Under the pieces are notes generated by a model, which saw nothing but the letters and a program-made list of their open reading frames with translations, searched no databases and was not told where the DNA came from. From assembly GCA_034668525.1 (NCBI GenBank), contig JAXDPC010000260.1:1-41926 (forward strand): a stretch of DNA of 41,926 bases. Direction: 5' to 3'. How positions within the stretch are numbered: position 1 is the first letter of the stretch; each line of letters opens with the position of its first letter. This document shows, one piece after another, positions 1 to 41,926 of this stretch. The position numbers were made by a program, and so were the translations under genes. Source of the DNA: Sphingomonadales bacterium (GTDB taxonomy: Bacteria; Pseudomonadota; Alphaproteobacteria; Sphingomonadales; Sphingomonadaceae).

Positions 1-1
1 C

Positions 2-1258
2 GACACCCACCCCTTCGACGGCAGCCGCCATCCTTACGCCCTCGACGTCCCGAACAATGGCGTCGACGAGGATGGATATGCCGGCGATCTCGTCCTCGGC
101 CAGGCCGCGCCTCCGCCGCCCGCCGCGGTGCGGATAGCCGGGGAGCGGCCGCACGTTATCCTCGTCGTCCTCGAATCGACCCGCGGCGATGCACTCGGCC
201 GCCGCGTCGCCGGCATCCCCGTCGTCCCCAATCTGGAAGCCCTGGCCGCGCGGGGGACGTCGGTGCCCGCCGCCTACAGCCATGTCGGCTTCACCCGCGA
301 TTCGATGCAGACCCTGTTCACCGGCCGCCTCGCGCCGCGCGGCCCGCGCGGCTCGCTGTTCGAGGAATTCGGGTCCAACGGCTATCGGACCAGCGTCTTT
401 TCCGCCCAGGCAGAGGATTTCGGCGGCATCGCCGACACGGTCGGCATGCATCGCGCCGACATCTATGTCGACGCGGCGGTGCTCCGCGAGGAGCGCGCCT
501 ACAGCCTCGGCTCGGTCAGCTCACTGAGCCTCGACGGACGGCTGCTGCTGCGCGAGTTCGACCGCCGCCTCGGCCGGGCGGACGCGTGGCGGCGGCCCAA
601 CTTCGTCTATTTCAACCTGCAGTCGGCCCATTTCCCTTATTCGTTCGACGGAATGGAGCGGGTCCTGCCCGGCGCCGCCATCCCCCGCGGCGAGATCCGG
701 CTCGCAAACAAGGCGTGGCTCGAGCGCACCTATTGGAATGCGGTGGCCTATAACGACCGGCTGCTCGGCCGGATCGTCGCGCGGCTGCAGCGCCTCGGGG
801 TCTGGGAGCACAGCCTGGTGGTCGTCACCGGTGACCATGGCGAATCCCTGTTCGACGACGGCTTCCTCGGCCACGGCCACATGATCAACCGCCAGCAGAC
901 CCACATCCCGTTCGTGATCAACCGCCGCGTGGCGCTACGGGGACCGGTCGGTCTCGCCGACATGCGCGGCATCATCCTCCGCGCCGCCGGGGCGGACGTG
1001 CCGACCGACGCGGCGGCGACGCTGGGCCGGGTGTTCCAGTTCATCGGCACGCTGGAGCGGCCGAGCTCGATCGGCCTCGTCGACGGCGCCGGCCGCTGGA
1101 CGATCTTCAGCTTCGACCGCGAGGCGCTGTGGACCAGCCGCAGCGGCGCCTGGCGCGACTATCGCGCACTTGCCCCCGGCAGCGCCGGACGCGCCGAGGC
1201 CGACGCGCTGATCCGCGAATGGGGCCGGCAGCGCTGGCTCAACCGCCAGGGCGGCTGA
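2..1258 (+). CDS. Sulfatase/alkaline-phosphatase-superfamily (LTA-synthase-like) hydrolase/transferase, 5'-truncated by the window edge
   Basis: The frame is open from position 2 (DTHPFDGSRHPYALDVPNNGVDEDG...). Motifs: HVILVVLESTRGD, QSAHFPY, YWNAVAYND, VVVTGDHGESL, GHG, THIPFVI. Confidence 0.8.
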   Translation, partial: DTHPFDGSRHPYALDVPNNGVDEDGYAGDLVLGQAAPPPPAAVRIAGERPHVILVVLESTRGDALGRRVAGIPVVPNLEALAARGTSVPAAYSHVGFTRDSMQTLFTGRLAPRGPRGSLFEEFGSNGYRTSVFSAQAEDFGGIADTVGMHRADIYVDAAVLREERAYSLGSVSSLSLDGRLLLREFDRRLGRADAWRRPNFVYFNLQSAHFPYSFDGMERVLPGAAIPRGEIRLANKAWLERTYWNAVAYNDRLLGRIVARLQRLGVWEHSLVVVTGDHGESLFDDGFLGHGHMINRQQTHIPFVINRRVALRGPVGLADMRGIILRAAGADVPTDAAATLGRVFQFIGTLERPSSIGLVDGAGRWTIFSFDREALWTSRSGAWRDYRALAPGSAGRAEADALIREWGRQRWLNRQGG

Positions 1259-1261
1259 TCC

Positions 1262-1462
1262 TTATTCCTTCGCCGGCGTGTCGATCTTGATGTCGGCATC
1301 GACCTTCTGGGTGTCGCTGCCGTTCAGGAGATTGCGCCCGAAGAGCAGGAACAGGACGACCAGCAACGCGATCAGCAGCACCACCGCGAGCAGGGTGCCG
1401 CCGCCGCCGCGCGGCTCGCCGCCATCGGTGGTGACGATCGTCTCTCTCTCACGCTCGACCAT
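1262..1462 (-). CDS. Small single-pass membrane protein, hypothetical
   Basis: ATG at 1462 with GAGGAG RBS upstream; one hydrophobic helix (LLAVVLLIALLVVLFLLFG); C-terminal DADIKIDTP. Confidence 0.65.
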   Translation of the reverse strand: MVERERETIVTTDGGEPRGGGGTLLAVVLLIALLVVLFLLFGRNLLNGSDTQKVDADIKIDTPAKE

Positions 1463-1581
1463 GAACTGCACTCCTCATTGTTCTGGCAGCGTAACGCCGC
1501 GCCCTTGCGCCTGTTCCGCTTGGCTTGCGAGTCCCGGCCGGCTCGCCCAATGAGGCCAAGGCAGGCTCGGGAGGCGCATTC

Positions 1582-2313
1582 GTGACCAGGATCGGCATCA
1601 TCGGCGCAGCCGGGAGGATGGGCCGCGCTGTCGCGGCAGAGCTGGCCGAGGCGGGCGAGGCCGAGCTCGCCGGCGGAGCGGACGAAGGCGACGATGTCGC
1701 CGCGCTCGCCCGCGCAAGCGATGTCCTGGTCGACTTTTCGGCGCCTGCGGCGCTCGAAGGCAACCTCGCGGCGGCGGCCGGCGCAGGCGTCGGGATCGTG
1801 GTCGGCACCACCGGCCTCGGCGGCGGCCACCAGGACCTGATCGACGACGCGGCCACCCGCATTCCCGTCCTGCAGAGCGCCAACATGTCGCTCGGCGTGA
1901 ACCTGCTCGCTTATCTGGTGCGCGCGGCGGCGGCGCGGCTGGGGCCGGATTGGGACGTCGAGATCCTCGAGATGCACCATCGCGCCAAGGTCGACGCGCC
2001 CTCGGGGACGGCCCTCCTCCTCGGACGGGCCGCCGCCGAGGGCCGCGCCGTCGATCTCGACACGGTCGGCGACCGGGGCCGCGACGGAATCACCGGCGCA
2101 CGCGCAACGGGGCATATCGGCTTCGCCTCGCTGCGCGGCGGCTCGGTCGCCGGCGACCACCAGGTGATCCTCGCCGCGGACGGCGAGCGGATCGAGCTCG
2201 GCCACCGCGCCGAAAGCCGGGCCATCTTCGCCCGCGGCGCCGTCCAGGCGGCGCTGTGGCTCGCCGGCAAGCCGGCCGGCCGCTACGCGATGGAAGACGT
2301 GCTGGGGCTATGA
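1582..2313 (+). CDS. dapB: 4-hydroxy-tetrahydrodipicolinate reductase
   Basis: GTG start with GGAGG RBS. Motifs: GAAGRMG, VDFS, VGTTG, SANMSLGVN, EMHHRAKVDAPSGTA, SLRGG, FARGA. Confidence 0.96.
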   Translation: MTRIGIIGAAGRMGRAVAAELAEAGEAELAGGADEGDDVAALARASDVLVDFSAPAALEGNLAAAAGAGVGIVVGTTGLGGGHQDLIDDAATRIPVLQSANMSLGVNLLAYLVRAAAARLGPDWDVEILEMHHRAKVDAPSGTALLLGRAAAEGRAVDLDTVGDRGRDGITGARATGHIGFASLRGGSVAGDHQVILAADGERIELGHRAESRAIFARGAVQAALWLAGKPAGRYAMEDVLGL

Positions 2314-2996
2314 AGCCGGCCGAGGTCGCCGAATTCTACCGCCGCCTCGCCGAGCGTACGCCCAACCCGGAGACGGAGCTCAGATATTCCAACGACTACA
2401 CCCTGCTCGTCGCGGTCGTCCTCTCCGCCCAGGCGACGGACGCCAGCGTCAACCTCGCGACGCGCGACCTGTTCGCTCGCGTCACCACCCCCCAGCAGAT
2501 GGTCGCGCTCGGCGAGGAGCGGCTGAAGGCGGCGATCAAGACGATCGGCCTGTTCAACACCAAGGCGAAGAACGTCATCGCGCTCAGCCACGCGCTGATC
2601 GAGCGCCACGGCGGCGAGGTCCCCGGCGACCGCGACGCCCTCCAGGCCCTGCCCGGAGTCGGCCGCAAGACCGCCAATGTGGTGATGAACTGCGCGTTCG
2701 GCGCGGAGACCTTCGCGGTGGACACCCATGTCTTCCGGGTCTCCAACCGCACCGGCCTCGCGCCCGGGGCGAATGTCGACGAGGTGGAGCGCAGGCTCGA
2801 CCGGGTCACGCCGCCGCCCTACCGGCGCGACGCGCACCATCTGCTGATCCTCCACGGCCGCTACGTCTGCAAGGCGCGCCTGCCGGAATGCTGGCGCTGT
2901 GTCGTCGCCGACATCTGCCGCTACCGCCCGAAGACGCCGCCGCCGGGCAGCAAAGCGCCCATTCGCGCGTTGAAGCCCGGGAGGACAAAGCCATGA
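2310..2996 (+). CDS. nth: Endonuclease III
   Basis: ATGA overlap with dapB. Motifs: LLVAVVLSAQATD, HhH LPGVGRKTANVV, AVDTHVFRV, 4Fe-4S motif CKARLPECWRCVVADIC. Confidence 0.96.
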   Translation: MKPAEVAEFYRRLAERTPNPETELRYSNDYTLLVAVVLSAQATDASVNLATRDLFARVTTPQQMVALGEERLKAAIKTIGLFNTKAKNVIALSHALIERHGGEVPGDRDALQALPGVGRKTANVVMNCAFGAETFAVDTHVFRVSNRTGLAPGANVDEVERRLDRVTPPPYRRDAHHLLILHGRYVCKARLPECWRCVVADICRYRPKTPPPGSKAPIRALKPGRTKP

Positions 2997-3385
2997 CCCG
3001 CACCCTCGCCGCCGCCGCCTGCGCCCTGCTCGCCGCCTGCACCGGCCGGGACGGCCTCACGCCGCGACGGCAAGCGCACAATTGGGCGCTGGAAAATGCC
3101 CGCCCGGCCGGGGAACCGGAGGACTGCGTCGTCCGCCGCAACATCCGCGACACCGTCGTGCTCGACGACCGCACCATCGACTTCCACATGGCCGGCGGGC
3201 GCATCCTCAGGAACCGGCTGCCTCATGCCTGCCCCGGCCTCGGCTTCGACGAAGGCTTTTCCTACCGCACTTCGCTCGACCGGCTCTGCTCGGTCGATAC
3301 CATCACCGTCCGGCGCGGCGGCGGGCCGCCCGGGCCGACCTGCGGTCTCGGCCGCTTCGAGCCGGTCGAGATCGCGCCGCGATAG
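2993..3385 (+). CDS. Small Cys-containing lipoprotein (DUF6491-like)
   Basis: ATGA overlap with nth; lipobox LLAAC; pattern C..DDRTIDF..NRL...CPGL...LC..D.I...GPTCGLGRF, shared with the CDS at 25067. Confidence 0.7.
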
Positions 3386-3434
3386 GCTCTGGCTCCCTTG
3401 CCGCCGCTTTGCTAAGCGCCCATCTCGCGGCCAG

Positions 3435-3511
<77 letters not shown>

Positions 3512-3525
3512 GCGTCACCAGCCTA

Positions 3526-5220
3526 TCACCGGACCACGCGCCGCCCCTCGAGCTGCCGCCCTCCCTGGTGGATGACGAAGCGGTCCGCCCGGCCGTTTTC
3601 AGGGTGGAAGACGATCGTCGCGCCGACGCCCTGGACCTCGAACTCGGTGTCCGACCGGGCCCGGAGCGGGATTGCCGGCTGGCCCTCGAGCTGGATCGTC
3701 AGCAGGCCGTCGGCACCCATCGCGATTTCGGCGGCGGGGCCTTCGGTCGTGTAGCGGCCGACATAGGTTTCCAGGATCGCACGGCCGACCCGCACCGCCG
3801 CCGCTTCGGCCGCCGCGTCCCCGGTGCGGGTCGACAGCTCGGCCGCGTCCTCGCCGCCCTGGTGCATCTCCATGACGTGCGCGCCGTCCGGCCGCCGCTG
3901 GATGCGGAACCAGTTGAAGCTGTCGGGATAGAAGAAATGATCGTCGCCGGCGGCGAGCACCTCGCGCTCGGGCGAGCCGTCGTCGCGCATGGTGTAGAGC
4001 TTGCCATCACGCGCGAAGAAGCGGCGGTTCGCGCCGGTTTCCCCGATCCGGTAGAAGCCGAACAGCGGCGCCAGCGTCCCGGGATCGACCTCGGCGCGGG
4101 TGAAGGCGCGATAGGGCCGGCCGATCGCAAGCGCCGCGAGCCGCCTGGCGACGAGGCTCGGCGCCGTCGCCGGCGCGTCGCTGTTGGCGAGCACGGCGAC
4201 GAACACGTCCTCCGAGGGGATGTAGATGCTCTCCGTGTTGAAGCCGAAGATGGCGCCGCCATGCTCGATCGTCTCGCGCCCGCGCAGCCGGTCGAAGCGG
4301 ACGACGAAGCCGTAGGGATAGGTTCGGCCCCCGGACAGGCTCGCCGGCGCGGTCATGGCCGCGTAGAGCTGCGGGCTCAGCACCCGTCCGCCGTGGAGCG
4401 CGTGCGCCCACCGCGCGAGGTCGCCGACCGAGCCGACCAGGCCCCCGGCGCCGTGCGGCACGCTCATATGGATGCGCGGCGCCGGCACGACGCGACCATC
4501 GGCCACCGTATAGCCGCGCGCCATGCGCCGTCCGGATTCACGCTCGGCGCCGTAGCCGATGGACCGGATCCCCAGCCGCCCCGCCATGCGCTCGACCGCG
4601 CGATACCAGGGCCTGCCGGTGACCTGCTCGATGATCGCGCCGAGCAGGACGTAGCCCGAATTGTTGTAGGCCCAGGCCTCTCCGGGCGGCGTCCGCGGCG
4701 GCAGGTCGCGGACGAGCGCCATCATCTCTGCGGTGCTGTGCGGGCGGGCGGTATTGGCCTCGACCATCCAGCCGGGGATGGCGGTGTAGGACTGGATGCC
4801 CGACGTGTGATTGAGGAGCTGGCGCACCGTGACCGAGGCGGCCGGCTGCGGATAATCGGGGAAGAAACGCGAGATCGGATCGTCCAGCGATATCCGCCCC
4901 TGCTCGACGAGCTGGAGGATGGCCGCCGCGGTGAACTGCTTGGTGATCGAGCCGAAGCGGAACACAGTCTGCGGCCCGATCGGCGTCCGCGCCTCGCCGT
5001 CGGCGAGGCCGCGGCCTGCCGTGTACAGCGTGCGCCCACCCCGCGTGATGACGACGACGGCGCCCGGGCCGTCGGCGGGATAGGATGCCCGGAGGATCTC
5101 GTCCGCCCTCGCCCGCAGGTCGGCGGGCTGGGCCAGGACGGGTCCGGCGCCGAGGAAGGCCGTAAAGAGAGCGGCGAGACCGGCCAGCAGCCTGATCGTC
5201 AACGTGCGTGTCATTTCCAT
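3526..5220 (-). CDS. Exported serine hydrolase, beta-lactamase/class C (S12) family, with C-terminal DUF3471-like domains
   Basis: Signal peptide (...GPVLA); SxxK (FGSITKQF), LLNHTSG, YxN (YNNSGY), HGG triad; C-terminal LETYVGRY-type domain. Confidence 0.9.
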
Positions 5221-5229
5221 ATCTCCAAA

Positions 5230-5249
5230 TCTACTAAGCTCTTAGTAGA
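5230..5249. promoter_or_regulatory. BlaI-family operator (palindrome) upstream of the serine hydrolase
   Basis: TCTACTAAG-ct-CTTAGTAGA: 9-bp perfect inverted repeat with a TAC-N10-GTA core; the same core occurs upstream of the repressor gene. Confidence 0.8.
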
Positions 5250-5273
5250 AGATTGCAAAAAAGGGGATGGCGG

Positions 5274-6758
5274 TCATTGCGCCGCGAGGCTGTCGAGGCT
5301 CCACGCGCCGTCGTGCATTTCCGCCTCGACGGCGAACATCGCCCGTCCCCGAGGGCCGCCGAGCTCGATCTCGATATCGGCGTCGCCTTCGCTTCCGGTG
5401 AGGCGGACGTTGCCGTTGACCGGCCGCGACGTCGCGGCGGCCGGCGCTCCGACCCTGGCGACGACGTCGGGATGGCGCGCGATCAGCGCGACCAGCGCCC
5501 TGTGCTCGGGCATGTCGTTGACGTCCGGCAAAGCGGGCGGAGCCGGCGGCACGCCGAGCCGCGTGACTTCGGCGATCCAGCGGCGGACTCCGGCATCGAT
5601 CGGGCGGGCCTCGCCATTCTCGCTATAGGTCTCCGTCCGCCGGCCCTGCGCGTCGAGGCTGACGCGGTAGAAGCGCTGCCTGTCGATCCCGCTGGCGGTG
5701 ATCTGGCGATAATCGCCCGGGCGCAGCTCGCCCGCGGTCGAGGACTCGACCTGGAGATCGGGCATGCCGGCGACGCCGACCTGGGCGATCAGGACCAGCC
5801 CGGCGATGCTCAGGGCGCCGAGGCTGGCGAGCGCCCCCCAGCGTCCGCGCGACGGCGGTCCGGAGAGCAAGCGTGTGATCCGTTTCATGAGGGAACCTCC
5901 ATTGGCTGCAAGGGCGAGTCTGGGCGAGGGATGGCGGTCGCATTCGAGCGCCGCGAGGGCCTCGGCGAGGGCGATGGCGTCGCCGCAGGAGGCCACCGCG
6001 AGATCGTCGCAGGCATGCTCACGCTCCTGCCTGATCCGGCGGCCGAGCCACCAGATTGCGGGATGAAAGAAGAGCAGGCATTCGGCGACGCACTGAATGC
6101 CGTTCCAGAGCCAGTCCCGCCGCGCGATATGGGCGAGCTCGTGCGCGAGCAGCGCTTCGAGCTGCGCTGCCGGCGTCCGCGTCAGGAAGCCCAGCGGCAG
6201 CCAGATCGCCGGCCGCAGCAGCCGCGCCGCGAACGGCGTGACCACTTCCGCCGACAGGCGCACCGCGACCGAGCGGGCGATCCCCAACGCACGGCGGATT
6301 TCGTCCACCCGGCGAATCCATTCGGGTGGCAGCATCTCATGAGGGCGCCGCTCCATCCTGGTCAGGGCACGCAAGGCGGCGACATGGCGAACCAGCATCA
6401 GCATGACGCCGAGCACCCATGCCAGCACCACGAGCGGCGCTATCGCGGAGCTCTCCTGGACGAAGACGTTCGCCGCTGCGCTGAGATGCGGCGCCGTCAT
6501 CGCTGGCACGAGGCCGCCGCTCATCGATGCGCCAGGCTCGGCCCAGAAGCGGAGGAACTGGAAGGCGGGCACCAGCACCATCGCGAGCAGGAATGCCATT
6601 GCCACGGCGTGCCGGGCGCGGGCGCTGGCCCGGGCCATCGCCGTGAGCGCCAGGGCGCAAGCCAGGCCCAGCAGGCCATCCTGCCAGAGCGAATCGACGA
6701 GCGCCGAAGCCAGCGCGGGCGCAAATCCGTATTGGGCGGCGGATAAAGCCTCGGTCAC
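5274..6758 (-). CDS. M56-family (BlaR1/MecR1-like) membrane metallopeptidase antirepressor
   Basis: N-terminal TM helices; RPAIWLP, LLAHELAHIARRD (HExxH), FFHPAIWW, REHACDDLA, SLMKRITRLL; directly downstream of the BlaI-family gene with an overlapping start/stop. Confidence 0.92.
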   Translation of the reverse strand: MTEALSAAQYGFAPALASALVDSLWQDGLLGLACALALTAMARASARARHAVAMAFLLAMVLVPAFQFLRFWAEPGASMSGGLVPAMTAPHLSAAANVFVQESSAIAPLVVLAWVLGVMLMLVRHVAALRALTRMERRPHEMLPPEWIRRVDEIRRALGIARSVAVRLSAEVVTPFAARLLRPAIWLPLGFLTRTPAAQLEALLAHELAHIARRDWLWNGIQCVAECLLFFHPAIWWLGRRIRQEREHACDDLAVASCGDAIALAEALAALECDRHPSPRLALAANGGSLMKRITRLLSGPPSRGRWGALASLGALSIAGLVLIAQVGVAGMPDLQVESSTAGELRPGDYRQITASGIDRQRFYRVSLDAQGRRTETYSENGEARPIDAGVRRWIAEVTRLGVPPAPPALPDVNDMPEHRALVALIARHPDVVARVGAPAAATSRPVNGNVRLTGSEGDADIEIELGGPRGRAMFAVEAEMHDGAWSLDSLAAQ

Positions 6759-7144
6759 TTCCTGTCGCGCTTTGCTTTGGCCTCGGCGATCAGCTTCGCG
6801 ATGGCGTCCAGCTCGTCGGGGCTCGCCATCTCATCGTCGAGCGCGCGCTGCACCAAAGTCAGCGCCGATCCGGAAAAGGCGCGCCGCACCAGATCCTTGA
6901 GCAGCGAGGCCTGAACCACCGGCTCGGGCTGCGCGGGCCGATAGCTGTGGCTGCGCTCCGATTCGTCGCGGGCGACCAGCCCCTTCTCGGCCATGATCGT
7001 GAGCATCTTCAGCACCGTCGTGTAGGCGGTGTCCTTGCCGCGCGAGAGGATGCCGTGGACTTCGCGCACCGTCATCGGCGCCTTGCGCGCCCACAGCACG
7101 CGCAGGATCGCCAGCTCGCCTTCGGTCGGGTTCGGAGTGGACAT
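6755..7144 (-). CDS. BlaI/MecI/CopY-family transcriptional repressor
   Basis: PTEGELAILRVLW, TVREVH, AYTTVLKMLTIMAEKGLVAR, HSYRP, FSGSA: winged-helix penicillinase-repressor signature. Confidence 0.94.
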   Translation of the reverse strand: MSTPNPTEGELAILRVLWARKAPMTVREVHGILSRGKDTAYTTVLKMLTIMAEKGLVARDESERSHSYRPAQPEPVVQASLLKDLVRRAFSGSALTLVQRALDDEMASPDELDAIAKLIAEAKAKRDRK

Positions 7145-7163
7145 TCGCGCACCTTCTCTGATG

Positions 7164-7193
7164 TACGCCTGTCTTAGTACTAATAGATTAGTA
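7164..7193. promoter_or_regulatory. Tandem BlaI-family operators upstream of the repressor gene (autoregulation)
   Basis: TACTAAT-ag-ATTAGTA (7178-7193, perfect 7-bp arms) plus an overlapping imperfect TAC-GCCTGTCTTA-GTA (7164-7179). Confidence 0.75.
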
Positions 7194-8145
7194 GACCGTC
7201 AACCCCCATGCTGCGCAGCAGGGCCTCGCCGACCGCAGGGCGGAAATGGTCCCGATAGATCCACGCGTTTTCGGAGGCGGCCTCGGGGATGGGGATGCTC
7301 CCCGCCACGCCCGAAAAGTCGAGCAGGAGGATGCGGCATCGTTCGCCGGCCGCGGCGATTCGCCCGAGGTGCATGCGATAGGTGGCGACCCGCGTCCGCA
7401 CCCCCTCGCGCTCGCCTGCGCTGCCGAGCCGCTCCGGATCGAGCGGCGGCTCGTAGAGCAGGACCGTCGCCCCAGTCCGCGTACAGATTCGCGCCAGCCG
7501 CGCGAGCGCTTCGGGGAGATGGTCGCGCGGTGTTCCGCCCTCCGGGACGAATGCCGGAGTCGCGACGGGGCCCTTCCCTCTCGGCCCGGCCGGGACAACG
7601 ACATCGAGGAAGAAGTCGTCCCGCCCATGCTCATTCGAGCGGCCGAAGGCGTGGCCGAGGAGATGGAGCGAGACATGGGTCGTGCTGGTGGCGAGCAGAC
7701 GGTCGGCAGGTCCGGGCCAGGTCGCGGCGACCAGGCGGCGCCGGGCGGGTGGCAGAGCGAGGGCCTGGGGCAGCTCGATCAGCAAGGCGGCCGGAGGGAC
7801 GGGACGCGCTGCCGCGGCCTCGGCGACGCGCAGCACGTCATCCATCGTCGCCGCGGACTGGCCGGCATTGAAGATCCGGCGCGGATCCGTGCGGAAGCCC
7901 GCCTGGGTGCGCGACGTGCCGAGCAGCAGCACCGGCGCGGACGATCGCGCCACGGCATGGGCACGCGCGGCCGTCCCGGCGTCCGGAACGCGGTCGGCGA
8001 CGTCGTCGTGCGCCGGAGCGCGCAGCCGGGTCGAGCTGCCGACGCCCGCGGAATAGGGGTCCATGGCGAGGTTGAGGGCGGCGACTGCGCCCAGCAGGGC
8101 TGCCGCCGTCCCTACCGCCAGAGCGACATAGAGCGGGGCGCGCAC
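7180..8145 (-). CDS. Membrane-anchored SGNH-like protein (DltD/AlgJ-type MBOAT partner)
   Basis: N-terminal TM anchor ending NLAMDPY; LLLGTSR (block I Ser), IFNAG, C-terminal WIYRDHF (His); starts 1 nt after the MBOAT stop. Confidence 0.65.
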   Translation of the reverse strand: MRAPLYVALAVGTAAALLGAVAALNLAMDPYSAGVGSSTRLRAPAHDDVADRVPDAGTAARAHAVARSSAPVLLLGTSRTQAGFRTDPRRIFNAGQSAATMDDVLRVAEAAAARPVPPAALLIELPQALALPPARRRLVAATWPGPADRLLATSTTHVSLHLLGHAFGRSNEHGRDDFFLDVVVPAGPRGKGPVATPAFVPEGGTPRDHLPEALARLARICTRTGATVLLYEPPLDPERLGSAGEREGVRTRVATYRMHLGRIAAAGERCRILLLDFSGVAGSIPIPEAASENAWIYRDHFRPAVGEALLRSMGVDGLLIY

Positions 8146-8146
8146 C

Positions 8147-9706
8147 TCAGAACCGCGCGTAGATCGTGGTGCTGAGGTCGCCGTTCAGCCCCTGCATGAG
8201 GGCCGCCGCGATGAGCAGCCCGGCGACAGCGGCACGCAGCGCATCCATTCGCCAGCCGATCCTTGTCGCGCGGCCGGCAGGCCGCTGCGGCGCGCCGGGA
8301 TGATCGTAGAGGTCGAAGATCTGGATTGTATTGGGCGCGGCGAAGGCCAGCACGGTGGCGATCGCCGCGATGAGCAGGCCTGCGCCCGATACAGCGGCGG
8401 GCGCGTGCAGGATGCCGTCGAGCCCGCTGATCGCGCCGAGCTGCGGCAGCAGATTCTCTCCCGGAACGCCGCCGCCTAGTCCCGCCAGGCCACGGTAGAC
8501 GGCGCCCGCGGTGGCGAGGGTGCCGGAGCGGAAGAGGACGCAGATGAGCACCAGGCCGAGGAGGACGGTGACGCGCGCCAGCAGCCGGCGCGCCGGACCG
8601 CGGCCGCCCCTCGACGGCCAGCGCAGCTCCGCGAGCTGGTAGGCGACCGCGATCAGCCCGCCGACGAAGCCGCAGAGGATGTAGGTGGGCCGTGCGCCGT
8701 GCCACCAGCCGAACAGCGACAGGCTGAGCAGAGTCGCCGCCGCCGAAGCCTTGACCGCGCGGCTGGTGGCATTTCCTCTGACGTGCCGGCGCACCCAGCG
8801 AAACAAGGGCGCATAGACATAGGTGCGGATGAACACGACCAGCGAGATGTGCCAGCGGTCGAAATATTCGGTCGCCGAGCGCGCCTTGAGCGGCGAGTAG
8901 AAATTGATCGGCAGGCGCAGCCCGACCATCAGCCCGATGCCGAGCGCGATGTCAGAGATTCCGGAAAAGTCGAAATAGAGCTGGATCAGATAGCACCAGC
9001 CCGCGGCCCAGGCCTCGGCGACGCTGAGCGCGTGGCCGGCGGCCGCAGCGGCATAGATCGGATCGACGACGCCCCCGATCGGATCGGCGATCAGCAGCTT
9101 TTTGGCGAGCCCCACCGCGAAGACGGAGAGGCCCAGAGCGAGCGAGGCGGGCGCGATCGCCCCGGTCTCCAGCGCCTCATATTCCCGCGCGGCGTCGCGA
9201 TAGCGGAAGATCGGCCCGGCCACCATTTGCGGGAAGAAGATCGAATAGAGGGCGAAGCGCGGCATCTCGCGGATTCCGACCGGCTCCGCTTCGGCGGGCG
9301 TGAGATCGGCGATCCAGGAGATCTGCTTCAGGATGAAGAAGGAGAGGCCGAGCGGAAGGCCGGTCTGGATCAGGCCCGCAGCCGGCTCCGCGCCGGCGAG
9401 ATCGGCCGGCGAAGCCGCATATTTGTACGCTGCGAGCACTGCGATGTTGAGCAGGATCGTTCCCGCCGCGATCCAGATCCGGCCCCGCCCCTTGGCCCCG
9501 GTCACCGCCGCGCCGGCCGCGAAATTGACCAGGACCAGGCTCGCGACCAGCGGCGCGTGGCGCGGATCGGCGAGCCAGTAGAAGAGAGCCGAGGCCGCGA
9601 GCAGCACCGCGATCCGCGCGCCGCCGCCGCGGTTGCGCAGCAGCCAGTAAGCGGCGAGCAGCGCCGGCAGGAAGAATGCGACGAACTTGGGATCGTAGGT
9701 CAGCAC
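8147..9706 (-). CDS. MBOAT-family O-acyltransferase (AlgI/DltB-like)
   Basis: LPLGLSFF, FFPQMVAGPI, GLAKKLLIAD, QLYFDFSGISDIALG, NFYSP, RWHISL, WHGA (catalytic His); C-terminal IYARF. Confidence 0.93.
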   Translation of the reverse strand: MLTYDPKFVAFFLPALLAAYWLLRNRGGGARIAVLLAASALFYWLADPRHAPLVASLVLVNFAAGAAVTGAKGRGRIWIAAGTILLNIAVLAAYKYAASPADLAGAEPAAGLIQTGLPLGLSFFILKQISWIADLTPAEAEPVGIREMPRFALYSIFFPQMVAGPIFRYRDAAREYEALETGAIAPASLALGLSVFAVGLAKKLLIADPIGGVVDPIYAAAAAGHALSVAEAWAAGWCYLIQLYFDFSGISDIALGIGLMVGLRLPINFYSPLKARSATEYFDRWHISLVVFIRTYVYAPLFRWVRRHVRGNATSRAVKASAAATLLSLSLFGWWHGARPTYILCGFVGGLIAVAYQLAELRWPSRGGRGPARRLLARVTVLLGLVLICVLFRSGTLATAGAVYRGLAGLGGGVPGENLLPQLGAISGLDGILHAPAAVSGAGLLIAAIATVLAFAAPNTIQIFDLYDHPGAPQRPAGRATRIGWRMDALRAAVAGLLIAAALMQGLNGDLSTTIYARF

Positions 9707-9713
9707 CGCGCGC

Positions 9714-11399
9714 CTATCCGGCCTTTTTCTCGATCAGCACGTCGTCGACGAGCAATGCGTCGAGGCCCGTGGTCGTGAGGATGGCGAGCGCGTCCTCGAC
9801 GGTGTGGACGATCGGCTTGCCCATCACGTTGAGGCTGGTGTTGAGCAGGATCGGCACGCCGCTCGCCTGCTCGAAATCGGCGAGCAGCGCGCACAGCCAC
9901 CTATTGGATTCCCCGCTCACCGTCTGCAGGCGTCCGGTGCCGTCCGCATGGACGACCGCCGGCACCCGACCCGCTTTGTCGGGCCGCCAGCGGTGGGCGA
10001 ACGACATATAAGGCGATGGCCCGGCACCCTCGAACCACCGATCGGCTTCGGCCTCGGCGACGATCGGCGCGAACGGCCGGTAGGGTTCGCGTCCCTTCAC
10101 CTCGCGGTTTAGCCGGTCCTTCATTCCCGCGGGCCGGGGATCCGCGATGATCGAGCGGTTGCCCAGCGCGCGCGGGCCGAACTCGGCACGCCCCCGCATC
10201 ACTCCGATCACGGCGCCGCCGGCGAGCAGCTCCGCGACCGCGCGGGTGTCGCCCGCGGTCTCGGTCACCTTGGCGAAGCCGCCGTGCCTGACCGCGCCGG
10301 CGAGCGCCTTCGGGTCCGGCTCGCTGCCCAGATAAGGGCTGGGGCAGTGCGGCAGCGGCGCGCCTCCCATGTCCTCCTGCCACGCCAGCAGGGCGGCGCC
10401 GGCGGCGTTGCCGTCGTCTGCCGGCGCCGGGGGAACGTGGACCGCCCCCAGCGAATATCTCTCGCGCAGCGTGCCGTTATAGGAAGAGTTGAGCGCGCAG
10501 CCGCCGCCGAGCAGGAGATTGTCCCCCGGCGCGCAGGCGATTGCGCCGACCACCTCGTCGGCGAGCGCCGCATGAGCGGCCTGGCCGCTGGCGGCGAGGT
10601 CCGCCGCCGCCATCACGTCGTCGGACGGCGCGCGCGACCAGGGCGCCAGCGCGGCTCCCGCCTCCTGCCAGCTCGAGGCGTCGCCGGTCCGCGGGCGGCC
10701 GTTCTCGATCCAGACGAGCCGCTTCAGCGTGTCGACCGCTTCGGGCACCGGGCGGCCGAAAGCGGCGAGGCCCATCACCTTCCACTCCTCGCCGCGGCGC
10801 CAGTCGAACCCGCAGCGGCCGGTGACGAAGCCGTAGAGATAGCCGAGGCTGCCCGGCCCCCAGGACCGCCAGCGCCGCGCCAGCCGCCGCTCCTGCATCG
10901 CATAGAGGCTGACCGAGCCGACCTCCCCCTCGCCGTCGACGATCAGGCAGTGCGCGTCCTCGAACGGCGAGGAGGCGGCCGCATAAGCGGCGTGGCAGAG
11001 ATGATGGTCGTAGGCGCGACGCTCGACCGGGACCCCCGGCGCGATGCGCGGCACGTTGAGCCCGAAATGCTCGAAGGCCCGCCGCTGATGCTCGCGCAGC
11101 CAGAAGGCGTTGACGGGATCGATGATGTCGGCGGAGAGCGCGCCGTCCTCGCCGGGGGACTGCTCCCAATGCTTCACCCGGGCCCAGCTCGCCGCGACGA
11201 CGAACCTGGTCGCGTCGGCGCAATATCGCGACAGCGGCCCGGCGAGATGGTCGAAATGGTCGGGCGCCGCGCCCCACGCGCGCTTGTCCTGCAGATAGCG
11301 CTCGGTCGCTTCGGCGAACAGCAGCCGCCCTTCGGCATCGACGATCGCTAAGGCCGGATCGTGTCCGGTAACTGCGAGGCCGATATAATAGGTGCTCAT
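9714..11399 (-). CDS. Carbamoyltransferase, NodU/CmcH/TobZ family
   Basis: GHD, ER..K, HHLCHA, DGEGE, SLGYLY, EWKVMGLAAFG, GGGCALN, DDGNAAGAA, EFGPRALGNRSI, REPYRPFAP, HADGTGRLQ, LNTSLN; ATG 11399 overlaps the ACP stop. Confidence 0.95.
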   Translation of the reverse strand: MSTYYIGLAVTGHDPALAIVDAEGRLLFAEATERYLQDKRAWGAAPDHFDHLAGPLSRYCADATRFVVAASWARVKHWEQSPGEDGALSADIIDPVNAFWLREHQRRAFEHFGLNVPRIAPGVPVERRAYDHHLCHAAYAAASSPFEDAHCLIVDGEGEVGSVSLYAMQERRLARRWRSWGPGSLGYLYGFVTGRCGFDWRRGEEWKVMGLAAFGRPVPEAVDTLKRLVWIENGRPRTGDASSWQEAGAALAPWSRAPSDDVMAAADLAASGQAAHAALADEVVGAIACAPGDNLLLGGGCALNSSYNGTLRERYSLGAVHVPPAPADDGNAAGAALLAWQEDMGGAPLPHCPSPYLGSEPDPKALAGAVRHGGFAKVTETAGDTRAVAELLAGGAVIGVMRGRAEFGPRALGNRSIIADPRPAGMKDRLNREVKGREPYRPFAPIVAEAEADRWFEGAGPSPYMSFAHRWRPDKAGRVPAVVHADGTGRLQTVSGESNRWLCALLADFEQASGVPILLNTSLNVMGKPIVHTVEDALAILTTTGLDALLVDDVLIEKKAG

Positions 11400-11653
11400 C
11401 GTCGCGAGAGGCTCGCGGACACGCTGTCGGCAACACGGTTTACGGTGCGGCATTCGAACAGCAGCACCGGCTCGATCTCCACGCCGAAGCGATCCTCCAG
11501 CTCGCCGCTGATCAGCACCGCATCGATCGACCTGATCCCGAGCTCGATCAGGTCCGCGTCGCGATCGATTCCGGAAGGGTCACAGCCGATCCTTTCGGCG
11601 AGCCGTTCCAGCAGATAGGCGATGAGTTCGTCGCGCGCGGCGGCGTCGGTCAC
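11396..11653 (-). CDS. Acyl carrier protein (FAAL/PKS-type)
   Basis: 85 aa, acidic; LIELGIRSIDAV (phosphopantetheine Ser); ELEDRFGVEIEPVLLFECRTV. Confidence 0.88.
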   Translation of the reverse strand: MTDAAARDELIAYLLERLAERIGCDPSGIDRDADLIELGIRSIDAVLISGELEDRFGVEIEPVLLFECRTVNRVADSVSASLSRR

Positions 11654-11667
11654 TTCTTAAATTCCTC

Positions 11668-12741
11668 TCAGGTCAGGCGGCAGACGAAGTCGATCGGGCT
11701 CGTCACCATCACGTAGGGCTCGAAGCCCGACGGCGGCCAGAGCGGGGCAAAGCGCGGGAAGCGGCGGACCAGCGCCGTCAGGGCCTCTGCGATGATCAGG
11801 CGGGCGAGCTCGGCTCCGAGGCATTTGTGGACGCCCGCGCCGAAAGCGACGTGGTTGATCGATCCGGCGACCGACGCACCGCCGAGCGGACACGCACCGC
11901 CGAGCGCCTCCGCGCTTGCCGGACCGATCGGCACCTCGACCCGCGCTGCCGGCCCGGCCTCGCCACGCCGCTCGCGGATCAGGAACTGGAAGGAGGTGCT
12001 CGCCGCGATCAGTCGTTCCACCGCCGCCATCCGCCGCTCCGGTTCGAGCAGGGCGGACCTGCGCTCGGGCGGAAGGCTCGCGACGGTCATGATCGTGTTG
12101 GAAAGCGTGTGCCGGGTGACGCTGCTCGCTCCGTAGAGGCTCATGGCGAGCCAGATACGGTCCTCCGCCGAAAGCCCATCGTCGTTCTGATGAAGGAAGG
12201 TCGGGAGACCTTCACTTTCGGGCGGCGGCGAAGCGCAGGCGGCGTCGGCGACAGCCGCGGCGAACTCGCCCAGCGCCGTCTCGATCCGCGGCAGCCGGCG
12301 CATTGGCGGAAGCGGCTCGGTCAGCCATCGTGCCTCGTCGGTCCACAGGTCGAAGTCTTCGCGTCCCGCGGCGGGCAGGCCGATCATCCTGCAGACCACG
12401 TCTCCCGCGACGATGCGCGCGAAATCGGCAACCAGGTCAGCTTCCGTCCGACCGTCGAGCAGCGCGACTGCGTCTTCGGCACAGCGCGCGATTTGCGGCT
12501 GCCACATGGCGAGGATCGACGGCCGGAAGAAGGCAAGGGACGCGCGGCGCAGCTCGATGTGCCGCTCCCCGCCGAGAAAGAAGAGCAGCCGTTCGACCTG
12601 CTCACGGATGTTCGGGATCGGCGTGGCGCTGGCGGCCTCCAGCTGGCCAAAGAAGGCCGGCAGATCGATGACATCCGACGAGCGGCTGCGGAGCACCGAC
12701 GCGCAGGCGTTGACGTCCATGGTCCGGGCGGCCGCGGTCAC
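11668..12741 (-). CDS. Cytochrome P450, short and divergent
   Basis: Heme-thiolate motif HVAFGAGVHKCLGAELAR; H..LRR; ADLVADFA...VVCRMIGLP. Likely GTG start at 12741 overlapping the FAAL stop (ATG 12720 is an alternative). Confidence 0.8.
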   Translation of the reverse strand: MTAAARTMDVNACASVLRSRSSDVIDLPAFFGQLEAASATPIPNIREQVERLLFFLGGERHIELRRASLAFFRPSILAMWQPQIARCAEDAVALLDGRTEADLVADFARIVAGDVVCRMIGLPAAGREDFDLWTDEARWLTEPLPPMRRLPRIETALGEFAAAVADAACASPPPESEGLPTFLHQNDDGLSAEDRIWLAMSLYGASSVTRHTLSNTIMTVASLPPERRSALLEPERRMAAVERLIAASTSFQFLIRERRGEAGPAARVEVPIGPASAEALGGACPLGGASVAGSINHVAFGAGVHKCLGAELARLIIAEALTALVRRFPRFAPLWPPSGFEPYVMVTSPIDFVCRLT

Positions 12742-14411
12742 GACGCCTCCGCCATCGCGGCAGCGCCGGCCCAGAGATCGCGCGCTGCGGAACGGCGGAT
12801 CTTTCCGCTGGTCGTGCGGGGAAGGCTCCCGGGGCGCACGATGTGCAGCTCGGCCAGCGTGACCCCGAGGTCGCGGGACAGTGCCGCCCGGGCGCAATGC
12901 AGGGACTCGCGCTCGCCGAGCTGCACCGGCACGCCGCGGCGCCGCTCGACGAGCAGAACGATTGGTCCGCCTTCCTCCTCCGGCCCCTGGAAAGCCGCGG
13001 CCGCGTCCGGGTTGACCTGCGGCAGAGCGGCCGTCGCGATCCGCTCCACATCGACCGCGGCGATATTGACTCCCCCCGCGATCAACACATCCTTGATTCG
13101 ACCGGTGACGCTGAGGCGGTCGCCGTCGATGCGCCCGATGTCGCCCGTGCGCAGCCAGTCGCGGCCGTCGTCCGGCTTCATGCGGGCCGCGAAGACCTCG
13201 CGGGTCGCTTCCTCGTCGGCGAAATAGCCGCCGGCAACGGAGGTCCCGGCGATCCAGATCTCACCTTCCTCGCCCGCCGCGGCCAGCCGCCCGTCCGCCC
13301 CGACGATGCGGATCGTGGCACAGCTCGCGGCATCGAGGTAGCAGGGCGCGCGCTCGCCGGCACGAGGCAGCTCTGACTCCGAGTGCGACGCCGGGCGGTG
13401 CGCACCAGCGGCATAGAGCGTCGTCTCCGCCAGCCCGTAACAGGTGAAAACTGCATCGGGCCTGAGGCCCGCGCGCGCGAAGCGGCGCCGAAAGGCGGCG
13501 AGCGTGGAGGAGAAAACCGGCTCCGCGCCGCAAAACGCACTCCGCCACGACGACAGGTCGAGCGTATCGACCACTTCGTCGGGAACGCGGCTGGCGCACA
13601 GGTCGAGCGCGAAAGCCGGCGCGCCGCTGGTCGTCGCGCGGTAGCGGCTGATCGCCGTCAGCCACCGCGCCGGCCGCTGGACGAATGCCAGCGGCGACAT
13701 GTGGACCGTCTCGAGACCGTTGACGAGCGGGGTCAGGACCTTGCCGATGAGGCCCATGTCGTGATGATGCGGCATCCAGTTGACCAGCAATTCGCGCTCC
13801 CCGCGCTGGCCGACGTCCATGCCCGACGAGGAGGCGGCAATGTTGGCGAGCAGGCAGCGGCTGTGGAGAATGACCCCGCGCGGCACGCCGGTCGTTCCGG
13901 ACGTATATTGGAGGATGGCCGGCTCGCGCAGGTCGCGGTCGAGCCCGGGGCAGTGCAGCGGCGGGTCCGCATCGGCAAGGGCAGCCACGTCGGAGATCGG
14001 CACGCAGGACAGCGGACCGTGCACCCCCCCGCCGCGCCTCAGCCGCTCGGCGATGCGCGGCGATGCGATGACGATGCTCGGGCGACACGCCTCGGCGATC
14101 CTCTCCAGCCGGTCGAGCGACGCGCCGGGCCGCGGCTCGGGCGCAGGGACGGCGACGACGCCGGCATAAAGGCATCCGACGAGGGCGCCGAGAAAATCCG
14201 GGCCGGTCTCCATGACGATCAGCGCCCTGCAGCCGACGAGCTTTCTCTCGATCAGACCGCCCGCGATGCGGCGCGCGGCGGAATCGATCTCCTCGCAGGT
14301 CAGCGCCGCGGCCTCTTCCTCGCCGTTGCGGAGGTACCGCATCAACACCCGATCGGGGGAGGCGGCGAGCTGGTTGTGAATGGCGGAAGCAATCGATCGG
14401 TCTGTACGCAT
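12738..14411 (-). CDS. Fatty acyl-AMP ligase (FAAL)
   Basis: GCLYAGVVAVP, LQYTSGTTGVPRGV, WMPHHHDMGLIG, FVQRPARWL, LDLSSWR, GAEPV, CYGLAETTL, WLRTGDIG, GRIKD, LPRTTSGKIRR. Confidence 0.9.
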   Translation of the reverse strand: MRTDRSIASAIHNQLAASPDRVLMRYLRNGEEEAAALTCEEIDSAARRIAGGLIERKLVGCRALIVMETGPDFLGALVGCLYAGVVAVPAPEPRPGASLDRLERIAEACRPSIVIASPRIAERLRRGGGVHGPLSCVPISDVAALADADPPLHCPGLDRDLREPAILQYTSGTTGVPRGVILHSRCLLANIAASSSGMDVGQRGERELLVNWMPHHHDMGLIGKVLTPLVNGLETVHMSPLAFVQRPARWLTAISRYRATTSGAPAFALDLCASRVPDEVVDTLDLSSWRSAFCGAEPVFSSTLAAFRRRFARAGLRPDAVFTCYGLAETTLYAAGAHRPASHSESELPRAGERAPCYLDAASCATIRIVGADGRLAAAGEEGEIWIAGTSVAGGYFADEEATREVFAARMKPDDGRDWLRTGDIGRIDGDRLSVTGRIKDVLIAGGVNIAAVDVERIATAALPQVNPDAAAAFQGPEEEGGPIVLLVERRRGVPVQLGERESLHCARAALSRDLGVTLAELHIVRPGSLPRTTSGKIRRSAARDLWAGAAAMAEAS

Positions 14412-14626
14412 ACTCGTCCTTTGGACAGCGGTCGTTACAGACCGACGGTGACTCCGAACAGGTCCAAAATGAAACCTATGTTTAGACGATCGGCGGAGCG
14501 CCTTCGGCTTCCCGGTGACTCGGCACCGGTCGGCGGCTCGGCAGGACGAACCGTGCGCTCGCCTTGGAGTCAGGCGCTTGCGTTCGCCGCTCTGCCTCTC
14601 TAGCCGTCGATGGCGAGCGAGGACCG

Positions 14627-16138
14627 ATGACGGATAACAGAGTTAGGAAAGTCGTCGTCATCGGCGGCGGGTCGGCCGGCTGGATGAGCGCGGCCGCATT
14701 GGTGAACACGCTTCGCGGCGGCTGTGAGATCCACCTCGTCGAGAGCGACGAGATCGGTATCGTCGGCGTCGGAGAAGCGACGATCCCTCCCATCAAACTG
14801 TTCAACAACGCCCTCGGGATCGAGGAGAACGACTTCGTCCGCGCCACCCAGGGAGCGTTCAAGCTGGGTATCCAATTCGTCGACTGGGCACGGCTCGGCC
14901 ACGTCTATTTCCACCCGTTCGGCCACATCGGCGCACGCTTCGACAGCGTCCCGCTGCATCAATATTGGCTTCGCGCCCACGCGCGCGGCGACCAGTCGCG
15001 GATCGAAGATTATTCTATGGCCTGGGCCGCGGCCGCGCGCGGCCGGTTCGCACCGCCGGTGGCCGACCAGAGGCTAATCCAGTCGACCCACAGCTATGCC
15101 TATCATTTCGATGCGGGCCTCTATGGCCGCTATCTCCGAGCCTATTCGGAGAAGCGCGGGGTGATCCGCCACGAGGGAAAGGTCGTCGACGTCTCTCTGC
15201 GTGGCGAGGACGGTTTCATCGAAAGCGTGGAGCTTGCGGACGGCCGGGTCGTCGAGGGCGATCTGTTCATCGATTGCTCGGGCTTTCGCGGGCTTCTGAT
15301 CGAAGGCGCGCTGCAATCCGGATACGAGGATTGGAGCCGCTGGCTGCCCTGCAACCGCGCGCTCGCCGTCCCCTGCGCCCATGGCGACAGCGAATTCACG
15401 CCCTACACCCGTTCCACCGCGCGAAGCGCCGGATGGCAGTGGCGGATTCCCCTGCAGCACAGGATCGGCAACGGCTACGTCTATTCGAGCGGCTTCATCT
15501 CCGACGATGAGGCCGCGGCGACCCTGATGGCCAATCTGGACGGGGAGCCCCTCGCCGAGCCGCGTCCCCTTCGATTCACCAGCGGCCGCCGCAGGATCTT
15601 CTGGAACCGCAACTGCATCGCTATCGGCCTCGCCGCCGGCTTCATGGAGCCGCTGGAATCGACCAGCCTCCATTTGGTTCAGAGCGGAATTACCCGTCTC
15701 CTTGCGCTGTGGCCCGACCTCGATTTCAACCCGCTCGGCGCGGCCGAGTACAACCGCCTCACGATCGAGGAATATGAGCGCACCCGCGACTTCATCATCC
15801 TCCATTATCGCGCCACCGAACGGGACGACAGCGAGCTGTGGCGCTATTGCCAGGCCATGACCGTGCCCGACCAGCTTCAGTACAAGATGGACCATTTCCG
15901 GGCCAACGGCAGGCTGGTGATGGAAGGTTATGAGCTGTTTCAGAACCCGTCCTGGATCGCGGTCCATCTCGGACAGTTCGTGACGCCCGAACGTTATGAT
16001 CCGATCGTGGACGAAAGACCGCACGTCCAGGCAGAGCGTATCCTCGCGGACCTGCGCCGCGCCGTCGACGAGGCCGCCGAGGCGATGCCCACGCACCGCG
16101 ACTATATCGAGAGGCATTGCCGGGCCGCGGCCCCTTGA
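14627..16138 (+). CDS. Flavin-dependent halogenase, tryptophan-halogenase family
   Basis: [22 protein letters not shown] (catalytic Lys), YAYHFDA, FIDCSGF, WQWRIPL (WxWxIP), [10 protein letters not shown]. Confidence 0.92.
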
Positions 16139-16150
16139 GAGGAAGGGGCC
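16129..16150. terminator. Hairpin between the convergent halogenase and methyltransferase genes
   Basis: GGCCCCTT-gagagg-AAGGGGCC, 8-bp stem; no clear U-tract. Confidence 0.4.
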
Positions 16151-16984
16151 TCAGGCGCTGACCGCTTTGCGGCCGACCGCCACCCAATACGGCGAGCCCT
16201 CGCGGAAGCGGATCCCATCGAGGCCGCTGCGCCGCATCATCGCTTCGATCGCGGCGCGCGAGAAGCGCTGCTCGAGCGGTGTCCCGAACCGGTCGAGGGC
16301 GGCCATGCGCATGTTGCCGAGACGGGCATCGCGGTACGAGCCGAGCGGCACCCGCTCGGCGTCGCCGCCGGCGCGCTCGACCAGCCGGGCGAGCCTGCTG
16401 AGCGGCCAGTAGATCGAGACGGCGATCGCGTCGCAGGCGTGGCTGCGCAGGCGATCCGGAAGCCGCGATATGGCGCGGCGGCCCATGTCCGCGGCCCGCC
16501 AGGCAGCGCGAAACCAGAACGGCCGGTTCTCGAAGTCGTAATATAGGTAGAGCAGGAAGGGCGCGCCCGGCTTGAGCTTGGCGACGCAGCGACGCAGCGC
16601 AGCTTCGGTGTCCGGAACGTGGTGGAGGACGCCCAGCGAATAGCCGAAATCCTGGCTGCCGTCGGCTAAGGGGATATCGTCGACTGCAGCGAGGTGGAAG
16701 TCGACATTGCTCCAGTCCGCCATCGCGCGGCGCGCGACTGCCAGTCCGCTCGGCGACGGATCGAGGCAGTGGAGCCGGCCGACCCGCGGCGCGACGTGGA
16801 CCGCCAGTCGCCCCTGGCCGCAGCCGAGATCGAACCCTTCGGCATCCGCCAGCTCGTCGAACGGGAAAAGGGAGAAAAGCTGCTCGAAGCCCCGCCGCGA
16901 CCGCTCCGGATTGTCGGTGCCGCCGGTTCGGGCTCTCCATTTCGCATCGAAGGCACGCGCGGTCGCTTCGTCGATATTGCTCAC
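16151..16984 (-). CDS. Class I SAM-dependent methyltransferase
   Basis: Motif I FDLGCGQG, LDPS, DFGYSLGVLHHVPD, LKPGAP. Confidence 0.9.
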   Translation of the reverse strand: MSNIDEATARAFDAKWRARTGGTDNPERSRRGFEQLFSLFPFDELADAEGFDLGCGQGRLAVHVAPRVGRLHCLDPSPSGLAVARRAMADWSNVDFHLAAVDDIPLADGSQDFGYSLGVLHHVPDTEAALRRCVAKLKPGAPFLLYLYYDFENRPFWFRAAWRAADMGRRAISRLPDRLRSHACDAIAVSIYWPLSRLARLVERAGGDAERVPLGSYRDARLGNMRMAALDRFGTPLEQRFSRAAIEAMMRRSGLDGIRFREGSPYWVAVGRKAVSA

Positions 16985-17036
16985 CGCGCCGGCTTAGCGC
17001 GGCCGGCGGGACGGACCAAGCGGCGGGGCAACGGGT

Positions 17037-18410
17037 TCAGGCGCGCGGGCTGCCGCCGAGCGCCTTGTAGAGATCGATCGCGGCTTCGAGCCGTTCCTGG
17101 TGCGCGACTGCGCGGGCGTCCTCGGCGCGAACCAGCAATTGCTCGGCGTCGAGCACCTGCTGGAGATCGGCCTCGCCCTCGAGATACTGGCGCCTGGCAA
17201 GACGGGCGGTGACCGTCGCCTCGGCCACGATTTCGACCAGCAGCGCCTCGCGGGCGCGGGAATGGGCGACCGCGGCGAGGCCGTTCTCCGCCTCGCCCAG
17301 AGCCGAGAGGAGCGCGCCTCGATAGAGCTCGACGCTTTCCGCCTGCTCGGCGGCGACGGTGCCGAGCTCGCCGCGCAGGCGACGGCGGTTGAAGATCGGC
17401 GCCAGCAGGTCCGAGCCGATGCGGAGGGTCGCCCCGATCGGACCGCCGAGCGTTGCCGCCTGGCCGAGCGCGCTCGCACTCAGACGAATGCGCGGCAGGA
17501 AGGCGGCACGGGCGCGGGTCACGTCGCCTTCCGCGGCGGCGATCCGCGCCTCCGCGGCGCGCACGTCGGGTCGGCGGACGAGAAGCTCGCCGGGTTGCAC
17601 CTGAGCGATCTCGGGAACGACGAGGTTCGCCAGCCGCCCTCGCGGCGCCGCAAAGAGTGGCGCCTCCTCGCCGACCAGGACGGCGAGAGCATTCCGGGTC
17701 CGCGCCAGCGCTTCGACCAGCCGCAATCTGTCGGCCTCGAGCTGGCGCACCTGGATGGTCTGCAATCCGGTGTCCACGCGGGTCGCGTCGCCCAGCCTCA
17801 GCCGGACGCCGATGATACGCTCCAGCTCGCGCGCCTGCCCGATATTGCGGTCGAGCAACGCGATCCTGTCCGCCAGGGCCGCGTGCTGGACATAAGCGCG
17901 CGCGACTTCGGTCTCGATCACCAGAGCGGCGGCGTCCCGATCGAAGGCCGCGGCGGCGAGACGGGCGCGGGCGGCGCGTCGGCCGGCACGCTCGCCCCCG
18001 AACAGGTCGAGATCGTAGGAGACGTCGAGTCCGGCGAAGCCCTCGCTGAAGTTGAAGGCGCCGCCGCCATTATTGTCGGTGTCCGTGCCGCTGAGGCCGG
18101 CGGAGCCGGTCACCACCGGCAGCATCGAGGCACGCGCGATGCCGAGCTGCGCCCGCGCCCTCTGGACTCGCGCCGCCGCGGCGGCGACGTCGGCATTGCG
18201 CGTGGCTGCGAGAGCGAGCAGCCGCTGCAGCTCGGGATCCCCGAACGCATCGCCCAGCGCCGGCTGGTGCGTCGGCGCCCCTGTCGCCGTCCCTTCGCCG
18301 CTCCAGCTCCGCGACTGCAGCTCCGGCCGCGGCCGCGTCTCGACCGAGGGCGCGCACGCCGAAGCGAGCGCTGCGAGCAGGGCGAATGCGGGCAGGCGGT
18401 GCGCAATCAT
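17037..18410 (-). CDS. Outer-membrane efflux lipoprotein (NodT/OprM/TolC family)
   Basis: Lipobox LASAC; FGDPELQRL..A..RNADV, SYDLDLFG, LLVRRPDVRAAE, AAFLPRI, IDLYKALGG. Confidence 0.93.
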   Translation of the reverse strand: MIAHRLPAFALLAALASACAPSVETRPRPELQSRSWSGEGTATGAPTHQPALGDAFGDPELQRLLALAATRNADVAAAAARVQRARAQLGIARASMLPVVTGSAGLSGTDTDNNGGGAFNFSEGFAGLDVSYDLDLFGGERAGRRAARARLAAAAFDRDAAALVIETEVARAYVQHAALADRIALLDRNIGQARELERIIGVRLRLGDATRVDTGLQTIQVRQLEADRLRLVEALARTRNALAVLVGEEAPLFAAPRGRLANLVVPEIAQVQPGELLVRRPDVRAAEARIAAAEGDVTRARAAFLPRIRLSASALGQAATLGGPIGATLRIGSDLLAPIFNRRRLRGELGTVAAEQAESVELYRGALLSALGEAENGLAAVAHSRAREALLVEIVAEATVTARLARRQYLEGEADLQQVLDAEQLLVRAEDARAVAHQERLEAAIDLYKALGGSPRA

Positions 18411-18435
18411 CGCATCAGCCGATAGCGGGCGTAGG

Positions 18436-18461
18436 TTAAAATGGGTTGAAGCGGAATTAAC
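18436..18461. promoter_or_regulatory. Overlapping CtrA-like boxes in the divergent OMF/HlyD promoter region
   Basis: TTAA-N7-TGAA (18436-18450) and TTGA-N7-TTAAC (18446-18461), compared with the CtrA consensus TTAA-N7-TTAA. Confidence 0.5.
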
Positions 18462-18520
18462 CCGACTTTCAGTGATTTCCGATAGCCGCCGCTCAAGGGA
18501 AAAGGGCCGCGCAGCTTCGA

Positions 18521-19753
18521 ATGTCCACGCAATTGTTCCGTCAGGAAGTGATCGAGGCGAGCCGCGACCGGCTGGCGGGCGCGGTCGTCGCCGCGGTGCC
18601 GCCGCGCTCGCGGCTCTACACGATGCTCCTGCTCGGCTTCGCGGCGGTGGTCGTCGCCATCCTCATACTAGGCCAATATGCCACCAGCGCTCGCGTGCGC
18701 GGCATCGTCGCCTACGACGCCGGTATCGCGCGGGTCTATCCGGCGAGCCCGGCCGAGATCCGTGCCATCCACGTCCGCACCGGCCAGCGGGTCCGCGCCG
18801 GCGACCCGCTCGTCACCATCTCGCTCGCCCAAGGCTCGAACGGCGTCAACGCGCAGCTCGCCCAGATCGACCGGCAGGACGCCGAGCTCGCCCGGCAGCA
18901 GACGCTCGCCGGCGAGATCGGCGCCACCGAAGCGGGGGGGCTCAGCGAGCAGCGCGCCGGCCTCCGTGCCGCGATCGCCTCGCTGGAGCGCCAGCGCGCG
19001 ATCGCCGCAGGACAGATCACGCTCGCGGAGTCGGCCACCCGCCGCGCCGTCCAGCTCGCCAGCGAGGGCGCCGGCACCCAGCGCCAGGTCGAGGACGCAC
19101 GCGCCACATTGCTGGCGCGCCGGGCCGAGCATGAGGGGCTGAACGAGCGGCTGATCGCGCAGCGCGAGCAGCTTCGCGCCATCGACAATCTGGTCGCCGG
19201 ACGGACACTGGAGGCGAGCCGCAGCGGATCGGTGCTCGGCGCCCAGCGCGCGGCTTTGGCCGAGCAGCGCGAGGCCCTCCTCCGCACCCACCAGCTTACT
19301 CTCACCGCCCCGATCGACGGCGAGGTCGGCGACGTGCCGGTCGAGGTCGGCCAGCGCGCGCGCCCCGACGCGTCGCTGGTCACGATCGTCCCGGCCGGGA
19401 GCCGCCTCGAAGTCTGGGTCTACGCCCCGTCGCGGGCGATCGGCTTCGTCCGCCCGGGCCAGGAGGTGCGGCTGCTGTTCGACGCCTTCCCCTACCAGAC
19501 CTACGGCGCCGGCCGCGGCCGCGTCACCGAAGTCTCCCGCGTGCCGACTGAGCCCTCAGCGATCGATGCTCAGCTCGGCATCGAAGAGCCCGTTTTCCGC
19601 ATCCGCGTCGCAATCGACCAGCTCGCGCCCCGCGCCAGCGCCGACCAGCGCCAGCTCCGCCCCGGCATGACGCTCTCCGCCAATCTCGTGCTCGAGCGGC
19701 GCAGCCTCTGGCAGGTCCTCTTCAACCCCTTCCTGGCGACGGTCGAGCAATGA
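18521..19753 (+). CDS. HlyD-family membrane fusion protein (CvaA/RaxA-like)
   Basis: N-terminal LFRQE, one TM helix, coiled-coil, LTAPIDGEV, SRAIGFVRPGQEV.L.FDAFPYQTYG, EPVFRI, LRPGMTLSA. Confidence 0.93.
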   Translation: MSTQLFRQEVIEASRDRLAGAVVAAVPPRSRLYTMLLLGFAAVVVAILILGQYATSARVRGIVAYDAGIARVYPASPAEIRAIHVRTGQRVRAGDPLVTISLAQGSNGVNAQLAQIDRQDAELARQQTLAGEIGATEAGGLSEQRAGLRAAIASLERQRAIAAGQITLAESATRRAVQLASEGAGTQRQVEDARATLLARRAEHEGLNERLIAQREQLRAIDNLVAGRTLEASRSGSVLGAQRAALAEQREALLRTHQLTLTAPIDGEVGDVPVEVGQRARPDASLVTIVPAGSRLEVWVYAPSRAIGFVRPGQEVRLLFDAFPYQTYGAGRGRVTEVSRVPTEPSAIDAQLGIEEPVFRIRVAIDQLAPRASADQRQLRPGMTLSANLVLERRSLWQVLFNPFLATVEQ

Positions 19754-21873
19754 GCGGGATCGAATGGCCCTGGCTGCGGCGCATGCAGCCGCTCTACCAG
19801 TCGGAAGCGGCCGAGTGCGGCCTCGCCTGCCTGGCGATGATCGCAAATTATCACGGGCACCGCGTCAACCTTTCCGGGCTGCGCCAGCGCTATCCGACCT
19901 CGATCAAGGGCGCGACGCTGGGCGACCTGATGACCATCGCCGCCGGCCTGGACCTGTCGCCGCGCGCTGTCCGCCTCGATCTCGACGAGTTCGACAAGCT
20001 GCAGACTCCGGCCCTGCTGCACTGGGACCTCAACCATTTCGTCGTTCTGGAAAGCGCCGGGCGCGACCATGTCGTGATCCTCGATCCGGCCGCCGGCCGG
20101 CGCCGGGTGGCGCTGCGCGAGCTCGACCGCCACTTCACCGGTGTCGCCCTGGAGCTGACGCCGACGTCCGACTTCAAGCCGGTCGAGGCCCGCTCGAAGA
20201 CCCGGCTCCGGGACCTGTGGAGCCGGATGACGAATTATCGCGGCGCCATGGTCCAGGTGCTGTCGCTGTCGCTGCTGCTGCAGCTGACCGCCCTGGTCAT
20301 GCCCTTCTTCCTGCAGCTGACCGTCGACGAGGCGATCGGCCAGGGCGACACCAACCTGCTGCTCATCCTCTTCATCGGCTTCGGCGTTGTCTACGTGTTG
20401 AACGGCGTCACGCGAGCGCTGCGCTCCTGGGTGGTGCTGACCTTGGGCGAATCGCTCACCTACCAGCTCGCGGGCAACGTCGTGCGCCATCTGGTCCGGC
20501 TGCCGCTCGGCTATTTCGAGCGGCGCCATGTCGGCGACCTGCTGTCGCGCATCGGCTCGATCAACCCGATCCAGTCCCTGCTCACCCAGGGCCTGGTCAA
20601 CGTGCTCATCGATTCCGCGCTGGCGCTCACCACCGTGATCGTGATGGCCATGATCAGCCCGCTGCTGATGCTGATCGTAGTCGGATCGACGCTCTTCTAC
20701 CTCGCCTACAGCTTGCTCCTCTATCCGGGCCTGCGCCGCCGCACCGAGGAGGAAATCGTCGCCCGCGCCAATGAGGAGACCTACCTCATGGAATCGATGC
20801 GGGCGATCCGTGCGATCAAGCTGCACAGCCACGAGGCGATGCGCGAGAACGGCTGGCGCAACCGCTACGCCGACGTCATCTCCGCCACCTATCGCGCCGA
20901 AATCTACAATATCCGGCTGAACCTCGCCGAGAACATCCTGTTCGGAATCCAATTCCTGCTCGTCGTCTATCTGGGCGCGCATGCCGTGCTCGGCCAGACA
21001 ATGACGATCGGCCTGCTGCTCGCCTTCATCGCCTATCGCACCAGCTTCATGGGCAGCGCGGTGGCCCTGGTCGGCCAGCTCCAGCGCTGGCGCCTCGTCG
21101 GAGTCCATCTCGACCGGCTTTCGGACATCGTCGGCGAGCCGCGCGAGGATCTGCACATCGTGCCGCGCGGCGGCCTGCTGCCGGCGCCGTCGATCCGCAC
21201 CGACGCCCTCACCTTCGCCTACGGCCCGACCGAAGCGCCGGTGTTCGACGGCATCGACCTCGAAGTGCCGGCCGGGAGCTTCGTCGCCATCGTCGGTCCC
21301 TCAGGCTCCGGCAAGACGACCTTGGTGCGGATACTCCTGGGCCTGCTTCCAGCCACGTCCGGTCGCGTCCTCATCGACGGCATCCCGCTCGGCCCGGCGA
21401 CCATCTCCGGCTGGCGCAGCCGCATCGGCGCAGTGATGCAGGACGATCATCTGCTGACTGGCACGCTGGCCGACAACATCTCCTTCTTCGATCCGCGGAT
21501 CGACCAGGCCTGCGTCGAGGAAGCCGCCAAGCTCGCCCGCATCCACGACGACATCATGAAGATGCCGATGGCCTATCAGAGCCTGATCGGCGACATGGGC
21601 GCGGCCTTGTCGTCCGGTCAGCGCCAGCGGATCATGCTCGCCCGCGCCCTCTATCGCGACCCCGACATCCTGTTCCTCGACGAAGGCACGGCCAATCTCG
21701 ACGAGGACAATGAGCGCGCCATCGCCGACATGATCGCCTCGCTGCCGGTGACCCGCATCGTCGTCGCCCACCGCCCCGCTTTGGTCGAGCGGGCGGACAT
21801 CGTCTTCACATTGGACGGCGGACGGCTGCTGCGCAGCGAGCGGCGCAGCAGCCGCATACCGGAGCTTGCCTAA
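19750..21873 (+). CDS. Peptidase-containing ABC transporter (C39 domain; CvaB/RaxB-like PCAT)
   Basis: C39 QSEAAECGLACLAM, HWDLNHFVV, ILDPA; TM domain with YFERRHVGDLLSR; Walker A GPSGSGKT, LSSGQRQR, Walker B ILFLDE, VAHR. Confidence 0.96.
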   Translation: MSGIEWPWLRRMQPLYQSEAAECGLACLAMIANYHGHRVNLSGLRQRYPTSIKGATLGDLMTIAAGLDLSPRAVRLDLDEFDKLQTPALLHWDLNHFVVLESAGRDHVVILDPAAGRRRVALRELDRHFTGVALELTPTSDFKPVEARSKTRLRDLWSRMTNYRGAMVQVLSLSLLLQLTALVMPFFLQLTVDEAIGQGDTNLLLILFIGFGVVYVLNGVTRALRSWVVLTLGESLTYQLAGNVVRHLVRLPLGYFERRHVGDLLSRIGSINPIQSLLTQGLVNVLIDSALALTTVIVMAMISPLLMLIVVGSTLFYLAYSLLLYPGLRRRTEEEIVARANEETYLMESMRAIRAIKLHSHEAMRENGWRNRYADVISATYRAEIYNIRLNLAENILFGIQFLLVVYLGAHAVLGQTMTIGLLLAFIAYRTSFMGSAVALVGQLQRWRLVGVHLDRLSDIVGEPREDLHIVPRGGLLPAPSIRTDALTFAYGPTEAPVFDGIDLEVPAGSFVAIVGPSGSGKTTLVRILLGLLPATSGRVLIDGIPLGPATISGWRSRIGAVMQDDHLLTGTLADNISFFDPRIDQACVEEAAKLARIHDDIMKMPMAYQSLIGDMGAALSSGQRQRIMLARALYRDPDILFLDEGTANLDEDNERAIADMIASLPVTRIVVAHRPALVERADIVFTLDGGRLLRSERRSSRIPELA

Positions 21874-22814
21874 CAGTCGGCGGCGTTGCTGGTGCGGACC
21901 TTGAACTCGATCTCGATCACCGTCTCCATCCGGACGATGGGCAGCACCCTCAGGATCCTGGGGTCGAAATAATCGCGCAGCAGGGGCGGACGCTTGGCAG
22001 CGAAATAGAATTCCGGATCCTGCGAGACCGGTTCCCCGGCCGCCACCTTGAGCTCGTCCTTCCGCGTCACGTCGGTGACGATGCACGGCGCGTGGCTGAT
22101 CCCCAGCGCGCGCAGGGCGTAGGCGCGGTGATAGCCGTTCTGGAGGACGGCACGGCCGCCGCTGCGCACCGCCGACATGAAGTTGCAGCCGAAGCCGACC
22201 GGCAGCACCAAGGCCGACGAGATGGGGCCGAAGCTCGCCAAGCGCTTCAGATCGTCCTCGCCCATCAGCCGCGCGGCATGGGCGCGGAAGTCGGTCGAAC
22301 CGGAGGCGAACAGATAGCGGTCCGACGACAGCCGCTGGACCCGCACCGGCGGGCTGGGCCGGTCGAGCGGCAGGCAGAAGCGGAACAAGGCCTCCGGATC
22401 CGGCGCGGGGCCGAGGCCGCCGCAGAGCGCGTCGGAGAAGGGCCGCTCGATATGGGTCTGGGAGACGATCAACCGGTCCAGCTCGACCATCATGATCCGC
22501 GAAGGCAGCGTGCCGAATGCCTCGCGGAACCAGGGATGCGCCTTCACCTTGCGCGCCAGCGGCCGCATCTCGGGGGGCAGCGGCCGGCAGTCGTGCCTGT
22601 CGGCGTCGCCGGCCTCGCTCTGCTCCAGCTCGTAATAATAATCGTTGGCCGCGCGCCATTCGTCGGCGAGGCGCTGCGTCGGGATGGACGCGCCCCCCAC
22701 CGCCTTCGTCGTCACGAAGTCGAGATAGTCGGCGAGGTGCGGCTGGCCGAGCAGCCAGACGAGCTCGGCGCCCGCGGCTTCGCCTGAATTCGGATTGACG
22801 CGCTCGCTGCGCAC
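21870..22814 (-). CDS. Hypothetical protein with ParB/sulfiredoxin-like catalytic motifs; candidate peptide-modifying enzyme
   Basis: GTG 22814 with GAGGGAGG RBS (ATG 22844 is an alternative). MVELDRLIVSQ and VLQNGYHRAYALRALGISHAPCIV match the ParB/Srx 'L.p.Q' and 'G.HR..A...LG...P.iv' elements; no HTH evident. Confidence 0.7.
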   Translation of the reverse strand: MRSERVNPNSGEAAGAELVWLLGQPHLADYLDFVTTKAVGGASIPTQRLADEWRAANDYYYELEQSEAGDADRHDCRPLPPEMRPLARKVKAHPWFREAFGTLPSRIMMVELDRLIVSQTHIERPFSDALCGGLGPAPDPEALFRFCLPLDRPSPPVRVQRLSSDRYLFASGSTDFRAHAARLMGEDDLKRLASFGPISSALVLPVGFGCNFMSAVRSGGRAVLQNGYHRAYALRALGISHAPCIVTDVTRKDELKVAAGEPVSQDPEFYFAAKRPPLLRDYFDPRILRVLPIVRMETVIEIEFKVRTSNAADC

Positions 22815-22926
22815 GAAACCCCTCCCTCGACGCCGCCGCATCATGCCGGCGCGGCCGTTTCCGGGTCGCAGCCATAGCCGCCGGAGCGGTAAGGAAGTCT
22901 TACGCCCGCGCGATTGCGGGAAACGC

Positions 22927-22951
22927 CCGGGGCCGCACGTGGCGGCCCCGG
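22927..22951 (-). terminator. Stem-loop just downstream of the precursor peptide gene (weak terminator or mRNA stabiliser)
   Basis: CCGGGGCCGC-acgtg-GCGGCCCCGG, 10-bp perfect stem; on the minus strand it is followed by GCGTTT. Confidence 0.6.
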
Positions 22952-22960
22952 TGGATCGGC

Positions 22961-23143
22961 TTAGCAGCGGCCCTTGGAACGGCCCTTGCTCTTGCTGCCC
23001 TTGCCCTTGCTGCGCGAGCCGTGGCCCTTGCTGCCCGAGCCGCGACCGCGCGAGCCGCAGGGGTTGCACGAGCGGGGGCGACACGAGCCCTTGCCGCCGG
23101 CGCCATAGACATGGCCGATTTCGTCGATGTGAAGGTCACGCAT
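22961..23143 (-). CDS. Double-glycine-leader precursor peptide (60 aa; putative RiPP/bacteriocin-like)
   Basis: ATG 23143 with AGAGGGAG RBS; leader MRDLHIDEIGHVYGA fits L(-12) E(-8) I(-7) V(-4) GA(-2/-1); adjacent to the C39 PCAT/HlyD/OMF genes. Confidence 0.85.
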   Translation of the reverse strand: MRDLHIDEIGHVYGAGGKGSCRPRSCNPCGSRGRGSGSKGHGSRSKGKGSKSKGRSKGRC

Positions 23144-23258
23144 TTTCCGAGCTCCCTCTTCGGACATGACGCCGACCAGCGGCGCCGTGCGGACTAAATA
23201 CCATCGCAGGACCGCCCGTTCCCGCGCAAAACAGGGTGAACGCGTCCCAAAACGGGAT

Positions 23259-23903
23259 TCAGCGCGGGTTGGGAGCGGCGATCAGCTCGTAGACGTCGGC
23301 AGTCCCTTGCTGGGGGCCGCGGACGACGAGGCGGTAGCGGAAGTCGCCGATACGCTCGAAGAGGCCCGCCGTGCTGATCGCGCCCGCCTCGCCGTAAGGC
23401 AGCGCCGTGCGGCCCCCGGGGCGAAACTCGGCGCCGAGAAAGACGAGGCGGCCCGGCTCGCTGGTCTCCCAGAGGAACCCGCCCAGGGGCCGTGCGGCCG
23501 TTTCCAGCGTGAGGCTCAGCCGGTCCCCGACGAGAGTGACGAAGCAGAAGGCCTCGCGGCCGCCGCGGCGGCCGCGGGGCGCCGCGGCGGCGGGGCCGAG
23601 CCGGACGAGGCGGCAGCGATAGGGGCCCGGCGCAGGGGCCGCACGCGGCAGGGCCAGGTACGGATCGAGCAGCTCGCGATCGGCGCCGGCGGCGCGCGCC
23701 GCGGCGGCGAGCTGGCGGAACAGGCCGGGCATGTCCTCGGTGACGCCGGCATGCTGCGGCAGCGCGGCGCTGCGCCAGCCCTCCGCGGCCTCGATCACGA
23801 CCACCGGACGGGGCGGCGGCGGTCCCTGCGGACGCTCGGATCGGCACGCCGCCAGTCCGGCGGCGGCGAGCATGACGGCGTGGAGATGACAGGCTTTGGG
23901 CAT
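23259..23903 (-). CDS. DUF4893-like lipoprotein
   Basis: Lipobox LAAC; PAPGPYRCRLVRLG, FCFV, VFLGA, GLFERIGDFRYRLV. The start could be ATG 23873. Confidence 0.7.
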   Translation of the reverse strand: MPKACHLHAVMLAAAGLAACRSERPQGPPPPRPVVVIEAAEGWRSAALPQHAGVTEDMPGLFRQLAAAARAAGADRELLDPYLALPRAAPAPGPYRCRLVRLGPAAAAPRGRRGGREAFCFVTLVGDRLSLTLETAARPLGGFLWETSEPGRLVFLGAEFRPGGRTALPYGEAGAISTAGLFERIGDFRYRLVVRGPQQGTADVYELIAAPNPR

Positions 23904-23923
23904 GCGTCCCCTTCAGGGCGCAA

Positions 23924-23942
23924 ATGGTTAACAAATTCTAAA
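23924..23942 (-). promoter_or_regulatory. CtrA-like box upstream of the DUF4893 gene
   Basis: Minus strand reads TTTA-GAATTTG-TTAACCAT. Confidence 0.5.
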
Positions 23943-24053
23943 GGCCGACGCCATCGATGCGACAGGCGCCAAGCCTGGCGGCACGGGCCGCCCTCCCCGG
24001 CCCGGAGCGATCCCGCTGGTGGGGTTGCGCCGAGCGGGCTAGGGTCCGCGGCG

Positions 24054-25025
24054 ATGAGCGAGATCGCGGTCGTCGACATCGGCGGGACCCATGCGCGCTT
24101 CGCTATCGCGGAGGTCGGCGACGGACGCGTGCGCCGCCTCGGCGAGGCCTGCACGCTGAAGACCGGCGATCACGCCGGCCTCGAAGAAGCCTGGCACGTG
24201 TTTCGCGAGCGGAGCGGGCATGCCCTCCCCCGCGCGGCCGCGATCGCCTTCGCCGGGCCGGTCGTCGGCGAGGTCCTGAAACTCACCAACAACCCTTGGG
24301 TGATCCGGCCGGCGCTGCTTCGGCGCGAGCTCGGTCTGGAGCGCCTGACCATCATCAACGATTTCGCCGCGGTCGCGCATGCCGTCGCGCAACTCGGCGA
24401 CGGCGACTACCGCCATTTGTGCGGCCCCCCCGAGGACTTGCCGCGCCAGGGGCTAATCAGCGTGATCGGTCCGGGCACCGGCCTCGGGGTCGCGCAGCTG
24501 CTGCGCCGCGCGGACGGCGTCTACGACGTCATCCCGACGGAAGGCGGCCATACTCACTTCGCCCCGCTCGACGCGGTCGAAGACCGAATCCTTGCGCAGC
24601 TACGCGTCCGCTACGGCCGCGTCTCGGTGGAGCGCCTCGCCGGCGGAATGGGACTCGCCGGCATCTACGAGGCGCTCGCCGCCGTCGAGGAGCGGCCAGT
24701 CGAGGTTCGTGACGACAAGACGTTGTGGACGGCCGCTTTGTCGGGCGCGGACAGGCTGGCCGGCGCGGCGCTGGCCCGCTATTTGCTGATCCTCGGCGCC
24801 GTCGCCGGCGACCTCGCGCTCGCCCACGGCGCGGTCGGCGTGGTGATCGCCGGCGGCCTCGGCCTGCGGCTCGCAGAGCATTTGCCGGGCTCGGGCTTCC
24901 GCGACCGCTTCACCGCGAAGGGCCGGTTCGAGCGGCGAATGGACGGGATTCCGGTAAAGCTTCTCACTCATCCGCAACCCGGCCTGTTCGGGGCCGCCGC
25001 CGCCTTCGCGCAAGAGCATCCCTGA
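24054..25025 (+). CDS. glk: Glucokinase
   Basis: VDIGGTHARFA, FAGPV, LTNNPW, INDF, GPGTGLG, TEGGH, SVER, GGLG, FTAKGRF, PGLFGAA. Confidence 0.94.
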   Translation: MSEIAVVDIGGTHARFAIAEVGDGRVRRLGEACTLKTGDHAGLEEAWHVFRERSGHALPRAAAIAFAGPVVGEVLKLTNNPWVIRPALLRRELGLERLTIINDFAAVAHAVAQLGDGDYRHLCGPPEDLPRQGLISVIGPGTGLGVAQLLRRADGVYDVIPTEGGHTHFAPLDAVEDRILAQLRVRYGRVSVERLAGGMGLAGIYEALAAVEERPVEVRDDKTLWTAALSGADRLAGAALARYLLILGAVAGDLALAHGAVGVVIAGGLGLRLAEHLPGSGFRDRFTAKGRFERRMDGIPVKLLTHPQPGLFGAAAAFAQEHP

Positions 25026-25066
25026 ACCGCGGCCCGGTTCCGAACGTTGAGGCGGCTGGAGGCTGG

Positions 25067-25453
25067 ATGATGAAGATGCACGCTCCGATGCTCGCCCTCG
25101 CGCTCGGCGGCTGCGCCGCGGCCGGCCCGGTGGAGGACCGGGAGAGCGCCGCGCTCGAGCGCCAGCTCGCCGAGCGCGTAGCCGGGGAGCCCGATCGCTG
25201 CGTGCCCCGGATCGGCGCGACGGCGCTCCACGCCGTCGATCGGCGAACTCTGGTCTACGACACGCCGGGGACGCTGTGGGTGAACCGTCTGCGCGGCGAC
25301 TGCCCGGGCCTGCGCCCCGACAGCGCGATCGTGATAGAGACCTCCGGCGACAGCTACTGCCGGAGCGACCGTTTCCGCACGATCGCGGCGGGATCGTCGA
25401 TCCCCGGCCCGACCTGCCTGCTCGGCGACTTCACGCCCTATCGGCGGCGCTGA
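25067..25453 (+). CDS. Small Cys-containing lipoprotein (DUF6491-like), same family as 2993-3385
   Basis: GGAGG RBS; lipobox LGGC; C..DRRTLVY...WVNRL...CPGL...YCRSD...GPTCLLGDFTPY. Confidence 0.7.
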   Translation: MMKMHAPMLALALGGCAAAGPVEDRESAALERQLAERVAGEPDRCVPRIGATALHAVDRRTLVYDTPGTLWVNRLRGDCPGLRPDSAIVIETSGDSYCRSDRFRTIAAGSSIPGPTCLLGDFTPYRRR

Positions 25454-26171
25454 GCGCGTCGATCGCGCGGCTTGCCCATTCCGGCCGGCAGATCAGCAGG
25501 TCCGGCACCAGCGGAGACTGCTGATTGTAGACGAGGGCGCTGCCGTCCCGGCGGCTGACGTGAAGCCCGGCGCCTTTCGCGACCGCGACCGGGGCGCAAT
25601 TGTCCCACTCGTGCTGGCCGCCGGAGTGGAAATAGATGTCCGCCTCTCCGGCGACCACTGCCGCGGTCTTGGCGCCCGCAGACCCCATCTCGCGAAGCTC
25701 GGCGCCGAGCGCGGCCGCCAGCGCCGGCCCCTCCCGCGGCGGCCGGGTGCGGCTGACGAGCAGCACCGGTCTTCGCTTCGCTTCCGTAACGGCCACGGCG
25801 GCATCGTCTGACCGGAACAGCCGCCCACGGGCCGGCACCGCTACCGCACCGGCGGCAGCGACGCCATCGATCGCCAAGCCGACATGGACCGCCCAGTCGT
25901 CACGGCCCTCGCCATATTCGCGGGTGCCGTCGAGGGGGTCGACGATCCACACCCGCGATCTCGCCAGCCGGTCAGGCCGGTCCGGCGATTCTTCCGAGAG
26001 GATGCCGTCGTCGGGACGCCGCTCCCGGATCGCCGCCAGGATAAGCTGATTGGCGAGGAGGTCGCCGGCGGTGCCGATCGCGGGCCCGGTGATGAGGCCC
26101 CCGGCGCGCAGTTCCATGAGCAGCCGGCCGGCGGCATCGGCCGCACGCGCGGCAATCTCGGCATCGCTCAT
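25431..26171 (-). CDS. cysQ: 3'(2'),5'-bisphosphate nucleotidase CysQ (inositol monophosphatase family)
   Basis: ILSEE, WIVDPLDGTREY, WAVHVGL, SRTRPP, MGSAGAK, HEWDNCAP. Confidence 0.9.
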   Translation of the reverse strand: MSDAEIAARAADAAGRLLMELRAGGLITGPAIGTAGDLLANQLILAAIRERRPDDGILSEESPDRPDRLARSRVWIVDPLDGTREYGEGRDDWAVHVGLAIDGVAAAGAVAVPARGRLFRSDDAAVAVTEAKRRPVLLVSRTRPPREGPALAAALGAELREMGSAGAKTAAVVAGEADIYFHSGGQHEWDNCAPVAVAKGAGLHVSRRDGSALVYNQQSPLVPDLLICRPEWASRAIDALSAADRA

Positions 26172-26247
26172 GTCCCCCATCGAAATCCGCTCGCTGAAGC
26201 CGCCGCAAAGGTCGGGAAAAAACCAACCGGCCAGTTACCGGCCCTGG

Positions 26248-26262
26248 TTAACCATGTCTTTA
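26248..26262 (+). promoter_or_regulatory. CtrA-like box upstream of the pilus operon
   Basis: (GG)TTAA-CCATGTC-TTTA, containing TTAACCAT. Confidence 0.5.
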
Positions 26263-26334
26263 CCAGAGCTACCGTAGTCCCGCCATGAGCCGCTCGGTCC
26301 GGGGATCGGGCACGAATGCTCGAGGAGCGAAGAC

Positions 26335-26853
26335 ATGCACATCACCCTTGCTTCGAGCCGGCCCGCGCAGACGCTCGCCGCGTCCGCCTTGCTCGGACTC
26401 GCCATGCCGACCACGGCGATGGCGGGGACGCAGACCACGACCATGGGCGTCAGCGCGACGGTGACGGCCAATTGCACGGTGTCCACGACCGCCATCGCAT
26501 TCGGGAGCGTCAATACGCTGAGCGGGAGCAATGTCGATGCCAACGGGACCGTTTCCGTCACCTGCACCAACGGATCGGCCTGGACCCTGTCCGCCGACGC
26601 CGGCGGCGGCAGCGGCGCGACCATGGCGACCCGGCGCATGACCGCGGGCGGGAACACGCTCAACTACACGATCCATACCTCCGCCGGTCACGGCACCATC
26701 TGGGGCGACGGCACCGCCACCACCGCCACGATCGGCAACACCGGCACCGGCGCGGCCCAGACCGTCACGGTCTACGGGCGCGTTTTCTCCGGCCAGACCG
26801 GCGTCCCTGCCGGAAGCTATTCCGACACCGTCAACGTCACCGTCACCTACTGA
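26335..26853 (+). CDS. Spore-coat-U (SCPU/CsuA-B-like) archaic chaperone-usher pilin
   Basis: Signal peptide (..AMA); VSATVTANC, IAFG, VTCTNG, RRM....LNY, WGDG, VYGR, GSYSDTVNVTVTY. Confidence 0.92.
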   Translation: MHITLASSRPAQTLAASALLGLAMPTTAMAGTQTTTMGVSATVTANCTVSTTAIAFGSVNTLSGSNVDANGTVSVTCTNGSAWTLSADAGGGSGATMATRRMTAGGNTLNYTIHTSAGHGTIWGDGTATTATIGNTGTGAAQTVTVYGRVFSGQTGVPAGSYSDTVNVTVTY

Positions 26854-26870
26854 CCAGGAGCCGAACGATC

Positions 26871-27584
26871 ATGATGACCCGCCTCAGCATCGCGCTGCTC
26901 GCCGCCGCGGCCGCCCTCGCCTTGCCGGCGGCCGCGACCGCCGGCTCGCTGCAGGTCGATCCGATCCGGCTCGAGATCAACGCGGGGCGCCGCACCGCGA
27001 CGCTGCGCGTCCGCAACCAGGAGCATACGCCGGTCACGATCCGGGCCTACGCCCTCGACTGGAGCCAGCCGGACGGCGAGGACCATTATGTCGAGACGAG
27101 CGGCGTGATCGCCTCGCCGCCGATCTTCACCATCCCGGGCGGCGGCACCCAGCTGATCCGGGTGGGCCTGCGCAACCCCGCCGGCGGCCCGCGCGCCTAC
27201 CGCCTGATGGTCGAGGAGGTGCCGCAGGCCACGCCCGGAGGCGGCGTCCAGGTGGCGCTGCGGCTCAACCTGCCCTTGTTCGTCTCGATTCAGCCGGGAA
27301 CCGCGGCGGAGCTCGCCTGGTCAGCCGCGCGCGGCACCGACGGCCGCTGGACGGTCGAGGCGACGAACGGCGGTCGCAACTATGTCCGCGTCGAACCTGC
27401 CGCCGCGGAAGCCGCGACCGGGATCGACTTCGCCGACGGCACCAATCTGGGCGTCGTCCTTCCGGGCAGCAGCCGGCGCTGGGTGGTGGGCAACGAGCCG
27501 GTCATCGTCGACCGCAGTCGGTTCACGTCGATCCAGAGGACGGCCGACCGTGCCGACGCCCAGCTCACGCTCCGCCGCAACTAG
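26871..27584 (+). CDS. Fimbrial periplasmic chaperone (CsuC/PapD-like)
   Basis: Signal peptide; SLQVDPIRLEI, LRVRN, ASPPIFTI, QLIRVG, YRLMVEEVP, LNLPLFV. Confidence 0.9.
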   Translation: MMTRLSIALLAAAAALALPAAATAGSLQVDPIRLEINAGRRTATLRVRNQEHTPVTIRAYALDWSQPDGEDHYVETSGVIASPPIFTIPGGGTQLIRVGLRNPAGGPRAYRLMVEEVPQATPGGGVQVALRLNLPLFVSIQPGTAAELAWSAARGTDGRWTVEATNGGRNYVRVEPAAAEAATGIDFADGTNLGVVLPGSSRRWVVGNEPVIVDRSRFTSIQRTADRADAQLTLRRN

Positions 27585-29898
27585 GGCCTGCCTCCTCGGT
27601 CTGCTGCTCGCCGGCTCCGCGCCCGCACTGGCGTCCGGTGCGGCGACCGCATCGCCGCTGGAGCCGACCTTGCTCGAGGTCGTGGTCAACGGTCAGGGCT
27701 CGGACGAGCCCCTGCTCCTGCAGCGCGATTCGAGCGGCGGCCTCTACGCCAGCGAGGCACAATTGCGCGAATGGCGAATCCGCCTGCCCTCGGTGGCGCC
27801 GATCACGATCGACGGCGAGGCCTGGTACCGGATCGACAACGACCCGGGCCTCAGCGCGACCTTGTCGGGCGCCGAGCAGTCGCTGCGGATCGATGCGCGC
27901 CCAGACCTGTTCGAGCGGCAGAGCTCCAGCCTCTCCGGCCTCGACGCCGTCGAGATGACTCCCTCGGGCACCGGCGGCTGGCTGAACTACGATATTCTCG
28001 CAGAGTATCGCAGTGGCGGCATCGGCCTCAACGGCGCGATCGAGGCCGGGGCATTCACACGCTTCGGCGTCGGATCGTCGAGCTTCGTGGCAAGCTCGAG
28101 CGCAGGACGGTCGCGCCTGGTCAGGCTCGAGACCAGCTGGTCCATCGACCGGCCCGAGAAGCTCACCTCGACTCGGATCGGCGACGGCGTGACCACGGGG
28201 GGCAACGGCGTCGCGCCGCTGCGCTTCGCCGGCATCCAATATGCGCGCAATTTCGCGACGCGCCCCGGCTACCTCACCATGCCGCTCCCCACTCTGGAGG
28301 GCAGCGCCGCGGTGCCGTCGGTCGTCGACGTCTATGTGAACAACACCCTCCAGGGCAGCCGCGAGGTGACGCCCGGCCCGTTCGAGCTGACCAACATCCC
28401 GATCCAGTCTGGCGGCGGCACCGTCCAGCTGGTGACGCGCGATCTGCTCGGGCGGCAGGTGGTCACCCAGCAATCCTATTATGCGTCGAGCCTGCTGCTC
28501 CGGCGCGGGCTCCACGATTTCTCCTACGAGATCGGCTTCGTCCGTTCGGGCTTCGGCGTCCGCAGCAACGATTATGGCGGCCTGCTCGCATCGACCAGCC
28601 ACCGCTACGGCGTCACGGACGCGATCACGGTGGAGGGTCACGCCCAGGCGAGCCGCGACACCCAGGTCGCCGGCGCCGGGGTAAGTCTCTCCTTCTTCGA
28701 CCTCGGCACGATCGGTGCGGCGGCGAATTTCAGCCGCTCCCCGCGCGGCAACGGCGCACTCCTCTCGGGTTCCGTTGAGCGGCGCAGCACCGGACTTTCC
28801 CTCGGCATCCGTGCCGAATATGCCAGCGCCGGTTACAGCTTCGTGGGCATCGGGGAGGACAACCGTCCGCCGCGGCTGAGCGCGCAGGCCTTCGCGGACC
28901 TGCCGCTGCTGGGCGGCTCGATCGGTCTCAACTACATCCATCGCGACCGCCGCGGAGGCGAGGAGGACGAGAGCGTCGCCGGGATTTTCGGCAACGTACC
29001 CCTGATCGACGGCATGACCATGCAGGTCTTCGCGCGCCGCGCCGTCGCCGGCAAGGCGCAGACCGTGCTCGGCGCCCATGTCTCCTTCGCGCTCGGCGGG
29101 CGCCGCAGCGCCTCGGCGTCGGTGGAGTACCGGGCCGACGGCGGCTTTTCGCACAACATCTCCGTCCAGGAGGATGCGCCCAGCGGCATCGGCGGAGGAT
29201 ACCGGGCATCCACGAACGTCAGCGACGGCAGGCGCACGATGGAGAGCGTCTATACCTACAACACGACGCTGGCGACGCTCGGAGCCCATGTCAGCCGCGC
29301 GGGCGGTGGCACCGGTGTACGACTCTCCGCACGCGGCTCGCTTGGCCTGATCGGCGGACGGCCGTTCGCCGCCCGCTCGCTCGGCGGAAGCTTCGCGCGG
29401 GTGCAGGTCGGGCGGCAGGCGGGGGTGCGAGTCTATGCCGACAACCAGCTCATCGGGGTCACCGGGGTTGACGGCTCAATCGTCGTCCCGTCGCTGCGGC
29501 CGTTCGATCGCAACGTGATCCGGATCGAGGAGGCGGATCTGCCGCTCGAGGTCCAGATCAGCGAGACGGAGGTCCCGGTGCGACCGTTCGCGCGAGCGGG
29601 CGCCACTGTCCGTTTCGGGGTGCGGCGGGAGCGCGGCGTTCTCCTCCAGCTCTCGCTGGAGGACGGCAGCGCCCTTCCGGCCGGAGCGCTGGTCCGCGTC
29701 GACGGCACGGCGGACATGCACGTCGCCGTCTCGGGCGGCGAGGTCTACATTCCGGCCCTCGACGGCACCGCCTCGCTCGAGGCGAGCTGGGAAGGCGGAG
29801 ATTGCCGCCTGCAGGTGACGGTTCCGCAGACGGACGATCCGCAGCCGCGCCTCGCCGGCCTCATCTGCCGCCGAACGCAGGCCATCGCCGCGCGCTGA
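27550..29898 (+). CDS. Fimbrial outer-membrane usher (CsuD-like)
   Basis: Probable GTG 27550 (AGAGGA RBS) followed by a signal peptide; LEVVVNG, LNYD, RLET, RIGD, PSVVDVYVNN, PGPFEL, RDLLGR, YGVTD; ~780 aa. Confidence 0.9.
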   Translation: MPTPSSRSAATRACLLGLLLAGSAPALASGAATASPLEPTLLEVVVNGQGSDEPLLLQRDSSGGLYASEAQLREWRIRLPSVAPITIDGEAWYRIDNDPGLSATLSGAEQSLRIDARPDLFERQSSSLSGLDAVEMTPSGTGGWLNYDILAEYRSGGIGLNGAIEAGAFTRFGVGSSSFVASSSAGRSRLVRLETSWSIDRPEKLTSTRIGDGVTTGGNGVAPLRFAGIQYARNFATRPGYLTMPLPTLEGSAAVPSVVDVYVNNTLQGSREVTPGPFELTNIPIQSGGGTVQLVTRDLLGRQVVTQQSYYASSLLLRRGLHDFSYEIGFVRSGFGVRSNDYGGLLASTSHRYGVTDAITVEGHAQASRDTQVAGAGVSLSFFDLGTIGAAANFSRSPRGNGALLSGSVERRSTGLSLGIRAEYASAGYSFVGIGEDNRPPRLSAQAFADLPLLGGSIGLNYIHRDRRGGEEDESVAGIFGNVPLIDGMTMQVFARRAVAGKAQTVLGAHVSFALGGRRSASASVEYRADGGFSHNISVQEDAPSGIGGGYRASTNVSDGRRTMESVYTYNTTLATLGAHVSRAGGGTGVRLSARGSLGLIGGRPFAARSLGGSFARVQVGRQAGVRVYADNQLIGVTGVDGSIVVPSLRPFDRNVIRIEEADLPLEVQISETEVPVRPFARAGATVRFGVRRERGVLLQLSLEDGSALPAGALVRVDGTADMHVAVSGGEVYIPALDGTASLEASWEGGDCRLQVTVPQTDDPQPRLAGLICRRTQAIAAR

Positions 29899-31375
29899 GC
29901 GGGATCAGGCGAAGAAGCCGCTCGGCGGCGAACCACAATCCCGCCGTCAGCGCGAGCAATGCGAGCAGCAGCGGCTGGTGGAGGTGCGGCAGCGCCCCGA
30001 CCCAGCCGGACGCAGCGGCGGCAAGAGGAGCGGGGCGGTGCAGGGCCGAGACGGCATGCGCGGGTGCGTCGCGGACCACGTCTTCCGGACCGACGAAACG
30101 GTAACCGGCGCCACGCACGCCGCGAACGAGGGCCGCGAGCGTCTGCGGATCCTCGTGCCAGGCAAAGGCGAAGCCGGCGAAACCGTCGCGGACCGCGAGG
30201 TTGCGACGCGCCGACGCGATCAGCCGCTCCGGCCCCCGCCCCCGCGACACCAACCCGAGATTCTCCGGGACGACGAGGTCGCCGCGAACATCGACGACCT
30301 CGAACGGCACGAACTGCGCCTGCCGGCGGTCGCCGGCAGAATAGGAAGGCCGGTCCCAACGAACGCGGCTCGGCGGCCGCCCCGGCGCGCCGGCGAAGAT
30401 CGCAGGGCGAGGGAGGCCGGCGCGCGGCCAGATGCGCCCCCCGCTTCGACCCTGCGCGATCAGCGCCCCGCCGCGTGAGACCGCGTCGCGCAGGGCGCGG
30501 ACGAGCCGCGGGCGCTGCCGCAGCGTGAGGTGCGCGGGGCGGCCGTTGCGAAACGCGCTATAGGTGTCCCGGACCGCGAGGCCGAACGGCACATTTTCGC
30601 CCGCCAGCAGGTCGACGAGGCGGCGGATGCTTCGCGGATCCGCTTCGGGTCCGATGTCGTCGATCCGAACCATCGCCCGGTGCCGCTCGGGGGCGTCGGG
30701 CGCCAGCATCTCGAACAGCAGATCGGCGAAGACGAGATAGCGATCGTCCTCATGCGCGTAGGCGAAGGGTGATTCCGCGACGTAAAGAAGCGGCCCCGCG
30801 CGGACCGCCCATGGGGTTTCGCGCCCGCCGGGCCCGACGGCGACGGCGAGGATTTGCGCCCGCGAAGGATCGGCGACCAGGGGCTCCGCCGCCCCGGTCC
30901 GGACGCGGAGGTCGCGGGGAAAGTCGCGCCCCTTGTAGCGCACCGCGACCCAGTCCGCGGGCCGCTCCGGCGCCGGCGACCATCCGGCTCGCGCCGCGAC
31001 GGAGCGGCCGGCGAACAGGCGGCCGATGGCGTGCTGAATCCAGATCACCGGCCCCCGCGAAGCTGCGACATCGGCAAGCAGCGCTTGCGGCGGTTGGCTG
31101 GATGGAGCGGACGGCATGACGAGCATCGCGTCGAAGCGGCGGGCGTCGCCGGCACGGTAGCCGGCGATCGGGCGGAGCGTCGCGCGACCGAAGCGGCCAG
31201 TCAGGTTCGCCGCCAGGATCGCGTCGACGGCATTCTCGGGATCGTGCAGGACGAGGAGGCGCTGGCCCTCACGGGGAGCTCCGATCCGGAGATCGCTCTG
31301 CGCCCAGGCGACGAACAGCAGCCAGAGAGCGAGGCCGGCGAAGGCGGCGCGGAGGATCCGGTGGTGGATTGCCAT
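29861..31375 (-). CDS. DUF2334-like (polysaccharide-deacetylase-fold) membrane-anchored protein, degenerate
   Basis: N- and C-terminal TM segments; DRYLVFADLL, AMVRIDDIGP, VPFGLAV, VVPENLG, VRDGFAGFAF, GYRFV. Confidence 0.65.
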   Translation of the reverse strand: MAIHHRILRAAFAGLALWLLFVAWAQSDLRIGAPREGQRLLVLHDPENAVDAILAANLTGRFGRATLRPIAGYRAGDARRFDAMLVMPSAPSSQPPQALLADVAASRGPVIWIQHAIGRLFAGRSVAARAGWSPAPERPADWVAVRYKGRDFPRDLRVRTGAAEPLVADPSRAQILAVAVGPGGRETPWAVRAGPLLYVAESPFAYAHEDDRYLVFADLLFEMLAPDAPERHRAMVRIDDIGPEADPRSIRRLVDLLAGENVPFGLAVRDTYSAFRNGRPAHLTLRQRPRLVRALRDAVSRGGALIAQGRSGGRIWPRAGLPRPAIFAGAPGRPPSRVRWDRPSYSAGDRRQAQFVPFEVVDVRGDLVVPENLGLVSRGRGPERLIASARRNLAVRDGFAGFAFAWHEDPQTLAALVRGVRGAGYRFVGPEDVVRDAPAHAVSALHRPAPLAAAASGWVGALPHLHQPLLLALLALTAGLWFAAERLLRLIPLSARRWPAFGGR

Positions 31376-31460
31376 CGCGTCGGCGGCGAGTATCAGCGGG
31401 CCCGATGCCTGTCGAACCCCCCTCGGCGCCGGTCCCATATTGGCACCCTTCCGGGCCGCG

Positions 31461-32597
31461 ATGAAGCTGCTGGCAGTGATCGGCACGCGGCCGGAAGCGG
31501 TCAAGATGGCGCCGCTGCTGCTCGCCTTGCGCGCCGAGCCGGCGGTCGACCTTCGCCTCTGCCTCAGCGGCCAGCATCGCGAGATGGTCCGTCCCGTGCT
31601 GCGCCTGTTCGGGCTGGAGCCGGACCTCGACCTCGCCCTGATGACGTCAGCGCAGAGCCTCAACGCCCTGGCGGGTCGGGCGATCGAGCGGCTCGATGCG
31701 GCCTTGGCGGAGATCGGGCCCGACAGGGTGCTCGTCCACGGCGACACGACGACTGCATTGGCCGCGGCGACCGCCGCCTTCCACCGCGGCGTCCCTGTCG
31801 CCCATGTCGAGGCGGGCCTCAGGACCTACGATCTCGCCGGGCCCTTCCCGGAGGAGATGAACCGCCGTGCGATCGACCTCGTCGCCGACCTTCTGTTTGC
31901 ACCTACCAGGCGCGCGCGACGGAACCTGGACGCAGAGCGCGTATCGGGCACGGTCTTCGTCACCGGCAACAGCGGCGTCGATGCGATCGAGCTGGCGGTG
32001 CGAAGGCTGGAGGCCGACGAGAAGCTCCGAACGGCCGCGGACGCGGAGCTTCCGCAGTTGCGCGAAGGCCGAAGGCTGCTCCTCGTCACCGGCCACCGGC
32101 GGGAGAGCTTCGGCCAGGGGCTACGCGGCGTCTGCGCCGCTTTGGCGCAGATCGCGGAGCGAGGAGACGTGGACATCGTCTACCCGGTGCACCTCAATCC
32201 GCAGGTGAAAGGCCCGGTGGAGGCGGCACTGGAAAGAAGCGACAACATCCACCTGCTGCCGCCGCTCGGCTATCCGGCCATGGTGCGGCTGATGCAGCGT
32301 GCCGACCTCATCCTCACCGACTCGGGCGGAATTCAGGAGGAGGCGCCCTCTCTCGGCAAGCCGGTGCTGGTCACCCGCGCGGCGACCGAGCGGCCGGAAG
32401 CGCTGGAGGCCGGGATGGCTCGGCTGGTCGGAACCGACAGCGAAGCGATCGTCACCGCCGTGACCGAGGTGCTCGACGCGGGAGCGCCGGCCGCCGGCTT
32501 CCGCAACGGGCCCAATCCCTACGGAGACGGCAAGGCCAGCGAGCGGATCGTCGCCGCCTTGCTGGGGCGGCCGTTCGAGGAGTTCGGCGGGCGATGA
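31461..32597 (+). CDS. wecB: UDP-N-acetylglucosamine 2-epimerase (non-hydrolysing)
   Basis: IGTRPEAVKMAP, SGQHREM, HGDTTT, HVEAGLRT, PFPEEMNR, TGHRRESFG, YPVHLNP, TDSGGIQEEAPSLGKP, TERPE, NPYGDGKASERI. Confidence 0.96.
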   Translation: MKLLAVIGTRPEAVKMAPLLLALRAEPAVDLRLCLSGQHREMVRPVLRLFGLEPDLDLALMTSAQSLNALAGRAIERLDAALAEIGPDRVLVHGDTTTALAAATAAFHRGVPVAHVEAGLRTYDLAGPFPEEMNRRAIDLVADLLFAPTRRARRNLDAERVSGTVFVTGNSGVDAIELAVRRLEADEKLRTAADAELPQLREGRRLLLVTGHRRESFGQGLRGVCAALAQIAERGDVDIVYPVHLNPQVKGPVEAALERSDNIHLLPPLGYPAMVRLMQRADLILTDSGGIQEEAPSLGKPVLVTRAATERPEALEAGMARLVGTDSEAIVTAVTEVLDAGAPAAGFRNGPNPYGDGKASERIVAALLGRPFEEFGGR

Positions 32598-33724
32598 ATC
32601 GTGCCGACATTCTGGTGATCGGCGGGGGCGTCGCCGGCCTCTCCGCCGCGGCGGCGCTGGCGCGGCACGGCAGGGTCGTCGTGCTCGAGGCGGAGGAAGC
32701 GGTGGGCGTCCATTCGAGCGGGCGGAGCGCGACCTTCAGTCATTACGGCATCGGCAACCACGCCGTGCGAGCGCTGACGGCGTGGAGCAGGCCCTTCTTT
32801 GCCAAGGGCGTAGCCGAGCGCGCCGCAGCCTTGTTCGTCGCAAGCGTGGAGATGCTGCCGGAGCTCGACGCCCTCGAGGCGGAGATGGCGCGCTTCACAG
32901 GCGGCCTCCGCCGCGTCGGGGAGGCCGAGATGGCGGACCTGTTCCCGCCGCTGCGGGTTGGACGCGAAGGCGCGGTGGCGGGATGCGTCGACCCGGATGG
33001 GCTGAGGCTCGATTCCGATGCGATGCTGCAGGGCTATGCACGCGCGGTGCGCGCCGCGGGAGGCGAGGTCCTCACCGGGCGGCGCGTTGCCCGGATCGCT
33101 CCAGCGTGGATCGCCGTCACGGAGAGCGGGGAGGAATGGACCGCGCCCGTCCTCGTCAACGCCGCCGGTGCCTGGGCGGACGCTGTCGCGAAGCTCGCCG
33201 GCGTGCGGCCGCTCGCCCTGCGCCCGCTTCGCCGCACCATCGTCATAATCGACGCGCCGGCGGGCGCGGACGTACGGTCCTGGCCCTTCGTGAAGACTGC
33301 CGTCGACGATTTCTACATCCTTCCGGAAGGCGGCCGCCTCGCCGCCTCGCCGGTCGACGAGATCGAATCCGGGCCCTGCGACGCCCAACCGGAGGATTAT
33401 GACGTGGCGCTCGCCGCCTGGAAGATCGAACGATATACCAGCTTGAGCGTGGCCCGCATCCTACACCGCCGCGCCGGCCTCAGGACCTTTACCGTCGACC
33501 GGGTCCCCGCCGCCGGCTTCGCCGCGGACGCGCCGGGCTTCTTCTGGCTCGCCGGCCAGGGCGGCTACGGCCTCCAGACCGCCCCGGCGATGGCGGCGAT
33601 CACGGAGTCGCTGATCGCCGGCGGTCCCTGGCCGGACGGGTTGGCCGAGCTCGGCGCCGGTCCTGCGGAGGTCGGAATCGGCCGGCTGGCGCCGCCCGCA
33701 CCGGGGCGGCAACCTCTTTCCTAA
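32594..33724 (+). CDS. FAD-dependent oxidoreductase (DAO/DadA family)
   Basis: ATGA overlap with wecB; IGGGVAG, HSSGRSA, VNAAGAWAD, AGLRTF, FFWLAGQGGYGLQTAPA. Confidence 0.9.
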   Translation: MNRADILVIGGGVAGLSAAAALARHGRVVVLEAEEAVGVHSSGRSATFSHYGIGNHAVRALTAWSRPFFAKGVAERAAALFVASVEMLPELDALEAEMARFTGGLRRVGEAEMADLFPPLRVGREGAVAGCVDPDGLRLDSDAMLQGYARAVRAAGGEVLTGRRVARIAPAWIAVTESGEEWTAPVLVNAAGAWADAVAKLAGVRPLALRPLRRTIVIIDAPAGADVRSWPFVKTAVDDFYILPEGGRLAASPVDEIESGPCDAQPEDYDVALAAWKIERYTSLSVARILHRRAGLRTFTVDRVPAAGFAADAPGFFWLAGQGGYGLQTAPAMAAITESLIAGGPWPDGLAELGAGPAEVGIGRLAPPAPGRQPLS

Positions 33725-33751
33725 TCCCGGCGTTCGGAGCATGAGTGGAGG

Positions 33752-35812
33752 ATGATGCGTATGTTCCGGACTGCCGCGACCGAGCCTGAAGCAGCGCCCG
33801 ATCCGGCAGGTCCCGCAGGCGGCGACGCCCCTCCCCCCGACCGCCCGAAGCGAACGCGCTGGCAGAAGGCGAAGCGGATCCTGCTCGTCTTCGCCGTCCT
33901 GTTCGTCCTCGCCGTCGCCTGGCTCGCGGTAACCGCGCCGCTGTCCAAGTCGCTGGAGCCGATCAACGCGCCGAGCCTCACCATCCTCGCCGCCAACGGC
34001 GAGCCGATCGCCCGGCGCGGCGCGATCATCGACCAGCCGGTCGACGTCACCCGCCTCCCCCGCCACGTCTGGCAGCCCTTCGTCGCGATAGAGGACCGCA
34101 ACTTCTACGGACATTTCGGGATCAGCATTCGCGGCACGGTCCGCGCGCTGCTGCGCAACGTCAGCGCCGGTGGAGTCCGCCAGGGCGGGAGCACGATCAC
34201 CCAGCAGCTCGCGCGGACCAGCTTCCTGAGCCAGCAGCGGACTTTCGGGCGCAAGGCGCAGGAGGCGTTGATCGCCTTCTGGCTGGAGGCGTGGCTCAGC
34301 AAGGACGAGATCCTCAGCCGCTATCTCTCCAACGTCTATTTCGGCGACAACGTCTACGGTCTGCGCGCGGCCGCGCGGCATTATTTCAGCCGGGAGCCGG
34401 AGGAGCTGACGCTGGCCCAGGCGGCGCTCCTTGCGGGCGTCGTCAACGCGCCCTCGCGGCTTGCCCCGACCCGGAACCTCGAGGCCGCCCGCCGCCGCGC
34501 CCGGCTGGTGCTGCGCGAAATGGTCGAATCGAACATGCTGAGCGAGGGCGAGTTCGACACCACGCGTCCGGCCCGGCTCAACGTGCGCGAGCGCGAGACC
34601 GTGCCGACCGGCACCTATTTCGCCGACTGGGTGGTGCAGCAGGCCGAGCAGGCGGCGCCGGACGGCGAATATGGCGAGAGGGTGTTGCGGACGACCTTGG
34701 AAGGGGACCTCCAGCGCATCGCGGTGCAGACCGTCCGCCGCGCGGGGCTGGGTCGCGCTCAGGTCGCGCTGGTGGCGATGCGGCCGGACGGGCGCGTCGT
34801 GGCGATGGTCGGCGGCAAGAATTACGGCCAGAGCCCGTTCAACCGCGCGACCCAGGCGCGGCGCCAGCCCGGCTCATCCTTCAAGCTGTTCGTCTATCTT
34901 GCGGCATTTCGGGCGGGCCTGACTCCGGACACGCCGGTGATGGACGCGCCGGTGGTGATGGGGCGCTGGCGCCCGCAAAATTACGACCAGCGCTATCGCG
35001 GGCGCATCACCGTCCGCGACGCCGTCGCCTATTCGAGCAACTCGGTCGCGGTCCAGGTCGCGGAGCGGGTCGGGCGGCAGAATGTCATCCAGGCGGCGCG
35101 CGACCTCGGCATCTCGACCCCGCTCCGGCCCGAGCCGACGCTCGCGCTCGGCACCGCGAACGTCAGCCTGCTGGAGATGACGTCGGCCTATGCAGCCGTG
35201 GCGGCCGGCCATTATCCGGTGCGGCCCTACGGCATCGCCCGCGACGGCGGCTGGCTGTCGGGCATCTGGGGCTCGGGCGAGGGCGTGCGGCGTGACCCCG
35301 CCTTCCCGATGCTGCGCGACGTCCTGTTCGCGGTCACCCAGCGCGGCACGGGCACGGCGGCGCGGCTGCCGGTGCCGACCTTCGGCAAGACCGGGACCGC
35401 GTCGGACTATCGCGACGCCTGGTTCTTCGGCTTCGCGCAGGACCTCGTCGTCGGCGTCTGGGTCGGCAATGACGACAACCGGCCGATGGCAGGGGTCAGC
35501 GGTGGCGGGATACCGGCGCGGATCTGGCGCAGCTTCATGACCCAGGCGCTCGGCGACGGCGCCCGCGCGCCGGTCGCGGAGGTGTCGCTGCAGCAGGCCG
35601 ACCGGGCGCCGGCCAACGAGGTCCAGTCGAATCAGGCCGAGCCCACTCCCGATCAGCCCGCCGCCGCGCCGGTCGACGGCTCTCCGGTCCCTGACGATGC
35701 CGGAGACAAGCCGGACGAGGGCGTGCCGCCGGGTCCGCCGACCGGGGCGCCGCCGCCCGAGGGCTCGCCTCCGCCGCGCCCTGAGCCGCAGCCCGAGACC
35801 AGCCGCTTCTGA
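33752..35812 (+). CDS. Class A penicillin-binding protein (PBP1A family; transglycosylase-transpeptidase)
   Basis: GT51 motifs EDRNF, QGGSTITQQL, RKAQE, KDEIL..YL..VYFG; transpeptidase motifs SxxK (GSSFK), SxN (SSN), KTG; Pro-rich tail. Confidence 0.94.
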   Translation: MMRMFRTAATEPEAAPDPAGPAGGDAPPPDRPKRTRWQKAKRILLVFAVLFVLAVAWLAVTAPLSKSLEPINAPSLTILAANGEPIARRGAIIDQPVDVTRLPRHVWQPFVAIEDRNFYGHFGISIRGTVRALLRNVSAGGVRQGGSTITQQLARTSFLSQQRTFGRKAQEALIAFWLEAWLSKDEILSRYLSNVYFGDNVYGLRAAARHYFSREPEELTLAQAALLAGVVNAPSRLAPTRNLEAARRRARLVLREMVESNMLSEGEFDTTRPARLNVRERETVPTGTYFADWVVQQAEQAAPDGEYGERVLRTTLEGDLQRIAVQTVRRAGLGRAQVALVAMRPDGRVVAMVGGKNYGQSPFNRATQARRQPGSSFKLFVYLAAFRAGLTPDTPVMDAPVVMGRWRPQNYDQRYRGRITVRDAVAYSSNSVAVQVAERVGRQNVIQAARDLGISTPLRPEPTLALGTANVSLLEMTSAYAAVAAGHYPVRPYGIARDGGWLSGIWGSGEGVRRDPAFPMLRDVLFAVTQRGTGTAARLPVPTFGKTGTASDYRDAWFFGFAQDLVVGVWVGNDDNRPMAGVSGGGIPARIWRSFMTQALGDGARAPVAEVSLQQADRAPANEVQSNQAEPTPDQPAAAPVDGSPVPDDAGDKPDEGVPPGPPTGAPPPEGSPPPRPEPQPETSRF

Positions 35813-35814
35813 GC

Positions 35815-36202
35815 GTGGCCGACAGCAGCGACAGGCACCATCTTGCCGAGGAGCGGGCCGATTTCGCCGAGGTCGCACAATCCTCGCCAGCGAGCGGACC
35901 TTCGCGGGCTGGATGCGGACCGGCTTCTCCTCGATCGCAGTCGGCGCCGGGTTCAACCTGCTGACCGAGCTCGAGCCGGTCTAGGTGCCCAGGCCATCGC
36001 AACGGCCTTCCTGCTGATCGCGATCATGGTCTTCGTCGCGGCCGAACGGCGCGCCTGCCCGGTGGCGCGGCGGCTCCATACCCATGAGGTCAAGACGGTG
36101 CAGGTCGGCTTCCTGCGGCTGGTCACCCTGGCGGTGATCGCGGCGACGCCCGCGCTGATCGCCGCTCTGTGGCTGGTCGAGATGAAGGGGAGCGGCGGCT
36201 AG
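35815..36202 (+). pseudogene. Disrupted DUF202/YidH-family membrane protein gene
   Basis: Reconstructed as VADSSDRHHLAEERADFAE/(frameshift ~35872)/RTILASERTFAGWMRTGFSSIAVGAGFNLL.ELEPV*(TAG 35982-84)VPR/(frameshift ~35993)/AIATAFLLIAIMVF...LWLVEMKGSGG. LAxERTFxxWxRT is the YidH signature. Confidence 0.8.
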
Positions 36203-36223
36203 GCGCGGCTCCCCCGTATCGGC

Positions 36224-36427
36224 TCAGACGGTGGGCGCGACGCGGCCGCGGCGGCGCCGGTCGTAGAGCTTCTTGGCGCCCCAGGCGCCGGCGACGGCGA
36301 AGCCGAGCGGCCCGAAGGCGCGGCGGGCGATCCACGGTGCCGCGGCGCCGAGCAGCGCGCCCCCGGCGCCGTTGTTGCGGCCGGCGATCCTGCGCCCGAT
36401 GGCTGCGCCGATGAGGTTGCGAAGCAT
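36224..36427 (-). CDS. Small Gly/Ala-rich membrane-associated hypothetical protein
   Basis: ATG with GGGAG RBS; LIGAAIG..GAGGALLGAA glycine-zipper-like pattern; basic tail. Confidence 0.65.
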   Translation of the reverse strand: MLRNLIGAAIGRRIAGRNNGAGGALLGAAAPWIARRAFGPLGFAVAGAWGAKKLYDRRRRGRVAPTV

Positions 36428-36529
36428 GGCTGTTCTCCCGGGTCAAAGTCTTGCAATGTGAGGCGAACAGCGCGGGACGCGGGCGAATGTTCCGCCGCAC
36501 GCTGCGTCCGGGCCGGAGGAGGAACGATC

Positions 36530-37162
36530 ATGACGGAGACCCTCACCTTCTACACCAATCCGATGTCCCGCGGTCGGATCGTGCGCTGGATGCTGGAGGA
36601 GGTCGGCGAGCCCTATGAGACGGTGCTGCTCGATTATGCGAGCTCGATGAAGGGCGCCGATTATCTGGCGATCAACCCGATGGGAAAGGTGCCGGCCGTC
36701 AGGCACGGCGAGACGGTAGTGACCGAAACGGCGGCGATCTGCGCCTATCTCGCCGACATGTTCCCGGACAAGGGCCTGGCGCCACCGTCCGGAAATCCGC
36801 GCCGCGGGCCCTATTATCGCTGGCTGTTCTTCGCCGCCGGGCCGGTTGAGGCGGCGGTGACCGGCAAGTCGCTCGGCCTCCTGGCGCCGCCGGACAAGGC
36901 GCCGATGGCGGGATACGGCACTTTCGAGCAGGTGATGGACACGCTCGAGCAAGCGGTGAAAGACTGCAACTATCTGTGCGGCGATCAATTCACCGCGGCC
37001 GACGTCTATGTCGGATCTCAGATCGGCTGGGGGATGATGTTCGGCAACATCGACCGCCGGCCCGCCTTCGCCGATTATGTCGGGCGGCTGCAGGCGCGGC
37101 CGGCGGCGATCCGTGCGCGAGAGATCGACGATGCGCTGATGCCGAAGCGGGAACCGTCATGA
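36530..37162 (+). CDS. Glutathione S-transferase family protein
   Basis: GGAGG RBS; TNPMSRG, WMLEEVG, INPMGKVPA, TETAAICAYLAD, GDQFTAADV. Confidence 0.94.
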   Translation: MTETLTFYTNPMSRGRIVRWMLEEVGEPYETVLLDYASSMKGADYLAINPMGKVPAVRHGETVVTETAAICAYLADMFPDKGLAPPSGNPRRGPYYRWLFFAAGPVEAAVTGKSLGLLAPPDKAPMAGYGTFEQVMDTLEQAVKDCNYLCGDQFTAADVYVGSQIGWGMMFGNIDRRPAFADYVGRLQARPAAIRAREIDDALMPKREPS

Positions 37163-37163
37163 A

Positions 37164-37192
37164 GAAAAGGCCCGGCTTCCGCCGGGCCTTCG
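37164..37192. terminator. Intrinsic terminator, probably bidirectional, between GST and the YccA/BI-1 gene
   Basis: AAGGCCCGGC-ttcc-GCCGGGCCTT, 10-bp stem, preceded by an A-tract (a U-tract on the minus strand). Confidence 0.75.
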
Positions 37193-37214
37193 CTTGCTCC
37201 TGCTCGGGGGCGGC

Positions 37215-37958
37215 TCAGCGGCGGTCGCCGACCAGCCGCAAAAGGAACAGGAACAGGTTGATGAAGTCGAGATAGAGGGTCAGCGCGCCCATCACCGCCG
37301 CCTTGCCGATGAAATCGGTGCCGGCGACCGCGAAGTACATGCTCTTGATCTTCTGCGTGTCGTAGGCGGTGAGGCCGGCAAACAGCAGCACGCCGATCGC
37401 GCTGATCGCCAGGTCCATCGCCGTCGAGCGCATGAAGAGGTTGATGACCATCGCGATGATCAGGCCGAACACGCCCATGATCAGGAACGTGCCCATCGCC
37501 GAGAGGTCGCGCTTGGTGGTGTAGCCCCACAGGCTGAGGCTGGCGAAGGCGGCCGCCGCGGCGAAGAAGGCCTGGGCGATCGAGCCGAGCTGGTAGACGA
37601 GGAAGATCGAAGAGAGCGACAGCCCCATCAGCACCGCATAGACCCAGAACAGCGTCTTCGCGGTTCCCGTCGAGATGCGGTTGATGCCGAAGCTCAGCCA
37701 CATCACCAGACCGAGCGGCGCCAGGATGACGACCCAGACGAGCAGCCCCCCTTGCGAGAACAGCTGGTAAGCGGGCGAATCGATGCCCCCGCGCGAGAAC
37801 AGCATTGCGACGACGCCGGTGAGCAGCACCGCCGACGCCATGTAATTGTAGACCGTCAGCATGTGCGAGCGCAGGCCCGCATCGAACGCGACGTCCCGAC
37901 CGGCGGTCGTCGTCGGCTGCGGCGTGGCGGCCGTCCGCGGGTCAGACCAGTTTGCCAT
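37215..37958 (-). CDS. Bax inhibitor-1/YccA family membrane protein
   Basis: ATG 37958 with AAGGAG RBS; DAGLRSHML.VYNYMA, GYTTKRDLS, GLTAYDTQKIK, GALTLYLDFINLF; about 7 TM helices. Confidence 0.94.
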   Translation of the reverse strand: MANWSDPRTAATPQPTTTAGRDVAFDAGLRSHMLTVYNYMASAVLLTGVVAMLFSRGGIDSPAYQLFSQGGLLVWVVILAPLGLVMWLSFGINRISTGTAKTLFWVYAVLMGLSLSSIFLVYQLGSIAQAFFAAAAAFASLSLWGYTTKRDLSAMGTFLIMGVFGLIIAMVINLFMRSTAMDLAISAIGVLLFAGLTAYDTQKIKSMYFAVAGTDFIGKAAVMGALTLYLDFINLFLFLLRLVGDRR

Positions 37959-38075
37959 TTCATACTCTCCTTTTGCCGGGCATCCCCTGCCGTACCCCCA
38001 TAATATCGTGGGATCGGCGGCTACATTCAAGGAAAACCGGTTCCCGGCCGCAACGCTTTTCCGCTAGCTGCCAGC

Positions 38076-38609
38076 ATGCACCGGCTGTTCGTCGCGATCC
38101 GGCCGCCTCCGGCGATCCGCAGCCTCCTCCTCGCAACGATGGGCGGCGTCCGCGGCGCGCGCTGGCAGTCGGACGACCAGATCCACTTGACGCTTCGCTT
38201 CATCGGGGAGGTCGATCGCCACCGGGCCGAAGACGTCCATGCCGCCCTGGGCGCGATCCATCACCCGGCGTTCGAGGCCGCCGTGAGCGGCATTGGGATG
38301 TTCGACCGCCGCGGCCAGCCCGACGTGATCTGGGCGAGCGTGGTGCCGCACGAGCCGCTGAAGGCCCTGCACAGGAAGATCGACCAGGCGATCGTCCGCA
38401 TCGGCGTCGAGCCGGACCGGCGCACCTATTTTCCGCACATCACGCTGGCGCGACTGAACCGGTCCGCCGGCACTCCCGCCGGCTATCTCGCCGAGCAGGG
38501 TGGCCTCGCCACGCCGCCCTTTGCCGTCGACGCCTTCACCCTGTTCGAGAGCCGCCTGACAGCCGAAGGTGCGGTTTATTCGACGGTGGAACGTTATCCC
38601 CTCGGTTGA
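38076..38609 (+). CDS. thpR: RNA 2',3'-cyclic phosphodiesterase (2H family)
   Basis: RLFVAI, two HxT motifs (HLTLRFIG, PHITLAR), FTLFESRL...GAVY. Confidence 0.92.
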   Translation: MHRLFVAIRPPPAIRSLLLATMGGVRGARWQSDDQIHLTLRFIGEVDRHRAEDVHAALGAIHHPAFEAAVSGIGMFDRRGQPDVIWASVVPHEPLKALHRKIDQAIVRIGVEPDRRTYFPHITLARLNRSAGTPAGYLAEQGGLATPPFAVDAFTLFESRLTAEGAVYSTVERYPLG

Positions 38610-38628
38610 GCCGGCGTTGCGGACTGCC

Positions 38629-39432
38629 TCAGGCGCGGGCGAGCAGGCGCTCGACCAGCGGACCGTAGGAGCTGCCGAACAGCCGCAGGTGGATGAGTGC
38701 GGGAAAGAGCTGGTAGAGCGGGCGGCGCTCATTCCAGCCGGGCTGCAGGGGCCCATAGGCCTCCCAGAATTCCGGCGGCGGAGAATCGAACAAGGCGACC
38801 ATCGCCAGATCGACCTCGGCGTCGCCATAATAGCAGGCCGGGTCGATCAGCGCGGCGAGCCGGCCGTCCTGGACCAGGATGTTCCCGCTCCAGAGATCGC
38901 CGTGCAGGTGCGACGCCGGCGGCGCATCGGGAAGCAGGTCGGGCAGCCGCCGGACGGCTTCCTCGATTCGCTCGCGCCACGGGCGGTCGAGCAAAGCCGC
39001 CGTCGAGAGGAGCCGCTGCTCGGCCCAGAATCCGGGCCAATCGGACCTCGGCCGGTTGACGAGTTCGACCGTCCCGATCCGGTAATCCACCGGCCACCCA
39101 TAATGCGCGCCGGTCCGCTCGTGGAGCCGGCGGAGCGCACATCCGATCTCCGCCCAGGCATTGCGGCTGAACACGCCGTCATTCTCGACATATTCGAGAA
39201 GCAGCAGATGCTCGTGCTCCCCTTCGACCAGCGGCACCGGCATCCCCGCATCAGCCAGGGCGCGGAGCATCGACGCCTCGGCAGCGACGGCGGCGCCGCC
39301 TTTGGCCACGGTGCACCGCCCATCCGGCCGGCGCGCCAGCAGCACAGCCGAGAGGTCGCCGCCGGCCAGCCGCTCGACCTGCCCGTCGGGTACGGCCAGC
39401 AGGGACGCGACCCGAAGGGCGAAGTCGGTCAT
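38629..39432 (-). CDS. Fructosamine kinase family protein
   Basis: GGDLS, VAK, FWAEQRL, LHGDLWSGN, IDPACYYGDAEVDLAM, RRPLYQL..LIHLRLFG. Confidence 0.9.
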   Translation of the reverse strand: MTDFALRVASLLAVPDGQVERLAGGDLSAVLLARRPDGRCTVAKGGAAVAAEASMLRALADAGMPVPLVEGEHEHLLLLEYVENDGVFSRNAWAEIGCALRRLHERTGAHYGWPVDYRIGTVELVNRPRSDWPGFWAEQRLLSTAALLDRPWRERIEEAVRRLPDLLPDAPPASHLHGDLWSGNILVQDGRLAALIDPACYYGDAEVDLAMVALFDSPPPEFWEAYGPLQPGWNERRPLYQLFPALIHLRLFGSSYGPLVERLLARA

Positions 39433-39896
39433 TCGCGCGCGGCGATCTTCCGGGCGAGCGCCTCCGCCCCGAGCGCGACGTCGCTCCAGGTCGCGTCGAA
39501 ATGCTCGGCCTCGCCATAATAGGGATCCGCCACGGCTTCGCCCTGCCGCCCATCGACATGATCGAGGAGCAGCGACAATTTCGCCTTCGCCCCTTCCGGG
39601 CGCAGCCGTGCCAGCGCGGCGAGGTTTTCCCCGTCGAGCGCAACGATATGGTCGAAGCTGTCGAAATCGCGCGCCGTCACCTGGCGCGCGCGCAGGTGCG
39701 AGATGTCCGCGCCGTTCCGCCGGGCAACCGCAATCGCGCGCGCGTCGGGCGGGCGGCCGACGTGCCAGTCTCCGGTGCCGGCCGAGTCGATCTGGAGATC
39801 CAGGCCGATGCGCCCGGCCTCCCGGCGCAGCGCCGCCTCGGCGAGCGGCGAGCGGCAGATGTTGCCGAGGCAGACGAGCAGCACCGAGACGGCCAT
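39429..39896 (-). CDS. Low-molecular-weight protein-tyrosine phosphatase
   Basis: P-loop VCLGNICRSP, DSAGTGDWHVG, ARQV, VADPYYG. Confidence 0.95.
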   Translation of the reverse strand: MAVSVLLVCLGNICRSPLAEAALRREAGRIGLDLQIDSAGTGDWHVGRPPDARAIAVARRNGADISHLRARQVTARDFDSFDHIVALDGENLAALARLRPEGAKAKLSLLLDHVDGRQGEAVADPYYGEAEHFDATWSDVALGAEALARKIAARE

Positions 39897-39968
39897 CCGT
39901 AAAGCCTTGTTGCCAATGCGCGCCGCTCTGCTAGCCAGAGGCTGCCGAAAGCACAAACCGGAGGATCG

Positions 39969-41588
39969 ATGGCCGCGATCAACGGGGAAGCCGCTCCTCC
40001 CGCACGGCCCGCGCCGCGGATCGGCGCTTACGCCTGGTACGCCTTGTTCGTCCTGGTGCTGGTCTACGTCATCAATTTCATCGACCGGCAGATCCTTTCG
40101 ATCCTGGTCGGCGACATCAAGGCGGACCTCCGCGTCACCGACGCCCAGATCGGATTCCTCTACGGCACCGCCTTTGCGGTCTTTTACGCACTGTTCGGCA
40201 TCCCGCTCGGTCGGCTCGCCGACAGCTGGTATCGCGGCCGCCTGATGGCGATGGGGCTCGCTTTGTGGTCGTCCATGACCGCGCTTTCCGGCTTCGCCAA
40301 CAGCTTCGGCATGCTTGCCGCAGCCCGCATCGGGGTCGGGATCGGCGAAGCGAGCGCCTCCCCCGCCGCTTATTCGATGATCTCGGACAGCTTCCCGAAG
40401 GAACGGCGGGCCACCGCGCTGTCCATCTATTCGAGCGGCCTGTACATCGGCGGAGCGCTGAGCCTTCCGATCGGCGGGCTTGTGCTCAGCCGCTGGAACG
40501 CGGCCTTTCCTGATCCCGCGGCAGCGCCGCTCGGCCTCGCCGGCTGGCAGGCCGCCTTCCTCGCGGTCGGAGTTCCCGGTCTGCTGCTCGCTTTGTGGGT
40601 GCTCACCCTGCGCGAGCCGCCGCGCGGCGCGTCCGAGGGGCTGCCGCAGCCGGTCGTGCAGCCGCACGCCTGGCGGGATTTCGGGCGCGAGCTCTCCGCC
40701 ATCCTGCCGCCGCTGACGCTGCTCAGCGTCGCCCGCATCCCCGGCGCGCTCCGGCCCAACCTCGCAGTCCTCGCTCTGGTCCTGGCCGCGGGCTACGGCC
40801 TCTACCGGCTCACCGGGGACGCGCCGCAATGGGTCGCCTACGGCCTCGGCGCCTATGCGATCTTCTCCTGGGTGCAGTCGCTGAAGCAGCGGGATCCGCC
40901 TACCTACCGGCTGATCTGGGGCTCGCTTCCCGTAGTGGTGCTCGCCATCGCGTTCGGCAGCATTTCGTTCGTCACCTACGCGACCAGCTTCTGGATTCCG
41001 CCCTATGTCGAGGCACGCTTCTACGACGGCGGGACAGCGCCGGCCCGTTACATCGGCGGCCTCAGCGCGAAGGAGGAGGTCGGCATGATCATCGGCTGGT
41101 CCGCGGCGGTCGCCGCTGCGGCCGGCGTGATCCTCGGCGGCTATCTTTCCGACCTCTGGCGGCAGCGAGATCCGCGGGGCCGGATCTTCATCAACATGCT
41201 CTCGGCCGTGCTTCCGGTTCCGATCATCGCCTTCCTCCTCACCACCGACAGCCTCGCCGCCTTCTACTGGCTCAATCCCGTCGCCCACATGATCGCTTCG
41301 GCCTGGGTCGGAGCGGCGATCGCCACCCTCCAGGATCTTGTCCTGCCGCGCATGCGCGCCACTGCGGGGGCGACCTACATTCTCGGAACGACGATGATCG
41401 GCCTGGCGCTGGGACCCTATTATGCCGGCAAGATGTCGGTGCTGACCGGCAGCCTCCCGACGGGAATCGCGATGCTCTACCTGATGCCGCCGCTTACCCT
41501 GCTCGGCCTGTGGTACGGGTCACGCCATCTGGCCCGGCTTGAAGCGACCAAGGTCGAGCGCGCCCGCGCGGCGGGAGAGCCGATCTAG
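39969..41588 (+). CDS. MFS transporter (spinster-like)
   Basis: NFIDRQIL, GIPLGRLAD, RIGVGIGEASASPAA.S.ISD.FP, GGYLSD; multiple TM helices. Confidence 0.92.
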   Translation: MAAINGEAAPPARPAPRIGAYAWYALFVLVLVYVINFIDRQILSILVGDIKADLRVTDAQIGFLYGTAFAVFYALFGIPLGRLADSWYRGRLMAMGLALWSSMTALSGFANSFGMLAAARIGVGIGEASASPAAYSMISDSFPKERRATALSIYSSGLYIGGALSLPIGGLVLSRWNAAFPDPAAAPLGLAGWQAAFLAVGVPGLLLALWVLTLREPPRGASEGLPQPVVQPHAWRDFGRELSAILPPLTLLSVARIPGALRPNLAVLALVLAAGYGLYRLTGDAPQWVAYGLGAYAIFSWVQSLKQRDPPTYRLIWGSLPVVVLAIAFGSISFVTYATSFWIPPYVEARFYDGGTAPARYIGGLSAKEEVGMIIGWSAAVAAAAGVILGGYLSDLWRQRDPRGRIFINMLSAVLPVPIIAFLLTTDSLAAFYWLNPVAHMIASAWVGAAIATLQDLVLPRMRATAGATYILGTTMIGLALGPYYAGKMSVLTGSLPTGIAMLYLMPPLTLLGLWYGSRHLARLEATKVERARAAGEPI

Positions 41589-41926
41589 CCCAGCACGCCG
41601 CAGGCGATCCGTGCGCCGCTGTTGCCGCTCGGGTCGGTGCGGTAGTCGTCGGGGCGGGCATGCAGAACGACCGCGGCGCCGTCGGCGTCGAGAAGCCTGC
41701 GGGCGCCATCTGAGAGGCTCGCGCCCGGGACCGTGAATTCGAGGGTGCCGCGCCCGTCGGTACCGACGAGCAGGTTCGGCAGGTCCCCTGCATGCTGCCC
41801 GCGCGGATTGTCCCGTCCGTGGAGCCGGTTCGACGGATTCCAGTGCGGCCCGGCGCTCTCGAAGCCGGGCGGATCGCAGCGGCCGACCGAATGGACATGG
41901 ATCCCGTAGATGCCGGCCGCCAGTCC
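41585..41926 (-). CDS. sodC: Cu/Zn superoxide dismutase family protein, 5' end outside the window
   Basis: Manual translation, not in the ORF track: GIHVHSVGRC..FESAGPHWNP..HG..HAGDLPNL...VVLHARPDD..TDPSGNSGARIACGVL*, with the Cu/Zn ligand His/Asp pattern. Confidence 0.92.
   Translation of the reverse strand, partial: GLAAGIYGIHVHSVGRCDPPGFESAGPHWNPSNRLHGRDNPRGQHAGDLPNLLVGTDGRGTLEFTVPGASLSDGARRLLDADGAAVVLHARPDDYRTDPSGNSGARIACGVLG

Follow-up and report, generated by a model that had tools for sequence, protein, structure and literature searches.

Within the window (the whole 41,926-nt stretch of Sphingomonadales DNA analyzed here), six tightly packed genes on the minus strand, in the order FAAL-P450-ACP-carbamoyltransferase (CT)-MBOAT-SGNH, make up a hybrid variant of the Dlt and PatAB acylation systems. 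The evidence moderately favors a pathway in which an ACP-bound fatty acid is modified, crosses the inner membrane, and is attached to an acceptor at the cell surface that is probably a glycan. The genes, their order, their conserved catalytic residues, and a single acyl off-loading module per locus are direct observations, and what is conserved as a unit is the FAAL-P450-ACP-CT core, not the MBOAT-SGNH pair. An earlier sequence-only reading, in which the fatty acid is loaded, hydroxylated, carbamoylated, and exported, is supported and survived all of the tests that we ran, with chemistry and acceptor still matters of deduction.

That reading had also described six minus-strand genes with five tight junctions, and all five are as described: a GTGA overlap (FAAL/P450), a 14-nt gap (P450/ACP), an ATGA overlap (ACP/CT), and gaps of 7 nt (CT/MBOAT) and 1 nt (MBOAT/last gene). 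The P450 starts with GTG at position 12741, with GGAGG just upstream and an in-frame ATG at 12720. GC3 is 0.80–0.88 across all six genes, and the GC content of the operon (0.705) is close to that of the genome (0.691), thus giving no sign of recent foreign origin. A promoter and terminator scan gave a result at chance level.

Features of the operon in the window (E values for profile matches in the last column)
Feature	Positions	Strand	Remarks
FAAL	12738..14411	-	557 aa; AMP-binding 7e-56 (Pfam)
P450, short noncanonical	11668..12741	-	357 aa; p450 1e-6 (Pfam)
ACP, dedicated	11396..11653	-	85 aa; PF00550 PP-binding 6e-16
CT, class III, TobZ/NodU/GdmN-type	9714..11399	-	561 aa, ATG start; Carbam_trans N 1e-25, C 7e-64
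CT motif RxWRSWGPGS, clade-specific, residues 175–184	10848..10877	-	predicted contact with ACP helix II
MBOAT, AlgI/PatA-type	8147..9706	-	519 aa; PF03062 8e-23; catalytic His336
Acyl-shuttle hexapeptide TIYARF (Tyr516), MBOAT C-terminus	8150..8167	-	resembles FXYXXF motif
SGNH-fold protein, membrane-anchored	7180..8145	-	321 aa; N-terminal helix 3–28, Ser78, His300; predicted model

The order FAAL-P450-ACP-CT recurs in 33 of 80 CT-led genome loci, which are not independent of one another and include several near-identical ones; because of this recurrence, the layout is more than chance, and the gene set on which the sequence-only reading staked its proposal is conserved elsewhere. A P450-led metagenome scan gave 27 of 28 loci that fit the order as far as their contigs reach. 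The order is kept across bacteria of three phyla, all hosts being Gram-negative. Exactly one acyl off-loading module was present in each of 37 well-flanked loci: MBOAT plus SGNH in 21, a TPR/VexE-like acyltransferase in 9, and a Cys-thioesterase in 7. The type of off-loader has switched repeatedly: a CT tree, built with FastTree only, shows 12 or more changes of label. One off-loader per locus and this repeated switching together imply that the core makes one ACP-tethered product, which different transferases remove. The sequence-only reading had noted the lack of PKS, NRPS, and thioesterase genes; this holds for the window's operon but not for its relatives, which use thioesterase-like or NRPS-fused forms.

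The TPR off-loaders resemble VexE, the β-hydroxyacyltransferase (TPR-LPLAT) of the Vi capsule, which is an acyl-ACP–dependent acyltransferase for the capsule glycolipid (PMC9597891). Their C-terminal domain matches VexE (NCBIfam, 2e-14 and 4e-19), with scores far below the VexE cut-off, and has a His and an Asp that never vary and lie 64 residues apart (H466 and D532 in VexE). The same C-terminus had no match in the PDB profile search, and Pfam gave Lip_A_acyltrans at only E 0.058 in one of six proteins. Alignment to LpxL-type proteins with hhalign returned an E value of 0.0034 but a probability of 9%, with controls at 0.35–0.38; it was the NCBIfam VexE match that decided the assignment. No Vi biosynthesis genes were seen beside the VexE-like TPR genes, and the window itself, unlike these relatives, has no VexE-like protein.

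In the window, the off-loader is the MBOAT-SGNH pair. The MBOAT matches the DltB model at 2e-38, below its cut-off, and its catalytic His is conserved in all 21 aligned MBOATs. Its C-terminal hexapeptide, TIYARF, begins with T, not F, and otherwise resembles FXYXXF, given as the C-terminal Tyr-shuttle motif of PatA-type MBOATs in the accessible part of PMC12148441. Among relatives, Tyr at position −4 and F or L at −1 occur together in 27 of 31, and a Tyr lies within the last five residues in all 31. The last gene had no match in Pfam, NCBIfam, or the PDB profile search, and its assignment to SGNH, at fold level only, comes from its predicted model (pLDDT 83), whose top fold matches are all SGNH/GDSL proteins (best Z 13.2, PatB 11.6, DltD 10.5). 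One relative is annotated as SGNH/GDSL at its source. G76, S78, W295, and H300 are invariant in 22 of 22 proteins; the Asp of the DxxH motif, kept in 18 of the 22, is Tyr297 in the window copy (YRDH).

These features bear on whether the acyl group stays on a polymer. The same cytoplasmic steps might instead yield a small molecule that is set free, be it a carbamoyloxy fatty acid, a lactone, or a cyclic carbamate; MBOAT-SGNH would then serve as a trans-membrane release device and correspond, on the export side, to the thioesterase variant. We consider this unlikely, though with a real chance of being right. It gains from the 7 of 37 loci with a thioesterase-fold protein (in locus L014, inside an NRPS), from the esterases that head the matches of the SGNH model, and from the genomic surroundings, since most loci, the window included, have no glycan genes alongside. 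In L010, L013, L018, and L047, the operon adjoins polysaccharide genes, which counts for the preferred reading. Against release, the MBOAT still has a Tyr shuttle, as is typical for acylation of polymers, and the VexE-like replacement belongs to a family of sugar acyltransferases. Moreover, the thioesterase-like off-loaders have a Cys at the nucleophile position (GGNCQG) and an extra C-terminal domain, a combination that would also fit transacylation. Nevertheless, loci with a thioesterase-type off-loader may set their product free, and attachment to a glycan need not be universal.

Transfer to a surface acceptor, the reading that we prefer, would begin with loading of the carrier. The best PDB matches of the first enzyme are FAAL domains (7r7g, 1e-97), and in NCBIfam, FAAL models score highest, although none reaches its cut-off. 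Hallmarks of FAALs are bulky residues in the canonical pocket, a FAAL-specific helix, and pocket prolines (PMC8460268). W212, P214, M219, S239–P247, and F267 correspond to W224, P226, M231, 251–259, and F279 of EcFAAL with a uniform shift of 12 positions, as mapped by spacing rather than superposition, and a Pro-rich loop is found near residues 88–94. Judged by sequence, the enzyme carries the CoA-blocking residues and the FAAL-specific helix; the FAAL-specific insertion is ∼14 residues shorter than in 7r7g and similarly short throughout the family. The ACP has its phosphopantetheine Ser at residue 42 (codon 11528–11530), and G39, S42, V46, E53, and P62 are invariant in all 30 operon ACPs.

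The P450 belongs to a short, noncanonical family closest to P450BioI (CYP107H1), a point that the sequence-only reading missed. Its model (pLDDT 93.6) has P450BioI bound to acyl-ACP as the best structural match (Z 38.0, rmsd 2.6, 337 aligned residues), and BioI is also the best profile match, leading by a small margin in both searches (172 vs. 161 bits; Z 38.0 vs. 36.2). The likeness suggests an ACP-bound fatty acyl substrate. However, the enzyme is only ∼19% identical to P450BioI and shorter, and although it retains the heme Cys (Cys307), it has lost both the acid-Thr pair (I-helix GASSVT) and ExxR (K-helix ERLIA). The family, ∼100 clusters at 50% identity, comes with its own FAAL and ACP and is often tandem-fused, with two P450 domains per chain that differ in their I-helices. 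The heme Cys is present in 112 of 112 family domains, ExxR in 3 (54 of 63 in a lower-scoring comparison set), and the acid-alcohol pair in 1, where it is out of register (38 of 63 in the comparison set).

The two missing motifs normally serve O2 activation and fold locking. Their loss makes hydroxylation (+16 Da) a likely but not a safe prediction and lends weight to a different chemistry: BioI-like chain cleavage, desaturation, epoxidation, or an H2O2-driven reaction, with the CT targeting another site, for example the hydroxyl on a FAAL-loaded 3-hydroxy fatty acid. BioI as the nearest structure, the differing I-helices of tandem domains, and a motif scan of 53 loci for ferredoxins and rubredoxins, which gave no credible redox partner (its hits looked like shadow-frame peptides), all fit this alternative, which we nonetheless judge quite improbable. 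In L015, the same slot is filled by a canonical P450 with D-T and ExxR, which points to ordinary oxygenation; the clade of CTs described below is accompanied by a P450 in 54 of 54 loci; and some ordinary monooxygenases (P450cin, CYP157) also lack the Thr or ExxR.

Carbamoylation of the oxidized chain is assigned to the CT, which has the domain order of TobZ, NodU, GdmN, and NovN (Kae1-like, then YrdC-like). Its metal ligands H132, H136, D155, and D328 align with H133, H137, D156, and D333 of GdmN, and none of them varies among 20 sequences. The candidate catalytic residue is His13, invariant in 101 of 101 CTs and outside the span of the alignments to GdmN (catalytic H27). In contrast to those known enzymes, all 54 operon CTs fall in a separate clade (SH 100) with a predicted ACP-binding surface motif; free substrates are described for GdmN in the part of the literature available to us. 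Within the motif, R178 occurs in 54 of 54 operon CTs vs. 6 of 47 others, and W180, which is not one of the residues commonly found in the others, occurs in 52 of the 54. A model of the CT-ACP complex reached an ipSAE of 0.69 vs. 0.00 for the best of three controls, which were unrelated proteins rather than other ACPs; the score mark for such models is reached by 116 of 157 solved pairs and 2 of 215 mismatched pairs. Runs shared at least 72% of contacts, with partner pLDDT of at least 84. The CT is thus predicted to dock on ACP helix II through motif residues 175–184.

The docking model bears on a further possibility, that the CT acts apart from the acyl chain by carbamoylating a sugar acceptor or its precursor, while a hydroxy fatty acid reaches the same glycan by way of FAAL, ACP, P450, and MBOAT. 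Both NodU and TobZ carbamoylate sugars, and the NodU model matches the CT at 7e-54 (NCBIfam). Furthermore, the complete genome G402 has the operon without a CT, so this gene can be lost while the others stay; for the favored pathway, the same genome indicates that the P450 step does not need the carbamoyl group. We still regard this division of labor as very unlikely, since translational coupling of CT and ACP persists through all three off-loader types, the predicted ACP contact involves clade-specific residues, and no glycosyltransferase is a conserved neighbor. The sequence-only reading had named action on an unrelated sugar as a threat to its proposal; that threat is lessened in that the CT travels with FAAL, P450, and ACP rather than with sugar genes.

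In the favored pathway, the FAAL would adenylate a fatty acid and load it onto Ser42 of the ACP, as its family features suggest. The BioI-like P450 would then oxidize the chain on the ACP, most likely by introducing a hydroxyl, with two oxidations expected in relatives that have two P450 domains. The CT, docked as predicted, would O-carbamoylate this hydroxyl using carbamoyl phosphate and ATP. By analogy with PatA and DltB, His336 of the MBOAT may catalyze transfer from the thioester on the ACP to Tyr516 of the same protein; Ser78 of the SGNH protein may then accept the acyl group and acylate a periplasmic or surface polymer.

The sequence-only reading called this architecture Dlt-like. The likeness to Dlt (DltA/C/B/X/D) stands in the adenylating enzyme, dedicated carrier, MBOAT with catalytic His, Tyr shuttle, and membrane-anchored SGNH-like protein, but this is not plain Dlt. 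The operon uses a FAAL where Dlt uses a D-Ala ligase (DltA), and two tailoring enzymes stand between loading and export. The PatA-like shuttle is fused to the MBOAT, whereas Dlt has it on the separate microprotein DltX, for which gaps of at most 14 nt leave no room inside the operon. Dlt acylates teichoic acid, and the operon's hosts are Gram-negative. From PatA/PatB and AlgI/AlgJ come the ∼500-aa MBOAT with its FXYXXF-like C-terminal hexapeptide and the directly adjacent SGNH gene. However, pathways of that type use an acyl-CoA donor and no carrier protein, according to the accessible text of PMC12148441, whereas the operon has an ACP and a FAAL with apparent CoA-rejecting features, and sequence searches do not link its SGNH protein to PatB or AlgJ.

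Natural product-style tailoring on a carrier protein is here joined to envelope acylation. The operon would fill a slot called empty in the available portion of a 2025 mechanism paper, that of a carrier protein-fed MBOAT-SGNH system with a fused Tyr shuttle. From it, one would expect a surface substituent not described before, a carbamoyloxy fatty acyl group, in cultured, nonpathogenic strains; cultured carriers include Brevundimonas alba DSM 4736, Sphingopyxis witflariensis DSM 14551, and Stappia indica SBBC 49. The operon also offers a CT predicted to act on ACP-bound chains and defines a P450 family, tandem fusions included, without two textbook motifs. No description of the six-gene pathway was found in the literature searched, mostly papers available without subscription. 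As a speculation that we rate as rather doubtful, the core may be a widespread plug-in cassette in which a new P450 class, shorn of the O2-activation pair and ExxR and working without dedicated redox partner (peroxide-driven or substrate-assisted), joins a carrier-docking CT in making an acyl group of unusual structure, perhaps a cyclic carbamate and, in some hosts, C-methylated, which three unrelated transferase families fix to the cell surface. The core consists of four soluble proteins and is directly testable.

Lipid A was rejected as the acceptor, since none of 21 genomes from the genus and order of the host had a PF03279 match; sphingomonads are not known to make LPS. Among neighboring genes, the downstream blaI, blaR, and β-lactamase genes and the upstream peptide exporter and methyltransferase genes are confined to L001–L003, and the Trp halogenase is absent from all other loci; none was retained as part of the operon. 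The exported peptides that the sequence-only reading had listed among possible acceptors are likewise improbable: lipidation of a small double-glycine-leader peptide of the neighboring C39-ABC exporter, suggested by a precursor-like ORF and the exporter 4–9 kb upstream in the window, is scarcely credible, since among 139 loci, close exporter homologs are restricted to L002 and L003, the nearest relatives (with one weak C39 match in L098), a distribution that fits inherited synteny.

The six genes and five junctions proposed in the sequence-only reading match the gene coordinates found in the window, and the gene set is conserved elsewhere, as that reading had asked: we found the six-gene form in three phyla (Pseudomonadota, Bacteroidota, Verrucomicrobiota) and the core (FAAL-P450-ACP-carbamoyltransferase) additionally in one Myxococcota MAG. 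We scanned GTDB contigs with the carbamoyltransferase (CT) and confirmed 532 stretches; among the best 80 of these 532, P450-ACP-CT occurred in order in 33 loci, 31 of them with a FAAL upstream within the locus. An independent metagenome scan, biased to tandem forms because its queries were 14 C-terminal P450 domains, yielded 28 loci; 27 agreed with the gene order as far as their contigs extend, and the remaining one was a lone fragment adjoining a Tn3 transposase. In a FastTree phylogeny built from 101 CTs, a branch of SH 100 separated all 54 operon CTs (clade CTs) from the 47 others, 0 of which fell among them. The operon is real and conserved, and its distribution is patchy: the P450 was present in 7 of 150 further genomes of the host genus and 3 of 400 genomes of the phylum, and the CT, at E 1e-100, in 2 of 300 genomes of the family (one of the two outside the clade) and in 2 plasmid records. 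The closest named relatives among the matches listed were Allosphingosinicella MAGs (CT identity 88-92%). In the window's genome P450, ACP, CT and the SGNH gene are each single-copy, with one further MBOAT and one further FAAL-like gene outside the operon.

We next took a census of the off-loader, the module predicted to take the acyl group from the ACP, keeping 37 of 53 loci with P450 and clade CT (at least 4 kb upstream and at least 3 kb downstream). Exactly one off-loading module was found in all 37 (two in 0, none in 0): MBOAT plus SGNH-fold protein in 21, a TPR protein whose C-terminal domain is VexE-like in 9, and in 7 a protein of thioesterase fold whose nucleophile position holds Cys, one of these 7 within an NRPS. 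A FAAL was present in 36 and missing near L069. The 16 loci dropped comprised 10 with MBOAT+SGNH, 1 with an MBOAT at the contig end, 1 with a thioesterase and 4 unscored (L082 has MBOAT+SGNH, two stop at the CT, and L071 stops 1.2 kb past it). Off-loader labels on the CT tree (FastTree) required at least 12 changes, starred branches forcing 7 (MBOAT), 4 (VexE-like) and 3 (thioesterase); these counts and the census overstate independence because several loci are near-copies. The VexE-like domain matched NF011721 at 2e-14 to 4e-19, far under the cut-off, with invariant His81 and Asp145; the accessible text of PMC9597891 describes VexE as an acyl-ACP-dependent TPR-LPLAT with an H466/D532 dyad. 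The thioesterase fold was assigned by weak Pfam matches and Atlas neighbours.

Reduced forms also occurred. The complete genome G402 carries FAAL-P450-ACP-MBOAT-SGNH, a natural CT-less operon; the clade CT is nowhere in this genome, whose sole CT scored 328 bits vs 750 for a clade member. In genomes G559 and G653 a short P450 adjoins a VexE-like gene, with no FAAL, ACP or clade CT within the fetched stretches. From the one-off-loader pattern and the reduced forms, we infer that the core would build an acyl group tethered to the ACP, from which any one of the three transferase types could take it, the P450 step coming first and carbamoylation being an add-on. A B12-binding radical SAM gene, not in the window, accompanied 16 of the 37 well-flanked loci on either side or strand of the core (L009, L011, L017, L059, L065, L079 and others); its product is of DUF4070 type, matches no NCBIfam family at cut-off, and is possibly a C-methyltransferase for the acyl chain.

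Clear Pfam matches were obtained for five of the six operon genes. The sixth had no match in Pfam, NCBIfam or PDB profile searches; SGNH/GDSL proteins topped both structure searches with its model (pLDDT 83), at a best E of 9e-4 in Foldseek and a best Z of 13.2 in VIA (rmsd 3.8, 184 aligned), where PatB (Z 11.6) and DltD (Z 10.5) stood in near-tied rows. Ser78 and His300 were invariant in 22/22 homologues; the DxxH Asp was kept in 18/22 and is replaced by Tyr in the window copy. FAALs were the best PDB and NCBIfam matches of the operon ligase. The EcFAAL features described in the accessible text of PMC8460268 (residues that exclude CoA, the FAAL-specific helix, the pocket proline) recur here, each shifted by the same 12 positions, and the FAAL-specific insertion is ~14 residues shorter than in 7r7g.

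The operon contains a distinctive P450 family. In the 33 genome loci it was a single gene (16), two genes (2) or a two-domain fusion of ~730 aa (15); of 50 intact domains, 2 kept ExxR (the L007 N-domain and L015), and the canonical P450 of L015 was alone in keeping the acid-Thr pair. We searched 1.84 billion representatives with a P450 profile, took the best 150 plus sequences from a second search, and compared 112 full-length domains of at least 213 bits, a threshold chosen afterwards so that the first canonical sequence fell just under it, with 63 below it. Among these best matches, all 112 carried the Cys, 107 the C-helix His, 3 ExxR and 1 an acid-Thr pair, the last out of register; of the 63, 54 carried ExxR and 38 acid-Thr, and 9 likewise lacked ExxR. 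Between the K-helix and the Cys the chain is shorter and varies more (median 66, range 49-83, vs 72), and the profile alignment against BioI shows gaps in the meander. P450BioI was the best profile match (1e-49; next 4e-46) and the best fold match (Z 38.0, rmsd 2.6, 337 aligned), followed by CalO2 (36.2; next 34.6). BioI cleaves chains, the CalO2 substrate is carrier-bound, and P450cin and CYP157 break motifs of the ExxR/acid-Thr type. A search of 53 loci gave no credible gene for a redox partner.

CT residues H132, H136, D155 and D328, invariant in 20/20, align with the GdmN metal ligands given in the accessible text of PMC9633730 (H133, H137, D156, D333). A CT-ACP complex prediction run with our own alignments scored 0.69 vs 0.00 for the best of controls that included no other ACP; the mark for this score is reached by 116/157 solved complexes and 2/215 mismatched pairs. 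Runs agreed in at least 72% of contacts, with partner pLDDT of at least 84, and placed CT 159-160 and 175-182 against ACP 43-54, the helix after Ser42. R175 occurs in 53/54 operon CTs vs 8/47 others and R178 in 54/54 vs 6/47; W177 and W180 occur in 52/54 each and are outside the five commonest residues in the others. By residue comparison the predicted contact positions are clade-specific, and the model supports binding of the CT to the ACP. Non-clade CTs at L068, L075, L037 and L039 adjoin an adenylating enzyme and a redox enzyme resembling heme oxygenase. The other neighbours form one of two sets: KAS III plus a class I tRNA-synthetase homologue, or a canonical P450 plus a luciferase-like monooxygenase and a TonB receptor. 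These appear to be distinct clusters, as yet uncharacterised.

His336 is present in the MBOAT, whose last six residues are TIYARF; among 31 relatives, 27 had Tyr at -4 with F or L last, and all 31 had Tyr within the last five residues. According to the accessible text of PMC12148441, PatA auto-acylates the motif Tyr and then hands the group to the PatB Ser, and MBOAT/SGNH pathways except Dlt have no carrier protein. The operon would work similarly to Dlt yet lies outside it because it has no D-Ala ligase and no DltX, and outside PatAB because it is carrier-fed. The system was absent from the literature searched, outside which lay most subscription papers and all supplements. For the whole chain of the sequence-only reading (load, hydroxylate, carbamoylate, export), we put the chances somewhat above even; its weakest link is the acceptor. 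A glycan is favoured by the enzyme families, the VexE-like swap and the polysaccharide genes that adjoin the operon in L010, L013, L018 and L047, and disfavoured because most loci are without polysaccharide neighbours and thioesterase forms may release free product. Lipid A is an unlikely acceptor in this host.

Features in the window and in related loci fetched for comparison (L-numbers)
Sequence	Position	Strand	Feature	Setting
Window	3526-7144		BlaI-type repressor, BlaR1/M56 peptidase, beta-lactamase-family gene	directly downstream of operon
Window	14564-16138	opposite	tryptophan-halogenase-family gene	between methyltransferase and FAAL
Window	16151-23167		peptide-export cluster	includes C39-peptidase ABC transporter, HlyD, outer-membrane efflux protein, methyltransferase
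Window	21870-22844		gene of about 324 aa, unassigned	in 16151-23167 cluster
Window	22961-23167	minus	small Gly/Ser/Lys/Arg/Cys-rich ORF	in 16151-23167 cluster
Window	26316-29898		chaperone-usher pilus genes (PapD_N, usher)	Pfam
L009	4315-5880		radical SAM gene	
L012	5847-13183		frameshifts splitting FAAL, second P450 domain and MBOAT	assembly error or decay
L014	12150-21431		core, then 3094-aa NRPS (condensation, adenylation, methyltransferase, carrier, same Cys-thioesterase, sulfotransferase, TPR)	Shewanella waksmanii
L068	2810-13841		non-clade CT locus	
L071	2750-12890		core flanked by TPR protein, AurF-like di-iron N-oxygenase, polyketide-cyclase-domain gene	Polyangiaceae
L133 (G402:C1)	7025-12614		CT-less operon	
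L136	9828-16689		thioesterase-type version; tandem P450 annotated hypothetical protein	110-kb Phaeobacter plasmid
L138	465-6745		short P450 beside VexE-like TPR protein; no FAAL, ACP or clade CT nearby	second P450, radical SAM gene and methyltransferase precede short P450
L139	7892-11292		short P450 beside VexE-like TPR protein; no FAAL, ACP or clade CT nearby	

Among the operon's neighbours, the BlaI/BlaR1/beta-lactamase genes are common only to L001-L003. The halogenase-family gene is not at the corresponding place in L002/L003 and has a 55% paralogue on contig C79. The peptide-export cluster, whose genes recur in L002/L003, resembles a RiPP or bacteriocin locus, and we take the leader of its small ORF to be of a double-glycine-like type.

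What the first reader, a model, noticed from the sequence alone, without database searches (positions are those of the whole stretch)
17037..23143. Putative new RiPP system: double-Gly precursor + ParB/Srx-fold enzyme + dedicated C39-PCAT/HlyD/OMF exporter
Seen in sequence: a 60-aa ORF with a 15-aa leader MRDLHIDEIGHVYGA, with the same length and spacing as the colicin V leader MRTLTLNELDSVSGG. It is followed on the same strand by a ~314-aa unknown protein. That protein converges on a C39 peptidase-ABC transporter, with its HlyD partner and a divergent outer-membrane factor, so cleavage and type I export are fully encoded. Established: C39 PCATs cleave after GG/GA leaders and export the core. 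No recognised RiPP maturase (LanM/LanB, YcaO, radical SAM, ATP-grasp, RaxST-type sulfotransferase) is present in the locus. Inference: the ParB/Srx-fold protein is the maturase of a RiPP class I do not recognise as described.
Basis: partly seen in the sequence, partly recalled or inferred. Interest (0 to 1): 0.9.

Follow-up and report, generated by a model that had tools for sequence, protein, structure and literature searches.

The report
ParB-fold enzyme for secreted serine-rich peptides
A small gene cassette pairs a serine- and lysine-rich peptide carrying an export leader with a cleave-and-export transporter and an unannotated enzyme predicted to have a ParB/sulfiredoxin fold, which likely phosphorylates the peptide's serines and would then mark an undescribed class of modified bacterial peptides.

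Summary
[quoted passage not shown] All 80 distinct cores have at least 4 Ser/Thr, and Ser and Thr swap within repeats; Cys is not universal. A distant branch of the enzyme family sits beside lasso-peptide genes in 7 of 7 genomes, with cores ending TTSP and lacking Lys/Arg: a second RiPP link pointing to Ser/Thr. Best reading: an NTP-dependent peptide Ser/Thr kinase making an exported polyphosphorylated peptide (0.5); a RiPP maturase of some chemistry about 0.8. Against: SerK's Asp69 is Asn here, SerK ignores peptide-bound Ser, one distant homolog stands alone, and nothing is shown biochemically. The exporter is probably shared, not dedicated. Ten paper searches found no description.

The parts
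22961..23143 (-). Precursor peptide gene, 60 aa: 15-aa Gly-Ala leader plus 45-aa core (10 Ser, 7 Lys, 7 Arg, 4 Cys; pI about 11.7)
23099..23143 (-). Leader, consensus M-R-D-L-x3-E-L-x2-V-Y-G-[A/G]; predicted C39 cut after residue 15
   Evidence: Gly at -2 in 70 of 70 distinct 15-aa leaders, Ala/Gly at -1 in 69 of 70; cut site inferred from C39 rules
22927..22951 (-). 10-bp GC stem-loop just after the precursor stop; likely raises precursor over enzyme mRNA
   Evidence: z -2.9 here; 49 of 80 related loci have z < -2 after the precursor against 11 of 79 upstream controls (mononucleotide shuffles)
21870..22814 (-). 314-aa putative maturase, ParB/Srx fold predicted, no curated family
22125..22136 (-). 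GxxR phosphate-binding motif (G227-Y228-H229-R230) of the maturase
   Evidence: G227 in 130 and R230 in 129 of 132 homologs; aligns with SerK residues 70-73
19750..21873 (+). C39 peptidase-containing ABC transporter, 707 aa; Cys23, His96, Asp112 present (triad assignment recalled); stop overlaps the maturase stop
18521..19753 (+). HlyD-family periplasmic adaptor, 410 aa
17037..18410 (-). Outer-membrane efflux factor (NodT/TolC type), 457 aa, divergent from hlyD

Best explanation
The cassette encodes a leader-bearing, Ser/Lys-rich peptide, a C39 transporter system and an enzyme predicted to have a ParB/Srx fold that likely uses ATP (or another NTP) to phosphorylate several Ser/Thr hydroxyls of the core, after which the transporter would cut off the 15-residue leader and export the phosphopeptide. 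Shown: genes, leader, co-occurrence, residue make-up, motif conservation. Predicted: the fold. Inferred: NTP binding at GxxR, phosphoryl transfer to Ser/Thr, cleavage and export. Phosphorylating up to 10 Ser would cancel the +14 charge of this core and give a zwitterionic (S-x)n peptide; whether it then serves as a masked antibacterial, a metal or surface binder or a signal is open.
For: Fold: model pLDDT 95; the top 8 of 48,161 chains are all ParB/Srx proteins (Atu1540 Z 6.4, sulfiredoxins 6.4, SerK 5.6, PadC 5.1, SbnI 4.7, KorB 4.4, ParB-N 4.1; next unrelated 3.3); Foldseek's first rows are ParB-family too, none with E <= 0.001; weak sequence hits to Noc, Spo0J, SerK, SbnI. GxxR is the phosphate-binding motif of the fold, and its enzymatic members SerK, SbnI and Srx use ATP/ADP (PMC12704722; bioRxiv 2026.05.05.722872). 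Linkage: precursor in 85 of 90 loci, C39 in 35 of 43. Target: 80 of 80 distinct cores have at least 4 Ser/Thr; Cys is in 66, His 57, Asn 49; two cores have Thr only; Ser and Thr swap within repeat arrays, e.g. L112, L101, L083. Second link: 7 of 300 genomes of another proteobacterial family carry a 32-38% homolog, in 7 of 7 divergent from lasso A-B-C genes whose cores end TTSP and hold no Lys or Arg; none of the 20 other lasso loci with a readable precursor (of 21) ends so, and their 19 genomes had no enzyme hit. The two groups are separate branches (99 and 100 SH-aLRT, quick tree). Lasso tails are a known place for Ser kinases (PMC9266682), and a single-enzyme phosphorylated RiPP exists (phospeptin, PMC9259500).
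Against: No biochemical or expression data. SerK Asp69 aligns with Asn226, fixed in 127 of 132 homologs; the position I take for SerK's catalytic Glu30 is Gln119 (128 of 132; equivalence and roles recalled, not tested), so a base would have to come from elsewhere (Asp175 or Asp281 are candidates, geometry not checked). SerK does not act on peptide-bound Ser (PMC5120207). Structural Z is under 8 and covers about 90-110 of 314 residues. Every double-Gly core also has at least 7 Lys/Arg, so these remain possible targets in that branch. The 7 lasso loci are one cassette lineage, so they count once. One 39% homolog on a viral contig has no precursor or transporter within 6 kb (L019), 4 closer homologs lack a precursor upstream (L028, L065, L086, L113), and the context of most distant homologs is unseen.
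Confidence: 0.5

Rival explanations
1. The enzyme is a maturase acting on Ser/Thr, but phosphate is only an activating step or not the group added: it eliminates to dehydroalanine/dehydrobutyrine (open to Cys or Lys cross-links) or attaches a nucleotide-derived group.
For: Sulfiredoxin uses phosphorylation as activation (established knowledge). The family has an unmatched two-thirds of its length with extra fixed residues W53, D175, R177, N211, R221, R275, D281, and amides where SerK has acids. Most cores carry Cys near both ends (66 of 80).
Against: 14 of 80 cores have no Cys; no cyclase, lyase or reductase co-occurs among the neighbours read; the lasso tails hold no Cys or Lys.
Confidence: 0.22
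2. The peptide is an unmodified class II microcin-like cationic antibacterial and the ParB-fold protein is a self-protection factor or chaperone (possibly by reversible modification inside the cell), not a maturase of the exported product.
For: Precursor, neighbour gene and C39/HlyD is the class II microcin layout; cores are strongly cationic (median net +13).
Against: Verified microcin immunity proteins are at most 216 aa and membrane-spanning (PMC12219008); this one is 314 aa, with no clear membrane helix (highest 19-residue hydropathy 1.58, on predicted strands), near-neutral (pI 6.7), and well conserved while the cores diverge (mean column identity 60% against 28%). The link to an unrelated lasso precursor and a second enzyme tracking a core motif fit tailoring better.
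Confidence: 0.13
3. The enzyme modifies basic residues (Lys, Arg or His; for example N-phosphorylation) rather than Ser/Thr.
For: All 80 double-Gly cores have at least 7 Lys/Arg; Lys is enriched about two-fold right after Ser/Thr; the lasso cores have two His.
Against: The lasso cores have no Lys/Arg and 23 of 80 double-Gly cores have no His, so only Ser/Thr (and Gly) is common to both; enzymatic ParB/Srx members transfer phosphate to oxygen.
Confidence: 0.08
4. The gene is a passenger with a job unrelated to the peptide (free-metabolite kinase or NTPase switch).
For: L019 stands alone; SerK and SbnI act on free serine.
Against: Tight linkage across 35-88% identity, two gene orders, plasmids and chromosomes, and a second RiPP link in another branch.
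Confidence: 0.04

Closest known systems
Phospeptin (EmbA/EmbM; PMC9259500, passages read)
   Same: One precursor and one ATP/Mg-dependent maturase giving a phosphorylated linear peptide.
   Different: EmbM resembles the lanthipeptide synthetase CylM; this enzyme is predicted ParB/Srx-fold with no LanM hit, and the product is only inferred.
SerK / SbnI free-serine kinases and sulfiredoxin (PMC5120207, PMC12704722; passages read)
   Same: ParB/Srx core, GxxR motif (SerK DGHHR against NGYHR here), no DNA-binding or dimerisation domain matched.
   Different: Far below the NCBIfam SerK cut-off (12 bits against 380); Asp69 is Asn; about 200 residues unmatched; linked to ribosomal peptides, whereas SerK acts only on free serine.
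Lasso-peptide kinases PadeK/ThcoK/SyanK/PsmK (PMC9266682, passages read)
   Same: A kinase gene beside lasso A-B-C genes whose precursors keep a fixed Ser-bearing tail, as in the lasso-linked branch found here.
   Different: Those use a His-Lys-Asp-Asp motif and act on the very last Ser; here the tail is TTSP and the enzyme is of another fold.
Class II microcins (colicin V type; PMC12219008, passages read)
   Same: 15-residue double-Gly-type leader, C39 transporter, HlyD, outer-membrane factor.
   Different: No small membrane immunity gene and no siderophore-attachment genes seen; core is a low-complexity Ser/Lys/Gly/Arg repeat; a conserved soluble enzyme-like gene follows the precursor.
Cyanobactin kinase domain of DolG (PMC12639078, passages read)
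   Same: Phosphorylation as a final RiPP modification.
   Different: Domain inside a macrocyclase, prefers Tyr; the paper's list of phosphorylated RiPPs names no ParB-type enzyme (0 hits for ParB in the main text).

Membership tests
ParB/Srx superfamily | Core fold | tested here: met
   Top 8 VIA hits all ParB/Srx, Z 4.1-6.4, 85-108 residues aligned, rmsd 2.7-5.5; same families lead Foldseek without significant E. Modest scores, consistent ranking.
ParB/Srx superfamily | GxxR phosphate-binding motif | tested here: met
   G227 130 of 132, R230 129 of 132; aligned to SerK 70-73.
ParB/Srx superfamily | Nucleotide binding or hydrolysis | not testable with these tools
   Needs DRaCALA/MST or an NTPase assay.
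Canonical ParB (ParABS) | HTH and dimerisation domains, parA neighbour, PF02195 hit | tested here: not met
   No Pfam hit for the protein and no ParB Pfam family among the 17 families weakly hit by 132 homologs; no parA among the neighbours read.
SerK/SbnI free-serine kinases | Family profile score and Asp at SerK 69 | tested here: not met
   NF053625 12.1 bits against cut-off 380; Asn in place of Asp69. Lowers 'is a SerK', not 'works like a kinase'.
RiPP with double-Gly leader and C39 transporter | Precursor with conserved leader ending G[A/G] and variable core | tested here: met
   83 of 105 loci with a full leader upstream; invariant M1, R2, E8, G14.
RiPP with double-Gly leader and C39 transporter | Linked C39 transporter and HlyD | tested here: met
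   35 of 43 loci with at least 4.5 kb downstream; 4 of 4 plasmid records.
RiPP with double-Gly leader and C39 transporter | Enzyme-dependent modification of the core | not testable with these tools
   Needs co-expression and MS.
Phospeptin | LanM/CylM-like kinase maturase | tested here: not met
   No such Pfam or NCBIfam hit; the model's best matches are ParB/Srx.
Class IIa microcin | Adjacent small (<=216 aa) membrane immunity protein | tested here: not met
   Neighbour is 314 aa without a clear membrane helix; small unannotated ORFs elsewhere were not searched for.
Class IIa microcin | Antibacterial activity of the exported core | not testable with these tools
   Needs assay.
Class IIb microcin | C-terminal Ser and siderophore-attachment genes | tested here: not met
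   This core ends in Cys; no such genes among the 30 window ORFs scanned.
Lanthipeptide (classes I-V) | Dehydratase/cyclase or kinase-lyase pair; Cys in the core | tested here: not met
   No such hit among the 30 window ORFs scanned; 14 of 80 cores lack Cys.

The most novel reading that the evidence does not exclude
An unrecognised ParB/Srx-fold family of over a thousand divergent clusters is a portable RiPP enzyme, the first of this fold to modify ribosomal peptides: it defines a new class of secreted poly-Ser/Thr-modified (S-x)n peptides in Alphaproteobacteria and was separately recruited to tailor lasso-peptide tails, using an amide-substituted active site unlike SerK's.
Probability: 0.6. 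Interest if true: 0.85.

Novelty: new variant of a known kind. Interest (0 to 1): 0.74.

Why it matters
RiPP classes are defined by their maturases, and mining tools find them through known families; this family has no Pfam, NCBIfam, PHROG or PADLOC model, so it is invisible to them. It would add peptide modification to a fold known for chromosome segregation, free-serine kinases, sulfiredoxin and a toxin (the 2025 survey of the fold has no mention of RiPPs or peptides in its main text). Phosphorylation is rare in natural products, and an enzyme that accepts such varied cores would be a tool for making phosphopeptides. The test is small: two genes and a mass spectrometer, with cassettes on plasmids of cultured strains (Methylobacterium nodulans ORS 2060, Blastomonas sp. 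RAC04).

Tried and rejected
Complex prediction of enzyme, precursor, ATP and Mg: no verdict (score 0.10, mark 0.32); not used as evidence. RNA runs: none was listed. Promoter scan: nothing beyond chance. Fused forms: the only longer hit, P0273 (enzyme plus HlyD-like text), reads like a frameshifted assembly and was rejected; P0249 and P0270 carry N-terminal methyltransferase- or GT25-like regions, context unknown. The longer 404-aa reading 21870-23084 was rejected: homologs and the ribosome site support the start at 22814. The methyltransferase, DUF4893 and glucokinase genes flanking the cassette recur only in 1-2 of 101 loci and the halogenase-like gene in none: not part of it. Atlas: only unnamed clusters at 0.98; nearest named ones (Parb-CE on 18% of members, DUF6710, DUF6685) score 0.75-0.76, leads only. 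No hit in annotated phages or for two distant homologs in viral contigs. The SbnI paper was not held, so the SerK/SbnI catalytic residue roles stay recalled. Paper searches that found no description of the system: (may miss the slash spelling; subscription journals are mostly not covered; supplements of PMC12704722 were not read and could list family members). Earlier scan findings: three look-ups returned nothing. One genome with candidates (G1228) was not scored.
Full report
OBSERVATION. The precursor (22961-23143, minus) has a 15-residue leader ending Gly-Ala and a 45-residue core with 10 Ser, 7 Lys, 7 Arg and 4 Cys. A 10-bp GC stem-loop follows its stop, then the 314-aa gene (21870-22814), whose stop overlaps that of the convergent C39-ABC transporter; hlyD and a divergent outer-membrane factor complete a type I exporter. 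The nearest named relative is an Allosphingosinicella MAG (enzyme 88%, transporter 98%). The precursor is a real gene: 8 synonymous against 1 non-synonymous codon change to that relative, and a leader profile picks only 2 of 31,170 short ORFs of the own genome.

FAMILY AND FOLD. The enzyme has 1,800 homologs at the 90% level among 5,197 candidates and 1,103 representatives at the 50% level with E <= 0.001, 192 of them at 1e-30. It has no Pfam, PADLOC or PHROG hit and only a sub-threshold SerK hit in NCBIfam (E 0.079). A model from 132 sequences has pLDDT 95. Its 8 best matches among 48,161 chains are all ParB/Srx proteins, Z 4.1-6.4, the next unrelated one 3.3; Foldseek ranks the same families first without significant E-values. 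The scores are modest and cover a third of the chain. The motif N226-G227-x-H229-R230 is nearly fixed and aligns with SerK D69-G70-H71-H72-R73. GxxR is the phosphate-binding motif of the fold (PMC12704722, parts 1 and 3 of 8 and passages read; bioRxiv 10.64898/2026.05.05.722872, abstract and section 7 read). Also fixed: W53, Q119, D175, R177, N211, R221, R275-P-P, D281.

LINKAGE TO A PRECURSOR. I examined 105 loci: 14 from GTDB genomes, 80 from metagenomes (best 80 of 488), 1 viral, 6 from family relatives, 4 plasmids. A few are duplicates (L003/L093, L008/L050, L056/L057, L088/L089), and the search patterns favour close homologs. 83 of 105 have a full leader upstream; counting 7 with partial leaders and 2 whose precursor lies downstream on the other strand, 85 of the 90 loci with at least 450 bases upstream have one; L019, L028, L065, L086 and L113 do not. 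A C39 domain lies in 35 of 43 non-plasmid loci with at least 4.5 kb downstream, 13 as a co-directional operon precursor-enzyme-hlyD-transporter and 22 convergent as here; L008, L019, L050, L056, L057, L104, L110, L113 lack one. All 4 plasmid records have it. A stable hairpin follows the precursor in 49 of 80 loci against 11 of 79 upstream controls. The system is rare and patchy: full-length hits in 5 of 400 family genomes, 0 of 400 class genomes and 2 of 400 phylum genomes besides the own.

WHAT IS MODIFIED. The 80 distinct cores are 28-98 residues, 23% Gly, 22% Ser, 20% Lys, 9% Arg, almost free of large hydrophobic residues. All have at least 4 Ser/Thr and at least 7 Lys/Arg; Cys (66), His (57) and Asn (49) are not universal. 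Ser and Thr replace each other within repeat arrays (TKK/SKK in L112, TDKK/SDKK in L101, Thr-only L083 and L006), as expected if the hydroxyl matters. Independent support comes from a distant branch: in another proteobacterial family 7 of 300 genomes (4 genera) hold a 32-38% homolog, and in all 7 it is divergent from a lasso precursor, B and C genes and an ABC exporter, while outer flanks differ. All 7 cores end TTSP although the middle varies, and have no Lys, Arg or Cys; none of 20 other lasso loci with a readable precursor (21 examined) ends so, and their 19 genomes had no enzyme hit. These 7 are one cassette lineage and count once. On a quick tree of 93 rows (36 hand-picked double-Gly loci, 7 lasso, L019, 49 representatives without context) the two groups are separate branches with support 99 and 100 (the careful search did not finish). 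Ser/Thr is the only reactive residue shared by both peptide sets.

MECHANISM. Enzymatic members of the fold pass a phosphate to an oxygen nucleophile: free serine (SerK, SbnI) or cysteine sulfinate (Srx; chemistry recalled, ATP use). The simplest reading is a peptide Ser/Thr kinase, then leader removal and export by the C39 system (0.5). Precedents for the product type are phospeptin (PMC9259500, passages), lasso-tail kinases (PMC9266682, passages) and a cyanobactin kinase (PMC12639078, passages), all with other enzymes. Against: SerK's Asp69 is Asn, the recalled catalytic Glu30 position appears to be Gln119, and SerK does not act on peptide-bound serine (PMC5120207, passages). So phosphorylation followed by elimination, or transfer of another nucleotide-derived group, is a real rival (0.22). 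A microcin-plus-immunity reading (0.13) fits the layout but not the size, solubility and conservation of the protein (PMC12219008, passages). Together the maturase readings reach about 0.8. The product's role is not settled: a masked cationic antibacterial, a metal- or surface-binding zwitterion (the make-up recalls diatom silaffins and caddisfly silk phosphoproteins; recalled, untested), or a signal (two-component genes abut the cassette in L115, L116 and L095).

A SECOND ENZYME. A 2OG-Fe(II) oxygenase gene (PF13640/PF13661) lies in 17 of 101 loci and on the Blastomonas plasmid. 16 of 16 such loci with a readable precursor have SPx[P/A]P near the start of the core, against 3 of 44 without it (duplicates and loci with under 1.5 kb downstream dropped; kin not independent). 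This suggests proline hydroxylation in a subset and supports treating the peptides as tailoring substrates. The window's core lacks the motif. The own genome carries, on contig C344, the end of such an oxygenase followed by a second precursor with the same leader and an SPTPP/NNGFGNG core, and a second C39 transporter on C356, so the exporter here is probably shared.

LIMITS. One 39% homolog on a viral contig has neither precursor nor transporter within 6 kb; most distant homologs have no context on hand. There is no expression or biochemical evidence.

NOVELTY. Ten paper searches (listings and abstract starts seen) found no ParB/Srx-fold RiPP enzyme; PMC13110770 was checked and is irrelevant; the 2025 survey of the fold has 0 main-text hits for RiPP, peptide or C39, its supplements unread. 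Subscription journals are largely outside the library. The leader-and-transporter frame is known; the enzyme family and the peptide family are not, so I file it as a new variant of a known kind, with a 0.6 chance of being a new enzyme-defined RiPP class. Interest 0.74.

Noticed in passing
L122:7788-11699, L123, L129-L133: Lasso cassette (precursor cores ending TTSP, starting with Ala, B and C genes, ABC exporter) with a divergent distant homolog of the enzyme in 7 of 7 genomes; possibly a new lasso tailoring.
   Followed up: yes
L118:3185-3403 (-) (own genome, C344); L117:3516-3698; L108:15122; L033:5228: Second precursor family with the same leader and an SPxPP ... NNG[F/Y]GNG ... PGNSG core, behind a 2OG-Fe(II) oxygenase in the own genome, L108 and L117; likely a separate hydroxylated RiPP using the same exporter.
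   Followed up: partly
L003, L004, L005, L037, L043, L048, L052, L059, L060, L070, L108-L112, L117: 2OG-Fe(II) oxygenase near the cassette tracks an SPx[P/A]P motif in the core (16 of 16 against 3 of 44).
   Followed up: partly
L119 (own genome, C356, near 12385-12768): Second C39 peptidase-containing transporter, 50% identical in the C39 domain, at a contig end.
   Followed up: no
L019:5959-6888: Stand-alone 39% homolog on a viral contig between an integrase-like and terminase-like genes (by eye), without precursor or transporter.
   Followed up: partly
L114:11790-12821; L088:1485-2507: FemAB/FemX-like aminoacyl transferase gene next to the cassette in two loci; possible further tailoring.
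   Followed up: no
L115:11448-13555; L116:11314-13570; L095:4424-6468: Sensor kinase and response regulator genes abut the cassette.
   Followed up: no
L104:13869-14093; L061:2757: Additional Ser/Lys/Gly-rich precursor copies some kilobases from the enzyme gene.
   Followed up: no
window 7180-14411 (-): Cluster of AMP-binding enzyme, cytochrome P450, carbamoyltransferase, MBOAT acyltransferase and an unannotated 321-aa ORF; looks like a separate lipid or surface-modifying pathway.
   Followed up: no
window 14564-16984: Tryptophan-halogenase-like gene and a class I SAM methyltransferase next to the outer-membrane factor; not conserved with the cassette (methyltransferase in 1 of 101 loci).
   Followed up: partly
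window 3526-6758 (-): BlaR1-like M56 peptidase and a serine hydrolase of the beta-lactamase family.
   Followed up: no
window 26335-29898 (+): Spore-coat-U/Csu-type pilin and usher genes.
   Followed up: no
P0270, P0249: Distant homologs with N-terminal GT25 glycosyltransferase- and/or methyltransferase-like regions.
   Followed up: no

What the first reader, a model, noticed from the sequence alone, without database searches (positions are those of the whole stretch)
21870..22814. ParB/sulfiredoxin-fold protein as a candidate peptide Ser kinase or NTP-dependent tailoring enzyme
Seen: the two ParB/Srx elements (VELDRLIVSQ and VLQNGYHRAYALRALG..APCIV) are separated by an insertion of about 100 aa. 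There is no obvious HTH or dimerisation domain and no ParA nearby. Established: this fold binds NTPs, and its members include phosphotransferases, namely the serine kinases SerK (Thermococcus) and SbnI (Staphylococcus) and sulfiredoxin. The adjacent core peptide has 10 Ser in 45 residues. Inference: the enzyme may phosphorylate or otherwise NTP-activate Ser (or Cys) residues of the peptide.
Basis: inference. Interest (0 to 1): 0.8.

Follow-up and report, generated by a model that had tools for sequence, protein, structure and literature searches.

The report
ParB-fold enzyme for serine-rich secreted peptides
An unannotated bacterial protein, predicted to have the nucleotide-binding ParB/sulfiredoxin fold, sits with a small serine- and lysine-rich peptide gene and a peptide exporter in dozens of related loci, and likely modifies that peptide (most likely by adding phosphates), which would be a new way to make modified peptide natural products.

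Summary
Window 21870-22814 (-) encodes a 314-aa protein with no Pfam family. Its AlphaFold model (pLDDT 94.7) matches only ParB/Srx-fold chains above background (sulfiredoxin Z 6.5-6.8, SerK 5.4, next unrelated 2.7). The net insertion is about 68 aa, not 100. All 74 distinct cores hold at least 4 Ser/Thr; Cys is missing from 18, so Cys is not the common target. No other tailoring enzyme is conserved. Optional oxygenases track Pro motifs in the core, as in RiPP clusters. I put the chance that it modifies the peptide at about 0.7, and stable Ser/Thr phosphorylation specifically at 0.45. Against a simple SerK copy: the kinase Asp is Asn here, SerK ignores peptides and Thr, and most of the wider family lies outside this clade (one branch beside a lasso cluster, two members alone in prophage-like contigs). 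No activity is shown. My literature searches found no ParB-fold RiPP maturase.

The parts
21870..22814 (-). ParB/Srx-fold protein, 314 aa (P0003); candidate peptide maturase. N-terminal helical extension (about 14-100), split ParB/Srx core (about 105-135 and 214-273), beta-rich insert (about 140-210) paired with C-terminal strands
   Evidence: its stop codon overlaps the exporter's stop
22458..22487 (-). First ParB/Srx element VELDRLIVSQ (110-119); Gln119 conserved
   Evidence: Q in 120 of 124, 71 of 71 precursor-linked enzymes
22284..22304 (-). Family-specific S-x-S-x-D-x-R motif (171-177) in the insert; candidate substrate-binding or catalytic residues (inference)
   Evidence: D175 and R177 each 113 of 124, 71 of 71
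22125..22139 (-). NGYHR phosphate-binding motif (226-230), equivalent to GERR of ParB and DGHHR of SerK
   Evidence: alignments; G227 122, H229 117, R230 121 of 124
21972..21992 (-). Family-specific RPP-x-x-x-D motif (275-281); Asp281 invariant
   Evidence: P276 and D281 124 of 124, R275 123 of 124
22961..23143 (-). Precursor peptide gene, 60 aa
   Evidence: same leader upstream of relatives
23099..23143 (-). 15-aa double-Gly-type leader with Leu-12, Glu-8, Ile-7, Val-4, Gly-2, Ala-1
   Evidence: consensus in PMC6363468 (passages); leader logo
22964..23098 (-). Predicted 45-aa core: 10 Ser, 7 Lys, 7 Arg, 4 Cys, 13 Gly, no acidic residue
   Evidence: cleavage site inferred from the leader consensus
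19750..21873 (+). Peptidase-containing ABC transporter (C39 + ABC) with Cys23, His96, Asp112 in place; convergent with the enzyme
   Evidence: Pfam PF03412, PF00664, PF00005; residues
18521..19753 (+). HlyD-type periplasmic adaptor
   Evidence: PF13437, TIGR01843 below cut-off
17037..18410 (-). Outer-membrane efflux channel (NodT/TolC type), divergent from hlyD
   Evidence: PF02321, TIGR01845 above cut-off; a homologue in 12 of 42 loci

Best explanation
The protein is likely the single core maturase of a ribosomal-peptide (RiPP) cassette: it is predicted to bind a nucleotide in its ParB/sulfiredoxin pocket and would transfer phosphate to several Ser/Thr residues of the adjacent cationic precursor, which the neighbouring C39 transporter would then cleave and export. 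Shown: the gene order precursor-enzyme-exporter, its conservation in the clade, the leader motif, the core composition, the conserved motifs. Predicted: the fold. Inferred: nucleotide binding (donor unknown: ATP, ADP, GTP or CTP), action on the precursor, Ser/Thr as acceptor (often in Ser/Thr-Lys/Arg pairs), and a stable phosphate ester as product. The product would be a long, unstructured peptide with alternating phospho-Ser and Lys/Arg; its role (metal or mineral binding, adhesion, signalling, or charge masking of an antibacterial polycation) is not addressed by any search.
For: Fold; the best matches are sulfiredoxin, Atu1540 and SerK, and sulfiredoxin, SerK and SbnI are the known HTH-less enzymatic members (bioRxiv 2025.10.10.680097, introduction). 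Motif Gly/His/Arg conserved; 36 of 124 members touch the SerK profile at E<=1, best 5.4e-4. Precursor linkage: 14 of 14 GTDB loci; 56 of 64 loci by pattern against 1 of 138 control regions, 59 of 62 within the clade after three misses were resolved; 4 of 4 plasmid records and 4 of the 5 strong-match loci from family genomes. C39 exporter in 37 of 42 and HlyD in 37 of 42 loci with 3 kb downstream. Cores: 74 of 74 have >=4 Ser/Thr, while Lys is absent from 3, Arg from 16, Cys from 18, His from 27, Tyr from 50, Asp/Glu from 53; one core has Thr only. Ser/Thr is followed by Lys/Arg in 44.7% against 27.0+-1.8% in shuffles of 45 dissimilar cores, 0 of 1000. Optional tailoring genes fit a RiPP: 2OG oxygenase with S-P-x-P cores 10 of 10 against 5 of 45, FemAB-type in 13 loci. 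A distant branch lies beside a lasso cluster with a Thr-Thr-Ser-Pro tail in 9 of 81 genomes of one genus, the same 9 that hold its cyclase.
Against: No activity, binding or product is shown. The Asp of SerK (D69) and SbnI aligns with Asn226 (Asn in 69, Asp in 2 of 71); SbnI needs Glu20 and Asp58 for kinase activity (PMC9641203 citing Verstraete 2018, passage), and the first element has Gln119, which I infer stands where SerK has Glu30. SerK refuses Thr and peptide Ser (PMC5120207). The precursor-linked enzymes are one clade holding only 13 of 108 sampled 50%-identity representatives, so the linkage may be one evolutionary event; two distant members stand alone on prophage-like contigs (L123, L129), and the context of most others could not be read. 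Three clade loci show no precursor (L016, L046, L093) and four related loci (L008, L031, L035, L037) no C39 exporter nearby. All 74 cores are also rich in Lys/Arg taken together and hold Gly, so composition alone could reflect a low-complexity cationic peptide. The lasso link is one orthologous, divergently oriented locus. All structural Z-scores are under 8.
Confidence: 0.45

Rival explanations
1. It is the maturase, but phosphate is only an activating step or another group is transferred: for example phosphorylation then elimination to dehydro residues, cross-linking to Lys or Cys, displacement by a nucleophile, or nucleotidylation.
For: Same linkage data. The SerK/SbnI acidic residue is replaced while new invariant motifs appear (D175, R177, R275, D281). 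The best structural match, sulfiredoxin, uses phosphorylation of a protein side chain as activation (recalled). Ser/Thr-Lys/Arg adjacency is enriched.
Against: No lyase, cyclase or donor-making gene recurred among the neighbours; Cys and Lys are each dispensable in some cores.
Confidence: 0.22
2. It does not modify the exported peptide: it is a nucleotide-switched escort or self-protection protein that holds the strongly cationic precursor away from nucleic acids until export, as in an unmodified microcin-like system.
For: Cores have median net charge +11.5 and 1% hydrophobic residues. Gln119 resembles the Box I Gln of ParB switches (spacing; equivalence inferred). No separate immunity gene recurred. 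Distant members occur with no peptide.
Against: The protein is net neutral (-1), not an acidic sponge. Ser/Thr are kept in every core although charge needs only Lys/Arg. Catalytic-type residues are near invariant.
Confidence: 0.18
3. It is a DNA-binding regulator or partition-like protein for the exporter genes, like ParB, or like EdeB and SbnI in their regulatory roles.
For: ParB-family proteins inside biosynthetic clusters can act as activators (EdeB; PMC9641203, passages). Some members lie on plasmids and prophage-like contigs.
Against: Structural matches to ParB, Noc and KorB stop before their HTH; no Pfam HTH in 124 members among the 25 families shown; no ParA motif in the window and a canonical parAB elsewhere.
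Confidence: 0.06
4. It is a small-molecule enzyme (free-serine kinase like SerK/SbnI, or a sulfiredoxin acting on Cys) that only travels with the cassette.
For: Weak profile matches to SerK and SbnI; sulfiredoxin is the top structural match.
Against: Kinase Asp replaced by Asn; no Cys in the NGxHR motif (Tyr 66, His 5 of 71); no serine- or siderophore-pathway genes recurred nearby; tight position directly behind the precursor.
Confidence: 0.06

Closest known systems
SerK (Thermococcus) and SbnI (Staphylococcus) free-serine kinases
   Same: ParB/Srx core without HTH (Z 5.3-5.5 to 5x0b/5x0g/5uje); xGxHR motif aligns; hydroxyl acceptor is the proposed parallel.
   Different: Asn for their Asp; about 68-aa insert inside the core; SerK takes free Ser only, not Thr or peptide (PMC5120207); far below the NCBIfam SerK cut-off (12 bits against 380).
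Sulfiredoxin (Srx)
   Same: Best structural match (Z 6.5-6.8, rmsd 2.5-3.1, 86-100 residues); acts on a polypeptide side chain with ATP (recalled).
   Different: No Cys in the motif; three times longer; no peroxiredoxin gene recurred nearby.
Canonical ParB/Noc/KorB CTPases
   Same: Gln-type first element and GxxR motif; Z 4.3-5.5.
   Different: No HTH match, no ParA partner, no PF02195 match; the genome has its own parAB.
Phosphorylated RiPPs: phospeptin (LanM-like EmbM), paeninodin/pseudomycoidin and LPP (HPrK-like kinases), dolichospermamides (PKc-like domain)
   Same: Proposed outcome: a ribosomal peptide phosphorylated on Ser/Thr by a cluster enzyme (PMC12639078 and PMC13381572, passages).
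   Different: None of those kinases is ParB/Srx-fold ('ParB' occurs 0 times in either main text); here a double-Gly leader with C39/type I export, no RRE gene found, and a repetitive Ser-Lys-Gly core.
Double-Gly-leader peptides exported by PCAT-HlyD-TolC (class II microcins, bacteriocins)
   Same: Leader consensus and active C39 triad.
   Different: A dedicated ParB/Srx-fold gene between precursor and exporter; cores nearly free of hydrophobic residues (1%).

Membership tests
ParB/Srx fold superfamily | ParB/Srx core topology | tested here: met
   AF2 model pLDDT 94.7; top 8 rows of the wide search all ParB/Srx, Z 6.5-4.0 against 2.7; predicted model, Z below 8
ParB/Srx fold superfamily | Phosphate-binding GxxR (Box II) motif | tested here: met
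   NGYHR aligns with GERR, DGHHR, DGVHR; R230 in 121 of 124
ParB/Srx fold superfamily | Binds a nucleotide | not testable with these tools
   needs DRaCALA, ITC or thermal shift
Canonical ParB (ParABS) | Central HTH DNA-binding domain | tested here: not met
   after the core the model has short helices and two strands pairing with the insert; matches to ParB/Noc/KorB end before their HTH
Canonical ParB (ParABS) | parA partner next to the gene | tested here: not met
   no ParA Walker A motif in the window; one beside the genome's ParB on C80
Canonical ParB (ParABS) | Pfam PF02195 match | tested here: not met
   0 families for P0003; PF02195 not among the 25 families shown for 124 members
SerK/SbnI serine kinases | Asp before the GxHR motif (SerK D69, SbnI D58) | tested here: not met
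   Asn226; Asn in 69 and Asp in 2 of 71
SerK/SbnI serine kinases | Catalytic Glu in the first element (SerK E30, SbnI E20) | tested here: inconclusive
   Gln119 is conserved there, but no call gave a residue-level alignment of this element; equivalence is inferred
SerK/SbnI serine kinases | Score above the NCBIfam SerK cut-off | tested here: not met
   12.1 bits against 380
Sulfiredoxin | Cys in the GCHR motif (motif recalled) | tested here: not met
   Tyr228; Tyr 66, His 5 of 71
RiPP cluster with PCAT export | Precursor with conserved leader and variable core | tested here: met
   59 of 62 clade loci; 74 distinct cores
RiPP cluster with PCAT export | C39 peptidase exporter with intact triad | tested here: met
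   Cys23, His96, Asp112; 37 of 42 loci
RiPP cluster with PCAT export | Enzyme covalently modifies the core | not testable with these tools
   needs co-expression and mass spectrometry
Known phospho-RiPP classes (phospeptin, HPrK lasso/LPP, cyanobactin) | LanM-like, HPrK-like or PKc-like kinase in the cluster | tested here: not met
   no such family among the 25 window proteins scanned or the recurrent neighbours examined

The most novel reading that the evidence does not exclude
A ParB/sulfiredoxin-fold enzyme is the class-defining maturase of an undescribed RiPP family in Pseudomonadota: the first peptide Ser/Thr kinase of this fold, making secreted, multiply phosphorylated Ser-Lys repeat peptides that recall animal and diatom phospho-polycations used for mineral binding and adhesion (resemblance recalled), and the same enzyme family was recruited a second time to a lasso peptide cluster.
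Probability: 0.4. Interest if true: 0.85.

Novelty: new variant of a known kind. Interest (0 to 1): 0.72.

Why it matters
The ParB/Srx fold is under active study as a versatile nucleotide-binding module, but the 2025 survey started from PF02195, which this family does not match, and none of my searches found the fold as a RiPP maturase. A family of over 1,000 clusters at 50% identity has no annotation; one clade of it comes with its likely substrate encoded next door, so the function can be tested with two short genes in E. coli, and cultured carriers exist. If it is a peptide kinase it adds a fourth kinase fold to phosphorylated RiPPs and a leader-directed tool for multi-site phosphorylation. 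If the chemistry is something else, it is new chemistry for the fold. Either way it exposes a peptide class that domain-based mining would miss.

Tried and rejected
Sequence libraries gave nothing for the protein: Pfam 0 families, PADLOC 0 of 124 members, PDB by single sequence one chance hit, Foldseek no E<=0.001 against PDB or BFVD. ESM Atlas: unnamed clusters at 0.98; named ParB-related clusters only at 0.75-0.79, leads only. Complex prediction of enzyme, 60-aa precursor, ATP and Mg: no verdict, score 0.01; not evidence either way. No RNA holder was listed; not evidence either way. The N-terminal 12-112 piece folded alone (pTM 0.54) matched only generic helical pairs, best Z 4.7; the insert was not folded alone. 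Search for longer forms found one HlyD 'fusion' that reads like a frameshift artefact. Contexts for the distant members: two class-wide genome samples added no new locus (1 genome unscored), phage records none, plasmids the same 4 records, viral contigs 2 contigs. Promoter scan found none. The neighbouring methyltransferase, acyl-AMP ligase and DUF4893 genes were rejected as cassette parts (each 1 of 17 loci, halogenase 0 of 17); the glucokinase query in that call was out of frame and its count is dropped. The ORF clustering was dominated by shadow frames and the ORF filter is crude (38 loci, output cut), so rare accessory genes may be missed. Cys as common target and sulfiredoxin membership were rejected. 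The SbnI primary paper was not held. Earlier-findings look-ups by sequence and place returned nothing.
Full report
1. The observation. Window 21870-22814 (-) is a 314-codon gene starting at GTG behind a purine-rich ribosome-binding site, with GC3 0.91. The gene lies 146 nt downstream of a 60-aa peptide gene (22961-23143) and ends tail to tail with a C39 peptidase ABC transporter; hlyD and an outer-membrane channel follow. The predicted core has 10 Ser, 7 Lys, 7 Arg, 4 Cys and 13 Gly in 45 residues. The closest named relative is an Allosphingosinicella MAG protein at 88%.

2. The fold. Pfam has no match. The family is large: 1,800 proteins among 5,197 candidates and 1,103 representatives at 50% identity. 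A 124-sequence alignment gave an AlphaFold model with pLDDT 94.7 and pTM 0.90. Against 48,161 solved chains the first eight rows are sulfiredoxin (Z 6.5, rmsd 2.5, 86 residues), human Srx 6.5, Atu1540 6.4, SerK 5.4, PadC 5.2, SbnI 4.7, KorB 4.4 and pNOB8 ParB 4.0; the next row is 2.7. The second look agrees. Foldseek alone gave no E<=0.001, though its top ranks are ParB proteins. The profile also picks Noc, Spo0J, SerK and SbnI at E 0.13-1.2. So the fold is well supported by agreement, with no single strong score. The Gln-to-Gly spacing is 108 against 40 in the genome's own ParB, a net insert of about 68 residues. Matches to ParB, Noc and KorB stop before their HTH; parAB lies on contig C80; the window gene is single copy in an 86% complete genome.

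3. Active-site letters. NGYHR aligns with SerK DGHHR, Asn226 opposite Asp69, and with SbnI DGVHR. SbnI needs Glu20 and Asp58 (PMC9641203, passage citing Verstraete 2018; primary paper not held). Asn holds this place in 69 of 71 precursor-linked enzymes. Gln119 is in 120 of 124; that it stands where SerK has Glu30 and ParB its Box I Gln is my inference. New motifs are near invariant: S-x-S-x-D-x-R (171-177), G207-x-x-x-N211, R221, RPP-x-x-x-D (275-281). The protein therefore fails membership of SerK/SbnI, sulfiredoxin and canonical ParB, while keeping the phosphate-binding Gly/His/Arg. Loss of the Asp does not exclude phosphotransfer, since sulfiredoxin also lacks it (recalled), but it removes the simplest argument for a serine kinase. 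SerK uses ADP and refuses Thr and peptide Ser (PMC5120207, passages). In the 2025 survey, 11 of 28 purified ParB-fold proteins bound an NTP and specificity varied (bioRxiv 2025.10.10.680097; abstract, introduction, two of three results parts), so the donor cannot be predicted.

4. The cassette. All 14 GTDB loci have an upstream peptide with the same leader. Over 96 loci, 64 held 600 nt upstream and 56 matched a leader pattern, against 1 of 138 control regions. Of the 8 misses, 3 do have a precursor (L050, L062, L079), 2 belong to the lasso branch and 3 have none found (L016, L046, L093): 59 of 62 within the clade. The leader fits the PCAT consensus Leu-12, Glu-8, Leu-7, Val-4, Gly-Gly/Ala (PMC6363468, passages; logo of 53 leaders; partly circular because the pattern selected them). 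Of 42 loci with 3 kb downstream, 37 have a C39 exporter and 37 hlyD, in two layouts, convergent as here or co-directional. Four plasmid records show the same cassette, all annotated hypothetical. Distribution is patchy: 4 further genomes with strong matches among 300 of the family, 0 of 4 of the genus, none among 400 others of the class.

5. The cores. The 74 distinct cores are 28-98 aa, median net charge +11.5, 1% hydrophobic. All 74 have at least 4 Ser/Thr and at least 4 Lys/Arg. Taken singly, Ser is in 73 (the other has 8 Thr), Lys 71, Arg 58, Cys 56, His 47, Tyr 24, Asp/Glu 21. Hydroxyl residues are the only chemically uniform modifiable class in all cores; Cys cannot be the common target. 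Ser/Thr is followed by Lys/Arg far more often than in shuffles (50.6% against 26.2%; 44.7% against 27.0% in 45 dissimilar cores, 0 of 1000 shuffles); related loci are not independent. No second tailoring enzyme is conserved, but optional ones occur: a 2OG-Fe(II) oxygenase in 11 loci and a FemAB-type transferase in 13. All 10 oxygenase loci with a known core have S-P-x-P, against 5 of 45 without it, in three places on the tree. That pattern is what a RiPP cluster looks like.

6. Limits. In a 209-sequence tree, the 71 precursor-linked enzymes, the window protein, 19 with short or empty flanks and 13 of 108 representatives form one clade (FastTree support 0.93, midpoint root). The linkage may thus be one recruitment. 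Outside the clade I could read only three contexts. One branch lies divergent to a lasso cluster (B2 above cut-off, cyclase, ABC exporter, TonB receptor; tail Thr-Thr-Ser-Pro) in 9 of 81 genomes of genus g140, the same 9 with the cyclase: one orthologous locus. Two members stand alone on prophage-like contigs with no leader found. The ancestral function is therefore open.

7. Mechanism. Most likely the enzyme binds the leader, takes phosphate from a nucleotide and phosphorylates several Ser/Thr; the exporter cuts after Gly-Ala and secretes the core (0.45). Other covalent chemistry gets 0.22, an escort or self-protection role 0.18, regulator 0.06, small-molecule enzyme 0.06. Only the genetics and motifs are shown; the fold is predicted; all chemistry is inferred.

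8. What is known. Phosphorylated RiPPs use LanM-like, HPrK-like or PKc-like enzymes (PMC12639078, passages; PMC13381572, passages); 'ParB' occurs 0 times in either main text. ParB-family genes in clusters have other described roles (EdeB; DUF1015 proposed as serine kinase, PMC13759103, passages; ToxB ATPase, bioRxiv 2026.05.05.722872, passages). Searches pairing ParB with RiPP terms found no such maturase: 0 papers, 7 listed with 0 ParB mentions, 15 of 34 listed with 0 ParB mentions, 6 listed and not read, 0 for silaffin with RiPP; one search was uninformative. Most subscription journals are outside the library and I opened no supplements, so an earlier in-silico description, for example in superfamily surveys, is not excluded. 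Two earlier notes of this scan report ParB/Srx-like domains fused to RiPP enzymes in other genomes; they are unchecked leads.

9. Verdict. A real, conserved, unannotated cassette of precursor, ParB/Srx-fold enzyme and C39 exporter. It works like a RiPP cluster; it is not a member of SerK/SbnI, sulfiredoxin or ParB proper. New variant of a known kind, directly testable, interest 0.72.

Noticed in passing
G000 contig C344, 3188-3403 (-) and 3551-3724 (-): A second peptide with the same leader family (S-P-T-P-P then an Asn/Gly-rich core) lies behind a 2OG oxygenase fragment at the contig end; it resembles the second precursor of the Blastomonas plasmid cluster.
   Followed up: partly
L101:7924-17860 (G361) and 8 other genomes of genus g140: Distant homologue divergent to a lasso cluster with an identical predicted core in all 9 genomes, a duplicated leader motif, and a TonB receptor.
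   Followed up: partly
L123:5959-6888 and L129:600-1571: Distant homologues stand alone on prophage-like contigs (integrase and terminase matched by Pfam in L123; terminase-like gene by eye in L129), with no leader peptide found.
   Followed up: partly
L052, L072, L073, L077, L084, L085, L088-L092, L095, L110: A FemAB-family transferase joins the cassette in 13 loci; it may aminoacylate core Lys residues (inference).
   Followed up: partly
L003, L004, L005, L025, L027, L039, L053, L104-L106, L113: 2OG-Fe(II) oxygenase in 11 loci, with S-P-x-P cores in all 10 known: likely a prolyl hydroxylase for the peptide.
   Followed up: partly
L062:539-1559: A DUF6065 gene sits between a Ser/Asn-rich, Lys-free precursor and the enzyme.
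   Followed up: no
L016:1-916: A close relative (66%) has DUF4893 directly upstream and no precursor, although the exporter is kept downstream.
   Followed up: no
L111 and L112, downstream of the exporter: A two-component system follows the exporter on both the Rhodobacter and Paracoccus plasmids; could point to a signalling role.
   Followed up: no
P0249, P0270: Distant members fused behind a methyltransferase-like region, and in P0270 also a family 25 glycosyltransferase.
   Followed up: no
window 7180-16984: A separate cluster-like stretch: MBOAT, carbamoyltransferase, P450-like gene, acyl-AMP ligase, tryptophan-halogenase family gene, methyltransferase; not conserved with the cassette.
   Followed up: no
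window 3526-6758 and 26335-29898: A beta-lactamase-family (serine hydrolase) gene next to a BlaR1/M56 peptidase gene; and an SCPU pilin with chaperone-usher genes.
   Followed up: no
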